Shown here: piece by piece, positions 1 through 64,000 of the stretch | How positions within the stretch are numbered: position 1 is the stretch's first letter | Layout: each line of letters opens with the position of its first letter | Made by a program: the position numbers and the translations under genes | IMG/VR virus record: IMGVR_UViG_3300033388_000874 | Coordinates: 639-64,638 of that record | Strand: one strand, 5' to 3' | Length of the DNA stretch: 64,000 nucleotides | DNA from: a virus | Notes under the pieces: generated by a model | What the model was told of the DNA's origin: nothing | The model's input: only the letters and a program-made list of their open reading frames with translations | Databases searched by the model: none

Positions 1-425
1 CTTTTAATGAGGATTTGAAATGAAAAATGCATCAACTAGCTCTACCAAAGGCGTCTCTTGGCCTCATCCATGCAAGGGCGCGAAGGAAGGCTATAATCAG
101 GTAGGTGGCGAAAGTCATTCGTCTGTTAGCCCTAGCCAGTTCTGTGGGCCAACCAAAGGCAACCGTGACTTACCGATTGACCGTACCGCTGGTGCCAGTC
201 AAGGCCAGTACTCAGGTAAGTGATGAAAGTCCCTAAACCCAAAAGCAGGGTTGTAAATTCCCATCGCTTGTCGAGTCTCGACGGCGTGAAGGATATTAAG
301 CTCGGCCCAGCATCGGTCGAAGCTCGGCAAGAGGGCAACGCTCACGTAACCGGCAAGGGGGTCGAACGTGATGATTCTGGATTTGATGACGTAGAGGAAC
401 GTCGTAAGAGATATGGCTTCCTTTA

Positions 426-665
426 TTGAAACCCACACCTGAAGTAGTACAGGCTCTAGCCAACCTCCGTACGAGCCACGACTTTAAGACCTTCCTTGGT
501 TGGATCGAGGAGGGTCTTGAGTCTGCCCGTGGTACGTGCGAGAGGCACACGGCTGACGAAAAGCTGTATCGAGCGCAAGGCATCTGCCAAGCACTGCGCA
601 CCATCAAAGAAGTAAATGAGGAATCACCGAAGTTACTAGAAAAGTTCAAATCAAAAAACCCCTAA
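426..665 (+). CDS. hypothetical small protein upstream of scaffold (TTG start in ORF track, no clear RBS)
   Basis: 79-aa ORF contiguous with two further small ORFs (20..223, 220..429) via ATGA-type overlaps; no recognisable motifs. Confidence 0.25.
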   Translation: MKPTPEVVQALANLRTSHDFKTFLGWIEEGLESARGTCERHTADEKLYRAQGICQALRTIKEVNEESPKLLEKFKSKNP

Positions 666-680
666 CCAAGAGGAATACGC

Positions 681-1748
681 ATGAGTACTAGAGACACGAC
701 GAAAGGCAATGCGCTCCCAGCAGCCGTACAAAAACAGGTTGATGAGGCAGACGCAATAATCAAACAGATGCAGGCAGTAGAAGATGCCGACCCTGCCGCA
801 GACCCAGCAGACCCAGCAGCAGTCGTTACTGACCCACCGACTGAGCCTGTACCCGAACCGACACCTGAACCTGAACCAGCAACCGAACGTGTCGACTGGA
901 AGCAAAAGTTTCTGGTGCTTCAGGGCAAGTACAATAATGAGGTTCCCATCCTACACTCCGACTTAAAGGAAGCGCGTGGCGCAATGGGTGGGTTACAAGA
1001 CCAACTGAATACATTGACAGCGACCGTCGCTTCTATGAAGGAGTTACGAACCAACCCGCCTGAACCTGCAACACCGCTCGTTTCCGCCGAGGAAGTTGAG
1101 CAGTTCGGGCCTGACCTCATTGACCTTATTGGGCGTGTTGCCAAGCAAGAACTTGGCGTTACGCTGGACGATAAGCTGAAGCCTGTGAAGGCAAGTGTCA
1201 AACAGGTGGAAGGAAAGGTTGCACAGAACGAAACATCTGTGGCACAATCGGCTCGTGAGAAGTTATACGACACGCTAGACAGAGAAGTCGGAGACTGGAG
1301 TACCATTAACAAGAGCGAACCGTTCTTGAAGTGGCTCGCCGAGGAAGACGATCTGACTGGAATAGTAAGAGGCAACATCCTCCGTACAGCTTTTGACAGG
1401 AACGACACAACGCGAGTTGTGAAGTTTTTTAACAGCTTTCAGAAAGAACACGTGGTTGAAACAACTGACCCCGTGCCTGCTACTCCAGCAGCGGATGAAA
1501 CACCTGCCGCAGCGGAACCACAGCAGACATTGGATGAATTGGTGGCCCCCGGAACGCCTAAAACCGGGTCAACTGGCGCTCAAGAGGAAAGCGGAAAAGG
1601 TCGGATTTGGAACCAAAAGCTGATTAACGAGTTCTACGAATATAAGAACGAGTTCGTCAAGAAGAACCCCGGAAAGGATATGCCAAAAGATATGGCATCA
1701 ATAGAACGGGATTTATTCAAGGCGCAGCATGAGGGAAGAATTCGGTAA
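681..1748 (+). CDS. putative head scaffolding protein
   Basis: 355 aa, very acidic with a Pro/Glu/Ala-rich repeat tract (DPAADPADPAAVVTDPPTEPVPEPTPEPEP), coiled-coil-like segments, immediately upstream of the capsid gene as in T7-like head modules; RBS GAGGAA before ATG. Confidence 0.5.
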   Translation: MSTRDTTKGNALPAAVQKQVDEADAIIKQMQAVEDADPAADPADPAAVVTDPPTEPVPEPTPEPEPATERVDWKQKFLVLQGKYNNEVPILHSDLKEARGAMGGLQDQLNTLTATVASMKELRTNPPEPATPLVSAEEVEQFGPDLIDLIGRVAKQELGVTLDDKLKPVKASVKQVEGKVAQNETSVAQSAREKLYDTLDREVGDWSTINKSEPFLKWLAEEDDLTGIVRGNILRTAFDRNDTTRVVKFFNSFQKEHVVETTDPVPATPAADETPAAAEPQQTLDELVAPGTPKTGSTGAQEESGKGRIWNQKLINEFYEYKNEFVKKNPGKDMPKDMASIERDLFKAQHEGRIR

Positions 1749-1816
1749 TTAACCGTTAATTTTTCAGGCTATAAACAGGGTTCCATCAGTACTGCAATAG
1801 TCTAGGAGCGCAAGAA

Positions 1817-2836
1817 ATGGCATTTCCAGTAGACGCGACCCCTTTTGCGGGCGCGACCCCATCACCAGCATACACTGGTGTATTCATCCCCGCTGTTTGG
1901 TCGGGCAAACTTGTAGAGAAATTCTACAAGGCGACCGTATTAGGGGCCATCGCTAACACTGACTACGAAGGCGAGATCAAGAACTATGGCGATAAGGTCG
2001 AGATTCGCTCTCGTCCAGACATCACCATTTCTGTTTATGAAGCAGATACCGATCTTGTACCCACCCGTCCGTCAGTAGCCAAGCAAACCATGAACATCGA
2101 ACACGGCAGGTACTTCAACCTTGCTCTTGATGATGTCATGGAGATTCAGTCTGACATCGACCAGTTGTCGATTTGGGCAGAAGACGCTGCCGAGCAGATG
2201 AAGATCAACATCGACAACCAAGTACTTAACGGTACGGTGAACGGTGATGGTTCAGGTCTGACAGGTAACGCTGGCATCCCAGCAGCCAATAAAGGTTTGA
2301 CCGCTGGTGTGTTGTCTAGCTCAATTCGTCTCGGTACGACCGCCGCTGCCCACTTCGTCTCGAAGAACGGCACTGCTGGTGCAGTACAAGATGGCGCATT
2401 GGTTTCGACTGCGATGTCTGTAACTGACTTCATCGTCAATTGCGGCACCGTCCTTGATGAGCAGAACCTTCCTGAGTCCGGTCGCTTTATGGTTATCCCG
2501 GCTTGGCTCGCAGGACAGATTAAGAAGTCTGACCTGAAGGATGCTTCTCTCGCTGGTGACGGCACGTCGATCCTGCGTAATGGTCGTTTGGGTATGGTTG
2601 ATCGTTTCACGATCTACATCTCCAACGTACTAGCAATTCCTGACACCCATACTGAGTGGCCGGTTCTGTTCGGCACGAAGGCGGCTGTTAGTTTTGCATC
2701 GCAGTTCACGAAGCTCGAAACCATCCGATCTGAGCGTTCGTTCTCGAACTTGCTCCGAGGACTCCAAGTCTTCGGTTACAAGGTCGTAAACGGCGTGGCG
2801 CTCGGTGAGGCATACATACTGCCGGGCAACGACTAA
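1817..2836 (+). CDS. major capsid protein (HK97-fold, T7-like position)
   Basis: 339 aa, follows the scaffold gene, followed by a strong hairpin/terminator as T7 Tphi follows gene 10; size and composition typical of podoviral coat proteins; RBS AGGAG 8 nt upstream. Confidence 0.7.
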   Translation: MAFPVDATPFAGATPSPAYTGVFIPAVWSGKLVEKFYKATVLGAIANTDYEGEIKNYGDKVEIRSRPDITISVYEADTDLVPTRPSVAKQTMNIEHGRYFNLALDDVMEIQSDIDQLSIWAEDAAEQMKINIDNQVLNGTVNGDGSGLTGNAGIPAANKGLTAGVLSSSIRLGTTAAAHFVSKNGTAGAVQDGALVSTAMSVTDFIVNCGTVLDEQNLPESGRFMVIPAWLAGQIKKSDLKDASLAGDGTSILRNGRLGMVDRFTIYISNVLAIPDTHTEWPVLFGTKAAVSFASQFTKLETIRSERSFSNLLRGLQVFGYKVVNGVALGEAYILPGND

Positions 2837-2856
2837 CCGTCGCTGTTTGACAAACC

Positions 2857-2897
2857 AGACCCCGGTCGCATCCCAATGGTGCGGCTGGGGCTTTCTC
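2857..2897 (+). terminator. putative intrinsic terminator / attenuator after the capsid gene
   Basis: GACCCCGGtCGCA-tcccaatgg-TGCGgCTGGGG stem (about 10 bp with one bulge) followed by CTTTCTC; same position as Tphi in T7-like phages. Confidence 0.4.
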
Positions 2898-2910
2898 AAG
2901 GAGCAGTTCG

Positions 2911-3288
2911 GTGGCTAAGTCGTATGAGAATCTTGTGTTTGAGGCCCGTGAGATGTTGCAAGACACCGACTCGGTAACGCCTCGATACACTGACTCCACG
3001 CTACTGAATATCCTTAACCGGGGTTTACAAGACCTTTCGCGTATCCGCCCGGACATCACCTACACCCTTTTTACAGGCAATTCTCTGGAAGTCCCCGAGA
3101 TTGTCGAGACTGCCCCCGGCGCTGGACAGGTCATTTGGTCTGACCCCTTTGGCTTGGAGATGCAGTTCTATCCCACGATGCTTTCGTACCTTGTTGGACT
3201 GGCCGAGATCACTGACGACGAGTATAGTGAAGACGGCAGAGCAGCTTTGTTCATGCAAGCCTTCCACAACAACGCGATAGGTATTTAA
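2911..3288 (+). CDS. hypothetical virion protein (head-tail adaptor candidate)
   Basis: 125-aa ORF, GTG start 7 nt after AAGGAG; position between capsid and tail genes. Confidence 0.45.
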   Translation: MAKSYENLVFEAREMLQDTDSVTPRYTDSTLLNILNRGLQDLSRIRPDITYTLFTGNSLEVPEIVETAPGAGQVIWSDPFGLEMQFYPTMLSYLVGLAEITDDEYSEDGRAALFMQAFHNNAIGI

Positions 3289-3289
3289 C

Positions 3290-3958
3290 GTGGCTACCGA
3301 ATACACCGAAGTTTTCGACACCATTCTCCAAGACACGATCCCCGAATTACCGGGTGCGTTACGTGCGGTTGCGAAGCGTGAACTTCGATTGGCATTGCGG
3401 GAGTTCTTCGAGAAGTCCCACGCATGGACTACCACCGTGGAGGCCATTGCACTGCCAGCGGGTAAGACCCCCGTGCAGATTGATGATTTAGATGCCAACA
3501 CTGAGATTATTGGTATCTTGAGACTTAGCATCGGGAACGATACTGAGGGGTACAGGGAATTGGCACCATTACCTAACCGCCCACTTGGGGTTGAGACAGG
3601 TACCAAACCTTCGTGTTGGTTCACGTCGTCCAACCCAGATGAGTTCATCCAGTACCCATACCCAGCCAATGCCCCGACTGATGTTGCGGTGGCCGATGTT
3701 GCTTTGATACCCGCGTTTGATACTGAGCTATTACCGAGACAGATCACGCTGAAATACTATGAGGCCATCGTCAACGGGTTCCTTGCACGTATGTATAACC
3801 ACCCGAACAAGCCCTACTCCGCACCTGCCGCCGCTGGCGGGCATCGGCTCGCGTTTGTTAGTGCTATTGGGTACTATGCTGCGCAGCGGAAACAAGGCTA
3901 TAATGGTGCCCCGAACTGGAGATTCCCCTCGGGTTGGAACATACCAAAGGCAGGGTGA
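3290..3958 (+). CDS. hypothetical virion structural protein
   Basis: 222-aa ORF tightly packed in the late operon. Confidence 0.45.
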   Translation: MATEYTEVFDTILQDTIPELPGALRAVAKRELRLALREFFEKSHAWTTTVEAIALPAGKTPVQIDDLDANTEIIGILRLSIGNDTEGYRELAPLPNRPLGVETGTKPSCWFTSSNPDEFIQYPYPANAPTDVAVADVALIPAFDTELLPRQITLKYYEAIVNGFLARMYNHPNKPYSAPAAAGGHRLAFVSAIGYYAAQRKQGYNGAPNWRFPSGWNIPKAG

Positions 3959-3964
3959 TAAGAC

Positions 3965-5083
3965 ATGGCTAACATTGTATTTACAAATAACGCAAGCGCA
4001 CTCCTTGCCGCTTCAATTGTACCCGCTGACACGACTATGCAAGTCGCTGTGGGTTTCGGTGATTTATTCCCCGTCGTAACCGCTCCGCAGTATGCGTACG
4101 CGACGCTGGAAGATGACGCAGGCGAACTTGAGGTCGTGAAGATAACTGCGCGAGCAGCCCTCAGTGATCTTTTGACAATCGTGCGGGCGCAGGAAGGTAC
4201 GACTGCTAAGAGCTTCACACTGTCTGTTACACGTGTTGAGCTTCGGCTGACGAAGGCGACGATGGAGGAGTTCGCGCAGGTCAACGGATTCACGATGACC
4301 GGCGACATCGACCTCAACCAGAACAACCTCGTCGACGCCCTTATCAACGGCGTGAATACTAGGATTACACAGGGCCAGATCGCTGGACTGCCATTGCGCG
4401 GTGCAGTCGATCTTACCTCGAATGAAATCGTCGTCCCCTCTGGTGGCGGTAGAGCCACTGCCGGTGGAGCCACACTGCTATTAACTGGTGATGACATAGT
4501 GGCTGAACTAGACACTGCTGGAATCATCATACTCAACAGCGCGACAGTGGGCGTACGTATCCCGGCCAGTGCTTACCTACGTGTGGAGGGTTCTACAACT
4601 GCCGAGTACTTTGAAATCACCCACGACGAAGTGGATGTGAATTTCGCGTTCGGTAACGCTGCCAACCTAAACCTCCCGATTATCCTGAACATGACTGATG
4701 TGATTCAGATGAATGATAACGAGGTACTTCGCGCACTGTTTGTTGACTTCGCGGTGAAGAAGCAGTCGGTGAGTGGAATTGCAACAACCGTTGTCGACTA
4801 TGAAGCTGGTTCGTATATCACGCTGACGCTTACCGCAGACATCGCCACACTCACCCTAGATAACCCACCAGCTACGGAAGTCGGCGTGTTCCGATTCAAG
4901 ATCATTCAGGATGCGACCCCCCGAGCGATTACATGGCCCGCTAATACAAAATGGCCCGAGGGTGGTCAAGCGCCCATACTAAGTGTTGGCCCCAGTTCCA
5001 TAGACTTCGTTGATCTCTGGACTGATGATGGTGGCGTAACTTGGTATGGTGGATTCAATGTGAACTGGACAGTACCAGTTTAG
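3965..5083 (+). CDS. hypothetical virion structural protein
   Basis: 372-aa ORF in the late operon; beta-rich composition. Confidence 0.45.
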   Translation: MANIVFTNNASALLAASIVPADTTMQVAVGFGDLFPVVTAPQYAYATLEDDAGELEVVKITARAALSDLLTIVRAQEGTTAKSFTLSVTRVELRLTKATMEEFAQVNGFTMTGDIDLNQNNLVDALINGVNTRITQGQIAGLPLRGAVDLTSNEIVVPSGGGRATAGGATLLLTGDDIVAELDTAGIIILNSATVGVRIPASAYLRVEGSTTAEYFEITHDEVDVNFAFGNAANLNLPIILNMTDVIQMNDNEVLRALFVDFAVKKQSVSGIATTVVDYEAGSYITLTLTADIATLTLDNPPATEVGVFRFKIIQDATPRAITWPANTKWPEGGQAPILSVGPSSIDFVDLWTDDGGVTWYGGFNVNWTVPV

Positions 5084-5094
5084 GGAGCGCAACC

Positions 5095-5586
5095 ATGTTT
5101 CCCTTTGCCAGCTTACTCAGCGGTAATTTTATAGATAGCTCCCTTGCCCTCCTTGGCACAGATGCCCCTGTAACTATTACTGGGACGAAGGGTGGTAGTA
5201 GCTTTGGTTGCGCTTACGCTGGGCTTATATTTCAAACCGATGGCGACCTATTGAAGCGACAAGGCGGGTCTGCTGATACTCCGTCAGCAGGTGCGGATGT
5301 ATGGATTCATAGTGATGTAAAACCCATCACAAATGCTGATGACTATGAGGTAAGGATAGTAATCATATCTGGCCCAACAGGTTCGGCGCTCCAAGGTTCC
5401 CATACTACAACGGTGTGGCATACAATAAATGCACAGATTAGCTGGTGGATTACATCTTGCGGTGATCGAACTGATGACACGACCAATACGGTCGACGTTG
5501 AGGTCAGCATCCGTAAGATTGCCGATCCCTTTAACACTGAGATAACAGGCGAGCTTACGTTCACTGCTCACTGGACTGGGGAGTAG
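5095..5586 (+). CDS. hypothetical structural protein
   Basis: ATG at 5095 preceded by GGGAG (track extends to a TTG at 5041 that overlaps the upstream gene); 163 aa. Confidence 0.4.
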   Translation: MFPFASLLSGNFIDSSLALLGTDAPVTITGTKGGSSFGCAYAGLIFQTDGDLLKRQGGSADTPSAGADVWIHSDVKPITNADDYEVRIVIISGPTGSALQGSHTTTVWHTINAQISWWITSCGDRTDDTTNTVDVEVSIRKIADPFNTEITGELTFTAHWTGE

Positions 5587-5589
5587 CAG

Positions 5590-8232
5590 ATGCCCGGTCT
5601 TAAACTAGAAGCATTCATGGGGCTTATCCCCCGTTCGTCGCCTCGACTCCTGCCACCAATGGCCGCGACGCAAGCCCGCAATACCAAACTCCTGAATGGA
5701 GAGGTTCGTGGCTTTCGTGCGTTGCGTGAGGAAGCAGACTTCTCGGCGGGTAATGTAACCCCAGTTCGCCGTGCGATGCGTGTCGTCGATAATGCCGGGA
5801 TACTTGCTGACACATGGCTCACATTCGATAGCCGAGATGTGGACATCGTTCGCAGCCCCATAGTCAACGATACCTTTGATCGATACTTTTGGGCGGGTGA
5901 TGGCCGACCGAAGATGAACACTTATGCGCGTATCCAGAACGGCGATCCAGAATACTTCCTCGGCATACCGATCCCCCAGAATGCGCCAGCAGTGACGCCA
6001 CCGGCAGGGACAGATGAAACACGCGCCTACGTCTACACTTTCGTAAGTGAGTTCGGCGAGGAGGGGCAACCATCCCCACCTATTGTTGCAACAGGTAATG
6101 CGGGCCAATGGGACTTATCGGGTATAGACACAACTGTACCCGATTCTGGATCACGTGCGTTCGGCGTTGGTGCGGTAGTGAAAATCTACCGGACGGTGAC
6201 TGGTGGGACAAGCTCAAACTTCTACTATGTCGATGAGATTGCGTTCGGCACTGCCGTTTATGCTGATAATGAATCGAGCGCCGACGTAGCTGCGAACTCC
6301 TTACTTGAGTCGACACTATGGGCTGAACCTCCAATCGACCTAGAAGGGTTTATTGTAATGCCGAACGGCTACCTCATCGGGTGGAAAGGTCGTCGGCTGG
6401 TATTCTCAGAGGCGTACCGCCCACACGCATGGCCTGCCGAGTACGAACTCAGTACCGAGTTCCCGATTGTCGGCCTCGTCGTATGGGGTTCGACACTTGT
6501 GATTGGAACCAAGTCACAACCATACTTCGGGCAAGGCAATAGCCCTCTTTCATTCACCATGCAGAAGCTCGATGCTGTCGAACCATGCTTGTCCCGCCGT
6601 GGCATGGTGGCTACGACTGCGGGTGCGTACTATCCATCGATCAATGGCCTTATTCTTGCCAATTCAAGTGGTGCTAAAGTTATTACGCAGGACATCTTAA
6701 CGAAGGAAGAATGGGCCACCTATAACCCCTCTGACATTTACGCTGCCCAACTAGGCTTGCAGTACATTGCGTTTAACAGCGAGACTTTTGGATTCATATT
6801 CAATCCAACGGAGCCGCAGACCAAGCTCGTGGAGCTTGATAGTTTCAACGATGTCGAGGGTATTGAGACTGACCGCTATTCAGGTAACGTACTCCTGTTA
6901 GCAAACAACCGAGCGATGGAGTGGGATCGACTCTCCTCCGAGCGACTTAACTGGCGGTGGCAGTCGAAACTGTATCACTTCCCCGAACCGATGAACTTCG
7001 GAGCAGTACGACTGCACTTCAATACTGGCACCGATGATGTATCGTTGGATGTAGAGCAGTATTACGGTTCCTACAACGAAGCGTTATTCGCTGCCGTGCC
7101 ATCGGGTACGGCTCCCGCCGCTGGCGATGAGTTTTGGGATGATGTTATCTACCTCGCCAAGTGGGAAGGCTCCGATGCAGCCACCGCTTACACAGAGTTG
7201 GCGCAGTCGGACGTTCAGAACTTCTACGGTAACGCCCAGCTTGATACAGCGTTCTTCAATTTCGGTGCTTCCTCTCTGTTGATGGATGGTACGACAGATG
7301 GCGTACAGTCGACCGGCAACACTATCTTTGCAGTAATTAGCACTGACGACGTGACAGTTGAAGGCTTTGTCCGTTTCGCCAGCCTACCCACAGCTGGCAA
7401 TCAGATGGCCCTCGTCAACCATGCGCAGCAAGACGCGCATGTGCATGAGATGACTATCGTGAATACCGCAGGTGTGTATACACTTGAGGGTAGAACTGGC
7501 TTCGGGGGTCAGCCTTTCGGTACCATTTCTGGTACACCGGCAACGGGTGTCCAGCACCATTTTGCTATGGTACGTAGGTACAACGCCGGAACACCGTGGG
7601 TAGACCTTTACTGGAATGGTACTCGGCTCTCAACTACGCAGAGTAACAACAACCCTTCAGCAGCCACCGCCCTTCCGATCACAATCGGTGCTTGGGATAA
7701 CGCGACCAATCAGACCTTCACTCAGGTTTTGGATGGGCATATTGATGATGTCCGTATAACCTTGGCCGCACGGTACACCGGAGCAACGCTCACGGTTCCT
7801 ACTACTGACTTCCTAACCAATGCCCCCGACTCTGGTATAGAACGCCGGGGGCTGAACACGCTCAACGGGCATGTCCTCGGTGGCGGTGGCGCGGGTATCG
7901 ACCAAAGCACGATGCTCCCCCTCGACGGTGGCGCTGCGGCACAGGCGAGTGGCCTTGTACCAAGCTGGACTGAGCCTGAGACGCGCCAACCACTCGGCGG
8001 GAGTCTGCTATACCCATTGACGTTTTTGTCATTCCAGACGCTTGCAGTGCGCCTGAAAGTGAAGACAGGGCCGGACGGAACAGTACGGTTCGATAAGGTG
8101 ATATACAACGAGAACATCGTCCGACTACCCACTGGGTACAAGGCAGACTTATGGCAATTTGATTTGTACGGCAACACTGACCTTTACTCCGTCCAGATAG
8201 GTACTACTCCCCGTGCATTGAAGCAAGTCTAA
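5590..8232 (+). CDS. large tail protein with LamG/ConA-like lectin-jellyroll domain
   Basis: 880 aa; segment '...FAVISTDDVTVEGFVRFASLP...TFTQVLDGHIDDVRITLAARY' matches the laminin-G/concanavalin-like pattern (hydrophobic core ending in G.IDDVRIy). Confidence 0.55.
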   Translation: MPGLKLEAFMGLIPRSSPRLLPPMAATQARNTKLLNGEVRGFRALREEADFSAGNVTPVRRAMRVVDNAGILADTWLTFDSRDVDIVRSPIVNDTFDRYFWAGDGRPKMNTYARIQNGDPEYFLGIPIPQNAPAVTPPAGTDETRAYVYTFVSEFGEEGQPSPPIVATGNAGQWDLSGIDTTVPDSGSRAFGVGAVVKIYRTVTGGTSSNFYYVDEIAFGTAVYADNESSADVAANSLLESTLWAEPPIDLEGFIVMPNGYLIGWKGRRLVFSEAYRPHAWPAEYELSTEFPIVGLVVWGSTLVIGTKSQPYFGQGNSPLSFTMQKLDAVEPCLSRRGMVATTAGAYYPSINGLILANSSGAKVITQDILTKEEWATYNPSDIYAAQLGLQYIAFNSETFGFIFNPTEPQTKLVELDSFNDVEGIETDRYSGNVLLLANNRAMEWDRLSSERLNWRWQSKLYHFPEPMNFGAVRLHFNTGTDDVSLDVEQYYGSYNEALFAAVPSGTAPAAGDEFWDDVIYLAKWEGSDAATAYTELAQSDVQNFYGNAQLDTAFFNFGASSLLMDGTTDGVQSTGNTIFAVISTDDVTVEGFVRFASLPTAGNQMALVNHAQQDAHVHEMTIVNTAGVYTLEGRTGFGGQPFGTISGTPATGVQHHFAMVRRYNAGTPWVDLYWNGTRLSTTQSNNNPSAATALPITIGAWDNATNQTFTQVLDGHIDDVRITLAARYTGATLTVPTTDFLTNAPDSGIERRGLNTLNGHVLGGGGAGIDQSTMLPLDGGAAAQASGLVPSWTEPETRQPLGGSLLYPLTFLSFQTLAVRLKVKTGPDGTVRFDKVIYNENIVRLPTGYKADLWQFDLYGNTDLYSVQIGTTPRALKQV

Positions 8233-8837
8233 TGCCGCAAATTTCATTCAAACCGAACAAGGCTTATCCTTCGATACCTACGGTTGGTGACACACTGGAT
8301 TCACACTCCCGTGCGCTTGAGGCAATCAGGGAAGCTGTTCAGATTCACGAGCGCCGTACCAAGGATGTACTCGACAGCTTCGTGCGCGTGAACGAACTGG
8401 TTACTCTCGGTTTGATAAGTGTGGATGGAAACGTCGTTGAGGATGGTGGTAGTGACCAAGAGTCGACCACTCACGTCCACGACACTCTATACATACGTTT
8501 GGATGGTGCGTCACCCGCCGCAACGGGCCTAATCAACTTCGGTGCCGGTATTGATGTAACAGGTAACATAGGTGTGTCTGGAACTGTCGATGGCCGCGAT
8601 GTGGCCGCAGACGGTACCGCACAGGACTCCCATATCGCTGATACCTCGATACACCACGGCGATCATTCTGGTGAAGTAACTGGCGTGGCCGAGGTATTGA
8701 CGCTCGATGTGACATCTATTACTAACAGGGGTACCATAGTGGCTGATGCTGCTGACGAAGTTTCGTTGAAGGACGATTCCGATGGAACCCTACGCAAGAC
8801 TTCTCTCAACTCAATAACTGATGGCGGGTATTTCTAA
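8232..8837 (+). CDS. tail fibre-associated protein
   Basis: 201 aa; contains a 'VDGRDVAADGTAQDSHIADTSIHHGDH' type repeat common in phage tail-fibre proteins; ATGA overlap with the upstream gene. Confidence 0.45.
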   Translation: MPQISFKPNKAYPSIPTVGDTLDSHSRALEAIREAVQIHERRTKDVLDSFVRVNELVTLGLISVDGNVVEDGGSDQESTTHVHDTLYIRLDGASPAATGLINFGAGIDVTGNIGVSGTVDGRDVAADGTAQDSHIADTSIHHGDHSGEVTGVAEVLTLDVTSITNRGTIVADAADEVSLKDDSDGTLRKTSLNSITDGGYF

Positions 8838-10600
8838 TGGCGAACACAATTCGGATCACACGATCCAACTCAACTAACACTCCAGCTGCATTGGCGCAGG
8901 GCGAACTTGCTTTTTCTGAGTCGGACTCTGGCAACAGTGTCGGCGAATTATTTATCGGTATAGCTGGGCCGGGTGTCCAGAAGATCGCAACGCTTACCGG
9001 CGCTGCTGCTGCTGAACCGAATGATTCGGCACAGAACAACCAAACGATCACAACTGGCCTCGGCATCGATGGTGCGGAGGCTGGTGATTCTGGCAACATC
9101 ACAATTAGCTTCGACCCGAACGAGCTTGTCAATACATCCCCAGTAACCGCAGATTACATCGTCTTTGAGGATGTCACTGACAGCGCACCAAAGAAGGCAT
9201 TACTAAGTACCTTCCCTCTTGGCCTGTTCAGCAATGACCAGAACTGGAATAACTACACCCACCCCCATCACTCAGGACAGGTAATCTCGGTTAATGATGG
9301 TGCGCAATCTCTGCACGTTTCAGCCATCACAGCCCAACCTGCCAGTGGTGCCCTTATCGGCACTGATACGCTTCTGACTAACGATGGCGGCGTATTGTCC
9401 GAGTCCACGTTCAACCAGTTGGTGACATACTTCAACGCCAACCTGTCTTTCCCAGCCGAGGCTGACACGCTCGCGTTGGTAACTGGTCGTGGCGCAACAA
9501 CCGCAGTCGAGTCGACCTTCAGTGGTGGCCTCCTCATGGCCGACAGCAATATCAACCGTGCGGTGCTTGAAGACTTCGGTGTAACCCACCAAACACCGAC
9601 AGTATCGACAAACGCGGTTACGATCAATTGCACCCTCGGCAACTCCGTACTGATCGACCTCGACCCGGCTACGGCTGATGTTACCGTGACACTTAGCAAC
9701 CCACCAGCCTCGGGAACCTACGGCGAGTTAAGCATCGCCGTCGTTATGGGTACACCAGCCCACGGCATAACATGGCCGGGAACTGTTGTATGGATGGGCG
9801 GTGGCGCTCCGACTCTTACAACGACTAACGATGTGGTCGACCTCATTCATCTCTTTACAGTGGACGGTGGCACGATTTGGTTCGGTACTTACTCACTTGC
9901 CGCTGCGGGTGCTTCCGGTACATTGTCTGGATTGACGGATGTAACACTTACGACCCCCGCCGATGCTGACATGCTGTTGTATGACACAGGAACGTCCATG
10001 TGGCGCGATGCAACAATGTCCGGTGATGCTTCAATCATTGACGACGGTACCATCACGGTATCCAACTCGGCTGCACTGGGAGGCACCGCTGCCGCCAGTT
10101 ACGCCCTGATAGCTAACGCAGTGATGGAGGCTGATACTGCTACTACGGGCTGGGGCTTCGTTCTCGATCAGGACACACTTTCTGACGATTCAGATACGAA
10201 ATTAGCCACCCAGCAATCCATTAAGGCGTATGTAGATAATGCTGTAGTGGGTGGGATGACCCATAAAGGCGGATACAACGCAACGACTAACATCCCGGCA
10301 TTGGATACGGGAAGCCCAACACTGGTGAAGGGTGATTTATATACAGTCACCACTGGTGGTACGTTCTTCACCGTTGAGTTGGAGATTGGCGATACTCTGA
10401 TCGCTGATGTCGACTCGGTTGATGCAGCAAATGTAGGTGACTGGACTATCGTACAGACCAACATCGGTGCGGCGACCGAAGCGGTACCGGGTTATATCGA
10501 GCTTGCAACACAAGGCGAGATGGACACCGCTACCGACGATGCGCGGGCTGTTACCCCACTCAAGTACGCAAGCAGCACCATCGATGGGGGTACATTCTAG
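8837..10600 (+). CDS. tail fibre protein 1
   Basis: 587 aa; N-terminus 'MANTIRITRSNSTNTPAALAQGELAFSES' is the conserved tail-fibre N-terminal anchor motif; Gly/Thr/Ser-rich beta-rich body. Confidence 0.6.
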   Translation: MANTIRITRSNSTNTPAALAQGELAFSESDSGNSVGELFIGIAGPGVQKIATLTGAAAAEPNDSAQNNQTITTGLGIDGAEAGDSGNITISFDPNELVNTSPVTADYIVFEDVTDSAPKKALLSTFPLGLFSNDQNWNNYTHPHHSGQVISVNDGAQSLHVSAITAQPASGALIGTDTLLTNDGGVLSESTFNQLVTYFNANLSFPAEADTLALVTGRGATTAVESTFSGGLLMADSNINRAVLEDFGVTHQTPTVSTNAVTINCTLGNSVLIDLDPATADVTVTLSNPPASGTYGELSIAVVMGTPAHGITWPGTVVWMGGGAPTLTTTNDVVDLIHLFTVDGGTIWFGTYSLAAAGASGTLSGLTDVTLTTPADADMLLYDTGTSMWRDATMSGDASIIDDGTITVSNSAALGGTAAASYALIANAVMEADTATTGWGFVLDQDTLSDDSDTKLATQQSIKAYVDNAVVGGMTHKGGYNATTNIPALDTGSPTLVKGDLYTVTTGGTFFTVELEIGDTLIADVDSVDAANVGDWTIVQTNIGAATEAVPGYIELATQGEMDTATDDARAVTPLKYASSTIDGGTF

Positions 10601-11053
10601 ATGGGCTTTCTGGCAGGTGGGTACCATTCCAAAGGCTCCGGTGGCGGTGACGGTGCCGTAACGCTCAGCGGTGAGTTTGTATCTAGTGTCTGGACTGACG
10701 AGGTTGGAATCAGGTTCAATTCAGACGGCACCATAGATAGTAAAATCGGTGCCACCTACGCGCAGGTTGATGCTGGCACGGACTGGATTATTCCCAACGG
10801 GGATGCTCCCGGTCTGTACGAAATAATGACTGATAACTGGAATGACATCGGCGGTGATACTAAAGGGTTCGAGAATGCAGCCGCAGCAGAAGGTGTATGG
10901 ATCGCTTTAACTTCCAACCGGGAGTGGACTGTCAAAGGCACTGCTTCTGGCGGTGCTGATTCAAATATAATGCAATTTGATGCGCATATCCGCCACAACG
11001 CCTCACAACCACTCGCCTCGGGCGCGTACGAGATTGAATCCGAACTCGAATAA
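10601..11053 (+). CDS. hypothetical protein between the tail fibre genes (fibre assembly/adaptor candidate)
   Basis: 150-aa ORF, Gly-rich, tightly coupled. Confidence 0.4.
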   Translation: MGFLAGGYHSKGSGGGDGAVTLSGEFVSSVWTDEVGIRFNSDGTIDSKIGATYAQVDAGTDWIIPNGDAPGLYEIMTDNWNDIGGDTKGFENAAAAEGVWIALTSNREWTVKGTASGGADSNIMQFDAHIRHNASQPLASGAYEIESELE

Positions 11054-11068
11054 CCAAAAGGTTCCCTT

Positions 11069-13165
11069 GTGGCTAACACGATAATTCTAAAGCAAAGCCC
11101 CACAGCCTCCAACGTCCCCACGTCGGGTGAGTTGGTAACGGGCGAGCTTGCGATCAATACCGCCGATAAAAAACTCTACTCGAAAGACGCGACTACAGTT
11201 TTTGAGATTGGTGGTGCTACGGCTGCTGCTGATGTTGGGGCGGGTGATCTTCCGTCAGATGTAATCCCATACGTCGCACTCCAAACCGGTAGCTCCGACT
11301 TCAAGGTGCCATTCTTAAATACGACCGGCAATGTTGCTGGCAACTTCGGCCTGCTCATGGACAATGGTGCAGCGCCAACCTATAACCCAGCGAGCAATTT
11401 ATTAAGTTCAGTAAACCTCGCAGGAGATTTCCCTCTCCCGCCACAGATGCTCTATGGGATGGGTGGCGACTACTCCTCAACTGGTGGCGCTGCTACGTGG
11501 GGCGCGACGATCTGGTCACTTGATACATCGTGGAAAGGTGGCGCTGCTGCCGTTAATTCTGTGTCGACCGGTGTCTATGGCCTACGCTGGCTCAGAGCCT
11601 CCCACGCAGAGGCTCACTCTCAGGTAGGCGAGGGGCTGTATGGCTATGTCAACAGCACTCAGTTATGGGGCGCTGGCGAAAGTGGCATTGCTATTTTCAA
11701 TGGTGATCGTTTCTCTGCCTACAGCGTTGGCAATGACAAAGTTGTCCAGATCGTCCACAACGATGTGGATGGAGTGATCGCTGCCTCAAGCTCTGGTGCG
11801 CTGCTGTTTACCACGGCAACGCACTTCTCATTTGATGACGATGTAATCACCACTGGTGGCATGTCTACCACTGGTGCCATCACCGACCACGGTCAGGTTG
11901 GACAGATAGCGCTGATGGATGTGACCTCTGGTGTCTCGCGTTTCGGCTCGTACAACTACGACACCTCTCTGTGGACACCTCTTGGTGTTCACGGCCTCGA
12001 TATTGAATACGAAGCAGCGAGCGGCACCGACTCTCACGTATGGAAAATAGCTTCTGCCGAACATCTCCGACTCGATTCTACTGGCCTAAAGATGCAGTTT
12101 GGAGGTACGACTGAAGGCTTCTTCATCTTCGCCAGTGGCGACCAGACAATTATACGGCCACGAGATGCCGCTGGCACCGCATGGGACTCAACAGCCGATC
12201 TTAGCTATGACAGGTCGAGTAACCGCTGGCGATTTGATACGCCTCTCGACATTGAAGGAGCGATCTATACGTCCACAACCCATGCGAACTGGCAGACTGC
12301 ATACACGTATGTAAACAACCTTACGGCAACCGAAGCTGAACTGAACTTACTCGATCTTTCCGGCTTGACTGCCGGATGGGTACTATCTGCTGATACGGCT
12401 ACAACTGCGAGTTGGAAAGCACCCGCTGGTGGTGGTGGCACCGTCTCAGGCACAGGCACCGATAATTTCCTCGCTGTCTGGAATGGCACGGCTAACATCG
12501 ATGCAACTGGCAGCTTCCTAATCACAAACGCTGTCGATAAGACGGCAACCGAAACTGTGACCGGGGCATGGGGGTTCTCACACGCCACGTTCGGCACGTT
12601 CAACATCAACTGTATAAGCACTACCCAAGCAGCAGCGATTAAGTACAGCAACACGGATGGGGTCAAAGGCTATGCCGGATTCCATGACACATTAGGATTT
12701 AAGGTCTGGAACACCGGAGGGTCAGACTCGGGTTTCGCCGTAAGCATCGCCGGTGCTATCACTGCTGTCAGTTATGGTGGTATCGCGTCGGCTGACCTAC
12801 TCGACAAGGCTGCTGCTGAAGTGGTCACTGGTGCATGGAGCGTACCCTCTCTAATTGTCGCCAAGACTGCCAGCTACACGATGATCCTTACCGACGCTGG
12901 TCAGACCGTGAGATTTACAGGTGCGACTGCATCGAAGGTTTGCACGATCCCCGCGAACAGTTCGGTGGCCTACCCAATCGGCACGATGATCGGAATAACA
13001 AACGATGGCTCGGTGACGATGACCCTCGCGATCACCACTGACACACTGACATGGGGCAAGGACAACACGACCGGCACCCGAACGCTGGCCGCTGGCGCTG
13101 ACTGCGTGATCCATAAGACCACGGCGACCACTTGGAAGATTAACGGCTCAGCCTTGGTGACTTAA
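11069..13165 (+). CDS. tail fibre protein 2
   Basis: 698 aa; N-terminus 'MANTIILKQSPTASNVPTSGELVTGELAINTADKKLYSKD' repeats the anchor motif of 8837..10600; Gly/Thr-rich. Confidence 0.6.
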   Translation: MANTIILKQSPTASNVPTSGELVTGELAINTADKKLYSKDATTVFEIGGATAAADVGAGDLPSDVIPYVALQTGSSDFKVPFLNTTGNVAGNFGLLMDNGAAPTYNPASNLLSSVNLAGDFPLPPQMLYGMGGDYSSTGGAATWGATIWSLDTSWKGGAAAVNSVSTGVYGLRWLRASHAEAHSQVGEGLYGYVNSTQLWGAGESGIAIFNGDRFSAYSVGNDKVVQIVHNDVDGVIAASSSGALLFTTATHFSFDDDVITTGGMSTTGAITDHGQVGQIALMDVTSGVSRFGSYNYDTSLWTPLGVHGLDIEYEAASGTDSHVWKIASAEHLRLDSTGLKMQFGGTTEGFFIFASGDQTIIRPRDAAGTAWDSTADLSYDRSSNRWRFDTPLDIEGAIYTSTTHANWQTAYTYVNNLTATEAELNLLDLSGLTAGWVLSADTATTASWKAPAGGGGTVSGTGTDNFLAVWNGTANIDATGSFLITNAVDKTATETVTGAWGFSHATFGTFNINCISTTQAAAIKYSNTDGVKGYAGFHDTLGFKVWNTGGSDSGFAVSIAGAITAVSYGGIASADLLDKAAAEVVTGAWSVPSLIVAKTASYTMILTDAGQTVRFTGATASKVCTIPANSSVAYPIGTMIGITNDGSVTMTLAITTDTLTWGKDNTTGTRTLAAGADCVIHKTTATTWKINGSALVT

Positions 13166-13419
13166 TGAGTAGTTTGCTGATGAAAAAATTCAGCCTTTTC
13201 GGTGATGCTGGGGTAGCGGATACCGTCACGTTGGAGATCGCTTCCTGTTACGACTCAAGTGATACAGGTGGTGGCGCTAACGCTAGGATTAGGGCTTACG
13301 ACTTAACTAACGCTACGCGAAAGGGCGAGGTATGGAACGAACTTGGTTATCCCTGCTACAAATATCGAAAACTACCAGATGAAGTGGGAGGCTCTATCTG
13401 GGTCAACTCCAAACGATAA
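13165..13419 (+). CDS. hypothetical small protein
   Basis: 84-aa ORF, ATGA overlap with the tail-fibre stop; overlaps 13343..13609 in the +1 frame. Confidence 0.3.
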   Translation: MSSLLMKKFSLFGDAGVADTVTLEIASCYDSSDTGGGANARIRAYDLTNATRKGEVWNELGYPCYKYRKLPDEVGGSIWVNSKR

Positions 13420-13609
13420 CAGCGTGGCTGTCAGTACATGGCAGGCATTAGGCCCAACTGACTTTTTCATTGGTTGGGATGCGCCGGGTGATGATGACTC
13501 AAGGTTTGGCACCGCTACTGTGAGCATACGCAAAGGAACCGGCTCTACACTTGACTCAGCCGTATGGGATGGCGATGTCTCATCCACACCCCCAGAAAAG
13601 GATAAGTAA
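13343..13609 (+). CDS. hypothetical small protein (possibly the 3' part of a frameshifted gene)
   Basis: 88-aa ORF in the +1 frame relative to 13165..13419, overlapping it by about 77 nt. Confidence 0.25.
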   Translation: MVIPATNIENYQMKWEALSGSTPNDNSVAVSTWQALGPTDFFIGWDAPGDDDSRFGTATVSIRKGTGSTLDSAVWDGDVSSTPPEKDK

Positions 13610-14352
13610 TGATACTTTCACACAGCAAGAAGTTTGTGTTTTTTCGCAATGCCAAGTCAGGCAGTACGACTGCACAAGTCATGTTGCGTATGTTCGGAGG
13701 GTTTGACCCAGCGGTTGACATGCTCAGTGGAACACGGGAGTGGTCACTGCCACCCATCAATATCCCCGGCAGCATCGAAGGTAGGACGTACGCGGGGCCA
13801 ACCATCGCCCGAGAGGGCAGGATGAACTGGCACCATGCGACACCGCAGCAGCTTATAGACCGTGGCGTGATAACGCTTGAGCAATTACGTGAGTATGATT
13901 GCTGGGCCTATGTTCGTGACGTACGGTACAGATTTATCTCCGGGTGCATTCATATGTCTAGAAGTGACAGGGGGCCAATGTGGAAGTACGGAGTGAACCC
14001 AGAAATGTTTTTGAAGCGATTCAAGGATAAAGAGAGATTGTTCTCCCCGACTGAAATCATTGGCAGATCACAAAGAGATTGGTTCTTCGTCGGGGACGAG
14101 CAGGTTGTCAAGCCGGTCGTATTCGATAATTACGAGAATGAGCTACGTTTCTTGATCGACAGAGTTGGGGGGTTTCGGCCACCGGAGATACCGAAGCTAA
14201 ACACGGCTCCGCATCACACACGACAGCACATCGAAAAATGGAAAGCGTGGTACGCCGAGGCTTGGGAGCATCCAGAAATTAGCAGTGCCATATTGGAACA
14301 GTACGCCGAAGACGAGGCGTTTTACCAACAAGCAATAGCTGACCGAGCATGA
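13609..14352 (+). CDS. sulfotransferase-family protein (moron)
   Basis: 247 aa; 5'-PSB-like P-loop 'FVFFRNAKSGSTT' near the N-terminus and 3'-PB-like 'YVRDVRYRFISGCIH' (RDPxxRxxS pattern); local GC lower than the flanking structural genes. Confidence 0.6.
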   Translation: MILSHSKKFVFFRNAKSGSTTAQVMLRMFGGFDPAVDMLSGTREWSLPPINIPGSIEGRTYAGPTIAREGRMNWHHATPQQLIDRGVITLEQLREYDCWAYVRDVRYRFISGCIHMSRSDRGPMWKYGVNPEMFLKRFKDKERLFSPTEIIGRSQRDWFFVGDEQVVKPVVFDNYENELRFLIDRVGGFRPPEIPKLNTAPHHTRQHIEKWKAWYAEAWEHPEISSAILEQYAEDEAFYQQAIADRA

Positions 14353-14579
14353 TGAGATACCTAATCATAATTCTTCTCCTGTCGGCATGCACACCCATGA
14401 CTATCGAAGAAAGGGAGGAACGCGAGTATAGGCGGGAGGAGCAGGCAGAAGCGTGGCTCCTGTATAAAGAGTCATGTGTATCCAACGGCGGATATGTCTA
14501 CGTCCAATCACATGGTTCCCTTACGCATGGGGGTGTGCCTGCTCGCGGCGATAGGGCTTACTGCGTTACCAAGCCGTAA
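14349..14579 (+). CDS. small lipoprotein
   Basis: 76 aa; 'MMRYLIIILLLSAC' signal peptide with lipobox LSAC; ATGA overlap with the sulfotransferase stop. Confidence 0.5.
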   Translation: MMRYLIIILLLSACTPMTIEEREEREYRREEQAEAWLLYKESCVSNGGYVYVQSHGSLTHGGVPARGDRAYCVTKP

Positions 14580-14585
14580 TACCGC

Positions 14586-14882
14586 TTGCTCGATGGGGTT
14601 ACGATGGGCTACAATCACCCACTCCTAAAACAGAGAGACAAAACCATGAATAGACAGCAAGTAGAAATGGCCGTAGGTGCTGGCCTTGAATTGCTCGGTG
14701 ATAATTCCGACATCGCGATCCCCGCAAAGTTGCTAAGTGGAACCTTCCTTTTGAAGCAACTCCTACTGGCAATTGGTCAGGGTCAGATGGGCCTCACGCC
14801 CACAGCACAAACACCACCGCAACCGGAGCTTACCCCGGTTGACCCCAGCATCGATCCGCCGGGCGAACCTGAAGAAGAATAA
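14586..14882 (+). CDS. hypothetical protein upstream of the endolysin (start uncertain, ATG at 14647 is an alternative)
   Basis: ORF with amphipathic central segment and Pro-rich acidic tail (TPPQPELTPVDPSIDPPGEPEEE); stop overlaps the endolysin start. Confidence 0.35.
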   Translation: MLDGVTMGYNHPLLKQRDKTMNRQQVEMAVGAGLELLGDNSDIAIPAKLLSGTFLLKQLLLAIGQGQMGLTPTAQTPPQPELTPVDPSIDPPGEPEEE

Positions 14883-15409
14883 TGATCGACGACATCATCA
14901 CTGATGTTATGAAAGCGGAGGGTTGGGACAAGTACACCAACCGACCGAACGACCGTGGTGGCCCTACGAAGTGGGGCATCACACTGAAGGCTTGGAGTGA
15001 GTGGCGAGGGCGGGATTGTTCCGCTGAAGATGTCAAAGCGATCACTGAGCCACAGGCACGGCAGTTCTACGAAACGGAGTACGTTCTGGCCCCTCGCTTC
15101 CATCATTTACCTGAAATGGTTCGTGCTATGGTCATTGACTGTGGTGTGAATCATGGCCCTCGTGCTGCTTCCAAGTGGGTGCAGCGAGCCATAGGAGTCA
15201 GGCAGGACGGCGTTCTTGGCCCTATAAGTATACAAGCAGCCGCAGACTGTAACCCTATAGCTATACACCTGAAGGTAAGTGCGTCCCGCATTAAGCTGTA
15301 CGGAAGGCTCGTCACCAAAGACCCAACACAAGCTGAATTTGCCCACGGATGGAACAATCGTGCGGCTAAATGGCTGGAAAGGCTTGCCCAGTCTCTAACA
15401 GGTGGGTAG
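14882..15409 (+). CDS. endolysin, GH108-type lysozyme with PG_binding_3-like domain
   Basis: 175 aa; 'AEGWDKYTNRPNDRGGPTKWGIT' matches the GH108 EGGYxxDPxDPGGxTKYGIT signature; 'RQDGVLGPISIQAA' matches the peptidoglycan-binding repeat. Confidence 0.75.
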   Translation: MIDDIITDVMKAEGWDKYTNRPNDRGGPTKWGITLKAWSEWRGRDCSAEDVKAITEPQARQFYETEYVLAPRFHHLPEMVRAMVIDCGVNHGPRAASKWVQRAIGVRQDGVLGPISIQAAADCNPIAIHLKVSASRIKLYGRLVTKDPTQAEFAHGWNNRAAKWLERLAQSLTGG

Positions 15410-15418
15410 AATGTTCCT

Positions 15419-15856
15419 ATGAATTGGATTAAGCAACTTTTCGGGTTGGGCGAAATTGCGGGTGAGTACCTAAAGGAACGCCAGAAGCTCAAGAATGCAT
15501 TGAGGCTCGCCAAGCTGCAAGGTAAGATCGACTTGGAGACAGCGAAGTTCCAAGCTAAAGCTGCGCAGCAAAACCACATACAGAATTGGGAGATGGCATC
15601 ACTCGCCAACTCCGGTCTAAAAGATGAAGTCGTTCTCGGCGTCATCCTCCTTCCCTACGTCGGGGCTTTCATCCCTGTCGTACAGGACTACGTTTTAGTA
15701 GGCTTTCAATACCTAGAGCAAATGCCCTATTGGGCAGTCGGGCTGACAGTCACAATCTTCCTCGCGATCTATGGCATCCGCCATAAGAACGCCTCGCGTA
15801 TTCAAGCGCCGGGTCTGCGGGATAAGGATGTGAACGATGCCCCTAGCAACTCTTAA
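15419..15856 (+). CDS. membrane protein of the lysis cassette (holin candidate)
   Basis: 145 aa; N-terminal amphipathic/coiled region then two hydrophobic helices (VVLGVILLPYVGAFIPVV / WAVGLTVTIFLAIYGI). Confidence 0.4.
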   Translation: MNWIKQLFGLGEIAGEYLKERQKLKNALRLAKLQGKIDLETAKFQAKAAQQNHIQNWEMASLANSGLKDEVVLGVILLPYVGAFIPVVQDYVLVGFQYLEQMPYWAVGLTVTIFLAIYGIRHKNASRIQAPGLRDKDVNDAPSNS

Positions 15857-16121
15857 CGACAAACTTAATTTCGGTCTGATCGGTGTCACTGCCTCGGCAG
15901 TGATATGGATGTTTACCCAGTTCGCCTCTGCCTCCGAAGTAGAGGCCATTGCTGTTGATGTTGCCTATGGGCAATACTACGACCGCCTTGATGATTTCGA
16001 CGAAGCAGAGAGTGAAGGCAATGCCCCCCTTGCCGCTGAGTACGCTCGGCAGATGGAGCGACTAAAAGCCAAAATTTGCGAAGCCGATCCCGAGTGGGAA
16101 CGCTGTGATAATCAGGGATGA
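15837..16121 (+). CDS. type-II membrane protein (i-spanin-like architecture)
   Basis: 94 aa; N-terminal TM helix (FGLIGVTASAVIWMFTQFA) followed by charged helical periplasmic part with two C-terminal Cys. Confidence 0.35.
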   Translation: MPLATLNDKLNFGLIGVTASAVIWMFTQFASASEVEAIAVDVAYGQYYDRLDDFDEAESEGNAPLAAEYARQMERLKAKICEADPEWERCDNQG

Positions 16122-16124
16122 GGC

Positions 16125-16373
16125 ATGTCAGATAAAGATGAGAAGGAAATCCTTCAACGGGTTGCGCGGCTTGAGCAGAGGGTCGACGACCGCAAGGAGA
16201 TCGACAAAAAGCGTGAGTCACAGATGGAGTCGATCAACTCCAAGCTGGACAGGATGGAACTTGACCTCGCTAGATACCGAGGTCTTGTTGGTGGCGTACT
16301 TCTTGTGGTTACTGCTATCGTGAGTTTTGCGAAGTTCTTCTGGGAAGACACCATTAAATTTTTTGGAAAATAA
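16125..16373 (+). CDS. small coiled-coil protein with C-terminal TM anchor
   Basis: 82 aa; charged heptad-like N-terminus, then LVGGVLLVVTAIVSFAKFFW. Confidence 0.4.
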   Translation: MSDKDEKEILQRVARLEQRVDDRKEIDKKRESQMESINSKLDRMELDLARYRGLVGGVLLVVTAIVSFAKFFWEDTIKFFGK

Positions 16374-16375
16374 TA

Positions 16376-16902
16376 TGAATGCACAGCTACAACAAAAGAT
16401 GCCAATATACTATTTCCACCCGCCGATCATCAAAGATGGGATCGCGATTGGACTTGAACATTTTTCAGATATGCAGGATGAAATTTATCCTCTGCATGAG
16501 GCGCATTATAACGAGACAGAAGTGCTTTATCTCGATGAGCCATTCAACCCAAATTATGAACGGTACTTCCCGATGGAGAAGGATGGTTCGTTTGTATGCT
16601 TCACCGTCAGGATTGGGTGGCAGATGGTCGCCTATATCCAGTACTATATTTATCAGGACTTGCACAGCCGCACCATTATGAATGGCAGGGAGGACGCATT
16701 CTTTGTGCATCCATCCGCTAGGAGTAAGGGAGTTGCGGGGCAGCTACTTACCTATGCAGAAGAAGCACTGGCGAGGGCAGGATGCAAGTACGTAGGCATG
16801 ACTACCAAGGCACCGTTGGGCGGTGTTGATATTGGGCCGTTCTTAGAGCGGAGAGATTACCGTCCTTGTGCTGTATATTACCAAAAGAAACTCACGGAGT
16901 AA
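16376..16902 (+). CDS. GNAT-family N-acetyltransferase
   Basis: ATG at 16376 after the previous stop (track extends to 16327); acetyl-CoA motif A 'HPSARSKGVAGQLL' and GNAT-like length (about 175 aa). Confidence 0.6.
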
Positions 16903-16908
16903 GAAGCT

Positions 16909-17985
16909 ATGTGTTGCAGTTCCCCACCCGACCCGCCTGATCTTTCTGGTCTTTCTGATGCTAGTGAAGAAGTAGGCCGCATGAATCAGCAGACTGCTCA
17001 AGAGCAGCTTGCTTGGGCACGTGAGCAGGATACGAACAACCGTGCGCTCCTTCAGGAAGTATTGGACGTTCAGCTTCCAGCCATGCGTGAGCAGATGGAA
17101 GTTGCCCAAGCTGACCGTTCCCGGTATGAAGAATTTTACCGTCCGTTCGAGGATGCGTTCGCTGAAGAAGCGGCCAACTACGACACCCCCGAGCGACGTG
17201 AGCGTGAGCGCGGCGGAGCTATCGCCGACGTTAATTCCCAATTCGATGCCGGTCGCCGGAACGCCCTACAGCGTCTCGAAGGTTACGGCGTTGATCCTTC
17301 CAGCACTCGTAACCAAGCACTCGACATCGGTGTACGCACCCAGCAGGCAATGGCGCAAGCCCAAGCTGCTACAGGCGCGACTCGTCGGGTGGAAGACATT
17401 GGCCGGGCGCTGAAGTCTGATGTAATCAATATGGGCCGTGGCGCACTGTCGAACGCGGCTGGTTTCTACGGACAAGCAGTGGGCGCAGGTAGCGCCGCAC
17501 AGGGTAACGCCCTGAACACAACGCAGTCCGGTGCTGGTGCTATCCAGTCAAGTCTTGGATTTTCCAACGCCGCATTATCCGGTTACGGTCAGGCCAGTAG
17601 CATTCAGAATTCAGGATTCCAGAATGAGATGAGTGTGTTTAACGCCGAGCAACAGCAAACCGCTGGCATGCTAAGTGCGGTCGGCGGCGTGGCTGGCATG
17701 TTTATGGCAGATGGCGGTGAGGTTGAGGGGCTTCCCAGTGGTGCTATGGCGGCTCAAGGTCGCGTAGGTGATCCACGTTACGGAGTACCGCAACAGGAAT
17801 TCACACAGGATGGGCCGGTTGATGGCCCCGGCGATGGCTCGGGTATCGATGACCGCGTTCCAGCACAGTTGTCAGAAGGTGAGTTCGTCATCCCTGCCGA
17901 CGTGGTACGTGCTAAAGGTGAGGAGTTCTTCGAGAAGTTACTTGAGAAGTATCACACACCTGCTGCACAACAGAGGGCAAACTAA
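16909..17985 (+). CDS. virion-associated protein (internal/ejected protein candidate)
   Basis: 358 aa; Gln/Ala/Gly-rich low-complexity centre; C-terminal 'ADGGEVEG...GEFVIPADVVRAKGEEFFEKL'; immediately upstream of the giant protein. Confidence 0.4.
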   Translation: MCCSSPPDPPDLSGLSDASEEVGRMNQQTAQEQLAWAREQDTNNRALLQEVLDVQLPAMREQMEVAQADRSRYEEFYRPFEDAFAEEAANYDTPERRERERGGAIADVNSQFDAGRRNALQRLEGYGVDPSSTRNQALDIGVRTQQAMAQAQAATGATRRVEDIGRALKSDVINMGRGALSNAAGFYGQAVGAGSAAQGNALNTTQSGAGAIQSSLGFSNAALSGYGQASSIQNSGFQNEMSVFNAEQQQTAGMLSAVGGVAGMFMADGGEVEGLPSGAMAAQGRVGDPRYGVPQQEFTQDGPVDGPGDGSGIDDRVPAQLSEGEFVIPADVVRAKGEEFFEKLLEKYHTPAAQQRAN

Positions 17986-19775
17986 TGTCAGGTATAGGAG
18001 CAGGTGCGTTCGTTGAAGGTCTACAAGGTGGCATTGCTTCACGTGATGCGATGGATCGCAACAAGCAATTCAAGCAAATGCGTAAGCTCGGTATCACTGA
18101 GAAGAAATACGAGTTAGCCGACAAGCGCGGTATAGCCGAAGCCGATTTAATGATGCAGGCAAAAGAAGGCGGCTATGACTTCGACCAAGCTGGGTTTGAT
18201 GAGGAATGGGCTGCATTCCAAGATGACAAAGACCCGGCCCTCCTCCGTTTCGGTAAGTGGATGGGTGGGAAGATGAGCGGTATGTTCGGCGGTAAGGGAG
18301 AAGAAGGAGGCTCTGAAGCACAGATGGCGATTGCCACTCCAAAAGTCGAGGCTCCAACGCCTGTTGAACGGTTCGGTGCATATGCTGATGGCGGCATTGT
18401 CCCCCATGGACGTTACGCGAATGGTGGTGTGGTTGATGACCCCACTGCCCCACGACCTTACTCTGACCCACGTCGTAGGAGAGAGGAAACTGAATCAGTT
18501 CTATCGGACTTGGCTCGTGCTACTAAAGAGAATGCGTTCGATGACACAGTAAATGTATGGCGCGGAGCCGATGATGCGATGTCCGAACGTAGTCAAGCCA
18601 TCAGTGATGCGGAAGGCCCACGTGAAACGATGGACGCAGTTCGTGGCTGGATGGGAGAGGGCATTAGAGGCACTGCTGCGTTAGGCGCAGGGCTGGTTAA
18701 AGATGTGGTTATCGATAATCCTGTCGTGCAAGGTGCGATGGGGTTCATGGGGTTTGATGGAGAGGGTTCGGAAGCACCCGCCGCAGATCAGGGCATACCC
18801 ACAACTGACGTACCGAGTACGCCGGAAGGTGATGCTATTGGTGCATCTGTTGATGAGCCAGAAAATAAACCCGAAGAAGTCGCACAACAGGCAGTTAGAA
18901 GTGCGGAAGAAGAATTTATAAAGAACCCCAATTACACATTGTTGGTCGATCAGGGCGTACGTCCCGAAGACCTTCCATCCATGACTACACAGGATTGGTC
19001 TGACTATCGTCGCAAGATAACCATGCATGCCATGCGTCAAGGCTCAACCCCGGCTGAAGCGCACCAGATGGTTGATAATCGTGTTACCCAAATGCAAATG
19101 GCTGGGTTCAATCGTCAAGCGATGATTGCCAATAAATACCTCCAGTCTGGACAAGCACGTGAAGCGTCAATGGCGCTGCGTCAGGCTTATCAGTATTTCC
19201 CCAATGGCGTAAGTGTCAAGTTTGGTAATACGGTTGATCCAAAGACAGGGCAGTCAGTCATCATCACTATGGGCGTCGATGAGGAGACTGGGGAGGCAAC
19301 TGGCACTCCTATGATTATCGATGTGAATCGCCTGAATGCAATGGTGGAGAACGCAAGTGATCCTTCCGCATTTCGTTCATGGACAAAGGACGGTCACGAT
19401 CTGCAAATGGAGATCAACAAATTGCAGTCCATCGATGACTACCGACAGGGTACTTTGGACATCGGTGCCTACAGAGCCGAGACTGGTCGTATAGGAGAGT
19501 TGACTGGCGGTGGGCGCGGTGCGATGACTGATGCGGAAGTTCGGCAAAGGAGCGAACTTTACATGAAGGTAGTGAATGAAGCCGGTCTAATGGAAGGTAT
19601 CGAGGGGCTTGATGAGGGCATAAACGCCCGAGCTTTGTATGATGCGATGGCGCAATACGAAAGGGTATCTGGAATAAGGGAGCCAGCTACCGTCGCCCGC
19701 AGAGTGCTTGAGGCTTATCAACTTAACCCCGACACCGGAGTACAAGAACTACTGGCAAACGCACGGGATCAGTAA
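17985..19775 (+). CDS. virion-associated protein (internal/ejected protein candidate)
   Basis: 596 aa; contains 'ADGGIVPHGRYANGGVVDD' related to the motif in 16909..17985 and 59748..60002; ATGA coupling. Confidence 0.4.
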   Translation: MSGIGAGAFVEGLQGGIASRDAMDRNKQFKQMRKLGITEKKYELADKRGIAEADLMMQAKEGGYDFDQAGFDEEWAAFQDDKDPALLRFGKWMGGKMSGMFGGKGEEGGSEAQMAIATPKVEAPTPVERFGAYADGGIVPHGRYANGGVVDDPTAPRPYSDPRRRREETESVLSDLARATKENAFDDTVNVWRGADDAMSERSQAISDAEGPRETMDAVRGWMGEGIRGTAALGAGLVKDVVIDNPVVQGAMGFMGFDGEGSEAPAADQGIPTTDVPSTPEGDAIGASVDEPENKPEEVAQQAVRSAEEEFIKNPNYTLLVDQGVRPEDLPSMTTQDWSDYRRKITMHAMRQGSTPAEAHQMVDNRVTQMQMAGFNRQAMIANKYLQSGQAREASMALRQAYQYFPNGVSVKFGNTVDPKTGQSVIITMGVDEETGEATGTPMIIDVNRLNAMVENASDPSAFRSWTKDGHDLQMEINKLQSIDDYRQGTLDIGAYRAETGRIGELTGGGRGAMTDAEVRQRSELYMKVVNEAGLMEGIEGLDEGINARALYDAMAQYERVSGIREPATVARRVLEAYQLNPDTGVQELLANARDQ

Positions 19776-22700
19776 TGTCAATCGCAGGTTTAGAGGATTA
19801 TCTGAATCGAGAGTTCGGTGAGCTAGACGAAGGAAGTCTGGAGCGCCAAACTGGTCGACGTGCAGATCGTCTTCTCGCAGAAGCACCAAGTTCAGCCTCC
19901 ACCACCGAAGTAGCGTCTGGTATCCCTGAGTGGAATCCGCCTGCTTCGGGTGGCGGTGGTCTTGACGACAATGCGGGACTCGGTGACGCAGCCAAGTTGT
20001 TCGCGGCTGGCAGTGTCGGTGTCGGTGAAGCTGTTGTTGGTGCTGGTGAGTATCTGGCGCGTCAGAATAAATTCACTCGCGGTACATTCGTTCAGGAAGG
20101 TCTAGGGGCTGCACGTAAAAGTATCGGCGGTTTCCGTGAGGCTATTATTGAGAGCGTCGACCCTGATGCAATGGATCGTGTTGGCCGTGAGTGGCTGAGT
20201 ACCGATCCGAGCAATACGATCTGGCAGGGTAGCCCTGTTGAGTTTGCGTCATCTGTTGGGATGAAGATGGCGCAGATGCTTCCATCCACACTCGCCACAC
20301 TTGCACCAGCAGCGGTATGGTTCCGTGGAGCGCAAGCCGGTAAAGCTCTTGCATACATGGGCGCGTCCGAAGCTGGCATCACAATGGGCAGCATCGCCAA
20401 TGGAATCTCAGATGAGATCGAGCAGACTCCCCACGAAGACCTAATGGCAGGGTCGCAGCGGTATAAAGTCATATACGGACAATTGGGTGACGAAGACGCT
20501 GCCAAAGACCAACTCATTACTGAGGCGCAGGGTGCAACACCAGCAGCCGCCGCCGCTTTCGTCGCTGCCATATCTATTACAGCCGGTCGCTATCTTGAAC
20601 CCGTGTTCCTCAAGACAGGTACACTCGGTCGATTCGGAGGCAAGGGTGGACTAGGAGCCGGTCAGCGAGTTGGGCGGGGCTTCCTTGCCGAAGCTGCACA
20701 GGAAGGCCCGCAGAGTGCAGGTGAGCAGCTTGCGACGAATATGTCGGCCAAGCTATACGATGAGAATAGGAACCTCTCAGAAGGCGTAGCAGAGGCTTCT
20801 GTTGAAGGTGCCATCATGGGTGGCCTGACAGGTGGTGCATTCACTGGAGCTATGGGCCAACGGCCTACAGCCCCGCCACCCCCACCCGTTGTCGAGGAAG
20901 GAGGCCAACAAGGTCTACCGGGTTTCGGCCCACAGGTTCGTGAGGAAGGGTTCGGTATTGAGCCGGAAGGCTATCGCGGCGATCCCAACCCACAGGAACA
21001 GTACGTTCCAGACACAGGTATGGGACTCCAGACAGAGTTCTTCCCTGATCCGGGTACGACGGAAGCCGTCATGGTTCCCGAGGAACAAGCACCGGGACAA
21101 GGAGTCCTGCCGCTGGGCATTGCTGGTACTGAGTCGTTGGCCGAGCGCGGCCCCGATCACCGTACACTCCAAGAGGGTGACATCGTACCTGACGAGATGG
21201 ATCAGCCTACCGCTGAGCCTGTCGAGGATATTCAGGCGCAGCTTGCAGACATGAAGGGTGCAAGTGGCCGCAGTGCGGTATACGTGTCACCAGCACAACG
21301 CAACGACAACTACCAGATTCCGAAGGGTGCGGTAGAAATCCGTAACTTCGATGGCAAGGGCGGTACGCTCATTGCTAAGAACCAAGCCGCTGCCGATCAT
21401 GCGCGCAAGATACGTGCTAGTGGTGGATCGATGCAGGCCATTATCGGTGAACTGACGATGGCTGGCGCAGGCAAACCAAACGTCAGAGCCGGATACGCAG
21501 TGCAGTTGGTTGATGAATCTGGCGCAGTGGCACGTGAGTCTTTGGTACGTACGAAGGCAGAGGCCACCGCGCTTGAGAAGCAGTGGGCACCGGACGGTAC
21601 GACACGTGTGTTGTCAGGGCCAGAAGCACTAGCGCGGCGTGGCGCGAAGATCGAGGAGGAGCAGCTTAACCTACGTACGGAAGACCCGGCACTGGTTGAC
21701 GAAGCAACACCTGATATGTTCGCACCGGGTCAGGCACCAACGCTCACAGCCGCCGAGAACCAGTCGGAGGGCGGTGCGTTCCAAGTCCAAATGAAAGACG
21801 ATGCCGGTAACGAGATCGTCACTGAAACTTTCGACACAGTGGAGGAGGCAGAAGCACGGGCAGATGAACTCGCTAAAGACTTTCCAGATGGGAACATTAC
21901 ATCCAAGCAACTGCGGGTGGAGGCAGCACCCGATAAGGCTGGCCTCTCTACTACGAAGCGTGTACCGAAGAAGGTACTTAAGGGGCCACCTGAAGGCCCG
22001 CCGACAGGTATGGATAAGCCAGAAGTGTCGACAGAACGTACACGTCCCCCGGAAGTGTCGATAGCACCGGAAGAATTCGACGAGACACAATCCGTCAAGG
22101 ACATTGAAAACCTCCCAGACTTCAGGGCACATTACAGCGTTATCACCGAGGAAGCGCAGCCGAACAAAACGACGAAGGTTGTGGAGACACGTGAGTCCCG
22201 CAAGTTCACCAGTAGGCAGCAGGCCCGATCATACGCAACACGTATGACGAATAAGGCAAGGGCGGCTGCACCAAAAGACTTCGATGTTACGGAAGGCAAG
22301 GTTGACGCGGTTGAATCGCCCGAGCTTGAGGGCCAGTTCGCGTCGGCGTTGCAGTCGAGAGCGGATCGTAAGCAGGAGACAACTGCCGAGGAAGAAGGCA
22401 AGAAGGTCGGCCACTTCATAAGCGATAAAGCCGTCTCCACCACTGGGGAAGGAGTTACCGACACGAGCAGGCAACTGACTGCTGAGTATCGTGCGCAGAA
22501 CACCAGCCCATCACAGAAGGTTCAATTCATACGTCGTGAACGTGCGTCGGTGTTACGCCGTCGTGCGCCGGTCAAGAATGTTGGTGCCGCCAAAGCGACC
22601 ACCGTCAAGAAAGGCGGCGGTACACAAGAGACAGAGACTAAGGCGCTGACCTATGAAACGGTAAGCGGCGAGGAGACAACCGAACAAACTACCAAGCGGA

Positions 22701-25700
22701 AAGCGGTAGTCAAGGAAGCTAACACACGTTTGAGATTCGCTTTGAATCGTGCGAAGAAATTCCTCGACCGATTCGATACTACCGGTGAGTACGGAACGTA
22801 CGTTGCAGATAATACGAATGTGGATGGCACATTGACACAAGCGGCCCGTGATTTCATGGCGGCTCGTGCGGTACTACACGAACTCGCCGACTTCGCAAAT
22901 TCAGCACTCGCATCTGGAAACACGAGCAACGCCCACGCAAAGATGGCGAAGAAGGTTGCTATCGCATTGGAGCGGGTGAAGCTCGGCAAGATGACTCCGC
23001 AGTTGTTCGCGAAAGAGTTTAGCGCGGTCGCCGAGTCAACAGACTATAAGATGTTGAGGAACGTACCTGCTCGCTTCAAAGAGTCTGCCACGGTGCGCGA
23101 CAAGAAGATCACCAAGAGCAACAACGAACGCCACAATGCGAACGTGCGTCAGGATCGCTTGGAGAATAAGTGGGGTAAGGACAAGATTTGGACAGAGAAT
23201 GTCGGCCCCATATTCCGTAAGTTCAGCGACGCAATGCTATCAGGTATGCGGTTGCAGTCGGGTGCGATAACCCCCTACTACAACCCAACGCTGCTTGAGA
23301 TTGAGGGGCTGCGATATGCTCTACGCACGTTCCGCAAGATGACCCAGCGGTATCCGACGAGTGAGTTCTACACACCTGTTAAGGAACAGCTTGAGTACTA
23401 CGGCTTTGAGTTCGATGCCAGTGGTGATGTCATCGTACAAGATTTTAGCCCGAGCGAGAACTTGCTGGGTTCCAGCTTCATCGAGAAGCATGGTGTATCG
23501 AAGAAAGCTGCTGGGGAAATTAGTGGTACTGGCCCAGTTCGCACAGATGTAATCGTGACACCTGATTCGACAGCGGTGCGCGGTGCGCGTGACAAGGCTG
23601 ATAAGGTTAAAGCGGTCAGTGGAATCAACATGGCGAACGCCTTGCTTGAGAAATTACAGGGTATGGTTTATACCGCGAAAGTCACAATTAACGGTATAAA
23701 GCGTCAGGAGCAGCGATTCATACGCGGGCTTAGAAAGCTCGGCGCATGGACAGATACGTCTCCCGGCATGGGAAAGATCAGTTTTGGTGGGTATGCGAGC
23801 AGAACGTACCGTCTGGTTGGCCCGAGGTTGGACAATCGCACCATGAGTAAGGGGGAGGCCAAGGGTGCAATTGAGCATTTGAAGCGTTTTGCGATGCCTC
23901 GCGAATTAGCGGCATTGGCCCGTTCGCAGCAGAATGTTGACGCTGCCAGTAACATCGACGAATTCATAGATACTAACAGCACGGAGTTCTTTTTAGAAGA
24001 ATTGAAACTCGAAGAAAATTCACCAGCCCTTGACAATGCTGCCAGTACTGTGGGTGACATTATCCGCGACAAGTACTCGGCGGCGTCGATCAACGATGTA
24101 CTCGATGCCATCATTGAGCAATTACCATCTGACCACTTCTATCATCGGTTAGCAGTGAAACTTCGTTCGCTGGGTATGGCGGATGTGACGTTGCAGTACG
24201 ACTGGACTGGTTCAAAATTCCACGGTAAGAAACGCAACCATCTCGGCATGTTTGATCCGAGTACCAACCGTGCGTATCTGAACCGGCGCAAGATGCTCGA
24301 TGACATGGATGTGATGTCAGGTAGCAAGGCTATCCACACCATGCTCCATGAAATGCTCCACGCTGCCACGCACAATGCGTTGGCTCATAGCTGGCCCCTA
24401 CGCAACCAGATGTTCCAGATACGTGCTGCCGCTTACCACCAGTGGGTGAAGGCAAACGGCAAGAAGAACCTACCTATAGGTTTGCGGCTTACTGATAGTC
24501 AGGGCAATCCCGCACCTGTTGATGAATTCGTTGTGGAAGTGTTTTCCGATGAAAACTTGCAGGATCACCTTCGCAACACGCCTGTAGAATTGGAAGGGTC
24601 GGCAACTGGCCTATCCGCCGCGTGGTCGAAGATCAAAGACGTACTTATCGAGATTCTGGGATGGGGTAACGTACCCGAAGTCCGTAACCTACTCGACGGA
24701 TTCATGGCTACCGCCGATGAAGTATTTTCTCAGGCAGGGGTTGCGCGTGAAGGTTCGGACGTACTCAATCTTGAATTGTATGACACACAACTTGGGAACG
24801 TCGCACGATCTGCATGGGATAAGATCAGCCAGCACAGCAGCATTGTCCAACGTGTGAAAGATGCAGGTGGGTCAGTTTTACGTAATATCCAGACGCTTGA
24901 GCAGTTCGTCGAGAACTACGCCAAGGAGTTCGTGGCAGATGGTAAGTCGATGCTCCAGCAGTACAGTGATGCATTCAACGCTCGTAACGCGAGAGCTAGT
25001 GAGTACATGAACGTGCCACAGGCTATCTCGCAGCAGTGGACGAAGTTGGAAGAAACTGACCCTGCCGGTGCGCTGGAACTTAGTCGCATCGGTACGGTAG
25101 CATCATTGAATCGTGTCACTGCCGCTGAAGCACCTGAAGACGGTAACGCGACTCACGCTGACATACACGCCCGTTACAATGCGTTATCAGCCGAAGCGAA
25201 GAAGGTCTACCAAGCCACGACAAAATACTATACCGAAGCATCCCAGCGCGAGCATATGTTCCTGCTCCAGTCGGCACTGCGCGGTATTATGACGAACAAG
25301 CAAGGTATCGGCATTGACCTCGACGTATTCGAGTCGAAGTTCAACGTCGCAGAGCTTGGCAAGATCGAGTCACGTGAAGACTTATCCAACATGATCGGGG
25401 AATACGTACCCGAAGAAGCGCGGTCTGAGATGATCGACCAGCTTTACAGAATGTCTGTCGTTCCACGGCAGCAGAAAGGCGACTACTTCCCTGCCATGCG
25501 TTACGGGGATGAGGTCGTGTATGCAGAGAAGTTAGCGCAGGAACAAATTTTTGAGGATCGCAAAGAAGCATGGGGTGTTCGCGCAGAGATAGCTGCCACA
25601 GACCCGACGCTTGACGTACAGATGTTGAAGACCGACGATGGAATGTGGGCCGTACGTACGTTCGAGCGCGAGTTTGTTATGGCTGAATCAGTGAGTGAGA

Positions 25701-27805
25701 TTGAGGAAGCTCACGCCCGGCTGGTACAGGAGTACGGAGCCGAGAATGTGTTCGACCCGCAGAAGCGTCGGAGCAAGCAGACCGATATCGATATCGGATC
25801 GAACCAAGCACTGAACAGCATTATCAAAACGCTAGACGGTAATCCCGCAGCGCAGGCAGCAATCAAAAACCTCTACCTTCGTAGTCTAAGCGAGGCTTCC
25901 TTCCGCAAGCACGAGATGAAGCGGAAGAACCGGCGCGGTCTGAACTATGACGTACAACACAGGAACCTTGCCGCCTACGCGAAGCAGGCTTCCTACTACA
26001 CTGCCCAGCTTGAGTTCGGCTGGAAGATGGCTGAATCCCTCAAGGGAATGGACGCTTTCGTGAGTCGCCGTCAGGCTGGCCCGAAAGACACGCCAACCCG
26101 TAAACTGCGAGCGATTGTCAATCACCTCCATGACCGAGATCAAATGTCCGTCGATCTTCCAGACATACAGCAGCTAGTTCGCAAGGGTGTCGAGTACACG
26201 CACTTCTTCATGCTTACGTCGCCGTCGTACTGGGCGATCAACGCCACACAGCCTTGGTTGGTGACAGCACCGACGATGGCTGGCCGTCATGGTTGGGGGC
26301 AGACAATCGCAGCACTGGGCGCGGTACAGAAGCTCATCAAGGCACCGCTGATCCAGCAGGCCGGAAGCTCCAAGGGTGGGTTCGCCGCGTTCTTCAAGGG
26401 CGGTAAGTCTAAGCTCGAAGATGCGTTTGATGTGATACACCAGTTGGAAACCCATATTAGAGAGAACGCGCCGTCGCAGGCGGATGAGTACATCGCCCTG
26501 CTTGAGACACTGCGTTCCAGACACATAATTGATATCAACGTCTTCACAGAGATGCGTGACCAAGCAGCCGGTAAGTCACAGAGCGCGGCTGATAAAACTA
26601 TTGACGCCTCACGTATCATGGCCCATCTGACCGAGGTCAATAACCGCGTTCTTACCGCCCTGTCAGCCTATCAGCTTGAGATCAATGCAGGCTCTACGGT
26701 TGAGGAAGCGACGAAGTACGCAGGTGACATGGTGTCGCAGACGCAGTTCAATTACTCCAGTGCTAACAAGCCGCCGCTGTTTCAGGCTGGTGGGCCGTTG
26801 GGTGGAGTCGCACCACTCATGTTCCAATTCATGCAGTGGCCTCAACATATGTATGCGCATCTCATCCGCAACTATCGCGGCATGGTTGACGCGGGCATTA
26901 TGGAGCGATCTGAAGCACGATCAGCGTTGCTCGGATTACTGGGAACACACGTTGCCGTTGGTGGCATGGTGGGTATGACGCTCCAGCCGATCAAATGGGC
27001 CATCGGCTTCACAATGATGGCGCTGGGCGATGACGACGAGCCGTACACATTTGCCAATGCGGTGAATGGTCGGACGGCGGATCGACTGATGACCGGAGCT
27101 ATGGACGACCTGTTTGGAACTACAGCAGCAACTTTCATCGCGAAGGGCATCCCCGCTGGCCTCGGCATCGACCTGTCCACTCGTATGAGTATGGGCACTG
27201 TCTATTTCGTGGACTTGCGCGGTGACACTGCCGAGAGCAACATCGGTAGCATCGTAGCCAGCTTCGGCGGTGCGACGCTGAACCAAGCCGTCAATCTGGC
27301 GCGGGGCATGGGGCGGATAGCTGAAGGTGACATAATGCGTGGTGTCGAGCAGATGAGTCCGAAGATTGCACGAGACTTCTTGCGGTCAATTCGGTACTAT
27401 AATGAAGGACTTGTGAATAATGCTGGTGATACAGTCATTCCAACGAGCGAGATGGGCTACGGCCAAATCGTTCCGCAGATACTCGGGTTTGCACCAACTG
27501 ATGTAGCCCAGTTCTACGAAGCGCAAAACGCCATCAAGGACGCAGAATCATTTGCACGTGACCGTAAGGAAGAATTATTGAAGCAGTTCCGACTGGCCGA
27601 GTCGGGTGAACGTCAGCAGGTTTTGAGCGAAGTACGGAGTTTTAATAAAGCGTTCCCTGTGGAACGCATTACATACTCGACGCTGCTATCGAACGTGAAA
27701 GGCAAGAAGGTACGCGAATCGAGATTCAGACGCTACGGAGCAAATATCGATGAGAAAAAAGCAAGGTTCTACAAAAGACACGGCGACCCCTTCCGCGAAG
27801 ACTAA
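19775..27805 (+). CDS. giant (2676 aa) virion/ejected multidomain protein with zincin-like HExxH motif (polyvalent-protein-like)
   Basis: single uninterrupted 8-kb ORF; 'SGSKAIHTMLHEMLHAATHNALAHSW' HExxH metallopeptidase-like signature in the middle; Gly-rich N-terminus, long charged segments; position just after other ejected-protein candidates. Confidence 0.55.
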   Translation: MSIAGLEDYLNREFGELDEGSLERQTGRRADRLLAEAPSSASTTEVASGIPEWNPPASGGGGLDDNAGLGDAAKLFAAGSVGVGEAVVGAGEYLARQNKFTRGTFVQEGLGAARKSIGGFREAIIESVDPDAMDRVGREWLSTDPSNTIWQGSPVEFASSVGMKMAQMLPSTLATLAPAAVWFRGAQAGKALAYMGASEAGITMGSIANGISDEIEQTPHEDLMAGSQRYKVIYGQLGDEDAAKDQLITEAQGATPAAAAAFVAAISITAGRYLEPVFLKTGTLGRFGGKGGLGAGQRVGRGFLAEAAQEGPQSAGEQLATNMSAKLYDENRNLSEGVAEASVEGAIMGGLTGGAFTGAMGQRPTAPPPPPVVEEGGQQGLPGFGPQVREEGFGIEPEGYRGDPNPQEQYVPDTGMGLQTEFFPDPGTTEAVMVPEEQAPGQGVLPLGIAGTESLAERGPDHRTLQEGDIVPDEMDQPTAEPVEDIQAQLADMKGASGRSAVYVSPAQRNDNYQIPKGAVEIRNFDGKGGTLIAKNQAAADHARKIRASGGSMQAIIGELTMAGAGKPNVRAGYAVQLVDESGAVARESLVRTKAEATALEKQWAPDGTTRVLSGPEALARRGAKIEEEQLNLRTEDPALVDEATPDMFAPGQAPTLTAAENQSEGGAFQVQMKDDAGNEIVTETFDTVEEAEARADELAKDFPDGNITSKQLRVEAAPDKAGLSTTKRVPKKVLKGPPEGPPTGMDKPEVSTERTRPPEVSIAPEEFDETQSVKDIENLPDFRAHYSVITEEAQPNKTTKVVETRESRKFTSRQQARSYATRMTNKARAAAPKDFDVTEGKVDAVESPELEGQFASALQSRADRKQETTAEEEGKKVGHFISDKAVSTTGEGVTDTSRQLTAEYRAQNTSPSQKVQFIRRERASVLRRRAPVKNVGAAKATTVKKGGGTQETETKALTYETVSGEETTEQTTKRKAVVKEANTRLRFALNRAKKFLDRFDTTGEYGTYVADNTNVDGTLTQAARDFMAARAVLHELADFANSALASGNTSNAHAKMAKKVAIALERVKLGKMTPQLFAKEFSAVAESTDYKMLRNVPARFKESATVRDKKITKSNNERHNANVRQDRLENKWGKDKIWTENVGPIFRKFSDAMLSGMRLQSGAITPYYNPTLLEIEGLRYALRTFRKMTQRYPTSEFYTPVKEQLEYYGFEFDASGDVIVQDFSPSENLLGSSFIEKHGVSKKAAGEISGTGPVRTDVIVTPDSTAVRGARDKADKVKAVSGINMANALLEKLQGMVYTAKVTINGIKRQEQRFIRGLRKLGAWTDTSPGMGKISFGGYASRTYRLVGPRLDNRTMSKGEAKGAIEHLKRFAMPRELAALARSQQNVDAASNIDEFIDTNSTEFFLEELKLEENSPALDNAASTVGDIIRDKYSAASINDVLDAIIEQLPSDHFYHRLAVKLRSLGMADVTLQYDWTGSKFHGKKRNHLGMFDPSTNRAYLNRRKMLDDMDVMSGSKAIHTMLHEMLHAATHNALAHSWPLRNQMFQIRAAAYHQWVKANGKKNLPIGLRLTDSQGNPAPVDEFVVEVFSDENLQDHLRNTPVELEGSATGLSAAWSKIKDVLIEILGWGNVPEVRNLLDGFMATADEVFSQAGVAREGSDVLNLELYDTQLGNVARSAWDKISQHSSIVQRVKDAGGSVLRNIQTLEQFVENYAKEFVADGKSMLQQYSDAFNARNARASEYMNVPQAISQQWTKLEETDPAGALELSRIGTVASLNRVTAAEAPEDGNATHADIHARYNALSAEAKKVYQATTKYYTEASQREHMFLLQSALRGIMTNKQGIGIDLDVFESKFNVAELGKIESREDLSNMIGEYVPEEARSEMIDQLYRMSVVPRQQKGDYFPAMRYGDEVVYAEKLAQEQIFEDRKEAWGVRAEIAATDPTLDVQMLKTDDGMWAVRTFEREFVMAESVSEIEEAHARLVQEYGAENVFDPQKRRSKQTDIDIGSNQALNSIIKTLDGNPAAQAAIKNLYLRSLSEASFRKHEMKRKNRRGLNYDVQHRNLAAYAKQASYYTAQLEFGWKMAESLKGMDAFVSRRQAGPKDTPTRKLRAIVNHLHDRDQMSVDLPDIQQLVRKGVEYTHFFMLTSPSYWAINATQPWLVTAPTMAGRHGWGQTIAALGAVQKLIKAPLIQQAGSSKGGFAAFFKGGKSKLEDAFDVIHQLETHIRENAPSQADEYIALLETLRSRHIIDINVFTEMRDQAAGKSQSAADKTIDASRIMAHLTEVNNRVLTALSAYQLEINAGSTVEEATKYAGDMVSQTQFNYSSANKPPLFQAGGPLGGVAPLMFQFMQWPQHMYAHLIRNYRGMVDAGIMERSEARSALLGLLGTHVAVGGMVGMTLQPIKWAIGFTMMALGDDDEPYTFANAVNGRTADRLMTGAMDDLFGTTAATFIAKGIPAGLGIDLSTRMSMGTVYFVDLRGDTAESNIGSIVASFGGATLNQAVNLARGMGRIAEGDIMRGVEQMSPKIARDFLRSIRYYNEGLVNNAGDTVIPTSEMGYGQIVPQILGFAPTDVAQFYEAQNAIKDAESFARDRKEELLKQFRLAESGERQQVLSEVRSFNKAFPVERITYSTLLSNVKGKKVRESRFRRYGANIDEKKARFYKRHGDPFRED

Positions 27806-29393
27806 GAACAAGAAGTGTCCGAAGTGCAAGCGACACGCACTGCGTAAGGATGGCTTCACTCCTTCAGGCAAACAACGCTGGGCATGCTCCCGCAGACGCG
27901 ACGGTGATAGGGTACTGTGTTACTCGACTACCGATCCTGACGCACCGTATCGCGATCAGGGAAGTGCTGCCAAAGAACCTGATGAGAATCCACGGTTCGC
28001 TCGGAAGCTGTCGGGCATCAAACGATTCATTATTACGTCAGCGCAAAATGCAACGCCAATACACGATGGCTTCTTCGCATCGCTGATGAACTACTGCGAC
28101 TACAATGAGGCCGAACTCGTTGTCATCCCGCTACGATACAAGAACGTCACGTCACGCTGGCCGCAGTCGCAAGAGAATGCGGAGGTATGGGACACGGCTC
28201 TCGCGCCATACCTATATAACCAGCGCAAGAAACTCAACGAGAATCTGGTACTGGTCGGCGACGTTAAGACGCAGCCCACTGCCATGTCCCCACTGTCGCG
28301 GTTCGACTCACTCACCGGCCCCGAGTCAGGCATCATCGGCCACACCAAGATACAGATGAAGACCATCGCGGTTCCTGCCGGACGGTACCCGAAAATCCTG
28401 ATGACGACTGGTGCTTGCACCGTCAAGAATTACACCGACACGAAGGCTGGCAAGGTTGGCGAATTCCATCACAGCTTAGCCGCTGTTGTCGTAGAGATCA
28501 TCGGTAAGAAGTTCTTTGTCAGACACGTGATTGGAACTCAGGATGGATCGTTCATCGATCTACAGCGTGAGTACACACCGAGCGGTGTCGCCACTGCTGA
28601 CCCAGCTTTGGCACTCGTGTTTGGAGACACCCATAGAGCGTTCATCGACAAGAAGGTCGAGAAGGTCACTTATGCTCCGGGCGGCATGGTCGACGTACTG
28701 AACCCCGAACACCTTGTATTCCACGACCTCCATGACGGATATGCGAGGAACCCCCACCACCGGGCAAACCCATTCAATGAGATCGCCAAGCGTACCGCGT
28801 CAATGCATGACGTGAAGTGCGAGGTCATCGAGGATGTGATGTGGCTGGCCCGAGTGATTGGTAAGCGGAAGGGGATCGTCGTATCGAGTAACCATGACGA
28901 CTTCTTCTCCCGCTGGATACTCGACTGCGACTGGCGGCGTGACCCGGACAATGCTGACTTCTATCTGGAGACTGCCCTTGAAATGGTGCGCTCGGTCAAG
29001 ATGACTGAGAGCGGCACCAGCTATGTCGACCCATTCGTTTATTGGGTGGAGAAGCTGAAGGGCACTGCACCGATACGCTGTCTTGGCCGTGACGAGTCGT
29101 TCACCCTCGGCGGTGTCGAGCTATCACTTCATGGAGATCAGGGGCCAAACGGCTCCAGAGGCTCCCGTACTAACCTCCGACGCATCGGTGTCAAGACCAT
29201 CGTAGGACACAGCCACAGCCCCGGTATCGAGGAAGGCTGTTACCAGAGCGGCACGAGTACCCCACTGAAGTTGGAGTACAACACCGGCCCCTCAAGCTGG
29301 CTGCAAGCACACGTAGTCCTGTATGCGAATGGTAAGCGAGCGATCCTGCCAATTATCGATGGGCAGTGGTGCTTCGATGACAGTAGGAAGTGA
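27750..29393 (+). CDS. Zn-ribbon + calcineurin-like metallophosphoesterase fusion protein
   Basis: 547 aa; N-terminal C4 ribbon 'CPKCKRHALRKDGFTPSGKQRWACSRRR' (IS1595/transposase-type Zn ribbon pattern); C-terminal MPP motifs GDTHR (I), HDLHDG (II-like), SSNHDD (III), LHGDQG (V), GHSHSPG (VI); the track start overlaps the giant ORF by 56 nt. Confidence 0.6.
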   Translation: MRKKQGSTKDTATPSAKTKNKKCPKCKRHALRKDGFTPSGKQRWACSRRRDGDRVLCYSTTDPDAPYRDQGSAAKEPDENPRFARKLSGIKRFIITSAQNATPIHDGFFASLMNYCDYNEAELVVIPLRYKNVTSRWPQSQENAEVWDTALAPYLYNQRKKLNENLVLVGDVKTQPTAMSPLSRFDSLTGPESGIIGHTKIQMKTIAVPAGRYPKILMTTGACTVKNYTDTKAGKVGEFHHSLAAVVVEIIGKKFFVRHVIGTQDGSFIDLQREYTPSGVATADPALALVFGDTHRAFIDKKVEKVTYAPGGMVDVLNPEHLVFHDLHDGYARNPHHRANPFNEIAKRTASMHDVKCEVIEDVMWLARVIGKRKGIVVSSNHDDFFSRWILDCDWRRDPDNADFYLETALEMVRSVKMTESGTSYVDPFVYWVEKLKGTAPIRCLGRDESFTLGGVELSLHGDQGPNGSRGSRTNLRRIGVKTIVGHSHSPGIEEGCYQSGTSTPLKLEYNTGPSSWLQAHVVLYANGKRAILPIIDGQWCFDDSRK

Positions 29394-29829
29394 CCAAGCA
29401 CTCTATGCTTTAGAAGAAGGCTTTAGTGGTTCAACGGGTCACAGCACGTCCACGCGGTCGCAGCTTGACAGCTTGGCCGCTGACGTGTGTTTCTACTACG
29501 GCACTGCCGTACCAAACATCCGGTTCATCAACACCCGAAGAAACACCCACGCAGCTTGGTTCGACCATGAGGTAGTTCTGAACAGAGCTAGGGAAGGTGC
29601 AAATGGTATGACGCTGCTGCACGAGTTGGCGCACTACTTAACTGATGAATTCTATACAGGTGTTGAGCATCACGGGCCAGAGTTCGTCGCGATCTACATG
29701 CACCTTCTAGATAGGTGGAAGTACCTACCCAATAAATGCTTCAGATTACTGGCAAAGCAAAACCGCCTCAAGATCGGGCGGCGCTACAGGCCCATCGCAT
29801 TTAGAACTGGAAGACGATCCGTAGATTAA
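29377..29829 (+). CDS. small HExxH zinc metallopeptidase-like protein (SprT/ImmA-like)
   Basis: ATG at 29377 overlapping the upstream stop region (track extends to 29323); 'GMTLLHELAHYLTDEFYTGVEHHGPEF' HExxH...H motif; the last 29 nt overlap the convergent OMP gene. Confidence 0.45.
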   Translation: MTVGSDQALYALEEGFSGSTGHSTSTRSQLDSLAADVCFYYGTAVPNIRFINTRRNTHAAWFDHEVVLNRAREGANGMTLLHELAHYLTDEFYTGVEHHGPEFVAIYMHLLDRWKYLPNKCFRLLAKQNRLKIGRRYRPIAFRTGRRSVD

Positions 29830-30301
29830 CGGAGTCAATGCCGGTGTTGCGCTCTGAACGCCCAGCAGTACTGTTGTGACCATCCACGTCAAGCTCAAGT
29901 ATATCCTTCCACCTAACGCCGAGGCGAAGGTCGTAGGCCAGATGCTCTGAAATGAGTCTTTCCGGTGCCTTGTCAAAATAGGCGACGCCGAGTGACAGGT
30001 AGGGGCGAAAGTCCTTGTCATCCCGCCAAAAGACGCGATACGCAATTACGTACCGGTCGTTGTATTTATCCTGCAAGCGATCCGAATCCACCCCACCTAC
30101 CCGCGAGTACGACGCAAACCAATGCAAGTCGTCGGTGATGACACTGAGTTCCTGTATGGTGGCGTCGGCAGCGTTGAATGTGCCGAAGCCTAAACCTAGC
30201 CCGACCTCGGCACTCTGCGCATTACGGCCCCACAAGAAGGCAACGACAAACGCAATGATCGCGAGTGTCGTAAGTATCTTGCCCTTCTTGAATCGATCCA
30301 C
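29801..30301 (-). CDS. small outer-membrane beta-barrel protein (Ail/OmpX/Lom/PagL-like moron)
   Basis: GTG at 30301 overlapping the upstream TAG (TAGTG); Sec signal peptide KKGKILTTLAIIAFVVAFLWGRNAQS|AEV; alternating amphipathic beta-strands; C-terminal '...LRIVFQF' aromatic terminal residue typical of OMP barrels. Confidence 0.55.
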   Translation of the reverse strand: MDRFKKGKILTTLAIIAFVVAFLWGRNAQSAEVGLGLGFGTFNAADATIQELSVITDDLHWFASYSRVGGVDSDRLQDKYNDRYVIAYRVFWRDDKDFRPYLSLGVAYFDKAPERLISEHLAYDLRLGVRWKDILELDVDGHNSTAGRSERNTGIDSVNLRIVFQF

Positions 30302-30648
30302 TAAGCGCCCATGCTCATAAAGCTGGCGGTGAACGTGAAGCCCGGTGTTGCAGTGCCGCCAAGTGTCCACTTGAGGCGAATCATAGGGCCGAATGGATTA
30401 GTAGCAGCGAGGATGGTATGGCGCATAGTAGTAACGCCGGTTAGCTGCGCTGGCGCTGGCAGGTCAAAGTACGTACCAGATGCGGGATCGAATTCTTGGA
30501 CGACTACATCCAGCGTCGGTAAAGTGCCCTGAACGGCAGTAATATCTACTACCAGTATCAAGTCCCGAGTGGGTAGCATAACTACTTCCGAGTTACCGCT
30601 GGCGAGGATTGCACCACTGTGTACTGTGGCATGTCTGGGTATATTCAT
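30301..30648 (-). CDS. hypothetical protein
   Basis: 115-aa ORF, beta-rich; translationally coupled to the OMP gene. Confidence 0.35.
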   Translation of the reverse strand: MNIPRHATVHSGAILASGNSEVVMLPTRDLILVVDITAVQGTLPTLDVVVQEFDPASGTYFDLPAPAQLTGVTTMRHTILAATNPFGPMIRLKWTLGGTATPGFTFTASFMSMGA

Positions 30649-30660
30649 TTCTAACTCCGG

Positions 30661-30918
30661 TTAAATTGGTCGGTTATTCGCGTTACGTTTATACGAGCGA
30701 TTGGTCTTGCGACTGACCACCCGCTGATTCGATTTGGCATTAGACCCACCGTTCGATAGAGCCTTCTTGTGATCTACCTCTTTTCCATCGCCCTTATGAA
30801 CTCGGCCCTCTCGCTCGGCGTCTTTACGAGCTTTATTCCGCATGGCTCGCTGTCGCTTGGCCTTTGCGGTGCCGTGGTACTTGTCATAGTAGGCTTTGGA
30901 TTGCTCTCGGGTTCCCAC
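30661..30918 (-). CDS. degenerate HNH-motif protein
   Basis: 'VDHKKALSNGGSNAKSNQRVVSRKTNRSYKR' aligns to the HNH core (v)DH..PLS.GGS...SNL...C..CNR.K with the Cys ligands replaced by Ser/Thr; Lys-rich N-terminus; the N-terminal 145 nt overlap 30774..31391 in another frame, so the true start may be internal. Confidence 0.4.
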   Translation of the reverse strand: MGTREQSKAYYDKYHGTAKAKRQRAMRNKARKDAEREGRVHKGDGKEVDHKKALSNGGSNAKSNQRVVSRKTNRSYKRNANNRPI

Positions 30919-31391
30919 TGCGTATCCTCAATAGTGTACTGATGGGGACTCTCGTCCTCGTAGATTGACTGCAAGTATCGCACAATCGGGGCCAGCGCAT
31001 CAATAGTTTCAGACACAGGTGCAGAAGGTGGGCGGTCATCGTTCAGCTTCCCCACTGCCCGAGCGTCGAGGATTATGGCAGAGCATGCCATTACTGAGGC
31101 GAGGTGTGGCACACCTGTTACGGGGTCAACCTCCTCGCCATTCTTCCACTTCTCCATGTGCCGCTCCATCGCATCCAGATAGATCGACGCACGAACACCA
31201 GCCACCCGCCAGTTGTATTTACCATACTTGAGAGCGCCTTCGAGGAATGCTAGGGCCATGAACGCCTTCGCCGTGCCGGGGATCAGATGCATCGGCAGCT
31301 TGGTTGAGCCGATTGCATCTTTCGGATTAGTAGGCTTCGTCTCTGCACGTTGCCGATGATTCGTAGCTAAGTCACTCATTACTTTGTCCAT
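30774..31391 (-). CDS. DUF5664-like protein (phage dATP/dGTP diphosphohydrolase N-terminal domain-like)
   Basis: 'KLPMHLIPGTAKAFMALAFLEGALKYGKYNWR...GVPHLASVMACSAIILDA' matches my recollection of the conserved K.P..L.P...A...A.V...GA.KYG..NW...H...H core; low-complexity C-terminal tail; not database-checked. Confidence 0.45.
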   Translation of the reverse strand: MDKVMSDLATNHRQRAETKPTNPKDAIGSTKLPMHLIPGTAKAFMALAFLEGALKYGKYNWRVAGVRASIYLDAMERHMEKWKNGEEVDPVTGVPHLASVMACSAIILDARAVGKLNDDRPPSAPVSETIDALAPIVRYLQSIYEDESPHQYTIEDTQWEPESNPKPTMTSTTAPQRPSDSEPCGIKLVKTPSERAEFIRAMEKR

Positions 31392-31638
31392 CTGCGACAG
31401 CGGCTAGTGCTTCTCTGGCCAAAAATTCTGCATCGCTAATGTGAAGTTGTCCGTCGCGGATTTGCTGGAACGCATCACGTAAGCGCACGTTCTCAGCCTC
31501 ATGCTCGTTGCTTGATTTCTGCCATGCTTTGATACGCTCGTCTTTCCGATGAACTGTAGCCTCAAGCTGTTCGATGCGTTGCTCTGCCCACTCTGGGTTC
31601 CAGAAACATTTATCTCCAAGTTTCGTTCTGTCACTCAT
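31372..31638 (-). CDS. small early protein, paralog family member 1 (RIEQLEA coiled-coil motif)
   Basis: 88 aa, starts 'MSD' in the conserved GGAGAAGACAGATGAGTGA junction; contains 'RIEQLEATV'. Confidence 0.45.
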   Translation of the reverse strand: MSDRTKLGDKCFWNPEWAEQRIEQLEATVHRKDERIKAWQKSSNEHEAENVRLRDAFQQIRDGQLHISDAEFLAREALAAVADGQSNE

Positions 31639-31849
31639 CTGTCTTCTCCAGTGCTGTCTTTAGCGCCGCGTGTTTAGAGCATAAGCTGGGCTGTGGGCAA
31701 CAAATATGACAGGCAACAACAGCCTCAAGTTGTTCGATGCGGTCTTGCTGCTCCTGTAGCGCGTTACGAATCTCTGAGCCAACGATCAGCGCATCATCCC
31801 TTCTGGACTTGATGCTTAGTTCTTTTGCCTTCGGTGTGTACTCACTCAT
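31631..31849 (-). CDS. small early protein, paralog family member 2 (RIEQLEA motif + Cys/His cluster)
   Basis: 72 aa 'MSEYTPK...RIEQLEAVVACHICCPQPSLCSKH...EKTDE*'; start and stop both lie in conserved junction repeats. Confidence 0.45.
   Translation of the reverse strand: MSEYTPKAKELSIKSRRDDALIVGSEIRNALQEQQDRIEQLEAVVACHICCPQPSLCSKHAALKTALEKTDE
31632..31649. repeat. conserved 18-bp gene-junction repeat, copy 1 (minus-strand reading GGAGAAGACAGATGAGTG)
   Basis: identical 18-mer CACTCATCTGTCTTCTCC. Confidence 0.6.
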
Positions 31850-32063
31850 CTGTCTTCTCCCCGTGACTGTCGGCTAGGCTGTCTAGTTGTTCCTCAAGTT
31901 CTTTGATATCAGCCTCAAGCCGCTCTATGCGCTTTAGAGCTTCGTTTGCCATTGCTCTATCTCCCGGCTCCATACCCATCGCGTCATCTGCGGTAGCCTG
32001 TAGCCAGTTTTTAATTGATGTCTGTTGAATCTGGTCATTGTATTGGTTTAGTTCATCACTCAT
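31842..32063 (-). CDS. small early protein, paralog family member 3 (RIERLEA motif)
   Basis: ATG at 32063 inside junction repeat copy 3 (track extends upstream to 32162 and overlaps the next gene); 'MSDELNQ...RIERLEADIKELEEQL...GEKTDE*'. Confidence 0.45.
   Translation of the reverse strand: MSDELNQYNDQIQQTSIKNWLQATADDAMGMEPGDRAMANEALKRIERLEADIKELEEQLDSLADSHGEKTDE
31843..31860. repeat. conserved 18-bp gene-junction repeat, copy 2
   Basis: identical 18-mer, 211 bp from copy 1. Confidence 0.6.
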
Positions 32064-32265
32064 CTGTCTTCTCCTCTGCGACTCTCCCAGAGTACGGATT
32101 GCCGTATGTCGCGTAATGGACTTGACACAGCAGTAAGTCCTCCCCCCATGCCCTTTCTTCACATCCTTTCATTCTACATTTCATTTCGATACGTGCCTCT
32201 TGTGTAGGTACATTGCCAAAACCGCACCCAGCCCACCGCCTGTTCCGATGGTCAGCGCGAACCAT
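32056..32265 (-). CDS. small Cys-rich (zinc-finger-like) early protein ending in KTDE
   Basis: 69 aa; Cys at 14, 30, 35, 47 plus His; C-terminal '...AEEKTDE*' inside the conserved junction. Confidence 0.4.
   Translation of the reverse strand: MVRADHRNRRWAGCGFGNVPTQEARIEMKCRMKGCEERAWGEDLLLCQVHYATYGNPYSGRVAEEKTDE
32057..32074. repeat. conserved 18-bp gene-junction repeat, copy 3
   Basis: identical 18-mer, 214 bp from copy 2. Confidence 0.6.
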
Positions 32266-32453
32266 AGTAGTTCGACGTTAATACCCTGAATCGCTTTGTG
32301 CGCGACGAGAGAGATAATGAATACCTCAGTCGTCGCCATTAGATAGCTGATCGGCATGATCCACTTGTAGTGCATGAAGGCGACGTTGCGCTGCTGGAAC
32401 GCCTTGAAGAACACGAATATAAAATACGCAACTCCTGCGATTAGCTCATTCAT
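32181..32453 (-). CDS. small integral membrane protein
   Basis: 90 aa with three hydrophobic helices; 8-nt overlap with the primase gene end. Confidence 0.4.
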   Translation of the reverse strand: MNELIAGVAYFIFVFFKAFQQRNVAFMHYKWIMPISYLMATTEVFIISLVAHKAIQGINVELLWFALTIGTGGGLGAVLAMYLHKRHVSK

Positions 32454-35343
32454 CCCTATCCACCATGTCTATGTTGAAGTCCAAGCACATTGCGCGGTTG
32501 GCCGCGTATTGTGTTGCCGCACCAAGCACGGTCTTGCGTTCTTTCATCCCTACCGTCTTCACGAAACTCGATGCGAGTTCACCGGTCAGACGGAGGCCGC
32601 GTGTTTTGTAAAGCCAACGAAGGAAGTCTGTTTTGTTGACTCGCATGATCCCTTGATCCTTACCTATCTGGTAGGTGATCTTCTTCAGGTTCGAGTAGTT
32701 GCCGACCAACTGCGGCTCGTACTTACCACCAGCACCGATGCGTAGGGTATCTGTCACCAGCTTCTCATGCATATGTTGCATCATGTAAGCGGTAATCAAT
32801 TCGTTGGGGTCGGTCGTGATGCGTGATTTATTCACCCTCACCCGGAGTTGGAGGAACTTGTCTTGCATGTACTTCCAGAGTTTTGGTATGTCGAACTCGG
32901 TCAGGCCCGATGCATTCGCGAGCATCGCACCGGCAATGACTGAGGTCATGGTCGCCACCCAAAAGCGTTCGGATGGCTCATCGTGGAAGTGTTCTTCCAC
33001 CTTACGCTTCACCTTCTCGACAGTACGGCGCACGAGCGGCAGGTTCTTAGCAAGGAAGCTGGCGTATTCCTCACCAGCCCTGCCGTAGTTACTCTGTAAC
33101 TCGCTCACCATACTGGCAATGCGCGGGTCTTTCTTAGGTCGCTCGTCGTCTCCAACAAACAACTCGAAGATTCTGTATACACCTGCGTCAGAAGCTCCAG
33201 TCATGTTCGCGGTGAGATCGAAGATTGATTCGTTCGACGTGACTACCAGCATCGTGTGCCAAGTCTGCGCGGCGATAGTCCGGGCGCTCCGGTCAGCGCG
33301 TTCCCTATCCTTACCCTGTGTAACTTGAAACACTGTCTGCGCGAAGTTTTTCATGGTCTGCTCGTCGCCGCGAGCTTCATCCCAATAGGCCGTAATGTTC
33401 TGGAGATAGGCCAACTTATTCTTCGTGGATGTGGGGGTGTCGTTCAACGTCATCCCGCCTAGCTTTGGGTTGCCCCAAGCAGCCAGTGCCGCTTCGAGCG
33501 ATAGCGATTTACCCGCACTCGTGTTGTTGGATACGACAGATATTACGCAGCCTGATTGATCCGTGAATTTGACCAGTGGCCCAGCGAACGCCGAGGCGAG
33601 CATGGCGATGATGTGATCGTGGCCCTGCTCAATGAGGAACGCTGAAGACTCTTTCCATTTTTCGGATAACCCAACAGGTGTGTAGTAGTCGGCGATACCT
33701 TTGTGTTTGTGGTTGGCAGTGACGACGCTGTTCTTGCTGCTGCCATCACTGAAGAATGCAGCGCCCCCGGATGCGAAGCCAACGATACTCTTGTTGTCCT
33801 TGTCATCCACTCGCTCGATCCAACCGAGTTGGTCAGCGGTATCAAGTACTGCGTTTTCCTCTTGTAGTTTCTGAAGCCAAGTAGCCATAAGATCAGTCCA
33901 ATGTGTTTTTTCGTTTGAGGTCAGGATCGCGCCGCGAGTACCCAACACTTCCCACGTTCTCGGACAGCCGTATGCAAGTCCACCGGGTATTTCAAACTGG
34001 ATAGCCTTGCCGGTTATCGACTTGGCTTCCATCATATACGTGTACTCGCCAGTATTCGCTGACCGTTGTGCTTGGATCAACCTCCACGTGCGCTGCAATA
34101 CTTTATCCCATCCCCATTCCTTTGCAACCTTGTCATACGTTTTGCGCTCGACTCCACCGTTCGCTGGGATAGGTCGCCAGTTGTCGGGGTAGTTGTGCTG
34201 CGGGGAGTTGACAGATTGCAGATGTGGTGTTCCCTTTTTGGGTACCTGTGTACCCAAATTAGGGTTTTGTGTCGTACCACTTTTAGGGTTTTGTGTTGTG
34301 GGTTTTACGTACGCAAGGGAGAGCGGGGTCTTTTGCTTCTTGCTCTTATAGATCGGGCAACCAACACAGAGGTTCGGGTGCCACCCCTCAAAAGTTGAGC
34401 AGAGTGTAGGGCCGGAAGTCTCCGCATTGAGCTTCTGCTGCCATTTCTCTTGCGTCGTTTCATAGTCGTATCCTATGTGTTTGGAACTCATTGGGTGGAC
34501 GAGCTTTTCGCCACCGTCAACGTACTTTAGTAACAGGAGTGTGGAGTTCCATTCCGGTTCATCCTGCTCAGCACCACCGGTCATAAAGATATGCTTCATC
34601 GCAGCGCAGTTGCGTACCAACTCTTTGCACGACGTTTGTCGTACATGGTTGCTACCCGAGAATTCGTTCGTTGCTTGCAGTCCACGAAGATGGGCGGGTA
34701 TTGCGTTATCACTCACGCCGGGAAGCATTTTCATTAACCCATCAGGTTCATACATTCGTGTGGGTTCGATGCCGAGGATTCTTACCGGCAGTGGTTCCTT
34801 CTTTCTGTTGTGAGTGCCCGGCGGTCGCAGTACGCGGGATGCATCGGCAGTACACATATGATCGGCGGGTAGGTCATGTGCTTGGCACAGTGCTTTGAAT
34901 GCGTTCGCGAGCGGTAGCCACTCGACCAGTGGTATCGCTTTGACCAGCGCCCAATAGACATGGACACCATTACCAGAGTGAACAATAGCGGTCGGCTTTG
35001 CGAACCCTGTCTTGGTTTGGAAGTCGTTCAGTGCGAGCATCGCGGTAGCCAAACTACCACCTGCTGATTTGAAATCGATGTCGAGCCAGAGTGCCTTCAG
35101 CTTATCGACGTTGGTGCGGGTGCGCTTTACACGCTCCTGTTTGAAATCGTTTAGGTGTATCTCTTTGAAGCTGGCGAGTGCAAAGAATACCGTCTCGCCT
35201 TTACTGTCCAGATGCAATGCAACTTTCGCCGCATCCTCATGGGTATGAACAGGTATCTGGCTGTACCCCTTCGGCTCCATCTTCTTCGCAATGCAAAGAA
35301 TACCGCTTGGCGTTACCAGTTCTAAGAATTGTTTTGTGTCCAC
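32446..35343 (-). CDS. bifunctional primase-polymerase (AEP) / SF3-like helicase
   Basis: 965 aa, GTG start after AAGGGG; AEP motifs 'ALWLDIDFK' (DxD), 'AIVHSGNGVHVYWAL' (sGxGxHxY), Cys cluster CSTFEGWHPNLCVGCP; C-terminal Walker A 'SNNTSAGKSLSLEAA' and D5/P4-type helicase region. Confidence 0.8.
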   Translation of the reverse strand: MDTKQFLELVTPSGILCIAKKMEPKGYSQIPVHTHEDAAKVALHLDSKGETVFFALASFKEIHLNDFKQERVKRTRTNVDKLKALWLDIDFKSAGGSLATAMLALNDFQTKTGFAKPTAIVHSGNGVHVYWALVKAIPLVEWLPLANAFKALCQAHDLPADHMCTADASRVLRPPGTHNRKKEPLPVRILGIEPTRMYEPDGLMKMLPGVSDNAIPAHLRGLQATNEFSGSNHVRQTSCKELVRNCAAMKHIFMTGGAEQDEPEWNSTLLLLKYVDGGEKLVHPMSSKHIGYDYETTQEKWQQKLNAETSGPTLCSTFEGWHPNLCVGCPIYKSKKQKTPLSLAYVKPTTQNPKSGTTQNPNLGTQVPKKGTPHLQSVNSPQHNYPDNWRPIPANGGVERKTYDKVAKEWGWDKVLQRTWRLIQAQRSANTGEYTYMMEAKSITGKAIQFEIPGGLAYGCPRTWEVLGTRGAILTSNEKTHWTDLMATWLQKLQEENAVLDTADQLGWIERVDDKDNKSIVGFASGGAAFFSDGSSKNSVVTANHKHKGIADYYTPVGLSEKWKESSAFLIEQGHDHIIAMLASAFAGPLVKFTDQSGCVISVVSNNTSAGKSLSLEAALAAWGNPKLGGMTLNDTPTSTKNKLAYLQNITAYWDEARGDEQTMKNFAQTVFQVTQGKDRERADRSARTIAAQTWHTMLVVTSNESIFDLTANMTGASDAGVYRIFELFVGDDERPKKDPRIASMVSELQSNYGRAGEEYASFLAKNLPLVRRTVEKVKRKVEEHFHDEPSERFWVATMTSVIAGAMLANASGLTEFDIPKLWKYMQDKFLQLRVRVNKSRITTDPNELITAYMMQHMHEKLVTDTLRIGAGGKYEPQLVGNYSNLKKITYQIGKDQGIMRVNKTDFLRWLYKTRGLRLTGELASSFVKTVGMKERKTVLGAATQYAANRAMCLDFNIDMVDRDE

Positions 35344-35408
35344 CGTCGCCCCTTAAAGTGAGGCCGGTAGCAACAACGAGGAAGAAGTTACTACCGGCCC
35401 ACAGTGCT

Positions 35409-36554
35409 TCAGTCGAGGATCGACGAAAGCATGTCCTCAATATCAGCATCCGCTCCGGGCGACTCGGGTTGGGGTGCTGGTACTTCGGACGGTGCAGCCA
35501 CCACCGTTGCCGGTGGAGTAGGGGGTTGCACGATTGTTGCAGCAGCGTGTTCTTCGATTGCTGCTGCACGAACTGGTTCAGGTGCCGGTGGAGCCACCAC
35601 AGGCGGCGGTGCTGCAACAACAACAGGCGCGGGGGCCGGTGCAGGTGCGGCAGGTGCTTCGGCTACAGCCTCAGAGTAATGCTGTTCTTCCGTGTTAGGT
35701 TTAGATGCTTCCGAGGGAGCCGGGGCAATGGCTTCTGCGTTTGCGGTCGACGCGCTACTAGCTGCATCACCATTACTTGCCGGGGTTCCCTCAGTTGCAT
35801 GCTCAGTCGACGTATCTAAGATGCGTCTGACCATATCGGAGTCGCGAAGCCCCTCAACTGTACTGAACTCGGTTTCCGACAGGAATCTCTCGCCCTTGAA
35901 GGTCAGCTTCGGATAGGCAACTGCCGTATCGAAACCTACCTTGGTTACGAGTACGTACACCGGCAGACCTTTCGGGCCGAGTACCTTCACTGCGTAATCC
36001 TTGAGCGGGTTGAGACTTGCCGGTGGGATTCTCAGGAGCATGACTGGAAGTTCGTCAAGAGCCTTCTGGCCCGTGGCAACTGCTTCAAGTTCATGCTCGA
36101 ACGTAACTGCGCAACGGCGAACGTCTTGACACGCACGTGTCTTGTTGCCTTGCTCAGTGATACGCGAACCCCATACGTTCATGGGACAGGACGCACAAGC
36201 CACGTTGACTGGATTCGGAACGTCAGCGTCAGGAGTGACACCGCTGGCCGACCAGCATTCTGGCTTGGACGAATCGCCCTCTTTGTACTTGCCCTCGTAG
36301 TATGTCTTCGATGGGCGTTCATTCGATTGAATCATTACGACACGGATGCTCTGAATGGCATCACCTTCAGTGTCGACGTATACCTGTTCCTCGCCGCCTT
36401 GACGGACACGCCATGTGCCACCGCGATACGAGATTACAGGGAAACCTGATTGGACGCCGCCAGCGAATTCTTTCGCTGCTGCTGCGTTTCCAACTGCGGC
36501 TTGTAAATGTGCGGGTAGCTGCGCACCGCCAGCGATCATCATATCTTGGGTCAT
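35409..36554 (-). CDS. hypothetical protein, possible ssDNA-binding protein
   Basis: 381 aa; globular N-terminal 270 aa, then Ala/Pro-rich linker and acidic C-terminal tail 'ESPGADADIEDMLSSILD', reminiscent of SSB/gp2.5 C-tails; location in the replication module. Confidence 0.35.
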   Translation of the reverse strand: MTQDMMIAGGAQLPAHLQAAVGNAAAAKEFAGGVQSGFPVISYRGGTWRVRQGGEEQVYVDTEGDAIQSIRVVMIQSNERPSKTYYEGKYKEGDSSKPECWSASGVTPDADVPNPVNVACASCPMNVWGSRITEQGNKTRACQDVRRCAVTFEHELEAVATGQKALDELPVMLLRIPPASLNPLKDYAVKVLGPKGLPVYVLVTKVGFDTAVAYPKLTFKGERFLSETEFSTVEGLRDSDMVRRILDTSTEHATEGTPASNGDAASSASTANAEAIAPAPSEASKPNTEEQHYSEAVAEAPAAPAPAPAPVVVAAPPPVVAPPAPEPVRAAAIEEHAAATIVQPPTPPATVVAAPSEVPAPQPESPGADADIEDMLSSILD

Positions 36555-36934
36555 TGTTTTGGCCTCCTAACGCCTACGACAAGTGTTTCGGAGTATTTGA
36601 CGCCGGGTACAATGGTACCTGCCTCGTTCAACTCCCGTACTGCTTTCGCGTTCGCCTTCATATCAATGGCACCGAGATTGTCGGTGGCAAGTGCGAACTC
36701 ATAAAATGCTTCACGATCTTTTACAGAACATGAAGTGCGTGATTTGGTGTACGCGGTACCGAACTGCGTCTTGATCGACTCGGCCCCTTCGAGCTTACCA
36801 AGGATCAATCCATCCAGTTTGACGAGAGCGGCGGTCATCCTACCAGTCTCTAAAGTGAACGCCTTCTTTGCGTTGTCCTTTGCGTCGCGAATCTTGACAT
36901 AATTGTCAACCATCTGTTCGAGTGTTAATTCCAT
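36551..36934 (-). CDS. hypothetical protein
   Basis: 127-aa ORF, ATGA coupling to the downstream gene. Confidence 0.4.
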   Translation of the reverse strand: MELTLEQMVDNYVKIRDAKDNAKKAFTLETGRMTAALVKLDGLILGKLEGAESIKTQFGTAYTKSRTSCSVKDREAFYEFALATDNLGAIDMKANAKAVRELNEAGTIVPGVKYSETLVVGVRRPKQ

Positions 36935-36939
36935 GTCGC

Positions 36940-37419
36940 CTACCTCTTTGTGTTTAGTTGTATTACCTTATCGTCTTTCGTAGATTTGGCGTTCGTCTTT
37001 TCGCGAGCTACTAAATCTTCAGGAGTTTCCCCCAGAATTTGTTTGTCGGTCATGCATAACACTGCCAGCCCGATACGTGCGCGAGTCAGTAACGATTGTT
37101 TCGCGATATGGAGTTGGGTTACGTAGGTGATAAATTCGTTGAGTTCGCGGCGGGTAACAGCAATGGTGACTGCTGCGTCTTTCTTGCCGTATTGCGTCAT
37201 AAGGGCAGTTGCTTCGAGTGCTTTTGCGAAACCCTCTACTCCGGGTCGCAAGCCGTGGTGCGTGGCGTGGGATAGTGCGCCAACAATCATGCGCATACGC
37301 ATTCGTGATAGCCAAGTTCCGTTCTTCATGGTTCGCCTTTTAGTTGTCGTCAAACATATCCAGAAGTGCGCCTTGTAAGCTCGCCTTCTGTTGTAAGCGT
37401 TTGTAAATCTTAGACTCAA
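36940..37419 (-). CDS. hypothetical protein
   Basis: 159-aa ORF; overlaps the helicase gene end by 80 nt, so the start may be internal. Confidence 0.3.
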   Translation of the reverse strand: MSLRFTNAYNRRRAYKAHFWICLTTTKRRTMKNGTWLSRMRMRMIVGALSHATHHGLRPGVEGFAKALEATALMTQYGKKDAAVTIAVTRRELNEFITYVTQLHIAKQSLLTRARIGLAVLCMTDKQILGETPEDLVAREKTNAKSTKDDKVIQLNTKR

Positions 37420-38908
37420 TCGGTGAGCCTGTCAAATGTATTATCAGAGCCTTGCGTGTTTGCCCCGGTCGAGTGATGCGAGCGTTCGCTTGCTCATAGG
37501 TTTCGAGTGAAGTCGTTGGAGTGAACCACACAATCGTACTCGCTTCGGTCAGCGTCAGTCCGTGACTCATCGTCTTGGGGTTGGCAACGAGTACCTTCGG
37601 ATGCTGTGAATTCTTGAACGCGCCGAAGATGTTATCACGCTCTTTCTTGCTCGTTCCGCCGTGGATCAATGCACAGTCGATGTTCTTCTTCAGTAGTCGC
37701 TGATGAAGTTCGACACATGCGTGAGAGAAGCTGGCGAACACGATCACCTTGCCGATAGACTGGTTGATAATATCCTTCACTTCGTCAACACGTGTTTGGT
37801 TATCGAGCCGAACGATCTTGCGTTGGTCTGTATACACCCAGCCGCATGCGATTTGTAGCAGCTTCATAAACAGTACGCCCTCGTTGGCAGCACTGATCCG
37901 ACCCTCTTGGAACGCCGTGCGAAGCAGCTTAATGAGTTTCTTATATGTGTCTGAAACCTGCTTGCTTGGCGGTACGTCAATAGTCTTGTACGACACACCG
38001 GGCAGTTCCATACAGTCGTCACGTTTGTAACGTACTGCGGGTTGCAGCATGTCATAAACGTGGTCGTTAGCGTCCGGCTTGGCGAACCACTTAAACTGCG
38101 TGATCTGCGTCATGGTCTTACGCTGGAATTCTTTCATGTACCGGGGAGCGCGACGCGGAGTCAGCAGCTTCGCCAGCCCCCATGCATCTGTCGGGTCGTT
38201 GGGTGTTGGGGAACCAGTCATACCCCACGCATATGCTGCGTCGGTCACGATCTTATTCATGTTCTTCCAACGAGTCGTGGACTTGTTACGGAAGGCACCG
38301 ACTTCATCTACAATAATCACGTCGAATTTCATGGCAAGTAACTCTGCCATTACGACGCCAAGCCCATCATGGTTGATGACGTAGAAGTGGTGCATTTCCT
38401 GCAAAATCTTCTGTCGTTTCTTGCGCGTCCCGTGAACTATCCCGACGCTAAAATGATTGAAGTACTGGTATATCTCTCTGTCCCACACCTGTGTCAAAGT
38501 TGATAGTGGTGCGACCACCAGCACCCGCTTAATCAGCCCCTCTTGAAACATATAGTCACAAGCGTAGAGGCTGGCACGTGTCTTGCCAGTACCCATTTCC
38601 GAGAGGACATAAGCTCTCGGGTTCATGGTCAGCAGCGCGGCTGTAATCTTTTGGGTGCGAAAGGGTGGAGGATTGGAGGGCCAAGCGTAATGCTGCACGA
38701 TGGGTGCGGGAACGACATACCCAATGTTTCGTAACAGGCGTGTGGTTTCTATAGTGTGGGGTACTTTGTAGCCCACGGCGTACGGGCCTGTCGTATGGGT
38801 ACGGTGTTCTGTAACAGCATCACCAAGCAGCGCCGGGATCGTTGGATCGACCGGGAGCAGTAGTTCTTTTGAAGCTGGTATTACCTGCGCTAGTTGAGCG
38901 TCAGCCAT
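37340..38908 (-). CDS. SNF2-family DEAD/DEAH-box helicase
   Basis: 522 aa; motif I 'LSEMGTGKT', 'VLVVAPLSTL', motif II 'IIVDEVGAFRN', helicase C-terminal block '...HGGTSKKERDNIFGAFKN...VLVANPKTMSHGLTLTEAS...QANARITRPGQ'. Confidence 0.8.
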   Translation of the reverse strand: MADAQLAQVIPASKELLLPVDPTIPALLGDAVTEHRTHTTGPYAVGYKVPHTIETTRLLRNIGYVVPAPIVQHYAWPSNPPPFRTQKITAALLTMNPRAYVLSEMGTGKTRASLYACDYMFQEGLIKRVLVVAPLSTLTQVWDREIYQYFNHFSVGIVHGTRKKRQKILQEMHHFYVINHDGLGVVMAELLAMKFDVIIVDEVGAFRNKSTTRWKNMNKIVTDAAYAWGMTGSPTPNDPTDAWGLAKLLTPRRAPRYMKEFQRKTMTQITQFKWFAKPDANDHVYDMLQPAVRYKRDDCMELPGVSYKTIDVPPSKQVSDTYKKLIKLLRTAFQEGRISAANEGVLFMKLLQIACGWVYTDQRKIVRLDNQTRVDEVKDIINQSIGKVIVFASFSHACVELHQRLLKKNIDCALIHGGTSKKERDNIFGAFKNSQHPKVLVANPKTMSHGLTLTEASTIVWFTPTTSLETYEQANARITRPGQTRKALIIHLTGSPIESKIYKRLQQKASLQGALLDMFDDN

Positions 38909-39195
38909 TCATCTAATTCCTGTTCGCCTGAGTAACCGTTCTTCGCGTCCCATGTTTCCCCAATGACAAGGACGTAGCCGCCAGCGGCCTGAACGTCATC
39001 CATAGTAAGTAGCTGTCGGGGTGTGGGGTGCTTGCCCGGCGCTTTTGTTTCGATGGCGAAGTAGATACCATTGTGGCATCCATGACAGTCTAAGCATGCT
39101 GCGCCATATCCAGTCTGTACCGGCCAGTGCTGATACGCACCAGCTTCCTTGAGTCGTTTCTTAACACGTGCTTTGACTTTCCCTTCGGGTGTCAT
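38890..39195 (-). CDS. VRR-NUC domain nuclease
   Basis: 101 aa; PD-(D/E)xK-type VRR-NUC signature around 'IYFAIETKAPGK...GGYVLVI'; classic partner located directly after a SNF2 helicase in phages. Confidence 0.7.
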   Translation of the reverse strand: MTPEGKVKARVKKRLKEAGAYQHWPVQTGYGAACLDCHGCHNGIYFAIETKAPGKHPTPRQLLTMDDVQAAGGYVLVIGETWDAKNGYSGEQELDEWLTLN

Positions 39196-39854
39196 CGGAG
39201 CAGACCACTGAAGATGCTGCCTTCGAGCGCACCACCGAGCGCATTACTTGCATTCATCAATCCACTCGCCTGTTGTTGATTGGCCTGTGATTGTCCCATC
39301 TGGGCTGAAGTTGATTCCGGCTCTGGCTTTGGGCGGGGCCACACATCTTCTCCTGCCTCGCACTTCATAATCGCGTCTGCTTGCCAGCATTCAAAGTCTT
39401 CGATAAGCGGGGTAAGATTACCATCATTCAGCATCCATTCCGCGTCAACTTTCAGACGTACGGATAGATCGTTGAAGAACGTCCACTTCACAATCTCGCA
39501 ACCAGCCTCCGCTGAATGTTCGTGGTCACATTTGTATATGTGTTCACGACACACTTCGGGAAGCAGGTTGTTGAGTAGTTTCCTAACCTGCACTTCGCGT
39601 ACTGGCATGCTCATTCCCCCCTGCTGCATCTGCATCTGCTGCTGTATCTCCGTTGCAGTTTTGTTCTGCTGATTCATCGATTGGTTCTGCGGGGGGACTT
39701 GGCTGTTGCACATCATTATGGGCCTTGACGACAAGGACAGCGCGTCTAACCTCGCTTTGTGTAAAGCGTTCAGATAGTTTTGCTGGCGCTCGCACTCTGC
39801 GGCGACACTTGTTCCGAATTGTCCTAATCCTCCCGCTCCACCCAATGAGGACAT
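39192..39854 (-). CDS. hypothetical Gln-rich protein (start uncertain)
   Basis: the track ORF starts at 40019 but overlaps the nuclease gene by 195 nt; internal Met (MSSLGG) at 39854 reduces the overlap; Q-rich low-complexity centre. Confidence 0.3.
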   Translation of the reverse strand: MSSLGGAGGLGQFGTSVAAECERQQNYLNALHKARLDALSLSSRPIMMCNSQVPPQNQSMNQQNKTATEIQQQMQMQQGGMSMPVREVQVRKLLNNLLPEVCREHIYKCDHEHSAEAGCEIVKWTFFNDLSVRLKVDAEWMLNDGNLTPLIEDFECWQADAIMKCEAGEDVWPRPKPEPESTSAQMGQSQANQQQASGLMNASNALGGALEGSIFSGLLR

Positions 39855-40453
39855 TGGCTCACTGGACAATACCTGCATAACCCGCTTTCCGTTGCTGGGA
39901 ATGAGGTTGTCATCTTCGCTTGCTCGATCTCTTTCACACGCGGTAGGAGTGTCATCCAAACTGGTCTTATGTCTGCCAATTCCAAGGACATTGAGGATAC
40001 TTCTGATGATTTTAGCCATACGAATACCAACTTAAAGTTTTTGATTTCAGGCATCAGGCGTGATAACACCGCTGCCGTGAGTTGAAGTTGCGTCCAGTCG
40101 ATCCGCTTCTTGCCTGTCTTCCAGTCCACGATGATCGCGGTGTCACCACGTATGATGAGAAGGTCAACGATTGCACGTACCCATGCATCCGGCGCGAACC
40201 AGTCGACAGGCTCGAACTTGTTGTTCAAACACATCTGCATTTCGCCATGCCTGTCGTCAAAGGGAGCATCTGCGAATCGCTTACCCCACTTCTCTAGGTG
40301 ACGGATTGGTAACGGTAGTGGGGTACCTTTAATGACACGATTGAACATCGCCTTGTGTATCTCTTTACCTTCGTTCGAGAACGACGAATTGCTATCCTTC
40401 GCGTCCTTCATAATTTTTATATGGTAGTACTTCTTCGCGCACTGCTCGAACAT
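39824..40453 (-). CDS. Cas4/RecB-like PD-(D/E)xK nuclease with C-terminal Cys cluster
   Basis: 'DLLIIRGDTAIIVDWKTGK' (D..EhDYKTG motif) plus C-terminal 'CRYCPVSQCPHW' (Fe-S type Cys triad); start taken at the internal Met after the polymerase stop (track 40519). Confidence 0.6.
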   Translation of the reverse strand: MFEQCAKKYYHIKIMKDAKDSNSSFSNEGKEIHKAMFNRVIKGTPLPLPIRHLEKWGKRFADAPFDDRHGEMQMCLNNKFEPVDWFAPDAWVRAIVDLLIIRGDTAIIVDWKTGKKRIDWTQLQLTAAVLSRLMPEIKNFKLVFVWLKSSEVSSMSLELADIRPVWMTLLPRVKEIEQAKMTTSFPATESGLCRYCPVSQCPHWVERED

Positions 40454-40488
40454 TGACAGTACCGAGAATGACCATGCGGTCTTGAGCT

Positions 40489-42342
40489 TCACTTCGCGTC
40501 TCCATAGGTTTGACCCCACGCTGCCTCTGCATCAATCGGTAGATCAGGTGCAAAGCTAGGCGGGGTTTTCATTATCTGTAGCACACCGCGTTCGTATTCC
40601 TCAACGCGATTCTCAGGCACAACATACACCAACTCATCATGCGCTTGCAACGCTGGCCGTAGACCGAGTTCCTTGCGAACTCGTATCATATGTTCTGTAA
40701 TTGTAATGCGAGCGAGACTCTGGACAATGTTCTCCACCATCTTCCCACCCCATAAAGTTTTGGGTCGTTCGGCGTGTGTGAATGACCAGCCACGATACTT
40801 CTTCGTGTCTATGTAACGTAGGTTGTGGTACCAGATAGCCATGCCGTTGGGTAGGGTCAGCCGATCATGCGTAGCCATGCATGGCCCGATCATCGCCATT
40901 GCCTCTCCTGTCGCCATCTGCTCGATGACACCATCACAGTACTTCCACATGGCAGGGATTTGGTGGTACTCGTCACGGTAAGCGTACACATATTTGTTGA
41001 CCTCTTGCTGGTCTGCTTTGTATCCATCCTTACGTAACGTCGCTTGTAGCTTCTTCCACCCCATGCCATAGCCAAGGCCGAGGATGCAGGTCTTTCCGAT
41101 GAACCGCTCAGTCTGGTCTGCTTTCGTAACAGGGCGACGGAACGCTTTGGATGCGAAGGCGCAGTATGGGTCGCCGCCAGTCTGGAAGACTTCTAACAGG
41201 GGTTTGCAATTCGATAGCCAAGCATTCAGCCGAGCCTCGATCTGTGACAAGTCACTCGCGAGTACCACGTACCCATCCGGTGCGGCGACTGCGTACCTTA
41301 GTTGATCCCTGCTTGGGTTCTTCGGGTCAACGCGGGTGAGGTTTTGGCAGTTGATCTTTTCCATGCCACCGTAGCGGCCTGTGTGAGCGCCGTAGTAGCG
41401 CAGGGGCACCCGAAGTGATCCATACTGCTCAGCAATGTCAATAAATCGCATGGTGCGGCTCTCAGTCAGCGTGGACTTGGTTCCAAGCCTTGCTGCTAGG
41501 ATAGGCCCGACCAGCGGATCGTCTTGGTATTCTTCCTCCATGTCCTTGAACTCGGGGTCAGTCTTGGCGAATGCATATGCAGGTTTCAGGGTTGTGGGGC
41601 TGATCTTCATGGGCACATCAACGCCCAATGCCTCCAGCACCTTTGCAAACTTCGGATTGGAACTCAGTTGGGACTGGTTCACTGAAGGTGGTAGTGCCGC
41701 GAGCAGTGCTTTCTTTTTCTCACGTGCGTTATGAAGTACGTTCCTAAGTATGTCGATGTCCAACACGAACTGCGGCTGTATATACATGCGCAGAGTCATG
41801 TCGATGATCCAATACTCGTCTTTCGGCAGACGTTCCTTTAGGCGATTGAATAGCCACCACTCCCCATCGCAGTCATCCGCACAGTATGCTGCGTACTTCT
41901 GGAACTCCTGCGGTGTCAGCGATTCGAGTCGCCTCCCGAGCATATTGCCAACGTACGTACCCTTCGACAGCGGAGAAGACTCGTGTACCAAACACTTCGC
42001 GAGCGATATCGACCGATGAAATGGTTTCAGTGTTGCCTGTGCCATGCACAGAGTATCGAAAAGCATCAGCGGTATGATCCCCAAGACAGTCTCTAGGATC
42101 AAAGCATCGAACATCGTATTGTGGCACAACACCGCTCCACGGTGAACGCCCCTTGCTTCCAAGGCTTGCTTGTATTCTGCGTGTGTCGTAAAGCTCAATA
42201 TCTCGGTAGGGTCGTCGTTCTTCTTCACTCCCACCATGATAATTTGAAATTGCGCGTCTGAAACGTAAGCCTCGGTACTCATCTTTGACAGCGAGTAAAT
42301 CTTGCTGTAGTAAGTCTCGAAGTCGATAGTAAATACGTCCAC
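40489..42342 (-). CDS. family A DNA polymerase with 3'-5' exonuclease domain
   Basis: 617 aa; Exo I 'FTIDFETY'; motif B 'RFIGKTCILGLGYGMGWKKL'; motif C 'LQAHDELVYVV'; GTG start. Confidence 0.85.
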   Translation of the reverse strand: MDVFTIDFETYYSKIYSLSKMSTEAYVSDAQFQIIMVGVKKNDDPTEILSFTTHAEYKQALEARGVHRGAVLCHNTMFDALILETVLGIIPLMLFDTLCMAQATLKPFHRSISLAKCLVHESSPLSKGTYVGNMLGRRLESLTPQEFQKYAAYCADDCDGEWWLFNRLKERLPKDEYWIIDMTLRMYIQPQFVLDIDILRNVLHNAREKKKALLAALPPSVNQSQLSSNPKFAKVLEALGVDVPMKISPTTLKPAYAFAKTDPEFKDMEEEYQDDPLVGPILAARLGTKSTLTESRTMRFIDIAEQYGSLRVPLRYYGAHTGRYGGMEKINCQNLTRVDPKNPSRDQLRYAVAAPDGYVVLASDLSQIEARLNAWLSNCKPLLEVFQTGGDPYCAFASKAFRRPVTKADQTERFIGKTCILGLGYGMGWKKLQATLRKDGYKADQQEVNKYVYAYRDEYHQIPAMWKYCDGVIEQMATGEAMAMIGPCMATHDRLTLPNGMAIWYHNLRYIDTKKYRGWSFTHAERPKTLWGGKMVENIVQSLARITITEHMIRVRKELGLRPALQAHDELVYVVPENRVEEYERGVLQIMKTPPSFAPDLPIDAEAAWGQTYGDAK

Positions 42343-42358
42343 GATAGTAAATACGTCC
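42323..42358. repeat. tandem 18-bp direct duplication at the DNA polymerase start
   Basis: plus strand CGATAGTAAATACGTCC(A/C) x2; minus GGACGTATTTACTATCGT x2, duplicating the first six DNAP codons (VDVFTI) in frame. Confidence 0.5.
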
Positions 42359-42359
42359 C

Positions 42360-42536
42360 CTATCGTCCTGATCTTGGGAATGTTTTGATGCTCTCGACAA
42401 GTATGTCTCCCTTACAGAAAGGACAAACAACAGGTGTTTCCACCCGTTGCGTCCTAACTACCACCTTAATATCCAGTCGGCATTTATCACACCACAACTG
42501 GAACTTGGTGCATTTGCTGTTGTCTGCCACACTCAC
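42360..42536 (-). CDS. small zinc-ribbon protein (58 aa, below the ORF-track cutoff)
   Basis: GTG start after GAGAGG; 'CTKFQLWCDKC...VCPFCKG' = C-x7-C-x2-C...C-x2-C; stop TAG immediately before the tandem repeat at the DNAP start. Confidence 0.35.
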   Translation of the reverse strand: MSVADNSKCTKFQLWCDKCRLDIKVVVRTQRVETPVVCPFCKGDILVESIKTFPRSGR

Positions 42537-42575
42537 GCTACACCTCTCGGTACGTGCTGATGATAACGGTCTGCC

Positions 42576-42944
42576 TCATGGGTGGTATGCCCCGCTGATG
42601 CAGTGAAGTAGTTCGTGGCCGAGTGCGTCCATTGCCGGATCACCTAACACCTGTTCCGGTAGCGTTGCGGTGATGAGGCACCAAGAGAAATTGTTGTCGA
42701 AGTCTGGTGTGTACTCTGCGTACGCCTCATACCCATCGGGCATGTCATCCTTATCGATGAAGTTCACCATGACTATGGAACCTCGCAGGAAGTATTCGGC
42801 TATGACCGGGGGGCCGTAGGGTTCGTAACACACTTGGTCAGAGGGGGGCGCGGGATCAGTGGTCATCCACTTCATAAGCCCATAAGAAAGGCCAGCACCA
42901 GTGAATAGTACTAGCCAGAAAACTACCGTCGCCAACCTTGTCAT
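42576..42944 (-). CDS. membrane-anchored HExxH metallopeptidase-like protein
   Basis: 122 aa; N-terminal TM/signal 'LATVVFWLVLFTGAGLSYGL'; C-terminal 'LGHELLHCISGAYHP'; preceded by palindromic motif copy 1 and a sigma70-like promoter. Confidence 0.4.
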   Translation of the reverse strand: MTRLATVVFWLVLFTGAGLSYGLMKWMTTDPAPPSDQVCYEPYGPPVIAEYFLRGSIVMVNFIDKDDMPDGYEAYAEYTPDFDNNFSWCLITATLPEQVLGDPAMDALGHELLHCISGAYHP

Positions 42945-42954
42945 AGTGTCGCCT

Positions 42955-42969
42955 TTACAACCGTTGTAA
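42955..42969. repeat. palindromic motif copy 1 (TTACAAC-C-GTTGTAA on plus)
   Basis: directly downstream of the -10 of a TTGACT-16nt-TAAGAT promoter (43005..42978, minus) and 10 nt before AAGGCGA-ATG of 42576..42944. Confidence 0.6.
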
Positions 42970-42977
42970 GATGGGCC

Positions 42978-43005
42978 ATCTTAGCACACTGATAAGTAGA
43001 GTCAA
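42978..43005 (-). promoter_or_regulatory. sigma70-like promoter (minus strand)
   Basis: TTGACT (43005..43000), 16-nt spacer, TAAGAT (42983..42978); palindromic motif starts about +2. Confidence 0.35.
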
Positions 43006-43059
43006 CCTACGTTTTGGGTGCCTAAACGAAGGGTATAACCTGCACCTATAGACAATAAA

Positions 43060-43092
43060 AAACCCCGACCAGCATTGCGCCAGCCGGGGTAC
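43060..43092 (-). terminator. putative rho-independent terminator (minus strand)
   Basis: minus-strand CCCCGGCTGG...CTGGTCGGGG imperfect GC stem followed by TTTTTT(ATT). Confidence 0.4.
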
Positions 43093-43107
43093 TTACAACC
43101 GTTGTAA
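43093..43107. repeat. palindromic motif copy 2
   Basis: between the stop of 43111..43908 and the minus-strand terminator hairpin. Confidence 0.6.
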
Positions 43108-43110
43108 GTT

Positions 43111-43908
43111 TTAGTTGGTATGGACAGAGGGGTATCCGTCCACGTGCCGCACTTCAATCATCATGCTCATTTGTACGAGTATGTGAGTAAGCGCCTCGAA
43201 GACACGTCGCTCGAATACTAATTCCTCTGGGGTTTGGTCTTCGTGTCGTGGTTCGAGGGAGAGGAACTGATCGACAGTACCCCAATCGGATATACGTGTT
43301 GGCATTCTAGACTTCATGTTTGCCTGACGCGCTACGTCGCGGCACTCGACAGGCATGAAGGCCATCAACTCAGGCCAGATTCTCATCAGTTGTCCGGGCG
43401 TGTTACAGGCTATTCCGGGTGTCGGGCCTCCACGCCGACCTCCCGTTGTGCTGTTAAAGCCTGCATAGTCATCCCACTCCCAATCGAATAGGTCATCAAC
43501 GCGCTTATACAACTTCTTCCGTAGCTTCTTTAGCTTGATCGCCTTACATACCCATGCTTGGATATTCTCTTGCACATCGACATGCAACTGTGCGAACTCC
43601 ACCGGGATATCAGGTCTTCGCTTACCATCGGGGAAACCGAACGTAATGTGATCCCGCTCCCATGTCGATCTGCCTTTCTTATCGTCTGTGAACAACTCGA
43701 ACGAGTCGCTACGGCTCAGACATTTCCGACCCAACTTACTATCCAATAGTACCTCAAGTGAGTTCCACTGTTTCTTTTTGAACGCGGGTCGATAGACATC
43801 TTCCAACGCATCAAACTTAACAGGATTTACAATCTCACAGTACTTGTCGAAGTGTCGGCAGACTTGGTTGGCAATGCGACTGCGGAAGTCCCGATTAAAG
43901 CGCGTCAT
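43111..43908 (-). CDS. hypothetical protein
   Basis: 265-aa ORF followed by a hairpin + T-run terminator on the minus strand. Confidence 0.4.
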   Translation of the reverse strand: MTRFNRDFRSRIANQVCRHFDKYCEIVNPVKFDALEDVYRPAFKKKQWNSLEVLLDSKLGRKCLSRSDSFELFTDDKKGRSTWERDHITFGFPDGKRRPDIPVEFAQLHVDVQENIQAWVCKAIKLKKLRKKLYKRVDDLFDWEWDDYAGFNSTTGGRRGGPTPGIACNTPGQLMRIWPELMAFMPVECRDVARQANMKSRMPTRISDWGTVDQFLSLEPRHEDQTPEELVFERRVFEALTHILVQMSMMIEVRHVDGYPSVHTN

Positions 43909-45166
43909 CGATCAAATCCACTTCAATAATCTCGCCCGGTATGTCGTGACTTGGGCGATAGTCTGTCGTTGCACACCATATGACTGGAAAGTCTGCATCT
44001 GTCGGGAAGCTACCGCCCATGTCTGTGAAGTACACCAGACAATCAGGACGTAGCCCATGTTCCTCAAGCCACACGAACGGTGGAATGAATGACGTACCTC
44101 CGCCACCTCCCAACGAACATAGCTCCGGTTGACCACGTAACGTGTCACCGCTTCCCAACTCATGCACAGTATCTACACGTGCATCGCATCCCATCAGGTA
44201 AACGAACTCCGGGTTGCAGTCAGTCAGAATCTTGTCACACTCAGTTAGTCCTTGTGCGATCTCCATCTGTGACATGCTTCCCGATGTATCAACTACGAAT
44301 ACAACCACTCCGCAACCAAAGCCTTTGTAGCTCGGCATGATAACGCCTTGGGTGATGTACCTTCGACGATTGAGCTTGCTCCAGTCACTCGCATCCCTGC
44401 CTATAGCCTTGGTGAATGCGTACCGTAGTTTCTCCGTCCACGGAATCTTCGGCTTAAGTAATTCATCGACGAATCTCTCAAGTCCCGCTGGCATTTTACC
44501 CATTGCCTTGGCAGCGTCTCCCGCTGTTTTGACAGCACGTTTCCATTCGACTTCACTACCAGTATTGGCAGCACTAGGCATAACGTGTGTGTCAAGCGTA
44601 CCGTCACCCTGTCCTTCCGGGCCTTGGTTGTTGTGACCACCCCCACCATCGCCCTGACCTTGACCTTCGGCATCGCCCTCACCGCCGCCACCTTCCTGCT
44701 GTTGCTTGAGTAGCTTACGGTACACTTCGTCAACCATGTCACCAGCCGATGCGATACTTACATCGTGCAAGCCCAGCTTCGGCATCTTACCAATCCTCGA
44801 CACAACTAACATATCGTTGATTACATAGTCACCAGCTTGGTTCCATAGACGCGGGTCAAACTTCTTACCATCGAACCCTGTGTCCTGATACTTCTTGCCA
44901 CGTGACATATGTGACCACATTGCGTGACCAACTTCGTGGCACATGACAAACACCGCTTCAGGCAGTTTGAGTGATTCGATGAAGTCCTCATCGATCCACA
45001 CGTTCTTACCGTCCGTCGCCATAGTCTCGTTACCCGGTGGAAATATCTGTGGGAACTTACCGAGCTTTATGACCATCATGTCCAGAAGTAACGATGCAAA
45101 GAATGGGCAATGCAAAAGCATCGCCGTCTTACACTCAGTTAGTTTCTGCTGTGCCGACATTTGCAT
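43895..45166 (-). CDS. vWA domain protein with N-terminal metallopeptidase-like domain (DUF2201-type MoxR partner)
   Basis: 423 aa; 'VFVMCHEVGHAMWSH' HExxH; MIDAS 'VVFVVDTSGSMS'; Gly/Gln-rich linker; standard partner of MoxR AAA+ ATPases. Confidence 0.65.
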   Translation of the reverse strand: MQMSAQQKLTECKTAMLLHCPFFASLLLDMMVIKLGKFPQIFPPGNETMATDGKNVWIDEDFIESLKLPEAVFVMCHEVGHAMWSHMSRGKKYQDTGFDGKKFDPRLWNQAGDYVINDMLVVSRIGKMPKLGLHDVSIASAGDMVDEVYRKLLKQQQEGGGGEGDAEGQGQGDGGGGHNNQGPEGQGDGTLDTHVMPSAANTGSEVEWKRAVKTAGDAAKAMGKMPAGLERFVDELLKPKIPWTEKLRYAFTKAIGRDASDWSKLNRRRYITQGVIMPSYKGFGCGVVVFVVDTSGSMSQMEIAQGLTECDKILTDCNPEFVYLMGCDARVDTVHELGSGDTLRGQPELCSLGGGGGTSFIPPFVWLEEHGLRPDCLVYFTDMGGSFPTDADFPVIWCATTDYRPSHDIPGEIIEVDLIDDAL

Positions 45167-46439
45167 ACTCCTTCATCATGCCAAAGATAGCAGTTGCCTG
45201 TTCACCCAACCGCCTACGGAGTGCGTCGTCCTTACGCACATCTTTTACGTCATGGTTGGTGAGCTTACCCTTCACTCGCAGACGTATAGCCTCGATCCGC
45301 TCGTCCTTTGTGACGTTAAGATGAGACAGCATCGACGCATGCTCTGCCAACTTATCGAACAGAGTGTAGTGGAACATTGCGTCCGGGTTTGATAACGCCG
45401 TTGCAGCACGTTCAACATCGTCATACAGACGTTGCCAAGCATCCTGCATTGCATTTTCCAACCGCTTCTGCGTCTTGCGTTGCAATGCACCAGCTAACTT
45501 CTCAACCTGTGCATCCTGCAAGCCCTGATAGTCACCGCCGACAGGTATCGGCTCAAAGTCAAACTCCAACGTGAAGTGTTGCTCAATCGCAGCGGGGGCA
45601 GGATACTCATTCTGATTGAATGCCTTTCCTAACTTCTGTTGCGAGATAGCGATCAGCGTTGGGTATGCTGTCGTGAACTTATCAAGCGACTCAAGCATTT
45701 CGACCTTGTGCATGCCCATTATCTGCGCGTACTCAAAGAACAGTGTGTTCGGAAGTAGCCGAGCGCCGGAACGCTTGCCGTGATCGTTGATCCCAACGGT
45801 TGACCACGGAAGGGTCATCCGGTAGTGATCGGTACGAGCAGCATCGATAGCTTTATGCACACGTTTCAGTTTCTCGTCGGCACCGACAAGCAATCTCTTG
45901 CGCGCCTCGAATGACTTAGCATCTGCACCGCTGGCATCCGCAGCATCCTTCGCTGCTTTGCGATCCTTAACCTTCGCATGCCACCTTCTATTCGTGAGTG
46001 ACACAAGAGTACCGAAGTTACGTATGTCCATCTCCTCCATAATCTCCTCACTCGTGAACGTAGGTACCGGAACGATATGCTCCTCAACAGCTTCACTGAA
46101 CATGGTGTTGTCGATCTCAGGAAGATCAGCCGCGTTTACAACGGTTGTAAGTTCCTGTTCCTCGATAGCACTGATCGCCTCGGGTGTCGCAGCAACTACC
46201 GCCGCCGTTTCCTCATTGAGTAACGATTCAAGGGTTGCATTGCTACTTGGTACAGGTGGTGATAACGGTCGCGACACTGGACTATTCGGGTAGCTAGGGT
46301 CGGGCGCACCTTCGACCTGTGGGGTTTCAGGGGTGTCGGGTGCTATAGCACTAGGTGCTACAGTTTCCTCTACCACTGGCTCTTTATCTTGCAATACGTC
46401 ATCGAGTAATGACTGTATATCCATGTCAAATCCTGACAT
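45135..46439 (-). CDS. hypothetical protein with acidic, Pro-rich N-terminal region
   Basis: 434-aa ORF between the vWA and MoxR genes; contains motif copy 3 in frame (ELTTVVNAADL). Confidence 0.4.
   Translation of the reverse strand: MSGFDMDIQSLLDDVLQDKEPVVEETVAPSAIAPDTPETPQVEGAPDPSYPNSPVSRPLSPPVPSSNATLESLLNEETAAVVAATPEAISAIEEQELTTVVNAADLPEIDNTMFSEAVEEHIVPVPTFTSEEIMEEMDIRNFGTLVSLTNRRWHAKVKDRKAAKDAADASGADAKSFEARKRLLVGADEKLKRVHKAIDAARTDHYRMTLPWSTVGINDHGKRSGARLLPNTLFFEYAQIMGMHKVEMLESLDKFTTAYPTLIAISQQKLGKAFNQNEYPAPAAIEQHFTLEFDFEPIPVGGDYQGLQDAQVEKLAGALQRKTQKRLENAMQDAWQRLYDDVERAATALSNPDAMFHYTLFDKLAEHASMLSHLNVTKDERIEAIRLRVKGKLTNHDVKDVRKDDALRRRLGEQATAIFGMMKEYANVGTAETN
46135..46149. repeat. palindromic motif copy 3 (inside ORF 45135..46439, in frame as TTVV)
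   Basis: exact TTACAACGGTTGTAA. Confidence 0.6.
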
Positions 46440-46450
46440 ATGTTTCTCCT

Positions 46451-47521
46451 TTACATGCTCGAAAGCAAGTTAGCGTTCACGATGAGTGCCTTGTTCTCTT
46501 TAACCCACTTGGCAAAGTCCTGATTGTTCAGAACTTGGGGCTGACGTTTCAATGTTGCCTTGAGTCCAGCTACCTGAAATTCTTCTGGCATACGTTTCAG
46601 ATAATTGAACGCGGGTGCTGCCGTACCACCGTCGACACGATGCGCGATCATTTGCATAGTTGCGAACTGTGCATCGGGTCGATCAGTCTCAGGTAGTTTG
46701 CAGCCCTTCGGATCAGCTACGATTTCATCAAAGGTTGGCAGTTGCTCAACCACTCGCAGGAATGATGTAAACTCTGCTGCTGCACCTTCACCGATGTACC
46801 CTGCTGCTGCCTCAGTGAACAAGTCACTAGGTAGTTGCTCAATCAGGTAGGACATTTGCACGAACGAACGTGGTGTGCAGAATGGCCCGGCCTTCTCGGG
46901 TACTGTGTCTTGGAATACCAGACCGGGCTTGTGCTTCGCGAATGCAATCGCTGCCCAATGGATATCCCCTTTACGTTCGGCCCAGTCCACCCAACTATCC
47001 AAGTCAGGCGTAATGGTGATTAGCATACGTCTGTTGGTAACGAACATGAGTTCACGTTGCACACCCGAGCGATCCTTCTCTCGGTTAGATGCTGCGAGTA
47101 CCATGTACGTGATTGGAAGCCATGAGTCATTCACCCTACCTTTCAGTAGTAACTCTGCGGCTGGCTTTTGCACATCATGTGCTGATTGCCGAAACTCATC
47201 CAAGAAGATGAACCCATGATCGGGATCGCCAGATCGCGGCATCCACGGCGCACGTGTGTAGTTCATAATCTTATTGCCTTCCTCATCCGAACCCGGTAGT
47301 CCGAAGCCGCCCATGTCGGGTGCCTCCTTACTGTTGAGAAAGAAGTCTTTGTTGGCGAAGGGCAATTCCATTTCCTCGCCCAACTCAACTGCCAACTGAT
47401 CCACCATTTCTGACTTACCAAGTCCCGGCCCGGATTCCAACTCAATGGTGAATCGGTTTCCTGTCTTAACTTGCTGGTGGTACGTTGACTTAATCAACTG
47501 CTTTGCTTGCATGATATTCAT
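46451..47521 (-). CDS. MoxR-like AAA+ ATPase
   Basis: ATG at 47521 after GAGGAAA and palindromic motif copy 4 (track extends to 47563 through the motif); Walker A 'ESGPGLGKSE', Walker B 'FIFLDEF'. Confidence 0.65.
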   Translation of the reverse strand: MNIMQAKQLIKSTYHQQVKTGNRFTIELESGPGLGKSEMVDQLAVELGEEMELPFANKDFFLNSKEAPDMGGFGLPGSDEEGNKIMNYTRAPWMPRSGDPDHGFIFLDEFRQSAHDVQKPAAELLLKGRVNDSWLPITYMVLAASNREKDRSGVQRELMFVTNRRMLITITPDLDSWVDWAERKGDIHWAAIAFAKHKPGLVFQDTVPEKAGPFCTPRSFVQMSYLIEQLPSDLFTEAAAGYIGEGAAAEFTSFLRVVEQLPTFDEIVADPKGCKLPETDRPDAQFATMQMIAHRVDGGTAAPAFNYLKRMPEEFQVAGLKATLKRQPQVLNNQDFAKWVKENKALIVNANLLSSM

Positions 47522-47940
47522 ACTGTTTCCTCGTTTACAACGGTTGTAAGATCGACCATGCACACCGTATCTTCTGGTGCGCCAATGGCCGAATGATAAC
47601 GCTGATACTTATCAGCAAATGTGCTTCCCTGAATGATGTAAATCATGCCGGGAAAGTTCTCTTGTATACGTATCCAAGCTGCGCTCTCGATACACGTATC
47701 TTCATCCTCCATCGTTCGCAGTAATAGACAAATCCTATCCGTCACTTCACCTTCGTTACGCATGAAATACACCTGATGTTCTCCTTCGACAATCACGAAT
47801 CTCATGTTGGTATGTTCTAGTTGGTGGCGGGTTCCTTCACCGTAATGCAAGAACTCCCAATCACACTTGTCAACGGGTGCTGCAAAACATACGGTGCTAT
47901 TCTCGGGCTGATTAACCCTTTGGTCTGGGTACAGAATCAT
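47518..47940 (-). CDS. hypothetical protein
   Basis: ATG at 47940 preceded by AAAAGGAGG (track start 48036); C-terminus '...DLTTVVNEETV*' reads through motif copy 4; ATGA overlap with the MoxR start. Confidence 0.4.
   Translation of the reverse strand: MILYPDQRVNQPENSTVCFAAPVDKCDWEFLHYGEGTRHQLEHTNMRFVIVEGEHQVYFMRNEGEVTDRICLLLRTMEDEDTCIESAAWIRIQENFPGMIYIIQGSTFADKYQRYHSAIGAPEDTVCMVDLTTVVNEETV
47535..47549. repeat. palindromic motif copy 4
   Basis: followed on the minus strand by ACGAGGAAACAGT-ATG (MoxR start). Confidence 0.6.
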
Positions 47941-48047
47941 GCGACCTCCTTTTACGCTCAATCGATGCGTATGCGCGACGCTGCTTACGGTTAGTGGGAA
48001 AGTGTTTCTCATTCCCAATTGCGGATACGTCCCCAAAAAAGAAACGC

Positions 48048-48326
48048 CTAATCTTCTTCCAGAATTTCATTGACTACTCCGTGTTTTTCCGCTGTCTCAT
48101 CGAATCCAATGAGCGTAATGATTGGGAAGAATTCCCTGAACAGAAACAGGTGCGACATATAATTTGCACCCATGAGTCTCATAGCCTTAACTGCTAGGTT
48201 CCAGTCCTCCAAGTTGCCTAGCTGTTTGGCAAGGTCTTCTGCCGCTGCCATGATAAAAAAGATATTGCCATCTGGCCCGGTAACGTCCAGACACAACCCT
48301 AACTGCGAGTCTCTATACACGGCCAT
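48048..48326 (-). CDS. hypothetical small protein
   Basis: 92-aa ORF, same strand and tight spacing in the early operon. Confidence 0.35.
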   Translation of the reverse strand: MAVYRDSQLGLCLDVTGPDGNIFFIMAAAEDLAKQLGNLEDWNLAVKAMRLMGANYMSHLFLFREFFPIITLIGFDETAEKHGVVNEILEED

Positions 48327-48335
48327 GATAACGGC

Positions 48336-48620
48336 CTACGCGAACAATGCAGGGACTATGAATGCATCCTCCGCTATTTCGCAGTCAAGTATTCCCTCCG
48401 CGAGTACGGTAGCTGGCCCATCCTTCGACCAATGTGGCAACATCACCACGCGGAATCGTTGGAATTCCTCGTCATCCATCAATCGCTGAAACACCTGCGT
48501 CTGAACGCGGCCATTCCAACTAGCCGCCTCCACCTGCAAGCCCGAGTCTTTCGATCCACCGCGAGTAACTTGCTTACTTCCATTACCCTGTAGCGAACCA
48601 TAGAAAGTCATCTTACCCAT
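48336..48620 (-). CDS. hypothetical small protein
   Basis: 94-aa ORF. Confidence 0.35.
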   Translation of the reverse strand: MGKMTFYGSLQGNGSKQVTRGGSKDSGLQVEAASWNGRVQTQVFQRLMDDEEFQRFRVVMLPHWSKDGPATVLAEGILDCEIAEDAFIVPALFA

Positions 48621-48783
48621 TCTGTTCTCCTTCCAGTTTCATGCCCCAAACATCACGCCAGTACTCATCGTTGTATTCGATTTGCACTGGTTGTCGGGCG
48701 TTAGATTGTGGTTCCCACTCAAGTGTGTCGATGGTGGGGTCTGCCGTGTTGTAAGGGTCGGTTCCTTTTGTGTTGTCTGACAT
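48613..48783 (-). CDS. hypothetical small protein
   Basis: ATG at 48783 6 nt after AAGGAGA, directly downstream of motif copy 5 (track extends to 48843 through the motif). Confidence 0.35.
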   Translation of the reverse strand: MSDNTKGTDPYNTADPTIDTLEWEPQSNARQPVQIEYNDEYWRDVWGMKLEGEQNG

Positions 48784-48794
48784 TCCTGTCTCCT

Positions 48795-48809
48795 TTACAA
48801 CGGTTGTAA
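48795..48809. repeat. palindromic motif copy 5
   Basis: TAG stop, motif, AGGAGACAGGA, ATG. Confidence 0.6.
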
Positions 48810-49082
48810 CTATTTGATGCCGACTCCCATGCAGTCCCACCAAGCTAGGTTGGGTACATATGAATTAGAAGCAGCGTCCCATTCGCCGAGATCATGCGAC
48901 TCATTCAAGTGCGCACACTTCTGTACCAAAGTCTGTTGGGGTGTGGGGGGTGCGGTGATAACGCTTTCGCCCTTGGCTGTTTGGATCAGTGCTACCACGA
49001 TCACTATATATAGCAGCGCAAGGCATGATAGGGACAGAGCTACCAGTCCCAACTCCATTTGCCTACGTATGTTACGGCGCAT
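48810..49082 (-). CDS. small membrane protein
   Basis: 90 aa; 'LVALSLSCLALLYIVIVVALI' TM helix; stop TAG immediately followed by motif copy 5. Confidence 0.4.
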   Translation of the reverse strand: MRRNIRRQMELGLVALSLSCLALLYIVIVVALIQTAKGESVITAPPTPQQTLVQKCAHLNESHDLGEWDAASNSYVPNLAWWDCMGVGIK

Positions 49083-49362
49083 AGTTATTCTCCTGTGCCT
49101 CGATTAACTCCTGCAACTTCGTTGTGAAGCCCGGATCGTTAGTGGAAAAGATGATGCTTTTATTGAACATCGTCTCGCGGTTCTTCTGCCATGCGTAGGC
49201 AACTCGTTGTGCAGAGTCGGCGGGCAAGGGTGCGTTGTTCCGCATCCAATGATCGCCTATGTAACAGGTGTGTCCAATGAATTGGAGTGCTGCTTGCAAC
49301 TCATCGTATGCCTGCTCAACGTCCTGTGTGTCTACGCACATACGTACACTAAACTCAATCAT
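49072..49362 (-). CDS. hypothetical small protein
   Basis: 96-aa ORF. Confidence 0.35.
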   Translation of the reverse strand: MIEFSVRMCVDTQDVEQAYDELQAALQFIGHTCYIGDHWMRNNAPLPADSAQRVAYAWQKNRETMFNKSIIFSTNDPGFTTKLQELIEAQENNYAP

Positions 49363-49577
49363 GGTAGTTCCTTATGTCAGAGAAATGATTGCCAACACGA
49401 TTGTCATGGTGGCAAGGATGCGGCGGTTGTCCGGGTGTCCAGCCCGGATCGTGTATGCCAGAATGGTAAGAAAGAAAGCGCCAAAGAATGCGACGCTGGT
49501 GATAACGCTAAAGGTCACGGTGACGCCCATCTAACTGATCGCCGCCTGAATTTCAGGGGTCAATTCTCGTTCTTTAT

Positions 49578-49841
49578 TCATGAAGTCTCCTTAATCGTCC
49601 AATCGAGGCCGGGGTACTGTCTCTCAACCTCGTGCATGGCCTCCTTCGTAGCTTGTTGCTCGGTACGGTTCATAATTTTCCATCTACCAACTATGGCCTC
49701 GCCGTCGTAAACCTCAACACGCCAATTCATGCGCATGTCATCTGTGAACACAATTGTCACACGTGGATCAGCTTGAGACTCGTCGTCGTACTCGGCAGTT
49801 TTAACTGTTCTGCCAACAATATCGCTGATGAACTTCTTCAT
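49578..49841 (-). CDS. hypothetical small protein
   Basis: 87 aa; motif copy 6 then AAGGAGA, 6 nt, ATG. Confidence 0.4.
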   Translation of the reverse strand: MKKFISDIVGRTVKTAEYDDESQADPRVTIVFTDDMRMNWRVEVYDGEAIVGRWKIMNRTEQQATKEAMHEVERQYPGLDWTIKETS

Positions 49842-50152
49842 TCGTCTATCTCCTTTACAACGGTTGTAAGATATGCCTTGCCATCACTGTGATACCAAGA
49901 CATGAATCGAGCATAGAATCTGTGCCCAGCCCCATTACCTTTCGGGGGCGTGTTGCCTGTGATTGATTGCATCCACCACTCAATAACCTCCATTTTGTAT
50001 AGCGCGGCCTTTGCCCAATTCTCAGGCTCTGGCCCATGCACTAGGAGACACATGATATATTTAGGCTCACGCCGGGTGCGTTTTTGCTTTCGGGACTTTC
50101 GACTGGCGTTGCTTGGCATTCCAGTTCTCCTTGCACCAGTGCATGTACTCAC
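49838..50152 (-). CDS. hypothetical small protein
   Basis: 104 aa; C-terminus '...AYLTTVVKEIDE*' reads through motif copy 6; ATGA overlap. Confidence 0.35.
   Translation of the reverse strand: MSTCTGARRTGMPSNASRKSRKQKRTRREPKYIMCLLVHGPEPENWAKAALYKMEVIEWWMQSITGNTPPKGNGAGHRFYARFMSWYHSDGKAYLTTVVKEIDE
49855..49869. repeat. palindromic motif copy 6
   Basis: motif, AGGAGATAGACGA, ATG. Confidence 0.6.
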
Positions 50153-50366
50153 CGTATAGCCCCTGATGTGGGTTGTGTTCCAGTTCGCCCATCATGTCCT
50201 TGATGCGCATACCGTAGTTGACATTCTTCGCGACGTACCTTCGTTGTGCATCCAATCCAGCGTGTAAGATCGGGGGGATTGGGGGTTCGCCGAACATGAG
50301 TAGTAGCGTTACGAATAGAATCTCTGCATCTTCTACTCGGCCACCATTGTATTGCTTGTTGTTCAT
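50067..50366 (-). CDS. hypothetical small protein
   Basis: ATG at 50366 in ATGA overlap with the upstream stop (track extends to 50432). Confidence 0.3.
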   Translation of the reverse strand: MNNKQYNGGRVEDAEILFVTLLLMFGEPPIPPILHAGLDAQRRYVAKNVNYGMRIKDMMGELEHNPHQGLYGEYMHWCKENWNAKQRQSKVPKAKTHPA

Positions 50367-50908
50367 TGCATTTGCCTCGCATACGTGCGCGTGATAACGC
50401 CGTGTCGCTGTTCGTATTGCCACCTGTGCCAAGCGAAATAGAATTTGAGGAACTGTGCTGCCTGATTTCTAAACGTAGTGATCCCACGCTTAAGGCACCA
50501 CTCACGAACGTCTTGCTTCCAGAACATATGTTCCCTCTCAATCTCATCACCCAACGAATAGTTCCTGCCACGTCGGGCAAGCACGTATTCCTCCCAGCGC
50601 GGGAGTTCACCGAAGCGCACCATGCATTCAGTACATATGCTGTCTAATGCAGGGTAGGTGAACCCTTCCCGCCATTTGCTATACACATGATTCTTGCGAC
50701 GGACATATTTCTCTACTGCGTATCTCTCTTTCAGTGCCTTCTTCACGTTCTGCCCTCCATAACATCCGGTCAATACTTGTCGATAGGGCGTCGACTGCTG
50801 TGCGTAACGCATTCGATCCCGCTTTCCATCCATAGCGATCAACCAAGTAGCTGCTGACCACGCGATACCATTCGTTTGAATCACTCCACGGTGCGCATGG
50901 CCCTGCAA
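50363..50908 (-). CDS. hypothetical protein (start uncertain; conflicts with 50679..51050)
   Basis: 181-aa ORF (TTG start in track; first ATG at 50833); aromatic/basic composition typical of a globular protein. Confidence 0.3.
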   Translation of the reverse strand: MQGHAHRGVIQTNGIAWSAATWLIAMDGKRDRMRYAQQSTPYRQVLTGCYGGQNVKKALKERYAVEKYVRRKNHVYSKWREGFTYPALDSICTECMVRFGELPRWEEYVLARRGRNYSLGDEIEREHMFWKQDVREWCLKRGITTFRNQAAQFLKFYFAWHRWQYEQRHGVITRTYARQMQ

Positions 50909-50989
50909 CCAGCAAGACCTCCATCACTATGTCGGGAGAGTCCCGCTCTAGCAGTCTCCAAACTGCCGAGCGGTATTGCTCTCGGTTCA

Positions 50990-51277
50990 CTACTGTTGCC
51001 GCATGCGAGCGCGTGATAACGCTTCGTCGTAGGTAGCGCGGGATATACACTGCGCGCCGCTACGCCCGACTGATCTGTCCTCTATCCAGACGCCATTGTT
51101 TGATAGACATGATGCTTTCGCCTCACGTGCATCAAGCCTCGCATAGTGAGACTCCCACTGCGCGTCGGTATTCGGGGTTGTCGAACACCCAGACTCGGCG
51201 CTAAGTACGGCTATCGCCAAGACGATCATCAAGACCACTGTCCAGATACTTCTTTCGTCTTTCCTTTCCATTACCAT
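50990..51277 (-). CDS. secreted/membrane-anchored small protein
   Basis: 95 aa; 'WTVVLMIVLAIAVLSAESGCSTT' signal-peptide-like N-terminus. Confidence 0.4.
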   Translation of the reverse strand: MVMERKDERSIWTVVLMIVLAIAVLSAESGCSTTPNTDAQWESHYARLDAREAKASCLSNNGVWIEDRSVGRSGAQCISRATYDEALSRARMRQQ

Positions 51278-51504
51278 TCTCCTTCGTCTGATTCATATGT
51301 CTCAAACGCTAACTCGCTGACGCAAGTCCATCGCTCACCACCCACTGATTTCAACCTGCCGCCGCCATACTTCACAACCATAGCAGTCTGACCATCTGGA
51401 CAGACTATTCGGTTCGGCGTTGGCGAGAACGAGTTCTCACGTGTGTGGCTCGTATTTGCACAGCCTGCCATGATTAGCAGGCACAAGATCACAATCATCT
51501 TCAT
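51271..51504 (-). CDS. small lipoprotein
   Basis: ATG at 51504 after motif copy 7 + CAGGAG; 'MKMIVILCLLIMAGCANTSH' signal peptide with lipobox-like MAGC (track extends to 51642 through the motif). Confidence 0.45.
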   Translation of the reverse strand: MKMIVILCLLIMAGCANTSHTRENSFSPTPNRIVCPDGQTAMVVKYGGGRLKSVGGERWTCVSELAFETYESDEGEW

Positions 51505-51516
51505 TTCATACTCCTG

Positions 51517-51531
51517 TTTACAACGGTTGTA
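51517..51531. repeat. palindromic motif copy 7
   Basis: motif, ACAGGAGTATGAA, ATG (lipoprotein). Confidence 0.6.
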
Positions 51532-51559
51532 AGGTGTTGGGTTGTTAGGCGACGCAAGG

Positions 51560-51961
51560 CTACACCCATTCTCCATAGCGCCGCATTGAATGATACGCCG
51601 CACGTGATGCCGGTGTATCGTGTTTGGTAAGTACGTATGCAAGTGGCTTGTATAGCTCGGCCTCCAGCATCACCTGCCAAGGCATATGCTGACAGGTGAA
51701 ACCCTGCGCGCTCCCAAGCATCCAATCTTTGAGGTCTATAAGCTGCGATGATAACGGTGACTCTGCCTTGAGGCAGTAGTCTATGGCGTTAAGCAAGGCT
51801 ACCTTGAGCGCGAGGTATTTCTCATGCTGATGTGCTGCTCCACTAAAGGATATGTGGTAATAGCTGCTGATGTACTGCGAATGACCGGGATAAGACTGGT
51901 CTGTGTATCGCGGATGTAAGTCCGGGTTTGAAAGTTGCTGTTTGGAAGTTACGGTACTCAT
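51560..51961 (-). CDS. hypothetical protein
   Basis: 133 aa; motif copy 8 + CAGGAG upstream. Confidence 0.4.
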   Translation of the reverse strand: MSTVTSKQQLSNPDLHPRYTDQSYPGHSQYISSYYHISFSGAAHQHEKYLALKVALLNAIDYCLKAESPLSSQLIDLKDWMLGSAQGFTCQHMPWQVMLEAELYKPLAYVLTKHDTPASRAAYHSMRRYGEWV

Positions 51962-51978
51962 TACTTTGGTACTCCTGT

Positions 51979-51993
51979 TTACAACGGTTGTAA
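51979..51993. repeat. palindromic motif copy 8
   Basis: motif, ACAGGAGTACCAAAGTA, ATG. Confidence 0.6.
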
Positions 51994-52027
51994 GATTAAA
52001 GGTTTGAAATCGTGCGTGTCAAAGCTG

Positions 52028-52320
52028 TTTGGACAATCAGGCCAATCACTCGTATGGTTTGGTGAATGACTATCCTTTAGGATTAGATACTTACATGTGA
52101 ATGTCTGAATGTCCAGCGTTTTAAAATCAGGGACAAGTTAGGGAGTGGGGATGTTGGGTCGTTCGTAAAAACGCAAACATGTTCACTCTCAAGAAATCTC
52201 TATAAGGTTCTACCTTATATAAGTGAGACATTCAGACATTCATATATATATACACGTAATCTATAGGGTTTCCACTGTCAGACCACTGTCCGATTGTCCA
52301 AATCCGTTCTGGACATTCAC
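52028..52320. repeat. nested inverted repeats / iteron-like GACATTC repeats in a 500-bp non-coding region (candidate origin or control region)
   Basis: TTGGACAATC (52028-37) vs GATTGTCCAA (52291-300); GAATGTCTGAATGTC (52098-112) vs GACATTCAGACATTC (52226-240); third GACATTC at 52311-17; CATATATATATAC AT tract at 52240-52252; CCACTGTC x2 at 52271-89. Confidence 0.5.
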
Positions 52321-52500
52321 TTTAGTGCCTACAGTACGCGCTTATGATAACGGTTCTGCCTAAAGCCCCACATAATGACGTACTTTGAAAGTTGCTGTTT
52401 GGAACCTGACATACTGTGATCCTGTTGGGATTTGGGGTTCTCGCTACACGTGTAGGCAAATGAAAGCCGGGCGAACCCGGCAATCATTCTGTCCTGCATG

Positions 52501-53025
52501 TTACAGATTGTACTCGGCAACCAGTACGTTAAGCGCCTTGCGGAACTTAATGATCTTCTGGCTACGTGTTTCAATCAACTTGATCGCAGACAACGCACGT
52601 TCCAAAGCCTTTTCAGGACTTACAACGGTTGTAACTTTCTTGGCCTTGATCGACTTGATTACTGCGGCAACGGCATCCTTCCAACTTTCGTGCTTGGGTA
52701 ATGCGCGAGCCAACATCAAGACATGCGTACGGCGAAGCTCGCCGAAAGTCTTGCGGAACGCAGTGGTCGCTTCGCCGAAGTAATAAGGGTATGCAATCAA
52801 GCAAGCCTTAATCTCGGACTTCCGAGCGCCTTCCGAGCTAGTACCCTTCCACGGCGCGTCTGCGGCAACATCCGTCTGTACGTTAGCAATTTGCTCGGCA
52901 GTCATATCATCGCCACCAAAGGTTGCGGTGCATGCTTCCACTAAGCCTGACACCATCTGTTGCATGGTGATCGCAGTCTGTGAATCCAGCTTGCGAATGG
53001 AACTAACAATTGACTTGATACTCAT
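52501..53025 (-). CDS. first gene of the minus-strand early operon, hypothetical protein
   Basis: ATG at 53025 after motif copy 10 + GAGGAG (track extends to 53085); contains motif copy 9 in frame (KKVTTVVSPEK). Confidence 0.4.
   Translation of the reverse strand: MSIKSIVSSIRKLDSQTAITMQQMVSGLVEACTATFGGDDMTAEQIANVQTDVAADAPWKGTSSEGARKSEIKACLIAYPYYFGEATTAFRKTFGELRRTHVLMLARALPKHESWKDAVAAVIKSIKAKKVTTVVSPEKALERALSAIKLIETRSQKIIKFRKALNVLVAEYNL
52620..52634. repeat. palindromic motif copy 9 (inside ORF 52501..53025, in frame as TTVV)
   Basis: exact TTACAACGGTTGTAA. Confidence 0.6.
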
Positions 53026-53039
53026 GTGTCTAACTCCTC

Positions 53040-53054
53040 TTACAACGGTTGTAA
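53040..53054. repeat. palindromic motif copy 10
   Basis: motif, GAGGAGTTAGACAC, ATG of the first early gene. Confidence 0.6.
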
Positions 53055-53354
53055 GATTAGGTGGGCAGTGCGCCCGACCCTTCATAGTACGCGAGGATGG
53101 AAGCGTGTCGGGCCGAAGGGGGTGCGGTACCGGGCCGAGGGGGGCCGGGGGGCCAGCACCGTATTAGGTAGTTCATATACAACATCCCACTAATATAGCG
53201 TGTGCTTTTAACACCCATGTCTCATATCTTGTGCAATTGAGTGGGGAACTGCCCGAAGTATAAAGCATCCATATTTCCCTATACGGCAATACAACTGAGT
53301 ATTTAACCTTGTTTTATCCGGCCACAATTCAAGTTTCCCGGCCAAAAATACCCC

Positions 53355-53383
53355 TTGCCAAAACTGAGCTAGTGTGCGTTAAT
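53355..53383 (+). promoter_or_regulatory. sigma70-like promoter for the plus-strand operon
   Basis: TTGCCA, 17 nt, (TGc)GTTAAT with extended -10 TG; about 35 nt upstream of the 53421 start. Confidence 0.3.
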
Positions 53384-53420
53384 GCCCCACACCCCAACAA
53401 CTCACAATGGAGATCGATCA

Positions 53421-53669
53421 ATGAACGAACGCGAAGAACAGGTCATTACTAAAGAGGATGTCGGTACGCTCGACGTAGCCGATCTTGGTCTTGCTGACCT
53501 CGATGTCATCAACCCGGAAGCAGTCGTTGATCCCGCCCCAGTGACGGAAGACGAACTGGAAAAAGCAGATTCCGCCCCCGATCCAGCCCCTACGGATGTG
53601 GGGAGGACTCACAAGGACGCCCACAAGACATCCCGCCAAATCCGAAAAGCTAGGCAGCGTGGACGTTAG
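53421..53669 (+). CDS. hypothetical small acidic/basic protein
   Basis: ATG at 53421 9 nt after GGAG (track start 53382); acidic body, basic C-tail. Confidence 0.3.
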   Translation: MNEREEQVITKEDVGTLDVADLGLADLDVINPEAVVDPAPVTEDELEKADSAPDPAPTDVGRTHKDAHKTSRQIRKARQRGR

Positions 53670-53919
53670 AATAGAAAAATTCGGTGATAAAACCGAAGCC
53701 ATCCACTCCTGTGCGCAAGTAGCGCACCCGATCATCGGGTTCGTCGTTCAAGACGAGCAGGGGTGGTTGGCGCTCCCGCGTCGGGTCAGCGTACCGCCAT
53801 CGAAAGAGCGGAGCCGGTCTGACGCCATTGACTATGTGAGGAGATCGGCTTGAAGCACAAAACAGGGACTAAGGTGCTGTCCCGCGTCGAGGCCCGCGCT
53901 CCCACTTGGACTTGCAGAC

Positions 53920-54234
53920 GTGACACAGAGAAATAGCCCTTGGCCGCGCCCGGAGAATCCCGAACATCTTTTCGCGTCTGCTCTTTTGGCACATGGGCCG
54001 ATGCCTGACGGCGGTTGGTCTATAACTCGTACAGCCGGGGGTGAAGCGCACTACATCACGCCGAGGAGCAAGGAGGCGAAAAGGTTTGTGCGGGACGTTG
54101 TGGAGATGTTCTCAAAGGACGTGCAACGTAAGTACGCATACAATCATTGGTCGCCGCATCACTGTGAGATGGTAGGCCGATCTTGGAAAAACATGTTCCT
54201 GCTTTGGATATGGGAGAAGATCGATGACAAGTGA
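53920..54234 (+). CDS. hypothetical protein
   Basis: 104-aa ORF. Confidence 0.3.
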   Translation: MTQRNSPWPRPENPEHLFASALLAHGPMPDGGWSITRTAGGEAHYITPRSKEAKRFVRDVVEMFSKDVQRKYAYNHWSPHHCEMVGRSWKNMFLLWIWEKIDDK

Positions 54235-54442
54235 GCCGCTACGAGTACAACTAACAATAAGTGCGTGGGGCGAGACGACCACTGACGAAGATATCGCGGT
54301 GTATGGGTCAGCAGTAAAATTCATGGCTATCTGGTTGATGAAACAAGATGGCGCGATGGGCAAGGACACCGAAGCCCTACTTAACGAATTCAAACATAAC
54401 GTCTGCACTGCAATGAGAGTGGGCGTACAGGGGACAGGGTAA
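54224..54442 (+). CDS. hypothetical small protein
   Basis: 72-aa ORF, coupled to neighbours. Confidence 0.3.
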   Translation: MTSEPLRVQLTISAWGETTTDEDIAVYGSAVKFMAIWLMKQDGAMGKDTEALLNEFKHNVCTAMRVGVQGTG

Positions 54443-54996
54443 TGGCATGGCTAAACAGCTTACTGACCAACTTTGCGGAAGCGTTCAAGTGGTTTTACAT
54501 CTTACAGCCGTGGGAGCAGGCGTTGCGCGTGAGATGTGGGAAGCATATCCGATTACACGCAGGCGGTTTGCATTTCAAAGTGCCGTACATCGACTTCATA
54601 TTCAAACAAAATACGCGACTAAGAATTTCGGATGTACCTGCTCAAACTATTACAACTTTAGACGCTCGAACTATAACTCTGTCGGGAGCTTTGCAATATC
54701 GTGTTGCCGACATTACACCGCTTTTTACGAAGTTACACATGGCGGAAAGCACGATAGCTCAAGAGTGTCAAGCGATTTTAACGGAGTATATCGCTTGGAA
54801 CGACTTCAGCCAATGCAGTCCGAAAGACGTAATGCTAAACGTGCAAAGAGAACTCAATTTGGAGAGGTACGGCCTCGCTGATGTTCGCTTCATACTTAAA
54901 GATTTCGCGGTTGTGAAAACGTACCGCTTCATTACTGGAGACATGGATACCTATTTGGATCACAGTCTCCAAACAGACGAACCGGAGGAAATGTAA
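54442..54996 (+). CDS. SPFH/band-7 (stomatin/prohibitin-like) domain protein
   Basis: 184 aa; 'HAGGLHFKVPYIDFIFKQNTRLRISDVPAQTITTLDARTITLSGALQYRVADI' matches the SPFH core (PG.hf.iPfid.v....R......p.q..T.D...v.v...v.yrv.D). Confidence 0.5.
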   Translation: MAWLNSLLTNFAEAFKWFYILQPWEQALRVRCGKHIRLHAGGLHFKVPYIDFIFKQNTRLRISDVPAQTITTLDARTITLSGALQYRVADITPLFTKLHMAESTIAQECQAILTEYIAWNDFSQCSPKDVMLNVQRELNLERYGLADVRFILKDFAVVKTYRFITGDMDTYLDHSLQTDEPEEM

Positions 54997-55157
54997 TGCC
55001 TAGACCAAAAAGCGATAATGTTCGCGCTCACGTGATGATGACGCAAAGTCAGCATGCGCGTATGCAAACACTATCAGCAAAAAGCGGGTACTCAATCTCG
55101 GAGCTAATGCGCCGAGCCATCGACTTGTATCTTACGAAGACTAAGAAAGATGGCTAA
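54996..55157 (+). CDS. ribbon-helix-helix (Arc/MetJ/CopG-like) DNA-binding protein, 53 aa (below the ORF-track cutoff)
   Basis: TAATG overlap with the SPFH stop; 'VRAHVMMTQSQHARMQTLSAKSGYSISELMRRAIDLYL' = beta-strand + helix A + helix B of an RHH fold. Confidence 0.5.
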   Translation: MPRPKSDNVRAHVMMTQSQHARMQTLSAKSGYSISELMRRAIDLYLTKTKKDG

Positions 55158-55383
55158 GTATCGTGGCGTGTTGATGGTACCAACCGTAATCGAGTTCGAC
55201 TCAGAGGGTTCCATGCGGCATGTTACGGAGCGGGCGTTGCGCATTGCGCGGGGTATGGGTAAGTGTGAATCGTTCAAAGACGAAGAAATGATCTACGAAC
55301 CGAAGTTGATGGAGGTTTGTATCACAGGCGGCAAAACTGCTCCCGAGGAACTGAATGTCATCTACACACCAGAATTCGCATAA
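55150..55383 (+). CDS. hypothetical small protein
   Basis: 77 aa; ATG overlaps the RHH stop region; stop followed by a GC hairpin. Confidence 0.35.
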   Translation: MAKYRGVLMVPTVIEFDSEGSMRHVTERALRIARGMGKCESFKDEEMIYEPKLMEVCITGGKTAPEELNVIYTPEFA

Positions 55384-55657
55384 AAAAGCCCCCGCGAACG
55401 GGGGCAAGGGAGGCGTACAGACGACGGCCATGAAAAAAGGTGGAACCAGTAAGTCGAAGATAAACCCTCTAACGGGCGTTGTAAAGCCCGAAATCCTCAC
55501 GGTGCATATCAAACAGTGCTGCGATGGGATGGATCGTTCGCGCAGTTACGTGCGCGGTGCAGTACAATACTTGGAAAGGAAACCCCCAAATCCTTTCATA
55601 GTGCCTCTCCTTAAGAAAGCATTGCAGAGATTTAATGAGCAAAATCAACGAACATAA
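55355..55657 (+). CDS. small basic protein upstream of TerL (terminase small subunit candidate, start uncertain)
   Basis: 100-aa ORF, Lys/Gly-rich N-terminus; position immediately 5' of the terminase large subunit. Confidence 0.3.
   Translation: MSSTHQNSHKKAPANGGKGGVQTTAMKKGGTSKSKINPLTGVVKPEILTVHIKQCCDGMDRSRSYVRGAVQYLERKPPNPFIVPLLKKALQRFNEQNQRT
55382..55405 (-). terminator. GC hairpin with flanking A/T tract (terminator-like, orientation ambiguous)
   Basis: plus strand AAAAAA-GCCCCCG-cgaa-CGGGGGC; on the minus strand the 7-bp GC stem is followed by TTTTTTAT. Confidence 0.3.
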
Positions 55658-57050
55658 TTTAGATTTCATCACGCCACCGACCATCGGGCAGTTCATGCTT
55701 GATGATTCTTTCGTCAGGCTTATAATGGGGCCGGTAGGATCAGGGAAGTCGGCGGGCTGCTTTATGGAGCTACTACGGCGAGCGAGACTACAAGAACCTG
55801 ATCGCAAAGGTGTACGTCGTACGCGCATGGCGATCATCCGTAACACCCTTCAACAGTTGAGACAGACGTGCCTTGCCGACATAGAAATGTGGTTGAATCC
55901 GATAGCCCACTACCGAACAACGGACGCGACCATACAGGTAAGGTTTCCTTTACCAGATGGGACGACGGTCGAGAGCGACTGGATGTTGATTCCGCTCGAC
56001 ACAAAGGCGGATCAGCAGCGTCTACTTTCATTAAACCTGACCGGAGCGTGGGTGTCAGAGTTCAGGGAAATAGAACCCTCCCTGATCTCCGCCCTCTCGG
56101 GTCGTCTTGGCCGCTTTCCTTCAAAGGCGATTGCGGAGCCAACTTGGTTTGGGATCGTCGCAGAGACTAACCCGCCCGACGAAGATTCAGAGTGGTACAC
56201 GCTGCTGGAAATTGAGCGCCCGCCGAACTGGGCCTTCTTCAAACAGCCGGGTGGAACGTCAGATGAAGCGGAGAATGTTGACAATCTACCTGACGGCTAC
56301 TATGACAATCTACTTGCGAATAACAACTCCGACTGGGCAGACATCCACGTCCACGCGCAGTATGGCAAATCACTCGGGGGCCAAGCAGTATTTCGTGCCT
56401 CCTTCAAACCGGCCTTCCATATAGTCAAAGCTGACGAGTTAATAAAGATCGATCACATGCCCATAATGATCGGACAAGACTTTGGTAGAACGCCTGCGAG
56501 CCTAATTGGGCAGATCGACAACAGAGGACGACTGGTCATTTTTGACGAGTTAACTTCGGAGGATATGGGCATTGAACAATTCGCAACGATGCTACTGCGA
56601 CCGCTGCTCTATGAAAAGTACCAAGGCCAAAAGATTTTTATGGTGGGTGATCCGAAAGGCAGGGATAAAAGCCAAACCAACGAAGACTCACCGTTTGATG
56701 TTTTGAAGCGTCTTGGCTTCGACGTGTACCCAGCGCCGACGAATTACATTGACCCGCGCCTACGCGCAGTCGAGCAGCTACTACTACACCAAGTCGATGG
56801 TGGCCCCATGCTCATGCTGAGTGATGAATGCTCGGTGACTGCTACCGCGATGAAATACTGGTACCGCTACCGGAGAAAGCAGACAGGTGTTCTGGAAGAC
56901 AAGCCAGAAAAAACCCACCCTTGGTCTGACGTTGCAGATTGCCTTCAGTATATGGCGCTCTCGACGAACGCAAATTACCTCGGCAAAGTTATGCAGTCGA
57001 TGAACCCGCCACCTCGTAGACCAGTGCCACCTAAACGGGGATGGATTTAG
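55635..57050 (+). CDS. terminase large subunit
   Basis: 471 aa; Walker A 'LIMGPVGSGKSAG'; Walker B-like 'TGAWVSEFRE'; RNase-H-like nuclease motifs 'IMIGQDFGRT' and 'MVGDPKGRD'. Confidence 0.8.
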   Translation: MSKINEHNLDFITPPTIGQFMLDDSFVRLIMGPVGSGKSAGCFMELLRRARLQEPDRKGVRRTRMAIIRNTLQQLRQTCLADIEMWLNPIAHYRTTDATIQVRFPLPDGTTVESDWMLIPLDTKADQQRLLSLNLTGAWVSEFREIEPSLISALSGRLGRFPSKAIAEPTWFGIVAETNPPDEDSEWYTLLEIERPPNWAFFKQPGGTSDEAENVDNLPDGYYDNLLANNNSDWADIHVHAQYGKSLGGQAVFRASFKPAFHIVKADELIKIDHMPIMIGQDFGRTPASLIGQIDNRGRLVIFDELTSEDMGIEQFATMLLRPLLYEKYQGQKIFMVGDPKGRDKSQTNEDSPFDVLKRLGFDVYPAPTNYIDPRLRAVEQLLLHQVDGGPMLMLSDECSVTATAMKYWYRYRRKQTGVLEDKPEKTHPWSDVADCLQYMALSTNANYLGKVMQSMNPPPRRPVPPKRGWI

Positions 57051-57520
57051 TCTTGGTGTTCGATGACTGCGCCTTCGATCCGAGCATCATCACGTCCGGT
57101 ATTGATATGGATAGCGACGTTGAATCCGCTACCGGCTGCGATGCCTGCATGATCCTGCTTACCGGAACGCCCAGCGAGGGCACTGAGTTGTTTCACCGTA
57201 TCGAGGACAGATTGTGTGCTTGCGTCGGGCCGGGACATTATCTTGTGGAGGATAGGCAGGGACTCCTCAAGAAGTATTTCCGCCTTCTTGGTGATACGTT
57301 TACCCGCATTCGCGTCCCCTGTAAACGCGACGGTTGCCTCCTGCATCATTCCGACAAAAGTCGGGTTGATACGTAGACGTTCCCATTGCGATGGGGTAAT
57401 CTCGTATTTGCTACAAACACTTTCAGGGTCGCTTAATCCAGCCGCTAGTTCCATGCAGATGAGTGGAGATAGGTGGGCCAATTCCAGAATAGTGTCTTCA
57501 GGTACTATGTTAGTTGACAT
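57047..57520 (-). CDS. antisense-oriented hypothetical protein between terminase and portal (uncertain)
   Basis: 157-aa ORF with protein-like amphipathic composition, longer than the competing plus-strand ORF 57041..57376; no clear RBS. Confidence 0.3.
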   Translation of the reverse strand: MSTNIVPEDTILELAHLSPLICMELAAGLSDPESVCSKYEITPSQWERLRINPTFVGMMQEATVAFTGDANAGKRITKKAEILLEESLPILHKIMSRPDASTQSVLDTVKQLSALAGRSGKQDHAGIAAGSGFNVAIHINTGRDDARIEGAVIEHQD

Positions 57521-57573
57521 TTATTTGCTACCATTTGTTGACACAGGCGTAGGATAGCAGGAAAATCAGGCGT

Positions 57574-59751
57574 ATGGCTACAGGTTCTCAAGGAATACCC
57601 GGACAAAACGACTCCGACAACTATGGCGGTGGTGTTGACATGGGCGGCGGTCAGGGACTCATACGTGTAGTCTCCAACTCTGATCTCATGGAACAGGAGC
57701 GTATTCAGGCCGAGGCCGAAGCCAACGCAGCAGAGCAGGAACAGCGCGAAATCGAGAACTCACTCGCTGCCTACATCCGATCACGCATGACTGACATGCG
57801 CAACTTCCGAAACGCCGAAGGAATTTCCGAACGATTACTGGCCGCGCTGCGCACCTATAAGGGCGAGTACGACCAGACAACTCTCAACGCGATTAAGCAA
57901 TTCGGTGGCAGCGAAGTCTATGCCCGCGTTACATCGACCAAATGTCGAGCAGCCACCGCCCTATTACGAGACGTGTACCTTGGTGCAGACCGCCCTTGGG
58001 ACATCGAGCCAACCCCACACCCCACCGTCCCGACAGAGGTTGAGGGTGATATTCAAGAGCTAGTCAAGATCGAAGTTCAGACCATGATGCAGGCCGGTGC
58101 GCAGATCGACCAGCAGGCCATCACGGATCGCGTCAACCTTCTGCGCAAACAGGCTGAGAGAGCGTCGAAGAAAGTCGCTGTCGAGGAAGCCGACCGAGCA
58201 GGTGAACGACTTGATGACATGCTTACGGAAGGTGGGTTTTATGAAGCCTTCGCCGAATTTTTGATTGACCTCCCGATCTTCCCCTACGCCTGTGTCAAAG
58301 GCCCATCAGTTCGCAACAACGAGCAGACGAAATGGGTCGAGGGTCAGCCGGTGCGCCAATCAGTTCCCAAGATGTATTGGGATCGCGTATCACCATTCGA
58401 CATCTATTGGTCGCCCGGTGCCGCGCACGTCAAGCAGGCTGACTTCGTTGAGCGAATTCAACTGAGTCGTGCCGAACTGAGTCAGGTGAAAGACCTCCCC
58501 GGTTACAACACCGAAGCTGTCAACGAAGTTCTGGAAAGAGCGCGAATGGATGGCTTGCACGAATGGTGGGATACCATCGACACCGAACGTGCGGAGTTGG
58601 AAGACCGCGAGCGATGGGCAAGAACTGCCACGTCGTTGATCGACACCGCCGAGTTTACCGGATACATCTCAGGATACATGCTGAGAGAGTTCGGCATGAC
58701 CGAGCAAGAAGTTCCAGATGCAACTCAGGAATATCATGTCAAGGCATGGTTGATCGACCGCTGGGTCATCAAGGTTCAAATGAACCCTACGAATAGCAAC
58801 CGCCCCCCGTACTACATTTCGAGTTTCGAGCAGGTTCCGGGTGCGATGATTGGTCAGGGCTTGCCTGACTTACTTGAAGACGTACAGGGTGTCTGTAATG
58901 CAGCCGCTCGTGCGCTGGTCAACAATGCCAGTATCTCGTCTGGGCCGCAGGTAGTCATCAACGATGGCGTAATGCAGCCGACTGACGACGATGAACTCTA
59001 CCCGTGGAAGCGTTGGCATGTGAATTACGATCCTGCAATGGTGTCTTCTGGCACTGAGCCGGTTGCGTTCTACCAGCCGAATATCAATGGTGCCGAACTC
59101 ATGGGCATCTATAAAGAGTGGAACTCGATGGGTAACGAGATTTCCGCTATTCCGAGTTACATGACTGGCAACGAGAAAGTCGGCGGTGCTGGTCGTACTG
59201 CGTCGGGCTTGGCAATGCTCATGGGCAACGCAAGCAAGACGCTTCAGAATGTCGCTGCCGCGATTGACAGGGATGTCATTCAGCCGCTCCTGACGGAGCT
59301 ATTCGATATGGTAATGCTGACGCAGCCGGGCACTTTTAAGGGCGATGAACTGATCGTCGTCAAGGGAGTCAATCATGCGGTAAAACGTGAGCAGGATAGA
59401 ATGCGCCAGCTTGAGTTCTTACAACTCACAGCTAACCCAATGGATATGCAAATTATGGGGCCAGCCGGTCGTGCTAACATTCTTAGGAGTGTTGCCACGA
59501 ACCTTGGCTTGGAACACGAGAAGACTATTCCTGATGATGAGGAAATTCGAGCGCAAATTGCCGCCGCTGAGCAAGCTCAAGCAGCACAGGCACAAGCAGA
59601 AGCACAAGCAGCCGGGGGTGGGCAAACGGGCGATCCCCAGAACACTCCCCGTCCCAAAGAATCCCGTGCAGGCCCGGAGGCGGCACGTGAGGAAGTTGAA
59701 GGTGACTTTACGGGGCCGACTGGTCGGCCCGGAATGAGGGCAGGTGGATGA
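57574..59751 (+). CDS. portal (head-tail connector) protein
   Basis: 725 aa directly downstream of TerL; charged/Ala-Gln-rich C-terminal tail typical of portal C-termini; RBS AGGAAAA. Confidence 0.6.
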   Translation: MATGSQGIPGQNDSDNYGGGVDMGGGQGLIRVVSNSDLMEQERIQAEAEANAAEQEQREIENSLAAYIRSRMTDMRNFRNAEGISERLLAALRTYKGEYDQTTLNAIKQFGGSEVYARVTSTKCRAATALLRDVYLGADRPWDIEPTPHPTVPTEVEGDIQELVKIEVQTMMQAGAQIDQQAITDRVNLLRKQAERASKKVAVEEADRAGERLDDMLTEGGFYEAFAEFLIDLPIFPYACVKGPSVRNNEQTKWVEGQPVRQSVPKMYWDRVSPFDIYWSPGAAHVKQADFVERIQLSRAELSQVKDLPGYNTEAVNEVLERARMDGLHEWWDTIDTERAELEDRERWARTATSLIDTAEFTGYISGYMLREFGMTEQEVPDATQEYHVKAWLIDRWVIKVQMNPTNSNRPPYYISSFEQVPGAMIGQGLPDLLEDVQGVCNAAARALVNNASISSGPQVVINDGVMQPTDDDELYPWKRWHVNYDPAMVSSGTEPVAFYQPNINGAELMGIYKEWNSMGNEISAIPSYMTGNEKVGGAGRTASGLAMLMGNASKTLQNVAAAIDRDVIQPLLTELFDMVMLTQPGTFKGDELIVVKGVNHAVKREQDRMRQLEFLQLTANPMDMQIMGPAGRANILRSVATNLGLEHEKTIPDDEEIRAQIAAAEQAQAAQAQAEAQAAGGGQTGDPQNTPRPKESRAGPEAAREEVEGDFTGPTGRPGMRAGG

Positions 59752-60002
59752 GAATCAAACATAAGTATGGAGACTGCATGGCCGATGGCGGTGTAGTCCA
59801 CGGATCGCCGCTGAGTACACCGAAGCCCGGTGGCACTACACGCAAGCGTCCGAAGGTAGGAGACAAGAGTGGCGATACGCGGCTCCTGAACCCGAAGAAA
59901 CGAACGCCCAGCAAACCGGCATCCAAAAAGAAGAAGGCTTCCGGGTCTGCTTTTAGAGACTACCGTGGCACAAAGGGCGCTATTGAAGACGCTGGCGGTT
60001 AG
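59748..60002 (+). CDS. small basic protein with ADGGVV motif
   Basis: 84 aa, Lys/Arg/Pro-rich; 'MADGGVVHGSPL' related to motifs in 16909..17985 and 17985..19775. Confidence 0.35.
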   Translation: MRIKHKYGDCMADGGVVHGSPLSTPKPGGTTRKRPKVGDKSGDTRLLNPKKRTPSKPASKKKKASGSAFRDYRGTKGAIEDAGG

Positions 60003-60004
60003 TA

Positions 60005-61633
60005 ATGGCCGTCGCAACCTACGCCACTGATCTAGCACTCATTGACGCTGCCCAAGCTGTCGGCAGCTATTCGGCTACGGGTGGCGGCGCTGGTGGTCTA
60101 GCAGATGAGACTGACTACTTCATCAACAACACTCAGTGCGTCAGTAAGGCTGGCTTCACAGGTGTCCAGAAGGGCATCATTCACGATGATGTGAGCGCAC
60201 CATCTATCGCGGCTGGTGATGCTGTGTTTATATGGGCACGGCAGGCCAACAGAAACATCATGGACACGGTTGCCTTACAAGGTGGCGCGGTCATCATGGG
60301 AACGTCGAGCAGCGTGTTCGAGGGCTTCAGTGTAGACGGTAATGATGTAGAAGGCTCTGAGTTACTCTCTTGGGTAAACTACGCAGTAGACCCCACACAA
60401 ACACCTTCATACAGTTCGGGCAGCCCCGGCGCTCCGAGTACATGGGATCACTTTGGGTTTGAGTGGACTATCGGAAGCAGTGGCTCACTTAAAGGTAATC
60501 CTAACGGCGTAGGAGTCAGTCGCCACGGGCGAGAACTGCAAATTATCGATGGTCAAGCAGCAGCATATGGCACCTTCTTGGGCGCGGCTGGTGAGGACGC
60601 TACAGTCACAAACCGCTGGGGCATCCTGACTCCGGTAGCTGGCGGGTATCAGTTCCACGGCGCATTCGTCATGGGTACCGTGGCGACGGCGGTAGACTTC
60701 CGAGACTCAGACAGAAGCATCAGCGTTCTTGATGACCCTTTCCTACCGGCAGGATTTAACGAGTTCGAGATTCGCAATGCCTCGTCCAATGTCGAGTGGA
60801 CGAACATCATCATCAGTCACTTGGGTACGAATACTCCGTCTTTACTGACGTTGGATGTTGGAACCTTCGCAGGGGCACTCTGCCAGTTCAATGGATTTGA
60901 CACCACTACCTTTGCATCTACTGGCGAGTGTCTGAACAGTACTTGGACAGGCTGCGCAAGGATCAATTTGAATGAGGCTGACATATCGGGTTCATCCATA
61001 TTGACACCATCGGTAGCCGCTGACGAAGGGGCCGTCTTCGACGACCGCACAACAACAGCCGCTACCAATATTTCGGAACTGGACAACACCACCTTTAGTC
61101 AGGGCACTGCCGCGCATCACGCTATACGCTTCGGCGCTAACGTCGATGACAATATTGTTTTGACTGGCATCGCGTTCGATGGTTTCGCTGCTATTGAGGA
61201 TGATAACGGGTGCGCCCTTAGATTTGATGCGACGACAGGCTCATTAAATTGCAGCTTGGTCGGTTGTACGGTTGACGGAGTACCGGCCACAGCATTAAAT
61301 CTATTCAAGGATGATGCGGCTGGCGTAGCCGTTACTCTGGTGTTCGATGTCATTACATTAGAAGTAACTGTTTTGGATGCTACTGATGACACAGCCCTTA
61401 CAACAGCACATGTTCAACTACTGAAGGACTCCGACAAGAGCGTTTTGCTTAGTGGTGCAGTAAACGGCAGTGGTGTAATTTCAGACACAATAGCCTATGA
61501 TGCTGATACCGATGTTGTTGGTTGGGCGAGAGAACATAACATCAGTGGGACTGATTACACCCCGCAAGATATTTCAGGTCAATACACGATTAACGGATTT
61601 TCTATAACCATCAGGCTAATACCGGCTGAGTAA
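60005..61633 (+). CDS. virion structural protein (beta-helix-like, possible spike/decoration)
   Basis: 542 aa; repetitive '...NIVLTGIAFDGFAAIEDDNGCALRFDATTGSLNCSLVGCTVDG...' segments suggest parallel beta-helix. Confidence 0.4.
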   Translation: MAVATYATDLALIDAAQAVGSYSATGGGAGGLADETDYFINNTQCVSKAGFTGVQKGIIHDDVSAPSIAAGDAVFIWARQANRNIMDTVALQGGAVIMGTSSSVFEGFSVDGNDVEGSELLSWVNYAVDPTQTPSYSSGSPGAPSTWDHFGFEWTIGSSGSLKGNPNGVGVSRHGRELQIIDGQAAAYGTFLGAAGEDATVTNRWGILTPVAGGYQFHGAFVMGTVATAVDFRDSDRSISVLDDPFLPAGFNEFEIRNASSNVEWTNIIISHLGTNTPSLLTLDVGTFAGALCQFNGFDTTTFASTGECLNSTWTGCARINLNEADISGSSILTPSVAADEGAVFDDRTTTAATNISELDNTTFSQGTAAHHAIRFGANVDDNIVLTGIAFDGFAAIEDDNGCALRFDATTGSLNCSLVGCTVDGVPATALNLFKDDAAGVAVTLVFDVITLEVTVLDATDDTALTTAHVQLLKDSDKSVLLSGAVNGSGVISDTIAYDADTDVVGWAREHNISGTDYTPQDISGQYTINGFSITIRLIPAE

Positions 61634-61647
61634 ACGAGGATATAACC

Positions 61648-63363
61648 ATGGCTGTCTATGACAGAGATTACGCAACACCCGCAGATGCAGTAACCGCTTG
61701 GTTAGCGCAGTATGCAATCGCCGCAGACGGTAGTATTACGTTTGTCTCAGGCACGGACACCTTTCACGTTTGGTGGTTACATCGAGCCTTGCAGAAAAAG
61801 GTTTGGGATTTAGCGACTTCGGGTAATGACTTACTCAACCTCGCGAAGCCGAACCCTAGTACGTCAGAAGCTCTCGGTACAATTATTACGTTGCTGGATC
61901 ACACCACTGATTTCTCGGTGCGGTACAACATCACTGACACGGTGGCCGAGACTCACTTTGGTGGGTCGATTGAGCAGCAAAATGCTTCCTCTCAAACTGA
62001 ACGCTATTCTGGTTTGATCGTGCTTGGCTCCGCTGTAGCGGCCACTCAACTACAGATCATTCAGAACGCTGCGGTGTATACCTCATTCTGGGGTACTGGT
62101 TTGAACCAGACGGATAGCAATACCTTGCTCCGTGTCTTGGTTAAAACAATCGTAGCTGGTGTTGATGTTGACCAGCAGATCGTTGTCGTGAAGGCGAGTG
62201 AGTTTGAAGATACCTATGCCGTATGGGAAACCACGCTGGGCTTGGGTGAGAAGGTAGCAGCAATTTCGACGGCAGATGATCCGAACAACAACACGCCCAT
62301 TGCAACGGTACAGGCTTACACTGGTTTCGCAGGAGTCGGGGCGACGGTAGAGGGTTGGACTCTCGTCGATGTCGATGGCAACGGGGCCGATCCGTTTATT
62401 GGTGATTTGTCCTACGCAGGATTGACTGGCAACCAGACTAAGGACGCTTTGTATGAAGTTGTTAAGGCGTATCTTGTTCGGGGCACCACCGACACGCTCT
62501 GGGGGATTGACGGCGATCTATACACCGCAAGGCTTTTCCAGATGACTGTGACGCCGGGCACTGGTGGTCTACTTTATGTCCAGAACGAACTTGTAACGTG
62601 GGGTACTGGTGGCGAGGGCGTCCTGTTAGCTGTCGATGATGTGGACGAGAACAACACCACTCGCATTGTCATCCATCTGAACAAGGGTGTCGCACCAGTC
62701 GCATCCGACACAATCGTAGGTGCGACGAATTCAGCAGATAACGTAGTTGTTTCGACTGAGAAGCTGGCGACTGCTGCGAACTATATCGGTGTGTATACCG
62801 GCACCAACTGGATCGCACCGAAAGGTACTGGTTTCCTTTCTACTGAATTGATCTTCGGTGATTCGGTTACGGCTCTTGATGGTCAAACACCGGGCGTACC
62901 GCAGAATGTTACGCTCAGTCTTACCGTCAACTGCGACGCATCCGATGATCCATATTGCTTCCTCGCGGAGAAAGATGGTGCGCTTAATGCTCCAGATTAC
63001 AACACCTACAATGGTACAGCGCAGGGTGTGAGTGTCAGTACGATTATCGTCGATGCTGCAATTCAAGCCGATGAGCCGCAGACTGGTTACGTTGGTGTGC
63101 TGCATACAGGACGGACGTATTACACGTTCTACGAGTATTCATCTTGGACAGGTTCGACGTTCACCCTTGTAGGTACGACTGATGCCATTGCGATTACCGC
63201 TGGTGACAATATGTTTATCGCCTACTTCTACGAGGCGCTGGTGGGTACAGGTGCAGTCCAAACACTGTCACGGAGCTTCGTGTTTGATGCAGGTACGAGG
63301 AACTTTGTTGGTTGGGTGAGGCATGGTGATCCGACGATACCGGATAAGCCAGTTGCCGGATAA
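61648..63363 (+). CDS. virion structural protein
   Basis: 571-aa ORF, Gly/Thr/Val-rich beta composition, in the late operon. Confidence 0.4.
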   Translation: MAVYDRDYATPADAVTAWLAQYAIAADGSITFVSGTDTFHVWWLHRALQKKVWDLATSGNDLLNLAKPNPSTSEALGTIITLLDHTTDFSVRYNITDTVAETHFGGSIEQQNASSQTERYSGLIVLGSAVAATQLQIIQNAAVYTSFWGTGLNQTDSNTLLRVLVKTIVAGVDVDQQIVVVKASEFEDTYAVWETTLGLGEKVAAISTADDPNNNTPIATVQAYTGFAGVGATVEGWTLVDVDGNGADPFIGDLSYAGLTGNQTKDALYEVVKAYLVRGTTDTLWGIDGDLYTARLFQMTVTPGTGGLLYVQNELVTWGTGGEGVLLAVDDVDENNTTRIVIHLNKGVAPVASDTIVGATNSADNVVVSTEKLATAANYIGVYTGTNWIAPKGTGFLSTELIFGDSVTALDGQTPGVPQNVTLSLTVNCDASDDPYCFLAEKDGALNAPDYNTYNGTAQGVSVSTIIVDAAIQADEPQTGYVGVLHTGRTYYTFYEYSSWTGSTFTLVGTTDAIAITAGDNMFIAYFYEALVGTGAVQTLSRSFVFDAGTRNFVGWVRHGDPTIPDKPVAG

Positions 63364-63443
63364 GCCAGTTGCCATTGCCTTCAACGCAGTAGGCTCTAAC
63401 TCTCAGTCCTTGACAGTGCAGCTTGACAATGAGAGCTAGGATA

Positions 63444-64000
63444 TGGCGTATGCAGTCAACTGGACTACAAAGGTCATTACCGTCCCTTTAGTGGACTTGA
63501 CCTTTGTATCTGGTACTAACTACACGCTTGATGCAGCAGATGTCTGGATCGAGTTACGTCGCTTGGAGGCTTCTCCGAGTGATGGCCTTTGGGCAGACCA
63601 GATAGCCGAGTTCGTCAATACTCAGGTGCTATCTGGCCTGTCCTATTCGGCCATTCTGAAAATGATTAACGGCTACACATGGGACACTGACACGACCAAC
63701 AAAACGATTTCATTGCTCGGAATCAATAACAATTTGTTGGATACGTTCGTTCCCGGTAGTGGCATCTCTGTTCTAGCAAACAACTCTGGCGGTAAAATTA
63801 CGGTAGATAGTGGTCTATCTGCCATCACCCAGCAGGATAAGGATGACATTGAGAGTCAAGTTCATCTGCACCACATGGAGAATGGTGAAACATTTGAGGA
63901 GCAGATTAGGCTCGTCCGAGCGGAAGCTGCGGGCAAGATTGTCGTAGCTGGCACCGAACACCGAATCAGAAATGCTGCGGATACGAAAGACCGCATCATT
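63444..64000 (+). CDS. hypothetical structural protein, 3'-truncated by the window end
   Basis: ORF 'MAYAVNWTTKVITVPLVDL...' open to the last base of the window; RBS GAGAGCTAGGATATGG. Confidence 0.35.

Follow-up and report, generated by a model that had tools for sequence, protein, structure and literature searches.

A repeated start/stop junction in a phage accessory gene array with the anatomy of translational coupling and a possible role in gene exchange

Phage genomes are rich in small, fast-changing genes that lack a functional annotation, and the ways in which they are acquired, expressed and exchanged are understood only in part. One locus in a 64,000-nt stretch of viral DNA, the whole of which we analysed and refer to here as the window, raises this question in a compact form: why should small genes of diverged sequence be joined to one another by identical copies of a single short sequence? 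The array consists of four genes, g1 to g4, encoding 42, 73, 72 and 88 aa at the distal end of a replication operon. Its features and flanking genes are as follows, in the direction of coding.

32446-32453, minus strand: joint between the primase gene and the membrane protein gene, ATGAATGA
32181..32453, minus strand: gene for a 90-aa membrane protein, given as context (ORF list; phrog_7045 match, E 4e-11)
31341..32187, minus strand: insertion of ~0.85 kb, comprising g1-g4 and 13 new N-terminal codons of the following gene (alignment with relatives)
32056..32184, minus strand: g1, a 42-aa Cys/His mini-protein, MKCRMKGCEERAWGEDLLLCQVHY..AEEKTDE (start in the ATGA overlap with the membrane-gene stop)
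32056..32074, minus strand: junction copy 1, GGAGAAGACAGATGAGTGA, g1 stop and g2 start (sequence reading, exact-repeat scan)
31842..32063, minus strand: g2, a 73-aa helical protein with RIERLEA (P0121 homology, family HMM)
31911..31931, minus strand: RIERLEA-coding island of g2, CGCATAGAGCGGCTTGAGGCT
31842..31860, minus strand: junction copy 2, g2 stop and g3 start (sequence reading, exact-repeat scan)
31631..31849, minus strand: g3, a 72-aa protein containing ..QDRIEQLEAVV.. (family HMM, AF2)
31721..31741, minus strand: RIEQLEA-coding island of g3
31631..31649, minus strand: junction copy 3, g3 stop and g4 start (sequence reading, exact-repeat scan)
31372..31638, minus strand: g4, helical, 88 aa, containing RIEQLEA (P0122 homology, E 1.2e-13)
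31558..31578, minus strand: RIEQLEA-coding island of g4
31372-31379, minus strand: fourth, degenerate junction AAAGTAATGAGTGAC, sharing ATGAGTGA only, g4 stop and start of the dGTP_diPhyd_N gene
30774..31379, minus strand: g5, a dATP/dGTP diphosphohydrolase-like (dGTP_diPhyd_N) gene, given as context (PF18909, E 1e-24)

An exact scan confirmed the three-copy repeat first noticed in a sequence-only reading of this DNA. The 18-mer CACTCATCTGTCTTCTCC is present exactly three times in the window, at 31632, 31843 and 32057, with spacings of 211 and 214 bp, a number reached in none of 100 shuffles; no further site was found in the 64-kb window even at three mismatches. Because the A completing the TGA is also common to all copies, the shared identity is 19 nt rather than 18, GGAGAAGACAGATGAGTG(A), and within the window it is restricted to this locus. 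The two readings proposed for each copy hold in both frames: the minus strand reads G GAG AAG ACA GAT GAG TGA, the EKTDE end of one protein and its stop, and the +1 frame reads ATG AGT GA., the MSD or MSE start of the next, with a GGAG ribosome site 7 nt ahead of the ATG. Start and stop thus overlap by 8 nt (ATGAGTGA), a sequence with four copies in the window, all at this locus, and its arrangement A-TGA-G-TGA puts stops in both non-start frames.

Signals of other kinds were sought around the junctions. Promoter-like sites numbered 0 in positions 29500-36500 compared with 5.0 expected from shuffles, terminator-like matches were not in excess (11 versus 7.3 +/- 2.6), and none of the latter lies on the coding strand inside the array, the one match on that strand falling in the upstream membrane gene. 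RNA folds at the junctions were not significant (z -1.5 to +0.8 versus shuffles), the junction itself being predicted unpaired, and Rfam returned a sub-threshold chance match only. Between 31300 and 32300 the search for inverted repeats gave one weak 13-nt pair unrelated to the junctions and no attC-like repeat. TRF called no tandem repeat at the array because its units are too diverged. The 8-nt overlap, the GGAG at optimal spacing, the lack of a significant fold and the absence of a promoter inside the array all point, as the first reading had suggested, to an anatomy that fits translational coupling. Overlaps between stop and start codons (ATGA or TAATG) are associated with coupling in bacterial and phage operons. 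As in such pairs, the stop here overlaps the start and the upstream gene contains the ribosome site within its coding sequence; unlike in ordinary pairs, the overlap is an 8-nt ATGAnTGA closing both other frames, all 19 nt recur without a change, and the joint is a trait of a protein family, described below, together with conserved protein termini.

Two further readings of the junction concern events on the mRNA. The 19-mer could be the recognition site of an RNA-binding factor, with joint switch-off of the genes fixing its sequence. T4 RegA is a translational repressor, and T4 RegB is an endoribonuclease whose cleavage targets are GGAG ribosome sites. A factor of either type would account for identity at spacer positions with no obvious requirement from coding or from the ribosome site, and the predicted unstructured state would leave the site accessible; however, related arrays carry other junction alleles, and with no additional site within three mismatches in the window the regulon would comprise just three genes. 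We consider such a site improbable. Alternatively, the junction could be a programmed frameshift or bypass site yielding fused multi-unit proteins, for which one may cite the fused family proteins P0123 and P0125, in which ..ALEGK|MT.. spans a former junction, and the UGA-C stop context with GGAG upstream. A 1-nt deletion nonetheless accounts for the fused forms, and we give this reading hardly any credence. At the RF2 site of prfB, the slippery codon before the UGA re-pairs in +1 and an SD-like element lies 3 nt upstream; an RF2-type +1 frameshift was rejected for the present GAU GAG UGA C, where GAG cannot re-pair on AGU and the GGAG is 9 nt upstream.

Beyond the window, the 18-mer gave 100 matches in the IMG/VR, metagenome and genome collections, every one of them single copy, in 77 distinct contexts. 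In 65 of these contexts it opens an ORF of 40 or more codons; the sites are mostly ordinary gene starts, cellular ones included, and the genome collection contained 32 matches compared with about 17 by chance. A universal or mobile linker was therefore rejected as a description of the 18-mer, which at these single-copy sites in unrelated phages and cellular genes is best seen as a generic good ribosome site. The same matches could be taken to favour convergence, in which a good ribosome site and a common MSD/MSE N-terminus arose three times independently. Set against this are three exact copies within 440 bp with none elsewhere in the window at three mismatches, and the fact that 0 of the 100 public loci have more than one exact copy; three independent origins are very improbable.

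The genes themselves had been described in part correctly. Most likely g1 starts at the ATGA overlap at 32184 and encodes 42 aa rather than corresponding to the 69-aa ORF, a start that we infer from the overlap and from gene calls in L235, L236 and L008. The C-x15-C-x4-C-x11-C pattern ascribed to it was a misreading, the 42-aa form having C-x4-C-x11-C-x2-H. The lengths of 88 and 72 aa given for two of the three downstream proteins stand, while the third is 73 aa and not about 74. These proteins are contiguous in tandem and do share the RIE(Q/R)LEA segment, which is also conserved at the nucleotide level as 21-nt islands at 31558, 31721 and 31911 (86-95% identity). Their description as paralogs is weakly borne out by direct comparison (pairwise BLASTP E 3e-4 to 3e-3) and gains support through homologues elsewhere. 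The N-module of g2 is homologous to P0121 and to an ORF at 3974 of locus L115; g2 matches P0121 at E 2.4e-14 in a concatenated search, and 36 aligned codons of the homologue comparison show 15 synonymous and 4 non-synonymous differences. For g4 and its homologue the differences are 16 synonymous versus 9 non-synonymous. With homologues in other phage contigs and mostly synonymous codon differences, g2 and g4 are probably real genes. In the AF2 models, g3 has helices at 6-50 and 58-71 (pLDDT 84), linked by a turn that carries the cluster CHICCPQPSLCSKH, and g4 has helices at 15-61 and 67-85 (pLDDT 80); RIEQLEA falls inside the first helix of each. Pfam and PHROGs gave no match for g1-g4, a Foldseek search of the two-helix models against BFVD and PDB gave nothing below E = 1, and back-translated patterns retrieved no g4 relatives from IMG/VR.

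A comparison with relatives for gain or loss at this locus, proposed in the sequence-only reading, was positive. The whole array is absent, with clean boundaries, from the four closest relatives (L007, L008, L235 and L236; primase identity 86-88%), where the membrane gene runs directly into the dGTP_diPhyd_N gene. Homologues of the membrane gene are found in L007, L235, L236 and L017. Alignment with L235, L007 and L236 ends at CACGTATC and restarts at ACGAAG, and between these points L235 has CCATGACTGAC alone; in L235 the ancestral site, too, is a ATGACTGA junction. In L009, a different coiled-coil gene is inserted at the ATGAGTGA junction of the primase gene. The first 13 codons of g5 (MSDLATNHRQRAE) are new in comparison with the N-termini in L235, L007, L008 and L017. 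On the right the insertion ends 39 nt past the last ATGAGTGA, so that joint, at least, is not a clean junction-to-junction crossover. For the window, then, the evidence on boundary exchange is indirect, consisting of whole-block presence or absence and of insertion sites at ATGAnTGA junctions. We found no relatives of this phage with another number of units, and the variation seen in this lineage is that of the whole block. By itself the window offers a modest finding, a four-gene insertion that appears to be dispensable. Cultured-phage relatives were found neither for the locus and its small proteins nor for the wider family, and the primase is at most 27% identical to those of cultured phages (Pseudomonas phage Rollin, Rhizobium RHph_TM phages).

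Searches with the conserved segment led to a wider set of proteins. The proteins g2-g4 probably belong, as diverged members, to a large and so far unnamed family of phage proteins that are small and helical and have the pattern M[ST]D..RIE[KQ]LEA..ALEGKD[DE]*, whose genes lie in tandem, head to tail, joined by GGAG-N7-ATGAnTGA. A DNA pattern for the RIE[KQ]LEA island places the family at at least 119 IMG/VR loci, and a phmmer search with a fused member returned 281 protein clusters. No Pfam or PHROG model was found for canonical family members, and no paper was found containing RIEKLEA, RIEQLEA, DDLVKRLR or ALEGKDD. One 47-nt match occurs in an uncultured GenBank virus, and one family member is present, unannotated, in GenBank MW202496.1. 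Against the family HMM, g2 scores 17.4 bits (shuffle maximum 6.2) and g3 19.0 bits (shuffle maximum 3.9), and the range for g2-g4 is 17-19 bits versus shuffle maxima of 4-8, with the scores of g3 and g4 coming mostly from a motif that also served to collect the family, which makes their link partly circular. P0121 reaches 38 bits, tail included. As in the family, the motif is present (RIEQLEA in g3 and g4, RIERLEA in g2) and in the AF2 models of g3 and g4 lies within a long helix, and the start lies inside ATGAnTGA with GGAG(G/A)(G/A)GA(A/C)AG ahead. The C-terminal tail ..A(R)KAL-E-x-x-D-[DE]* is well matched in g3 (HAALKTALEKTDE), resembling the ARKALEGKDD of the family, and partially matched in g4 (AREALAAVADGQSNE) and g2 (SHGEKTDE). 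Most likely the family proteins are dispensable, fast-evolving accessory proteins on a coiled-coil scaffold.

Junctions are abundant in this family. The listed loci, at least 119 in number, hold 105 ATGAnTGA junctions, with GCACTGGAGGGGAAAGATGACTGA as the canonical form, and several loci have two to five each; L115 has nine junction copies and seven RIEKLE islands in about 2.5 kb, with at least eight members in a row. Allele counts are 22 for GGAGGGGAAAG, 9 for GGAGAAGAAAG and 4 for GGAGAAGACAG, the last being the window allele, which recurs in L216 and L229. The 19-nt repeat would accordingly be this phage's allele of the family junction type.

Counting neighbours across the junction in the wider family, we found differing upstream partners for 6 of 11 recurring downstream genes and differing downstream partners for 10 of 15 recurring upstream genes, with the joint at the junction each time. 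Re-pairing also takes place within genes: seven C-modules are each joined at RIEKLEA to two to four unrelated N-modules, and the N-module of g2 is paired with three C-modules (in g2, in P0121 and in the L115 ORF at 3974). In L115, a 150-nt duplicate with 99% identity begins at the RIEKLE island, and the N-terminal halves differ. Junction sequences differ less within than between loci (8.05 versus 9.39 of 16 positions; 1 of 2000 permutations), a modest effect. Since genes are re-paired at the junction and half-genes at RIEKLEA, both islands are module joints. The earlier idea that the repeat is a recombination linker thereby receives comparative support, with the junction and the RIEKLEA island appearing to bound shuffled genes and half-genes in the wider family.

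These patterns bear on a simpler origin, in which one small gene was duplicated in tandem in situ, its interior diverged, and selection kept the junction and RIEQLEA with no role for recombination. The near-constant unit spacing (211 and 214 bp), the predicted two-helix topology common to g3 and g4, the weak full-length similarity of g2 and g3 and the several overlapping constraints acting on the junction are all consistent with it. Yet closer homologues, separate ones for g2 and for g4, occur in unrelated phage contigs elsewhere, so that the two genes must have separated long before the array formed, and neighbours and half-genes in the wider family are re-assorted exactly at the two islands. 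Duplication in place is also at odds with the sequence ahead of the start codon: the 11 nt preceding the ATG differ among functional junctions (the fourth junction, L009, L114 and L113), so constraint alone does not predict 19/19 identity three times over. We regard it as unlikely, with a probability that still deserves weight. The same observations temper the earlier claim that perfect identity implies selection on the nucleotides themselves, which was too strong. The junction encodes conserved termini (..ALEGKDD* and MTD..), so its conservation is partly ordinary coding constraint, and with the upstream 11 nt variable, recent common descent or homogenisation explains the exact identity better than constraint alone.

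On balance we favour, with reservations, a translational-coupling junction that doubles as a short homology patch for the gain, loss and shuffling of cassettes. The locus would be an accessory block inserted where the replication operon ends, made up of one Cys/His protein and three two-helix family members. Each junction would end the upstream gene with its acidic tail and stop codon, give the next gene its Shine-Dalgarno site and start codon, and place stops in both non-start frames; a terminating ribosome would thus be placed to restart 5 nt back, a coupling suggested by the anatomy. The junction and the RIE[KQ]LEA island are the sole nucleotide identity between unrelated neighbours and could therefore act as short homology patches, whole genes being inserted, deleted, fused and re-assorted at the junction and half-genes at RIEKLEA. 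In addition to constraint from coding and the ribosome site, either recent descent or homogenisation through these exchanges would account for the exact identity of the copies. For the recombination role, the argument is drawn from the mosaic patterns of the family and from presence or absence in relatives. A repeat of 19 nt offers little length for homologous recombination, and among ten replication-operon proteins of the window none was recognised as a single-strand annealing recombinase.

A bolder extension, which we put forward tentatively and consider rather doubtful, is that GGAG-N7-ATGAnTGA and the RIE[KQ]LEA island form a two-joint, translation-level cassette system, a portable and frame-tolerant linker that diversifies accessory arrays in a large clade of uncultivated phages. 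A gene inserted at a junction would be expressed without a promoter of its own, and the family joint would both ensure expression through coupling to the upstream gene and mark the sites at which genes and half-genes are re-assorted. If so, the system would generate diversity among fast-evolving proteins that act in host interaction or anti-defence, and would be a counterpart of PeSLs and integron cassettes based on translation instead of transcription. Confirmation would also give a family name to hundreds of metagenomic ORFans missed by current annotation, and provide a signature for accessory arrays in the form of ATGAnTGA junctions with a conserved acidic tail.

The closest known parallel is the PeSL (promoter-early stem-loop) of T4-type phages, an intergenic sigma-70 promoter and terminator hairpin found between the small, non-essential and mostly ORFan genes of the variable region (PMC2839356, Arbiol et al. 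2010; PMC4122927, Comeau et al. 2014). It provides each gene with an expression signal and offers homology for insertion, deletion and swapping between related phages, and PeSL mini-circles have been shown in T4-type phages (PMC2839356, PMC4122927). Like the PeSL, the junction is a short conserved regulatory repeat among small genes for which a role as exchange homology is proposed; unlike it, the junction in the window has no intergenic space, promoter or hairpin, is much shorter (19 nt) and carries a translation signal in two overlapping frames. It would, if confirmed, be a second and mechanistically distinct regulatory cassette driving modular shuffling, after the T4 PeSLs. Boundary ('linker') sequences have been proposed for the mosaic joints of lambdoid phages, a model known here as cited in PMC3029335 (its refs 21 and 22). 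In mycobacteriophage Island3, gene 68 is flanked by a repeated C-terminal coding segment of ~50 bp; such sequences are reportedly absent from most mosaic joints, for which illegitimate recombination is assumed (PMC3029335). The likeness lies in gene-end homology that adds or removes a whole gene while leaving the neighbours intact, and in the C-terminus shared by adjacent genes. Whereas those are isolated cases, the present joint is family-wide, has an 8-nt start/stop overlap and is accompanied by a second, internal joint at RIEKLEA. Integron cassettes likewise form arrays of small, promoter-less, exchangeable genes with a recurring joint, a resemblance that is functional at most: here there is no attC-like inverted repeat, no integrase is seen beside the array and the joint lies within coding sequence. 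Apart from the family, two adjacent junctions of a similar kind occur in L005, an unrelated GC-rich phage.

The window contains exactly three copies of the 18-mer CACTCATCTGTCTTCTCC (31632, 31843 and 32057), as the sequence-only reading had stated; no fourth site was found even with 3 mismatches allowed, and three copies were reached in 0 of 100 dinucleotide-preserving shuffles. The shared stretch is a 19-mer, one base longer than the 18-mer, and identity ends there, with the base 5' of GGAG differing among the three copies (A, G and T). On the minus (coding) strand, each copy reads G GAG AAG ACA GAT GAG TGA, which encodes ..EKTDE and a stop, and shifted by one frame it becomes ATG AGT GA., the start of a protein beginning MSD or MSE. 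GGAG and ATG are separated by 7 nt in each copy, and A-TGA-G-TGA, read directly from the sequence, places stops in both non-start frames. These overlaps, referred to here as junctions, join four small genes (g1-g4) in the following minus-strand order:

Minus strand, DUF927 primase-helicase gene (965 aa)
Minus strand, membrane protein gene (90 aa)
Minus strand, g1 (42 aa)
Minus strand, g2 (73 aa)
Minus strand, g3 (72 aa)
Minus strand, g4 (88 aa)
31372-31379, minus strand, fourth, degenerate junction (AAAGTAATGAGTGAC), joining g4 to the gene that follows
30774-31379, minus strand, dATP/dGTP-diphosphohydrolase-like gene (PF18909)

All four occurrences of ATGAGTGA in the 64 kb are at the array locus, and ATGAnTGA forms five of the six successive junctions between the primase and diphosphohydrolase-like genes. 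Window-wide, ATGANTGA is about two-fold enriched (20 sites against 10.5 +/- 3.1 in shuffles), with a cluster at 31372-32453. The RIE(Q/R)LEA segment is conserved at the DNA level too, as a 21-nt island of 86-95% identity in which CTTGAGGCT does not vary. TRF did not detect the array units as repeats because all sequence outside the shared stretches has diverged. A search of the array found no promoter-like site, nor a terminator-like one on the coding strand; RNA folding around the junctions was no better than in shuffles, and no Rfam family matches the junction RNA.

Family A DNA polymerase, exonuclease and SNF2 helicase genes lie upstream, so the array forms the end of a replication operon, and early expression of g1-g4 is plausible. 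We take g1 to start at the ATGA overlapping the membrane gene stop (32184) rather than as a 69-aa ORF, because the latter would extend 85 nt into the membrane gene and because relatives have the ATGA-coupled start of the next gene at the equivalent position. The Cys pattern therefore becomes C-x4-C-x11-C-x2-H, replacing the C-x15-C-x4-C-x11-C assigned earlier. The 69-aa reading (32056-32265, minus strand) overlaps the membrane gene 3' end in another frame, which is also open in the related locus L007, where the gene caller used it; the extension is probably a by-product of conserved DNA and not real. AF2 models of g3 and g4 (pLDDT 84 and 80) are alike in topology, with a long motif-bearing helix followed by a short C-terminal helix, and a Foldseek search with the models gave no match.

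Metagenomic relatives of the primase form a graded series. In all four with enough flanking DNA at 86-88% primase identity (L007, L008, L235 and L236), the membrane gene directly adjoins the diphosphohydrolase-like gene, with no array. Alignment places the extra window DNA, about 847 nt, between CACGTATC (about 32187) and ACGAAG (about 31340); it comprises g1-g4 and also gives the gene after them 13 new codons at its N-terminus. At the insertion point L235 has just CCATGACTGAC, itself an ATGAnTGA junction. A fifth relative (L009/L010, 82%) carries a different small coiled-coil gene right after the primase, joined by GATACAGATGAGTGAG. Taken with the absence of the array in the other four, this indicates that the lineage gains and loses small coiled-coil genes at ATGAnTGA junctions, and the four-gene block appears from these sequences to be dispensable. 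The gain or loss of units envisaged earlier is thus borne out for the block as a whole; no relative with a different unit number was found, and the comparison shows presence or absence of the whole block.

A concatenated query against 5.8 billion proteins returned homologues of g2 (P0121, E 2.4e-14) and g4 (P0122, E 1.2e-13), each in another phage contig. Across aligned codons, 15 synonymous and 4 non-synonymous differences separate g2 from its homologue, with 16 and 9 for g4; judged by sequence, we regard both as real genes. In L114, GTGATGAGTGAC stands at both ends of the g4 homologue P0122 (1-12 and 465-485), a junction allele that differs from the window's and is again uniform within one contig.

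Exact 18-mer loci, each with a single copy, number 6 in IMG/VR, 62 in the collection of metagenomes and 32 in that of genomes; the last count is about two-fold above the chance expectation of ~17, derived from the stated size of 596 Gb on both strands. Among 77 distinct contexts, 65 have an ORF of at least 40 codons opened by the 18-mer (44% for random ATGs at the same loci) and 47 have a TGA completed, and many ORFs at public sites are cellular genes. Such contexts indicate that the 18-mer is a generically good ribosome site combined with a common MSD/MSE N-terminus. A universal linker is ruled out by its single-copy occurrence, mostly at ordinary gene starts. Its presence in three exact copies within 440 bp must nevertheless have some local cause. 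In an unrelated phage (L005, IMGVR_UViG_3300046516_000574, 63% GC), the adjacent junctions GGAAGAGACAGATGAGTGA and GGAGAAGACAGATGAGTGA at 7600-7760 encode EETDE (stop)/MSE and EKTDE (stop)/MSD between 154-aa, 49-aa and 386-aa genes, which adjoin a 357-aa ORF in what may be a recombination module.

A back-translated search with g2 located L115, a 43.6-kb IMG/VR contig with at least eight consecutive small genes, each starting MMS.. and ending ..IAEVNDE (stop). Most contain RIEKLE, one carries the ADDAMGMEP module of g2 and one encodes a Cys-rich mini-protein; the DNA holds nine junction copies (ATAGCAGAGGTGRATGATG) and seven RIEKLE islands (CGCATCGAGAAGCTAGA). A scan of IMG/VR with the island pattern CGCATCGARMARCTNGAGGC turned up at least 119 loci, far above chance: with 16 fixed and 3 two-fold positions, one match would be expected in every 3.4e10 positions. 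The matched ORFs, mostly 60-140 aa, read M[ST]DDLVKRLR..AADRIEKLEAALR..ARKALEGKD[DE] (stop), and the gene after them starts inside ATGA[CG]TGA. The 1.04 Mb of these loci include 105 ATGAnTGA junctions flanked on either side by open frames, most commonly in the form GCACTGGAGGGGAAAGATGACTGA. The window's 11-nt allele GGAGAAGACAG is also present in L216, where the 19-mer has one mismatch, and twice in L229, and the g3 end GCACTGGAGAAGACAGATGAGTGAC agrees with 21 of the 25 positions of the canonical form. With the fused three-unit protein P0123 as query, phmmer returned 281 clusters (E <= 0.001) from 1.84 billion representatives, mostly 55-130-aa proteins each matching one query segment.

Table. 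Scores with the family HMM (32 members) and maxima among 200 shuffles per protein
g2: 17.4 bits; shuffle maximum 6.2 bits
g3: 19.0 bits; shuffle maximum 3.9 bits
g4: 17.3 bits; shuffle maximum 8.0 bits
P0121: 38.4 bits; shuffle maximum 7.9 bits

The HMM support for g3 and g4 is partly circular, as their scores come mainly from the motif that defined the member set. The chain from g2 through P0121, whose HMM alignment covers the ..AKAALGGED tail, to the family links the array to it independently. We regard the array as one of the family's small, divergent and dispensable members. Pfam and PHROG hold no model for the family, about 50,000 GenBank phage records gave no match except one unannotated ORF of an uncultured virus, and no paper with the family motifs was found; the family and its two-joint architecture appear undescribed. 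A member in L237 (GenBank MW202496.1, Myoviridae sp. ctvy9321, about 2890-3186) lies in a stretch without annotated CDS and reads ..TDDLVKRLR..ADRIEQLEAALQ..ARAALGEKKDD (stop), followed by a ATGACTGA start.

Mosaic boundaries in these loci coincide with the junction and the RIEKLEA island. Two L115 genes with unrelated N-terminal halves share a 150-nt stretch, 99% identical, that begins at the island, and further duplicates (88-96% identity) begin at the junction. Across loci, seven C-terminal modules each follow two to four unrelated N-terminal modules, the seam being RIEKLEA, and the g2 N-module is joined to a different C-module in each of g2, P0121 and the L115 ORF at 3974. Partners across the junction differ upstream for 6 of 11 recurring downstream genes and downstream for 10 of 15 recurring upstream genes. 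The fusions P0123 and P0125 comprise two or three units, with ..ALEGK/MT.. read straight through the former junction, and a WDGH domain (PF25311) lies between two RIEKLEA copies in P0124, P0127-P0129 and P0133, so RIEKLEA also flanks inserted domains. Junctions differ at 8.05 of 16 positions within a locus compared with 9.39 between loci (reached in 1 of 2000 permutations), and show lineage 'dialects': EKTDE/MS in the window, AEVNDE/MMS in L115, EKKDD/MT in L141 and EGKDD/MT in most loci.

The junction would couple translation of neighbouring genes, since its anatomy fits the classical termination-restart arrangement. Exchange may be guided by homology at the islands, through recombination there; this reading is preferred to one in which the islands simply persist between segments that recombined independently. 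A simple crossover model faces several difficulties: 19 nt is a short stretch for homologous recombination, none of ten replication-operon proteins was recognised as an annealing recombinase, and the right-hand insertion end lies 39 nt past the last junction. The 19/19 identity of the window copies may reflect recent descent or homogenisation. Functional junctions of the same genes elsewhere (the fourth junction, L009, L113 and L114) differ in the 11 nt before ATG, so constraint alone does not demand such identity. The proposed selection on the nucleotide sequence itself loses weight, as the protein termini that the junction encodes are conserved across a large family; of the two proposed roles, coupling cassette and recombination linker, both are plausible and probably both true.

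Among described systems the PeSL cassette of T4-type phages comes closest: a regulatory element that recurs between small non-essential genes and mediates modular shuffling (PMC2839356, PMC4122927). The present joint is likewise a repeated element between small genes and would work like PeSL, but it is not PeSL, lacking the promoter and terminator hairpin that define it. It also agrees with the older notion of 'boundary sequences' in phage mosaicism and is similar to the one Island3 gp67/gp68 case (PMC3029335), whereas here the joint is systematic, inside overlapping coding frames and tied to putative translational coupling. Integron cassettes offer no more than a loose parallel, as no attC-like repeat was found in the array region.

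Past the array, an 85-aa basic HNH-like ORF (phrog_4590, MGTREQSKAYYDKYHG..NRPI, 30661-30918, minus strand) is conserved in L015, L017 and L018. In the window and L008, the diphosphohydrolase-like gene is without the stop found in L017 at the ATGGGTAA junction and runs 145 nt on into this ORF in a different frame; overprinting or a wrongly placed gene end could account for this. A 2676-aa ORF (19775-27805) runs on the plus strand, opposite to the replication operon, and its counterparts in relatives have an LPD39 (large polyvalent protein-associated) domain.

Follow-up and report, generated by a model that had tools for sequence, protein, structure and literature searches.

An AAA+ ATPase and a zincin-vWA protein share their locus with a third, DUF3150-like partner in phages and on plasmids

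Five adjacent genes on the minus strand of a viral genome raise the question of which of them belong together and what they do. The window analysed here (the whole stretch of DNA, 64,000 nucleotides) encodes in this block, at 42576-47563, an AAA+ ATPase, an acidic 434-residue protein (p434), a protein with a metallopeptidase-like and a vWA domain (zincin-vWA protein), and two further proteins, p265 and p122 (Table 1). The first-pass annotation had read them as a coherent five-gene unit around a canonical MoxR-vWA couple. All five open reading frames and the motifs quoted for them are present in the sequence. The conserved unit, however, consists of three genes, encoding the ATPase, p434 and the vWA protein.

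Table 1. Features of the locus (positions in the window)
Feature	Position	Strand	Remarks
140-aa acidic protein, directly upstream of ATPase	47518..47940	-	tblastn; frequent neighbour in clade
Palindrome copy	47535..47549		13 nt upstream of ATPase start codon; overlaps 3' end of upstream gene
AAA+ ATPase, N4 gp24 family (AAA_5 / MoxR-midasin type), 356 aa	46451..47521	-	phrog_1297 4e-62
Walker A GPGLGKSE, ATPase	47408-47431	-	
Walker B FLDEF, ATPase	47192-47206	-	
p434, third subunit, 434 aa	45135..46439	-	DUF3150-like family
p434, conserved N-terminal helix	46380-46439	-	
p434, acidic Pro-rich disordered linker (predicted)	46128-46385	-	AF2
Palindrome copy within p434 variable acidic region	46136..46150		ends 36 nt before internal Met113 codon
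p434, DUF3150-like helical domain	45138-46064	-	
Zincin-vWA protein, N4 gp25 family, 423 aa	43895..45166	-	Pfam DUF2201_N 3.3e-35; DUF2201 'VWA-like' 2.8e-17
HEVGH in DUF2201_N peptidase-like domain	44924-44938	-	
DUF2201 vWA-like domain, zincin-vWA protein	43952-44305	-	
MIDAS DTSGS	44276-44290	-	within DUF2201 vWA-like domain
p265, clade-restricted neighbour, 265 aa	43111..43908	-	
Palindrome, hairpin and T-run after p265 stop	43052..43107	-	palindrome 43093-43107; 13-pair terminator-like hairpin 43062-43090
Sigma-70-like promoter, then palindrome copy	42955..43005	-	TTGACT-16-TG-TAAGAT 42978-43005; palindrome 42955-42969, 10 nt upstream of p122 start
p122, small membrane-anchored HExxH protein	42576..42944	-	ends in HELLHCISGAYHP
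HELLH of p122	42603-42617	-	

The ATG at 47521 is the biologically sensible start of the ATPase because an SD sequence (GAGGAAA) is present and the orthologues in the close relatives L035 and L036 also have 356 residues. The position 47563 is only an upstream GTG of the mechanically called reading frame. No Pfam or NCBIfam model matched the window ATPase, even at E=10, and its homologues score 20-26 bits on Pfam AAA_5 (cutoff 22). The family profile matched the midasin AAA modules, the best solved relatives, at 2.4e-18 and also CbbQ (4.5e-4), and the family HMM recognized gp24 of phage N4 (3.8e-67). The P-loop residues G33 and K36 as well as N146 and R164 are invariant in the family, and the Walker B residues D108 and E109 are nearly so (at least 90% of sequences). 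For the zincin-vWA protein, Pfam and the motif positions bear out both the HEVGH metallopeptidase-like N-terminal domain and the vWA domain with its DxSGS MIDAS motif, and a Gly/acidic linker lies between the DUF2201_N and DUF2201 domains. Among 21 phage and plasmid sequences, H77, E78, H81, H86, D113, D293, S295, S297, T358 and D382 are invariant, the zincin motif HExxHxxxxH and the full MIDAS set (DxSGS, T, D) being unchanged across phages and plasmids. The family HMM recovers N4 gp25 at 9.8e-73. An AAA+ ATPase is thus coupled with a zincin-vWA (MIDAS) protein as proposed, but 'canonical MoxR' was an overstatement for a family at the AAA_5 threshold with midasin modules as its closest solved relatives.

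The protein p434, encoded between these two, has the highly acidic, proline-rich N terminus ascribed to it: residues 1-125 contain 25 Asp/Glu, 2 Lys/Arg and 16 Pro. Its AF2 model has a confident core and a disordered linker, with pLDDT < 50 for residues 19-104. None of the 186 close homologues has a Pfam domain. The p434 profile found 6566 cluster representatives, most of about 285 residues and equivalent to the C-terminal domain alone; one of them, P0255, carries Pfam DUF3150 (36.3 bits vs a cutoff of 24.9), and comparison of the p434 family with P0255 by hhalign gave a probability of 99.9% and an E-value of 1.7e-33. Comparison with PDB folds gave no specific match for p434. These profile matches identify the C-terminal 300 residues as a remote DUF3150-type domain of a very large family.

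Refutation by a survey of gene neighbourhoods had been suggested by the first-pass annotation. The survey covered about 30 uncultivated phages (L003-L031 from IMG/VR and the close relatives L035 and L036), phage MinM2 of Synechococcus, six plasmids of proteobacteria (Simplicispira, B. pseudomallei, Ralstonia, B. gladioli, Rhodovastum and Cupriavidus) and a MAG assigned to Cloacimonadota. Every fetched locus with enough flank had the genes for the ATPase, the DUF3150-like protein and the vWA protein together, whichever gene was used as bait, and their co-conservation persists down to 24-30% identity and, outside phages, on plasmids and in the MAG. By this co-conservation p434 is a true partner of the ATPase and vWA proteins that bracket it. 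The conserved core, as judged from sequence, is a triad composed of the N4 gp24/gp25 pair and a third partner. The third partner is not obligatory for the pair, since no DUF3150-like gene was found in the first 50 kb of either N4 or Rhizobium phage RHph_TM3_14A. The genes are in a replication context in this phage, N4, nACB1, RHph_TM3_14A and MinM2; on plasmids the triad lies beside toprim, ParB, methyltransferase and T4SS genes, and a beta-clamp-like gene is inserted into the B. gladioli cassette. The best reading of these surroundings is that the triad works alongside replication and establishment genes.

What could such a triad do? We observe directly which genes are present, that their motifs are intact, that they are co-conserved and in what genomic context they lie. 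With some reserve we favour a machine of mobile elements that has three subunits, remodels proteins with the energy of ATP and acts as a protease, of the MoxR-vWA 'ternary system' type. As analogues for its mechanism we take midasin, CbbQO and BchI/D together with the MoxR-vWA ternary systems, the last of which have a general model (PMC7159879). The AAA_5-class ATPase presumably forms a ring. The MIDAS site of the vWA domain would capture a client by one of its acidic residues, the ATPase would pull or restructure the client held there, and the attached zincin, a putative protease, would cleave it. The DUF3150-like subunit may act as an adaptor or regulator, and the acidic tail of p434 might do the job of the acidic linkers in midasin and BchD. 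Complex formation and proteolysis, like the identity of the client, are what we infer from the analogous machines. Because the triad is also found on conjugative plasmids, the client would most likely be a cytoplasmic protein of the host or the element, met at establishment or replication, rather than a virion component. Takeover, anti-defence and replisome-related functions are candidate roles; searches against PADLOC and anti-defence families gave no match. The triad might also help to assemble an envelope machine, since it abuts T4SS genes on two Burkholderia plasmids.

A chaperone for virion assembly, with the MoxR-vWA pair folding or assembling structural proteins that the fused peptidase would then process, seems improbable to us, although it has precedents. 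Iyer et al. 2021 proposed this role for the MoxR ATPase and metallopeptidase-vWA protein of the jumbo phages in group 2.2, citing ATV p618/p892 (PMC7824862), the role having been shown for the tails of Acidianus two-tailed virus, and roseophage RPP1 encodes virion proteins near its gp24/gp25 homologues (PMC4193335). The T4SS beside the triad on the two Burkholderia plasmids is likewise a large assembly. However, plasmid carriage argues against virion assembly, the triad being present on capsid-less plasmids as well as in the MAG. Furthermore, the block here lies on the replication/early-gene strand, opposite the structural genes, with the genes for DNA polymerase, nuclease and helicase directly downstream, and the N4 genes are middle, not late, transcripts.

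Chelatase-like metal insertion of the CobS/CobT or BchI/BchD type, by which a metal would be loaded into a phage or host enzyme, has in our judgement a very small chance of being correct. The pairing of an AAA_5/MoxR-class ATPase with a vWA-MIDAS protein is common to chelatases, CoxD, NorQ and NorD, the acidic Pro-rich segment of p434 resembles the BchD linker, and related plasmid genes were annotated as 'CobS' and vWA protein (PMC4036041). However, the five proteins gave no CobS_N, CobT or Mg-chelatase match in Pfam/NCBIfam, the conserved neighbourhood contains neither a CobN/BchH-like partner nor an obvious metalloenzyme client, and chelatases have no counterpart of the invariant HExxH zincin domain.

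The first-pass annotation had also named DNA mimicry as a candidate function for the acidic protein. In its full form, p434 would be an anti-restriction protein or DNA mimic that has nothing to do with the ATPase and vWA genes beside it, and we give this little credence. The extreme acidity of the N-terminal 125 residues would suit it, as would the early/middle region of the phage and, on a conjugative plasmid, a position among methyltransferase and toxin genes. On the other hand, the acidic N terminus is a clade-specific extension predicted to be disordered; although always strongly acidic (D+E 30-56 vs K+R 0-9), it varies in sequence and length and is wholly absent from the plasmid and MinM2 versions and the majority of the family, the members of about 285 residues. 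The conserved domain is helical and mildly basic (pI 8.3), Ocr, ArdA and other anti-defence families gave no matches, and p434 strictly accompanies the ATPase and vWA proteins, which speaks for a function shared by all three.

The genes of the locus are tightly packed. The ATPase and p434 genes are separated by an 11-nt gap, the p434 and vWA genes overlap by 32 nt, and a 14-nt overlap couples the translation of p265 to that of the vWA gene. The palindrome, hairpin and T-run after p265, the only place with a terminator-like hairpin, mark the end of a four-gene block (ATPase-p434-vWA-p265). The block lies just upstream of the replication genes, and its genes are transcribed together and coupled in translation; L035 and L036 share this palindrome and hairpin. 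The palindrome, TTACAACSGTTGTAA, has 10 perfect copies vs 0.15 expected, far above chance. It directly precedes the ATPase and p122 genes only, not three genes as had been claimed, and the other two local copies lie within p434 and just past the p265 stop. The copy upstream of the ATPase has an equal position in L003 and L036, and that within p434 recurs with all 15 nt intact at the corresponding site of L003, L035 and L036 despite the variable surrounding coding sequence.

A confident model of p265 gave no PDB fold match, and the gene is present in part of the clade only. The description of p122 as a membrane-anchored HExxH protein holds, with a hydrophobic N-terminal anchor and HELLH; it is, however, the sole HExxH protein besides the vWA protein, not one of two, as p434 and p265 contain none. 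In its family (n=16), C39, C89 and LGDxxMDxLGHELLHCxxGxxH are invariant. It is kept in L035 and L036, and in L046 and L047 it has unrelated surroundings; its slot in L003 holds an unrelated 122-aa ORF. We conclude that p122 is a real, independently mobile accessory gene outside the module. The 140-aa protein upstream of the ATPase has tblastn matches in the corresponding place of L003, L004, L007, L017 and L025, a 141-aa gene occupies its slot in L035 and L036, and searches of Pfam and PHROG gave no match and no family assignment. A five-gene functional unit with p265 and p122 as obligatory parts is hardly tenable, and the survey of neighbourhoods has largely refuted it. The window and its two nearest relatives, L035 and L036, do have all five genes side by side, and p265 overlaps the vWA gene, but other related loci with flank have no p122 homologue, p122 is cut off from the block by the terminator-like hairpin and the promoter-like site, several clade members and all triads outside the clade have no p265, and inter-gene slots in relatives hold other accessory genes.

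The three-gene core can be compared with several known systems. Midasin/Rea1, CbbQ-CbbO, RavA-ViaA and BchI-BchD likewise combine an AAA_5-type ATPase with a MIDAS vWA domain, and acidic disordered linkers are present in midasin and BchD. To our knowledge, these machines contain neither a fused zincin protease nor a DUF3150-like subunit, and the similarity is confined to the AAA core. In Escherichia phage N4 (Schitoviridae), gp24 and gp25 belong to the same families as the ATPase and vWA proteins of the window, gp25 carries HELWH and DTSGS, and the two genes lie side by side, ordered as here, in the middle/replication region; the window proteins share only about 25-30% identity with the Schitoviridae versions, and N4 differs in having no DUF3150-like gene between the pair or elsewhere in that first 50 kb. 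The N4 genes are two of the 14 N4-like core genes, middle transcripts with no function assigned (PMC4193335). The group 2.2 jumbo phages of Iyer et al. 2021 have the same architecture, combining a MoxR-type ATPase with a vWA protein whose N-terminal domain is a metallopeptidase, and Bacillus phage G carries homologues of the pair. Theirs was described as a pair with a predicted virion-assembly role, whereas the window has a triad with a third conserved subunit. The MoxR-vWA-centric ternary conflict systems of Kaur et al. 2020 follow the same logic, with a MoxR-type ATPase, a vWA co-chaperone that carries an effector-like domain and a third conserved protein. Their types are VMAP, iSTAND, FtsH and beta-propeller, whereas the third component here is DUF3150-like, the effector (zincin) precedes the vWA domain, and the carriers are phages and plasmids instead of multicellular bacteria. 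Synechococcus phage MinM2, Planktothrix phage Pag-Yong1 and the Burkholderiales and Rhodovastum plasmids have all three families in the order of the window, annotated as 'ATP-binding protein - DUF3150/hypothetical - VWA-like domain protein'; their DUF3150-type proteins of about 290-310 residues do not have the acidic N-terminal extension of p434, and their cassettes may hold inserted small ORFs or a beta-clamp-like gene.

The coherent unit in this part of the early region is a triad with a variable fringe. Five minus-strand ORFs are present within 42576-47563, as the first-pass annotation had stated in describing a single five-gene unit, and in the neighborhood survey three of them hold together: the genes for an AAA+ ATPase, for a DUF3150-like protein of 434 residues (p434) and for a fused zincin-vWA protein. 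We surveyed 29 loci of related uncultivated phages from IMG/VR, some of which are overlapping cuts of the same contigs. The order ATPase, p434 and zincin-vWA, followed by DNA polymerase, nuclease and helicase, was found in every one of these loci with enough flanking sequence, and the triad order was kept down to 24-30% identity in p434. The remaining two genes fall outside the unit. The gene for p265 occurs in most, but not all, of the clade and never outside it, and HMM tests of p265 against ORFs located 3' of the vWA gene in other phages and plasmids gave no credible relationship. Among the related loci, p122 was confined to the two nearest ones (L035 and L036, 60-61% identity); its slot in locus L003 holds an unrelated 122-aa ORF, and remoter p122 homologues sit in unrelated contexts. 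Because p265, p122 and other accessory genes vary among relatives, we regard the triad as the unit. Two further accessory families, of about 190-250 aa and about 222-260 aa, are present in loci L004-L012 and L025, in slots that separate the vWA gene from p434 on one side and from p265 on the other. Since the window is without both, insertion-tolerant slots flank the triad.

Coordinates in the window of the triad, its neighbors and associated sequence features
Feature	Position	Strand	Remark
ATPase gene	46451-47521	-	356 aa from ATG 47521
Walker A, GPGLGKSE	47408-47431	-	ATPase
Walker B, FLDEF	47192-47206	-	ATPase
p434 gene	45135-46439	-	DUF3150-like
Zincin-vWA gene	43895-45166	-	423 aa
HEVGH motif	44924-44938	-	zincin-vWA protein, metallopeptidase-like part
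DTSGS motif	44276-44290	-	zincin-vWA protein, MIDAS
p265 gene	43111-43908	-	
p122 gene	42576-42944	-	
15-bp palindrome TTACAACSGTTGTAA, starts of perfect copies	42955, 43093, 46136, 47535, 48795, 49855, 51518, 51979, 52620, 53040		
Palindrome copy in the acidic region of p434	46136-46150		
Terminator-like hairpin	43062-43090		13 pairs
Sigma-70-like promoter	42978-43005		ahead of the palindrome copy fronting p122
ORF with two CxxC pairs	42360-42536	-	58 aa, CDKC...CPFC, between p122 and DNA polymerase gene
Tandem duplication (GGACGTATTTACTATCG-)	42324-42358		exact, 18 bp, TRF score 70
Structural-region ORF	19775-27805	+	2676 aa

The triad extends well beyond this clade. Searches by tblastn with the ATPase and vWA proteins retrieved 469 and 418 phage records, respectively, mainly from Schitoviridae and also from Rhizobium phage RHph_TM3_14A, Thermus phiFa, Bacillus phage G, and Planktothrix and Synechococcus phages. 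With p434, p265 and p122, tblastn against cultured phages gave no match, and at the DNA level the 5-kb region had no megablast match among 50,697 phage records. Synechococcus phage MinM2 and Planktothrix phages have the arrangement "MoxR family ATPase - DUF3150 - VWA-like", and the triad is visible in the GenBank annotation of MinM2 and of some plasmids. A DUF3150-type homologue was found in about 60 plasmid records, and the order ATPase, DUF3150-like and VWA-like was present in all six plasmids sampled (Simplicispira, B. pseudomallei, Ralstonia, B. gladioli, Rhodovastum and Cupriavidus), with HMM confirmation covering the two scanned plasmid loci, L033 and L034. Neighbors on the plasmids include T4SS genes, a DNA cytosine methyltransferase, DUF4942, a toprim protein, ParB and a zeta toxin. 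On B. gladioli plasmid p1 (L042), a 267-aa beta-clamp-like gene (7033-7836; Pfam DNA_pol3_beta_2, 38 bits) lies between the ATPase and DUF3150-like genes. A PRTRC-system ThiF gene lies upstream on the same plasmid. A contig from a Cloacimonadota MAG, the sole locus from a single-sequence scan of genome contigs, also carries the triad. No DUF3150-like gene was found in the first 50 kb of N4 or of RHph_TM3_14A, which have the ATPase/vWA pair. On the Candidatus Manganitrophus plasmid (L044, CP114559.1), which has no vWA gene, DUF3150 stands beside an AAA ATPase that is different and longer, together with DUF1257, DUF2997 and a JAB-domain protein; this arrangement suggests that DUF3150 can partner other AAA+ systems.

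In the window, whose parent contig is 64,638 bp long, the triad accompanies genes for terminase, portal/adaptor, internal virion proteins, DNA polymerase A, a PD-(D/E)XK nuclease, an SNF2-type helicase and a primase-helicase. The ATPase/p434, p434/vWA and vWA/p265 junctions are an 11-nt gap, a 32-nt overlap and a 14-nt overlap, respectively. The 15-bp palindrome is confined to the minus-strand early region, with all 10 perfect copies within 42955-53054 against 0.15 expected, and its usual position is 2-6 nt ahead of the Shine-Dalgarno (SD) sequence. It had been said to precede three of the five genes; we found it directly 5' of the ribosome-binding site for the ATPase and p122 only, and not for p434, vWA or p265. 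One copy lies within the p434 coding sequence, and no SD was found for a possible internal start at Met113 downstream of it. Another copy is directly 3' of the p265 stop codon and is followed by the hairpin. The copies at 51979 and 42955 are directly 3' of a sigma-70-like -35/-10 pair, an operator-like position over +1. Candidate roles for the palindrome are those of an operator, an RNA hairpin and a processing site. The identical 15-mer is present at equivalent sites in L003, L035 and L036, including the site within p434. All three nearest relatives show the palindrome in these placements, and so the ATPase, p434, vWA and p265 genes look like a single coupled block, with p122 as a separate unit.

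Further features were noted in the window. The 58-aa ORF next to p122 may encode a small zinc-ribbon protein, judging from its two CxxC pairs. The 18-bp tandem duplication spans the GTG start of the DNA polymerase gene and could be either a real doubling of the 5' end of that gene or an assembly artefact. The C-terminal part of the 2676-aa ORF matches giant internal-virion and "DarB-like antirestriction" PHROGs (1e-42 to 1e-44), and its product may be an ejected multifunctional protein.

The best start of the ATPase has an SD (GAGGAAA), and the orthologues in L035 and L036 are likewise 356 aa long; 47563, the endpoint in the first-pass annotation, is an upstream GTG of a mechanically called ORF. 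The AAA+ core motifs are complete (GPGLGKS, FLDE, N146 and R164), with the Walker A motif as previously read. Across 22 aligned family members G33, K36, N146 and R164 do not vary, and at least 90% keep the Walker B residues D108/E109. These motifs and the linkage to a vWA/MIDAS gene in all loci with enough flank fit a MoxR-type ATPase, but the results do not establish the description "canonical MoxR". The protein has no Pfam match even at E=10 and no NCBIfam match (curated MoxR/AAA_5/AAA_3 models), phrog_1297 being its only match among Pfam, NCBIfam and PHROG, and a single-sequence PDB search found nothing. Homologues from the MAG, MinM2, a plasmid and N4 (gp24) reach 20.4-25.7 bits for AAA_5 against a cutoff of 22, with equal scores for generic AAA. 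The family profile matched midasin AAA modules best (2.4e-18 summed, with a best single-domain i-E of only 0.0019), as well as CbbQ (4.5e-4), NtrC and ClpB. A "MoxR-like/AAA_5" label seems reasonable. Six proteins were compared with the NCBIfam and PADLOC libraries, and none had a match.

The zincin-vWA protein is assigned to Pfam DUF2201_N ("putative metallopeptidase", PF13203; 3.3e-35, 122.5 bits against a cutoff of 23.2) and DUF2201 ("VWA-like", PF09967; 2.8e-17, 63.4 bits against a cutoff of 26.4). Both motifs that had been recognized in it are present. In 21 sequences from phages and plasmids, neither HExxHxxxxH nor any part of the complete MIDAS (DxSxS, T, D) varies (H77, E78, H81, H86, D293, S295, S297, T358 and D382). 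A single-sequence PDB search returned low-complexity noise only. RefSeq and PHROGs name the gp25 family "HNH endonuclease" (N4 gp25, L038 2165-3307; phrog_1314). Our analyses found no HNH signature in this family, which has HExxH and MIDAS, and the name looks like a propagated mis-annotation. Of the two extra HExxH proteins proposed for the region there is only one, p122, as p265 and p434 have no such motif. p122 does possess the proposed N-terminal hydrophobic anchor and ends in HELLHCISGAYHP; C39, C89 and LGDxxMDxLGHELLHCxxGxxH are invariant among the 16 members of its family. We rejected its assignment as a metzincin, a family with HExxHxxGxxH, a Met-turn and a catalytic domain no shorter than about 130 aa: the p122 motif, HELLHCxxGxxH, is one residue longer, the protein stops one residue past the last His, the ectodomain is about 95 aa, and there is no Pfam match.

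The third member, p434, has the acidic, proline-rich N terminus previously described (25 D/E, 2 K/R and 16 P in residues 1-125), and the remainder has a pI of 8.3. Among relatives the extension is variable in sequence yet always acidic (D+E 30-56 versus K+R 0-9). None of 186 close homologues has a Pfam domain, and p434 compared directly with Pfam DUF3150 (PF11348) gave no match even with E allowed to reach 10. When its profile was run against 1.84 billion representatives, it retrieved 6566 proteins, most of about 285 aa and spanning only profile positions ~140-428. One of them, P0255, scores 36.3 bits for Pfam DUF3150 against a cutoff of 24.9, and hhalign of the p434 family with P0255 gave 99.9% probability (E 1.7e-33, 274 columns). 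NCBI labels the MinM2 and Cupriavidus homologues of p434 DUF3150. In the AF2 model (pLDDT 72.8) the core, helical with three strands, is predicted with confidence; a short helix lies at the N terminus (consensus MSxFDxDIxSLLDDVL), and residues 19-104 are disordered. A structured DNA mimic of the Ocr or ArdA type was rejected for p434, because the acidic region is disordered (pLDDT <50) and variable and there is no Pfam or PADLOC match. The window carries a compact triad, and its DUF3150-like subunit combines a conserved helix at the N terminus with an extension that is acidic and disordered.

We infer that the triad is a MoxR-vWA "ternary system" sensu Kaur et al. 2020. The reading is supported by three co-inherited genes, intact ATPase, zincin and MIDAS motifs, tight gene coupling, a middle/replication context in phages and carriage on plasmids. 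In such a system a client would be caught by the MIDAS through one of its acidic residues, remodelled by a presumed AAA_5 ring and cut by the fused zincin. The part of adaptor or regulator would fall to the DUF3150-like subunit. An alternative role is virion assembly, as proposed for the MoxR plus metallopeptidase-vWA pair of jumbo phages (Iyer et al. 2021, PMC7824862). It is less likely for this lineage, because the triad is also carried by plasmids, which build no capsids; a variant in which the triad assembles some large machine gains from the T4SS that adjoins it on two plasmids. A bolder reading, which we consider rather unlikely, is that the triad would be an undescribed class of establishment machine common to phages and conjugative plasmids. 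As an ATP-driven protease with targeting by MIDAS, it would remove or cleave a host protein that blocks replication of the incoming element. The target might be a sensor or effector of defence, a component of the replisome, or a protein of the nucleoid or bound to DNA; it would be chosen by the DUF3150 subunit, and in this clade the acidic tail would serve as handle or decoy. If true, this would also explain gp24/gp25 as core genes of N4-like phages. A chelatase (CobS-CobT, BchI-BchD) was rejected, as the five proteins have no CobS_N, CobT or Mg_chelatase match in Pfam or NCBIfam and their vWA domain is joined to a protease; no CobN/BchH partner gene is named in the conserved neighborhoods.

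The ATPase/zincin-vWA pair of the preferred ternary-system reading is already known from Pfam entries, from the jumbo-phage description and as the core pair of N4, whose gp24 belongs to the ATPase family (3.8e-67) and gp25 to the zincin-vWA family (9.8e-73). The two are among the 14 core genes of N4-like phages and have middle transcripts (PMC4193335). The pair is core to all N4-like phages and occurs in more than 400 sequenced phage genomes, and ever since the sequencing of N4 no function has been assigned to it. Literature searches (DUF2201, DUF3150, phage MoxR-vWA anti-defence) found no functional study, and no paper on the triad or on DUF3150 in its context. Added here are a DUF3150-type protein as a regular third partner in many phages and plasmids, and the presence of the triad on conjugative plasmids. 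These narrow the hypotheses, away from capsid assembly and towards cytoplasmic remodelling or proteolysis in replication or establishment, and DUF2201_N, DUF2201 and DUF3150 gain one common, testable context. The gp24/gp25 question is long-unanswered but low-profile, and the triad gives it testable predictions. The instance in the window is not exceptional; it is an ordinary group member, useful as an example of a compact, translationally coupled arrangement with an unusual acidic extension.

Acidic linkers are found in midasin and BchD, and the acidic disordered tail of p434 recalls them. The MoxR-vWA ternary conflict systems of Kaur et al. 2020 differ in their third component, which is VMAP, iSTAND, FtsH or a beta-propeller, whereas the p434 model is a helical bundle with a three-stranded sheet, and in Pfam the STAND, FtsH and beta-propeller families gave no match for p434. 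The likeness lies in the third conserved gene, which here is DUF3150-like and always stands beside the pair in this lineage and in the sampled plasmids.

Follow-up and report, generated by a model that had tools for sequence, protein, structure and literature searches.

A palindrome repeated through the early unit of a phage genome, with different palindromes at homologous positions in related phages

What role does a short palindrome play when it recurs ten times in the early region of a single phage genome? Within the window (the whole stretch of phage DNA analysed, 64 kb), TTACAACNGTTGTAA, a palindrome of the form TTACAAC-N-GTTGTAA, has exactly ten matches, all at 42955–53054, and there are no additional sites at up to two mismatches. 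Shuffled sequences give expected counts of 0.00 for exact matches and 0.14 at up to two mismatches, and the probability of 10 of 10 copies falling inside 10.1 of 64 kb is about 6e-8, in agreement with a preliminary description of this DNA that judged ten exact copies, with none elsewhere, to be beyond chance. Eight of the starts given there are correct and two are off by one (46136, not 46135, and 51518, not 51517). No other short palindrome is repeated in the window. The sites exist, are exact and are restricted to the early unit.

Ten exact copies in one early unit

The early region comprises about 20 minus-strand genes. Its palindrome copies and the features discussed here are as follows.

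54996–55157, plus strand: RHH protein, proposed in the preliminary description as a candidate binder
53084–53111, minus strand: promoter-like ccGACA-16-TACTAT upstream of g1, identified by eye
53040–53054: copy 10, in the g1 5′ UTR (motif, g, AGGAG, 8 nt, ATG at 53025); the −10-like TACTAT lies about 29 nt upstream
52501–53025, minus strand: g1, the first early gene, 174 aa, all-alpha, pI 9.6
52620–52634: copy 9, in-frame in g1 (peptide KVTTVVS), with the g1 terminator about 140 nt downstream
52466–52481, minus strand: intrinsic-terminator-like GCCGGG-TTCG-CCCGGC followed by TTTCATTT, directly past g1
51995–52022, minus strand: promoter-like TTGACA-16-TTTAAT, immediately 5′ of copy 8
51979–51993: copy 8, 1 nt past this promoter-like sequence and 2 nt before the g2 AGGAG (ATG at 51961)
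51518–51532: copy 7, in the 55-nt g2–g3 gap, 27 nt past the g2 stop, with the AGGAG of g3 2 nt further on (ATG at 51504)
49855–49869: copy 6, overlapping the g7 3′ end (...TTVVKEIDE, stop) and adjoining the g8 AGGAG (ATG at 49841)
48795–48809: copy 5, immediately past the g11 TAG stop and adjoining the g12 AGGAG (ATG at 48783)
47535–47549: copy 4, overlapping the g15 3′ end (...TTVVNEETV, stop), 13 nt 5′ of the ATPase ATG at 47521
46451–47521: N4 gp24-like ATPase
46136–46150: copy 3, in-frame at codon 97 of the 434-aa gene, in a hypervariable acidic linker
45135–46439, minus strand: 434-aa gene between the ATPase and VWA genes, bearing the conserved in-frame copy
43895–45160: N4 gp25-like VWA protein
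43093–43107: copy 2, 3 nt past the stop of gene 43111–43908, the last of the early operon
43062–43090, minus strand: intrinsic-terminator-like hairpin (13 pairs) and TTTTT, beginning 2 nt beyond copy 2 and closing the motif-bearing unit
42978–43005, minus strand: promoter-like TTGACT-16-TAAGAT, 5′ of copy 1
42955–42969: copy 1, 8 nt past the −10 of that sequence, adjoining AGG, 7 nt and the ATG of gene 42576–42944, the first gene of the next unit

Seven of the ten copies (42955, which has a weak AGG, 47535, 48795, 49855, 51518, 51979 and 53040) are followed at 0–3 nt by a minus-strand Shine–Dalgarno (SD) sequence, with the start codon 10–17 nt past the motif. The preliminary description had counted eight such copies and seen an element before almost every early gene; instead, two copies (46136 and 52620) lie in-frame within genes, both encoding TTVV, one precedes a terminator, and about 7 of 20 starts bear a copy. 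The extension to 17 bp by C...G, described as frequent, occurs in 2 of the 10 copies. Copy 10 does stand ahead of the first gene of the minus-strand operon and copy 1 beside a sigma70-like promoter, as had been reported. Copies 1 and 8 (2 of the 10) lie directly past sigma70-like −10 boxes; a promoter scan found no enrichment at motif copies, and most copies lie away from promoters, a placement that speaks against operators. The phage appears virulent.

Palindromes in related phages

The preliminary description had suggested examining related phages for positional conservation of the motif. We compared the window with about 40 related metagenomic phages and the isolate Rhizobium phage RHph_TM3_14A, which have an N4 gp24/gp25-like ATPase–VWA module in common. 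The positions are kept and the palindrome sequence is changed: at positions homologous to the copies in the window, most of the related lineages examined have a palindrome of their own. About a dozen types occur, including TTAACAG.CTGTTAA, TTGCTAG.CTAGCAA, TTACACA.TGTGTAA, TTAACTG.CAGTTAA and TTACTCA.TGAGTAA. Relatives with ATPases 56–68% identical carry different palindromes in a like architecture, with 5–11 copies per 12–21-kb locus, and RHph_TM3_14A has 26 copies of TTACC-N6-GGTAA genome-wide.

The shared positions are 5′ of SD sequences, 5′ of the ATPase gene, in-frame in the hypervariable linker of a single conserved gene and just before the operon terminator. Ten loci have a copy 13–38 nt ahead of the ATPase start, so that the position of copy 4 is kept in 10 lineages, and the acidic linker of the 434-aa gene contains an in-frame lineage-specific palindrome in 14 of 18 loci, where the encoded peptide follows the local palindrome (TTVV, NSLL, ASLA, TQCV or NCQL). 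Several lineages have a copy just before the terminator at the operon end, and one relative has five copies in tandem. The g1 family, which has no match to a known fold, is present in many lineages and always has one motif copy upstream and one inside; TATAGT, TTATAT or TATACC stands in the relatives at a like distance from their first copy. Restriction to the early unit holds for other lineages too: no copies were found in the 21–22 kb around the portal gene on the contigs behind L114 and L066.

The motif class does not follow ATPase phylogeny, as TTACAA arms are found with ATPases 90% and 43% identical, and identical arms occur in phages whose core genes differ greatly. Between L122 and L123, which are closely related, every copy differs by one base pair in each arm. 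The spacer varies within one genome in two lineages (N3/N4 in L134/L135 and N1/N2 in L121), a variation that a hairpin accommodates naturally and a rigid dimer does not easily; the TTACAC arm has an N2, N3 or N5 spacer depending on the lineage, and L134/L135 have degenerate sites, about 36 per 21 kb. GC content is unequal among lineages, so their hosts probably differ. Because position is kept while the palindrome changes on both sides together, a matching reader is expected, and the comparison implies that the palindromes are cis-acting recognition sites for a co-evolving, sequence-specific, putative trans-acting factor, most likely encoded by the phage.

Operators, RNA elements and other readings

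Our preferred explanation, which we hold tentatively, is that the palindromes are operators, present at multiple sites in double-stranded DNA, through which a symmetric phage protein controls the early unit; protein binding, duplex DNA as the target and repression or shut-off as the outcome are what we infer. A symmetric (dimeric) protein would read two 6–7-bp arms and ignore the centre. The sites would tag one transcription unit, bounded by an early promoter near 53.1 kb and the terminator at 43.06 kb, as well as the first gene of the next unit, and some ten occupied sites would allow the whole early unit to be controlled at once. Initiation would be blocked where the site overlaps +1 (copies 1 and 8), and the other copies would act as elongation roadblocks, as with multi-site stoperators. 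The rationale of an immunity repressor is missing, because the phage looks virulent.

The preliminary description had offered three options: an operator for a dimeric regulator, a phage-specific promoter and a hairpin in the 5′ UTR. The first class is the best supported, because the arms are invariant, the centre is unoriented and the half-sites are independent in a relative. All ten copies in the window have exact arms. The central base on the gene-sense strand is C in copies 3–10 and G in copies 1 and 2 (8/2, compared with 3/3 in L105 and 5/3 in L106), and across the single-base-spacer lineages it is C or G with inconsistent orientation relative to transcription. In L134/L135 the position-5 pair is C.G in 17 sites, T.G in 6, C.A in 6 and T.A in 1; each arm varies independently of the other, and base pairing is therefore not selected there.

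The protein proposed for such an operator, the RHH protein at 54996–55157, is unsupported. It is the only recognizable DNA binder, but its R-x-H-x-x-x-T residues, the DNA-facing β-strand residues of an RHH protein, are constant across TTACAAC, TTAACAG, TTAACTG and CACACA lineages, and near-identical RHH proteins occur with different palindromes, with no covariation. The ubiquitous first gene, g1, likewise fails to track motif class, and no cognate protein was found; Pfam gave no match to a DNA-binding domain in early operons from two other lineages.

A serious rival, which we consider appreciably less probable than DNA operators, is an RNA element, a hairpin of 6 bp with a 3-nt loop, whose reader would be a phage RNA-binding protein or endoribonuclease. 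The stem would be recognized as by Cas6f/Csy4: binding beside the SD would repress translation or tune it, cleavage would split the early polycistronic mRNA into units starting at the SD, and copies in genes or before terminators would set mRNA ends or stability. The placement of the sites favours such an element. An SD 0–7 nt from the motif 3′ edge with a start codon within 28 nt, on the sense strand, is found at 63 of 185 sites in 21 loci, compared with 11.5% of random positions (p ~7e-16), and all 7 start-associated copies in the window lie 0–3 nt from the SD. This adjacency, which a DNA roadblock does not obviously need, persists even where the gap offers room elsewhere, and in RHph_TM3_14A and L134 the right arm is itself the SD (GAGGTAA, GGGTAA). 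Sites adjoin intrinsic terminators in 8 of 235 cases against 0.24% (p ~1e-7), with five more missed by the strict detector. Also in keeping with an RNA element are the spacer flexibility within a genome, the first copy in the g1 5′ UTR about 25–30 nt past the −10 box in several lineages, and the arginine-rich N terminus of g7, although this arginine-rich family is limited to 4 lineages.

The hairpin itself is a weaker match. Of the 7-bp stem and 3-nt loop first described, the loop stands and the stem is 6 bp. Its folding energy is only −2.0 to −3.6 kcal/mol as RNA or DNA, and when the UTRs were folded, as had been suggested, it was missing from 2 of 6 minimum-energy folds. A loop-reading protein is excluded because the loop is unoriented and variable, sense-strand C.A mismatches are as frequent as U.G wobbles in L134/L135 (6 versus 6), and single-arm variants break the pairing in other loci. 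The palindrome hairpin matches no Rfam family. The hairpin proposal is supported by SD adjacency, which is kept across lineages, and weakened by the low stability and, where sites vary, by the lack of selection on pairing.

The palindromes might, with a rather low probability, be recombination or module-boundary elements, serving as exchange points for early-gene cassettes and domains between co-infecting relatives in the manner of T4 PeSL cassettes or Cluster O repeat recombination, or else miniature mobile palindromes. Homology blocks do stop at motif copies: the block shared with L105 stops exactly at copy 43093, the similarity to L155 within g1 stops at L155's internal copy, and the VTTVV-encoding copy occupies two alternative positions in g1 homologues, with divergence downstream of it. 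The discordance between motif class and ATPase phylogeny fits too, as do the deletions and insertions between repeats described for Cluster O (PMC4351075). However, no recombinase, transposase or HUH enzyme was detected, 15 bp is short for homologous exchange, and random insertion does not explain different palindromes at like positions across lineages; evolvability by itself is a weak target of selection, and the junctions seen at repeats may be incidental.

Slightly less probable still is protein-independent translational coupling, in which the stem masks or abuts the SD, and the downstream cistron is translated only once a ribosome completing the upstream one melts it. This would suit RHph_TM3_14A and L134/L135, where the right arm serves as the SD and the left arm resembles the anti-SD (TTACCTCC...GGAGGTAA), and L134, where the left arm often provides the upstream stop codon (TAACCC or TGACCC). 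The arms in the window have no SD content, the hairpins are weak, elements acting through structure could differ yet all ten are exact, and the in-frame linker and pre-terminator copies have no downstream cistron.

We regard a single-stranded DNA hairpin signal as improbable, whether an N4-type promoter for an injected polymerase or an ssi-type site for a RepB'-like primase–helicase. N4 early promoters have a 6-bp stem and a 3-nt loop, a geometry that the palindrome matches, with an identical hairpin on either strand; the gp24/gp25 module is common to the phage and N4, the phage's giant virion protein has a weak similarity to the N4 gp50 N terminus (E 0.002), and its 965-aa primase has a weak RepB_primase match. 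Yet the giant protein gives no RNA polymerase signal and no match to any solved structure, a set that presumably includes the N4 polymerase entries; it has a low-complexity middle part that contains an HExxH motif, and a DarB-like C terminus. The loop centre is inconsistently oriented, an N4-like start 11 nt from it would delete the SD, sigma70-like promoters are present, and priming sites would be expected genome-wide rather than in 10 kb alone. The T7-style phage promoter of the preliminary description is also unlikely: a scan of about 50 proteins detected neither a phage RNA polymerase nor a sigma factor, the motif is symmetric, copies lie in-frame in genes and directly before a terminator, and a start site downstream of the motif would cut off the SD.

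Host-factor sites exploited by the phage are improbable as well. One lineage's motif, TTAA-N7-TTAA, coincides with the CtrA box of Alphaproteobacteria, and the varying GC content and probable hosts would fit, but natural host operators are degenerate where these copies are exact, L122 and L123 differ in every copy, and identical arms recur in phages with very different core genes.

Comparison with known systems

Lambda-type nut/boxB sites are lineage-specific hairpins of about 15 nt found in early transcripts: the leader of the first early gene contains one, and the other follows a stop codon and precedes a terminator. BoxB, present twice per genome and accompanied by boxA, is recognized by its loop, whereas here the loops are free, the stems fixed, the copies about ten and boxA absent. 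T4-type PeSLs (promoter–early stem-loops) are repeated short elements flanking small early genes at mosaic junctions; they combine a sigma70 early promoter with a terminator-like stem-loop, whereas here 2–3 of 10 copies adjoin a promoter-like sequence.

The motif had been described as unfamiliar from characterized phages, but it has close analogues in the Cluster O 17-bp repeats, the Cluster K ESAS and the L5 stoperators. Cluster A stoperators (L5 gp71) are short sites in many copies, located in tiny gaps beside stop and start codons, with a subcluster-specific consensus that co-evolves with a phage protein, and they affect elongation as well as initiation (PMC9283540, PMC6550527). They are asymmetric 13-bp sites that point in the direction of transcription and bind the monomeric immunity repressor of a temperate phage, whereas the sites described here are symmetric and unoriented, in a virulent-looking phage in which no repressor was found.

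The closest known cases are the Cluster O repeats and the Cluster K ESAS. The Cluster O repeat, TGTTCGG-N3-CCGAACA (Cresawn et al. 2015, PMC4351075), likewise has invariant 7-bp arms, a short variable centre and no meaningful orientation. It occurs in more than 30 copies in short intergenic gaps, near gene 5′ ends and inside genes; recombination between copies has been observed, and its authors suggest a dimeric binding protein, with no function known. Cluster O copies are spread over the whole genome and are of a single known sequence type, whereas here they are confined to one early unit (though genome-wide in RHph_TM3_14A) and about a dozen types interchange at homologous positions.

The extended start-associated sequences (ESAS) of Cluster K mycobacteriophages (Pope et al. 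2011, PMC3203893) are, as here, inverted repeats that directly precede the SD-containing start region of some genes, restricted to part of the genome (for ESAS, the non-structural half), with a consensus that varies by subcluster while position is kept on homologous genes, and with departures in the two arms that lend no support to an RNA hairpin. No function has been assigned to them in the literature up to 2025. ESAS have imperfect 17-bp arms and a 4–13-bp spacer, in place of exact 6–7-bp arms and a 1–3-bp spacer, and are tied to a 13-bp asymmetric SAS (GGGATAGGAGCCC) that is absent here. The present copies, unlike ESAS, also lie before terminators and in-frame in the linker, and the hosts and phage types are unrelated.

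The main comparative result, and a new one, is that related phages have differing palindromes at homologous positions, which points to a fast-evolving recognition system behind them.

Palindromes of the early transcription unit

The palindrome TTACAACNGTTGTAA has exactly ten matches in the 64-kb window, at 42955, 43093, 46136, 47535, 48795, 49855, 51518, 51979, 52620 and 53040 (copies 1 to 10), and no additional site is found there at up to two mismatches. The shuffle expectation is 0.00 exact matches and 0.14 at up to two mismatches. It is the sole repeated short palindrome found in the window, and the probability that all ten sites would lie inside 10.1 of 64 kb is about 6e-8. The ten exact, clustered copies of the preliminary description are thereby retained, with two of its coordinates moved by one (to 46136 and 51518).

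The window is the nearly complete genome of a novel podovirus-like phage that has no nucleotide match among 50,697 phage records (megablast and blastn). Rhizobium phage RHph_TM3_14A is syntenic with it throughout, and the DNA polymerases A of the two phages share 37% identity. Structural genes lie on the plus strand, and the features surrounding the palindromes are as follows.

Features of the motif-bearing region
from ~53.1 kb, minus strand: small early genes
52481-52466, minus strand: terminator directly after g1, the first of these genes
46451-47521, minus strand: N4 gp24-like ATPase
45135-46439, minus strand: 434-aa protein with conserved N-terminal peptide FDxDIxSLLDDVL
after the 434-aa gene, minus strand: N4 gp25-like VWA/DUF2201 protein
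next, minus strand: 265-aa protein, then the terminator at 43.06 kb
beyond that terminator, minus strand: polymerase A, exonuclease, SNF2 helicase, DUF927 primase-helicase
29 nt upstream of copy 10: sigma70-like promoter sequence ccGACA-16-TACTAT
1 nt upstream of copy 8: sigma70-like promoter sequence TTGACA-16-TTTAAT
8 nt upstream of copy 1: sigma70-like promoter sequence TTGACT-16-TAAGAT

This layout and the terminator indicate that the motif stretch comprises the first leftward transcription unit and the first gene of the next unit. Seven copies (53040, 51979, 51518, 49855, 48795, 47535 and 42955) are followed on the minus strand by a Shine-Dalgarno sequence (SD) after 0-3 nt and by a start codon after 10-17 nt, the SD at 42955 being a weak AGG only. 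This is the placement previously reported, for seven rather than eight of the ten copies. Copies 52620 and 46136 lie in-frame within genes, and copy 43093 sits 3 nt past a stop codon and 2 nt ahead of a strong intrinsic terminator (43090-43062). The stretch has about 20 genes and copies at the starts of roughly a third of them, not of almost every early gene as had been proposed, and the extension to 17 bp, described as frequent, is present in just two of the ten. The potential hairpin has the 3-nt loop originally assigned to it, on a stem of 6 rather than 7 bp.

No promoter-like sequence is found at copies other than 10, 8 and 1. The promoter-like sequence noted earlier at copy 1 is present, with the copy starting 8 nt past its -10 element. 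A sigma70 scan of 42-56 kb returned 14 promoters against 15.2 expected; given this lack of enrichment, the motif is not generally promoter-linked.

Several other features of the region were observed. Between the g1 terminator and the copy-8 promoter-like sequence lie some 470 nt without a convincing open reading frame (51994-52466, minus strand). The core of this segment is AT-rich (TATATATAT); GAATGTC units make up an inverted repeat of 22 nt (52092-52113 and 52227-52248, 91%), and there are also two perfect inverted repeats of 11 nt. The segment may be an origin or regulatory region. Small early proteins encoded at 51271-51504, 50990-51271 and 48810-49082 (minus strand) have N-terminal signal-peptide, lipobox-like or transmembrane segments, as in MKMIVILCLLIMAGCA.

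Palindrome switching at conserved positions

By exact match, copies of the 15-mer also occur in clusters in a few IMG/VR contigs, some of which encode proteins similar to those of the window phage. A search based on the ATPase yielded 45 loci, and relatives were compared over about 20 kb each around the ATPase gene. Within this stretch, most of the lineages compared carry many copies of a short palindrome of their own; about a dozen types occur.

Palindromes of the window phage and related loci (L numbers)
TTACAAC.GTTGTAA: window, L105, L126
TTACACA.TGTGTAA: L112, L113
TTACACA/TGTGTAA arms with a 3-nt centre: L124
TTACACCGGTGTAA: L114
TTAACAG.CTGTTAA: L106, L123
TTAACTG.CAGTTAA: L122
TTGCTAG.CTAGCAA: L107, L108
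TTACTCA.TGAGTAA: L120
CACACA...TGTGTG types: L116-L125
TTACCC-N3/4-GGGTAA: L134, L135
CACTACC/GGTAGTG: L132, L133
TTACC-N6-GGTAA, 26 copies genome-wide: cultured Rhizobium phage RHph_TM3_14A (L109/L110, MN988472)

About half of the 26 copies in RHph_TM3_14A are at gene boundaries, though its genome is 90% coding. A few distant relatives, and the distant PolA relative Pseudomonas phage KPP25, have no such palindrome.

The preliminary description had suggested looking for positional conservation of the motif in related genomes, and homologous positions are indeed kept while the palindrome sequence is switched. In ten loci the ATPase start is preceded by a copy at a distance of 13-38 nt. In the 434-aa protein, an acidic, hypervariable linker rich in Pro and Glu joins the N-terminal peptide to a conserved C-terminal domain (about 300 aa, no assigned function); of 18 loci, 14 have a copy in frame inside the linker, where it encodes TTVV, NSLL, ASLA, TQCV or NCQL depending on the local palindrome, each palindrome having just one reading frame without stop codons. 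The g1 homologue has one copy upstream and another inside, and in several lineages a copy stands a few nucleotides ahead of the operon-ending terminator. Across 21 loci, 63 of 185 sites have an SD and start codon within 28 nt downstream on the sense strand, compared with 11.5% of random positions (p ~7e-16). A terminator follows within 12 nt at 8 of 235 sites versus 0.24% (p ~1e-7), an undercount since the detector takes perfect stems only. Two other lineages have no copies in their late regions, indicating that the early-unit restriction recurs in window-like phages; RHph_TM3_14A and L134-type phages, unlike these, use the motif genome-wide.

A sequence that is exact within a genome, different between lineages and kept at homologous positions even in coding sequence calls for a co-evolving trans-acting factor, and we consider these comparisons strong evidence that such a reader would underlie the switching. 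A host factor is unlikely to be the reader, because every copy in L122 differs from those of its close relative L123 by one base pair per arm and because identical arms are also found with ATPases only 43% identical.

Individual relatives show further arrangements. The RHph_TM3_14A copies are unannotated in record MN988472; several are placed 0-3 nt past a stop codon or 2-5 nt ahead of a start codon, one separates the major capsid stop from a terminator, and another sits exactly between two convergent stop codons. In L134 and L135 the motif is T[TAG]AC[CT]C-N3/4-G[GA]GTAA, at a density of about 36 sites per 21 kb. Their left-arm variants TAACCC and TGACCC have a constant orientation and provide the stop codon of the upstream gene, so that an intercistronic region can be a single motif (stop, hairpin/SD, start). 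L121 has five tandem 20-bp units GGGGTTCCACACACCTGTGTG at 6214-6310, each with the L121 palindrome, and the last is followed by CTTTTTCT, which makes the palindrome itself look like a weak intrinsic terminator. An ATPase relative of 34% identity (L157, DATGIF010000032.1, a Xanthobacteraceae MAG) lies mid-way in a 239-kb bacterial contig, suggesting that members of at least one distant lineage in the group can exist as prophages.

Homology also breaks at the repeats. Similarity between the window and L105 stops exactly at copy 43093, and that between the window and L155 within g1 stops at the internal copy of L155. Among g1 homologues, the VTTVV-encoding copy occupies two alternative positions, and the C termini diverge downstream of it. 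The same type of event between repeats was described by the Cluster O mycobacteriophage authors (PMC4351075). In our view the repeats give rise to these apparent recombination junctions but do not exist for their sake.

Recognition as DNA or RNA and candidate readers

Our leading reading, held somewhat short of probable, is that the palindromes are duplex-DNA operators or roadblocks, which a symmetric protein would recognise as duplex DNA. The motif centre is free and unoriented, being C or G in the single-base-spacer lineages with mixed orientation in L105, L106, L107 and L108. Compensatory variation is absent within a genome, and single-arm variants disrupt pairing. At the position-5 pair of the roughly 36 degenerate L134/L135 sites, C.G occurs 17 times, T.G 6, C.A 6 and T.A once, as from independent half-sites and not a selected helix; a strand-bias test of G.U against C.A for an RNA hairpin is informative solely in these two loci, where it is balanced. 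Two copies at +1 of promoter-like sequences and one relative with five tandem copies were also counted for the DNA model.

An RNA operator or processing site, acting as a single-stranded hairpin for which RNA is the most plausible form, is possible but rather unlikely. It would fit the motif being tight against the SD even where the gap leaves other positions, the right arm containing the SD in RHph_TM3_14A and L134, and the motif-then-terminator order recurring across lineages. Spacers vary within one genome (N3/N4 in L134/L135, N1/N2 in L121) and also between lineages of identical arm (1 in L112, 3 in L124), which likewise favours a hairpin. Folding of the 5' untranslated regions, envisaged in the preliminary description, speaks instead for the DNA model: whether as RNA or as DNA, the hairpin is worth only -2.0 to -3.6 kcal/mol, and two of six leaders lack it in their minimum-energy fold.

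A more specific and still more doubtful proposal is that the palindromes might be punctuation marks of the early polycistronic mRNA, bound or cut by a phage-encoded, stem-reading RNA-binding protein or endonuclease with lineage-switching specificity. Such an arrangement would resemble a stand-alone Cas6/Csy4-like processing system. Cistrons would be released or silenced exactly at their SDs and 3' ends set before terminators, an undescribed means of programming a whole temporal class in phages that might account for the mycobacteriophage extended start-associated sequences (ESAS) and Cluster O repeats too. Recombination boundaries, structure-only coupling hairpins, single-stranded DNA hairpin signals and host factors take smaller shares of the probability.

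The sole recognisable DNA binder is the RHH protein (54996-55157, plus strand; Pfam RHH_3 2.3e-5), earlier put forward as a dimeric regulator of the motif. We set it aside as the specificity determinant: it does not covary with palindrome class, its homologues in nine loci keeping the beta-strand face R-x-H-x-x-x-T across four motif classes, with near-identical proteins accompanying TTAACAG and TTAACTG. An SPFH/Band 7 domain protein (54442-54996, plus strand; Pfam 6e-11) is encoded immediately upstream, within a rightward operon running into the terminase gene. The g1 family is widespread among lineages, basic and all-alpha, and its confident model (pLDDT 87) has no fold match in the PDB; a role as binder is not supported, as g1 subfamilies do not track motif class. 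Presence/absence profiling over about 20 kb per relative revealed no gene family that separates motif-positive from motif-negative loci, and Pfam detected no DNA-binding domain in the L106 and L107 early operons, only sub-threshold zinc-ribbon matches.

Small early proteins with such sub-threshold zinc-ribbon matches (Pfam DZR E 0.006-0.017; Phage_zn_bind_8 weak) are encoded at L106 8339-8599, L107 5809-6105 and L155 11298-11489. They are a possible nucleic-acid binder family, without a counterpart mapped in the window. A histone-H2B-like match of the 434-aa protein (single sequence, E 0.003) disappeared with a family profile and was spurious. No Rfam 15 family matched at the gathering threshold anywhere in the window, and a tRNA scan found nothing.

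Relation to known repeats and wider meaning

The palindrome feature is real and of a kind already known, though unexplained. Cluster K mycobacteriophage ESAS are inverted repeats right upstream of the SD, restricted to the non-structural half, with a subcluster-specific consensus and arms without support for an RNA hairpin; they were assigned no function (PMC3203893) and were still without a test in 2025 (PMC12699233). The window copies resemble these elements in placement directly upstream of the SD and start of a gene subset (7 of 10 copies), in non-structural confinement (all at 42955-53054) and in lineage-specific consensus. They differ in that the 13-bp asymmetric SAS GGGATAGGAGCCC is absent, an ordinary AGGAG-type SD alone following the motif, and in having exact 6-7-bp arms with a 1-3-bp spacer, whereas ESAS have 17-bp imperfect arms with a 4-13-bp spacer.

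The Cluster O repeat TGTTCGG-N3-CCGAACA is present in 34 copies with invariant arms, a free centre and no orientation, and has no assigned function (PMC4351075). It shares with TTACAAC-N-GTTGTAA the 7-bp invariant inverted arms, short variable centre and lack of orientation bias, but not the sequence. Its genome-wide spread is matched by RHph_TM3_14A and not by the window, where copies lie within 10.1 kb.

Other systems are less similar. L5-type stoperators, which are asymmetric, oriented with transcription and bound so as to block elongating RNA polymerase, share the multi-site logic; here the palindrome is perfect and its central-base orientation is mixed among relatives. The stoperators have a phage-encoded cognate repressor that covaries with the site; in the roughly 20 kb per relative covered here, RHH and g1 do not covary with the palindrome and no other binder was recognised. 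N4 virion-RNAP promoters are hairpins with a 5-7-bp stem and 3-nt loop upstream of early genes, with a fixed template-strand purine at the loop centre. The 6-bp stem and 3-nt loop of the window motif are similar, but no loop-centre base is fixed, C/G orientation is mixed and no virion RNAP was detected in the giant virion protein:

19775-27805, plus strand: giant virion protein, 2676 aa

Only its N-terminus resembles N4 gp50 (residues 268-349 with gp50 residues 348-432, E 0.002), a region also matched by the giant protein of RHph_TM3_14A. The rest has a low-complexity middle with a HEMLH motif and a DarB-like C-terminus, and the protein has no match to any solved structure or RNAP family. An N4-like virion RNA polymerase was rejected on this 88-residue similarity without polymerase signal; gp24 and gp25 alone are common to the window phage and N4.

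T7-like promoters combine a phage single-subunit RNAP with an asymmetric promoter of about 20 bp. Pfam and PHROG scans of roughly 50 proteins detected no phage RNAP and the motif is symmetric, which makes the T7-like promoter option raised at the outset unlikely. Lambda nut/boxB couples a conserved loop and boxA with an N-like arginine-rich protein; here the loops vary, no boxA-like sequence was noticed in the copy flanks when read by eye, and the arginine-rich early protein g7 occurs in only four lineages. Its basic N-terminus is kept in L105, L112 and L124; g7 itself (49838-50119, minus strand) has an arginine/lysine-rich start SRKSRKQKRTRREPK and a motif-encoded end, TTVVKEIDE. REP/RAYT- or MITE-type palindromes come with a transposase and random intergenic insertion, unlike the present ones, which have no transposase family match and hold conserved positions across lineages of differing sequence.

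In mycobacteriophages, short palindromes repeated at gene starts have been on record for more than 10 years without an assigned function. The apparent switching of specificity at fixed positions is the most interesting aspect of the present ones: about a dozen palindromes that replace one another at matching genomic positions, a position within a conserved gene among them, form a natural swap experiment in a large, mostly uncultivated clade of Gram-negative podophages. This swap gives a comparative handle for finding the reader, and the cultured RHph_TM3_14A, with its 26 copies, opens the function to experiment. With a DNA-acting reader, the palindromes would be a compact shut-off of a whole temporal gene class in a virulent phage; with an RNA-acting one, they would be a new operon-punctuation mechanism, usable as orthogonal parts in synthetic biology.
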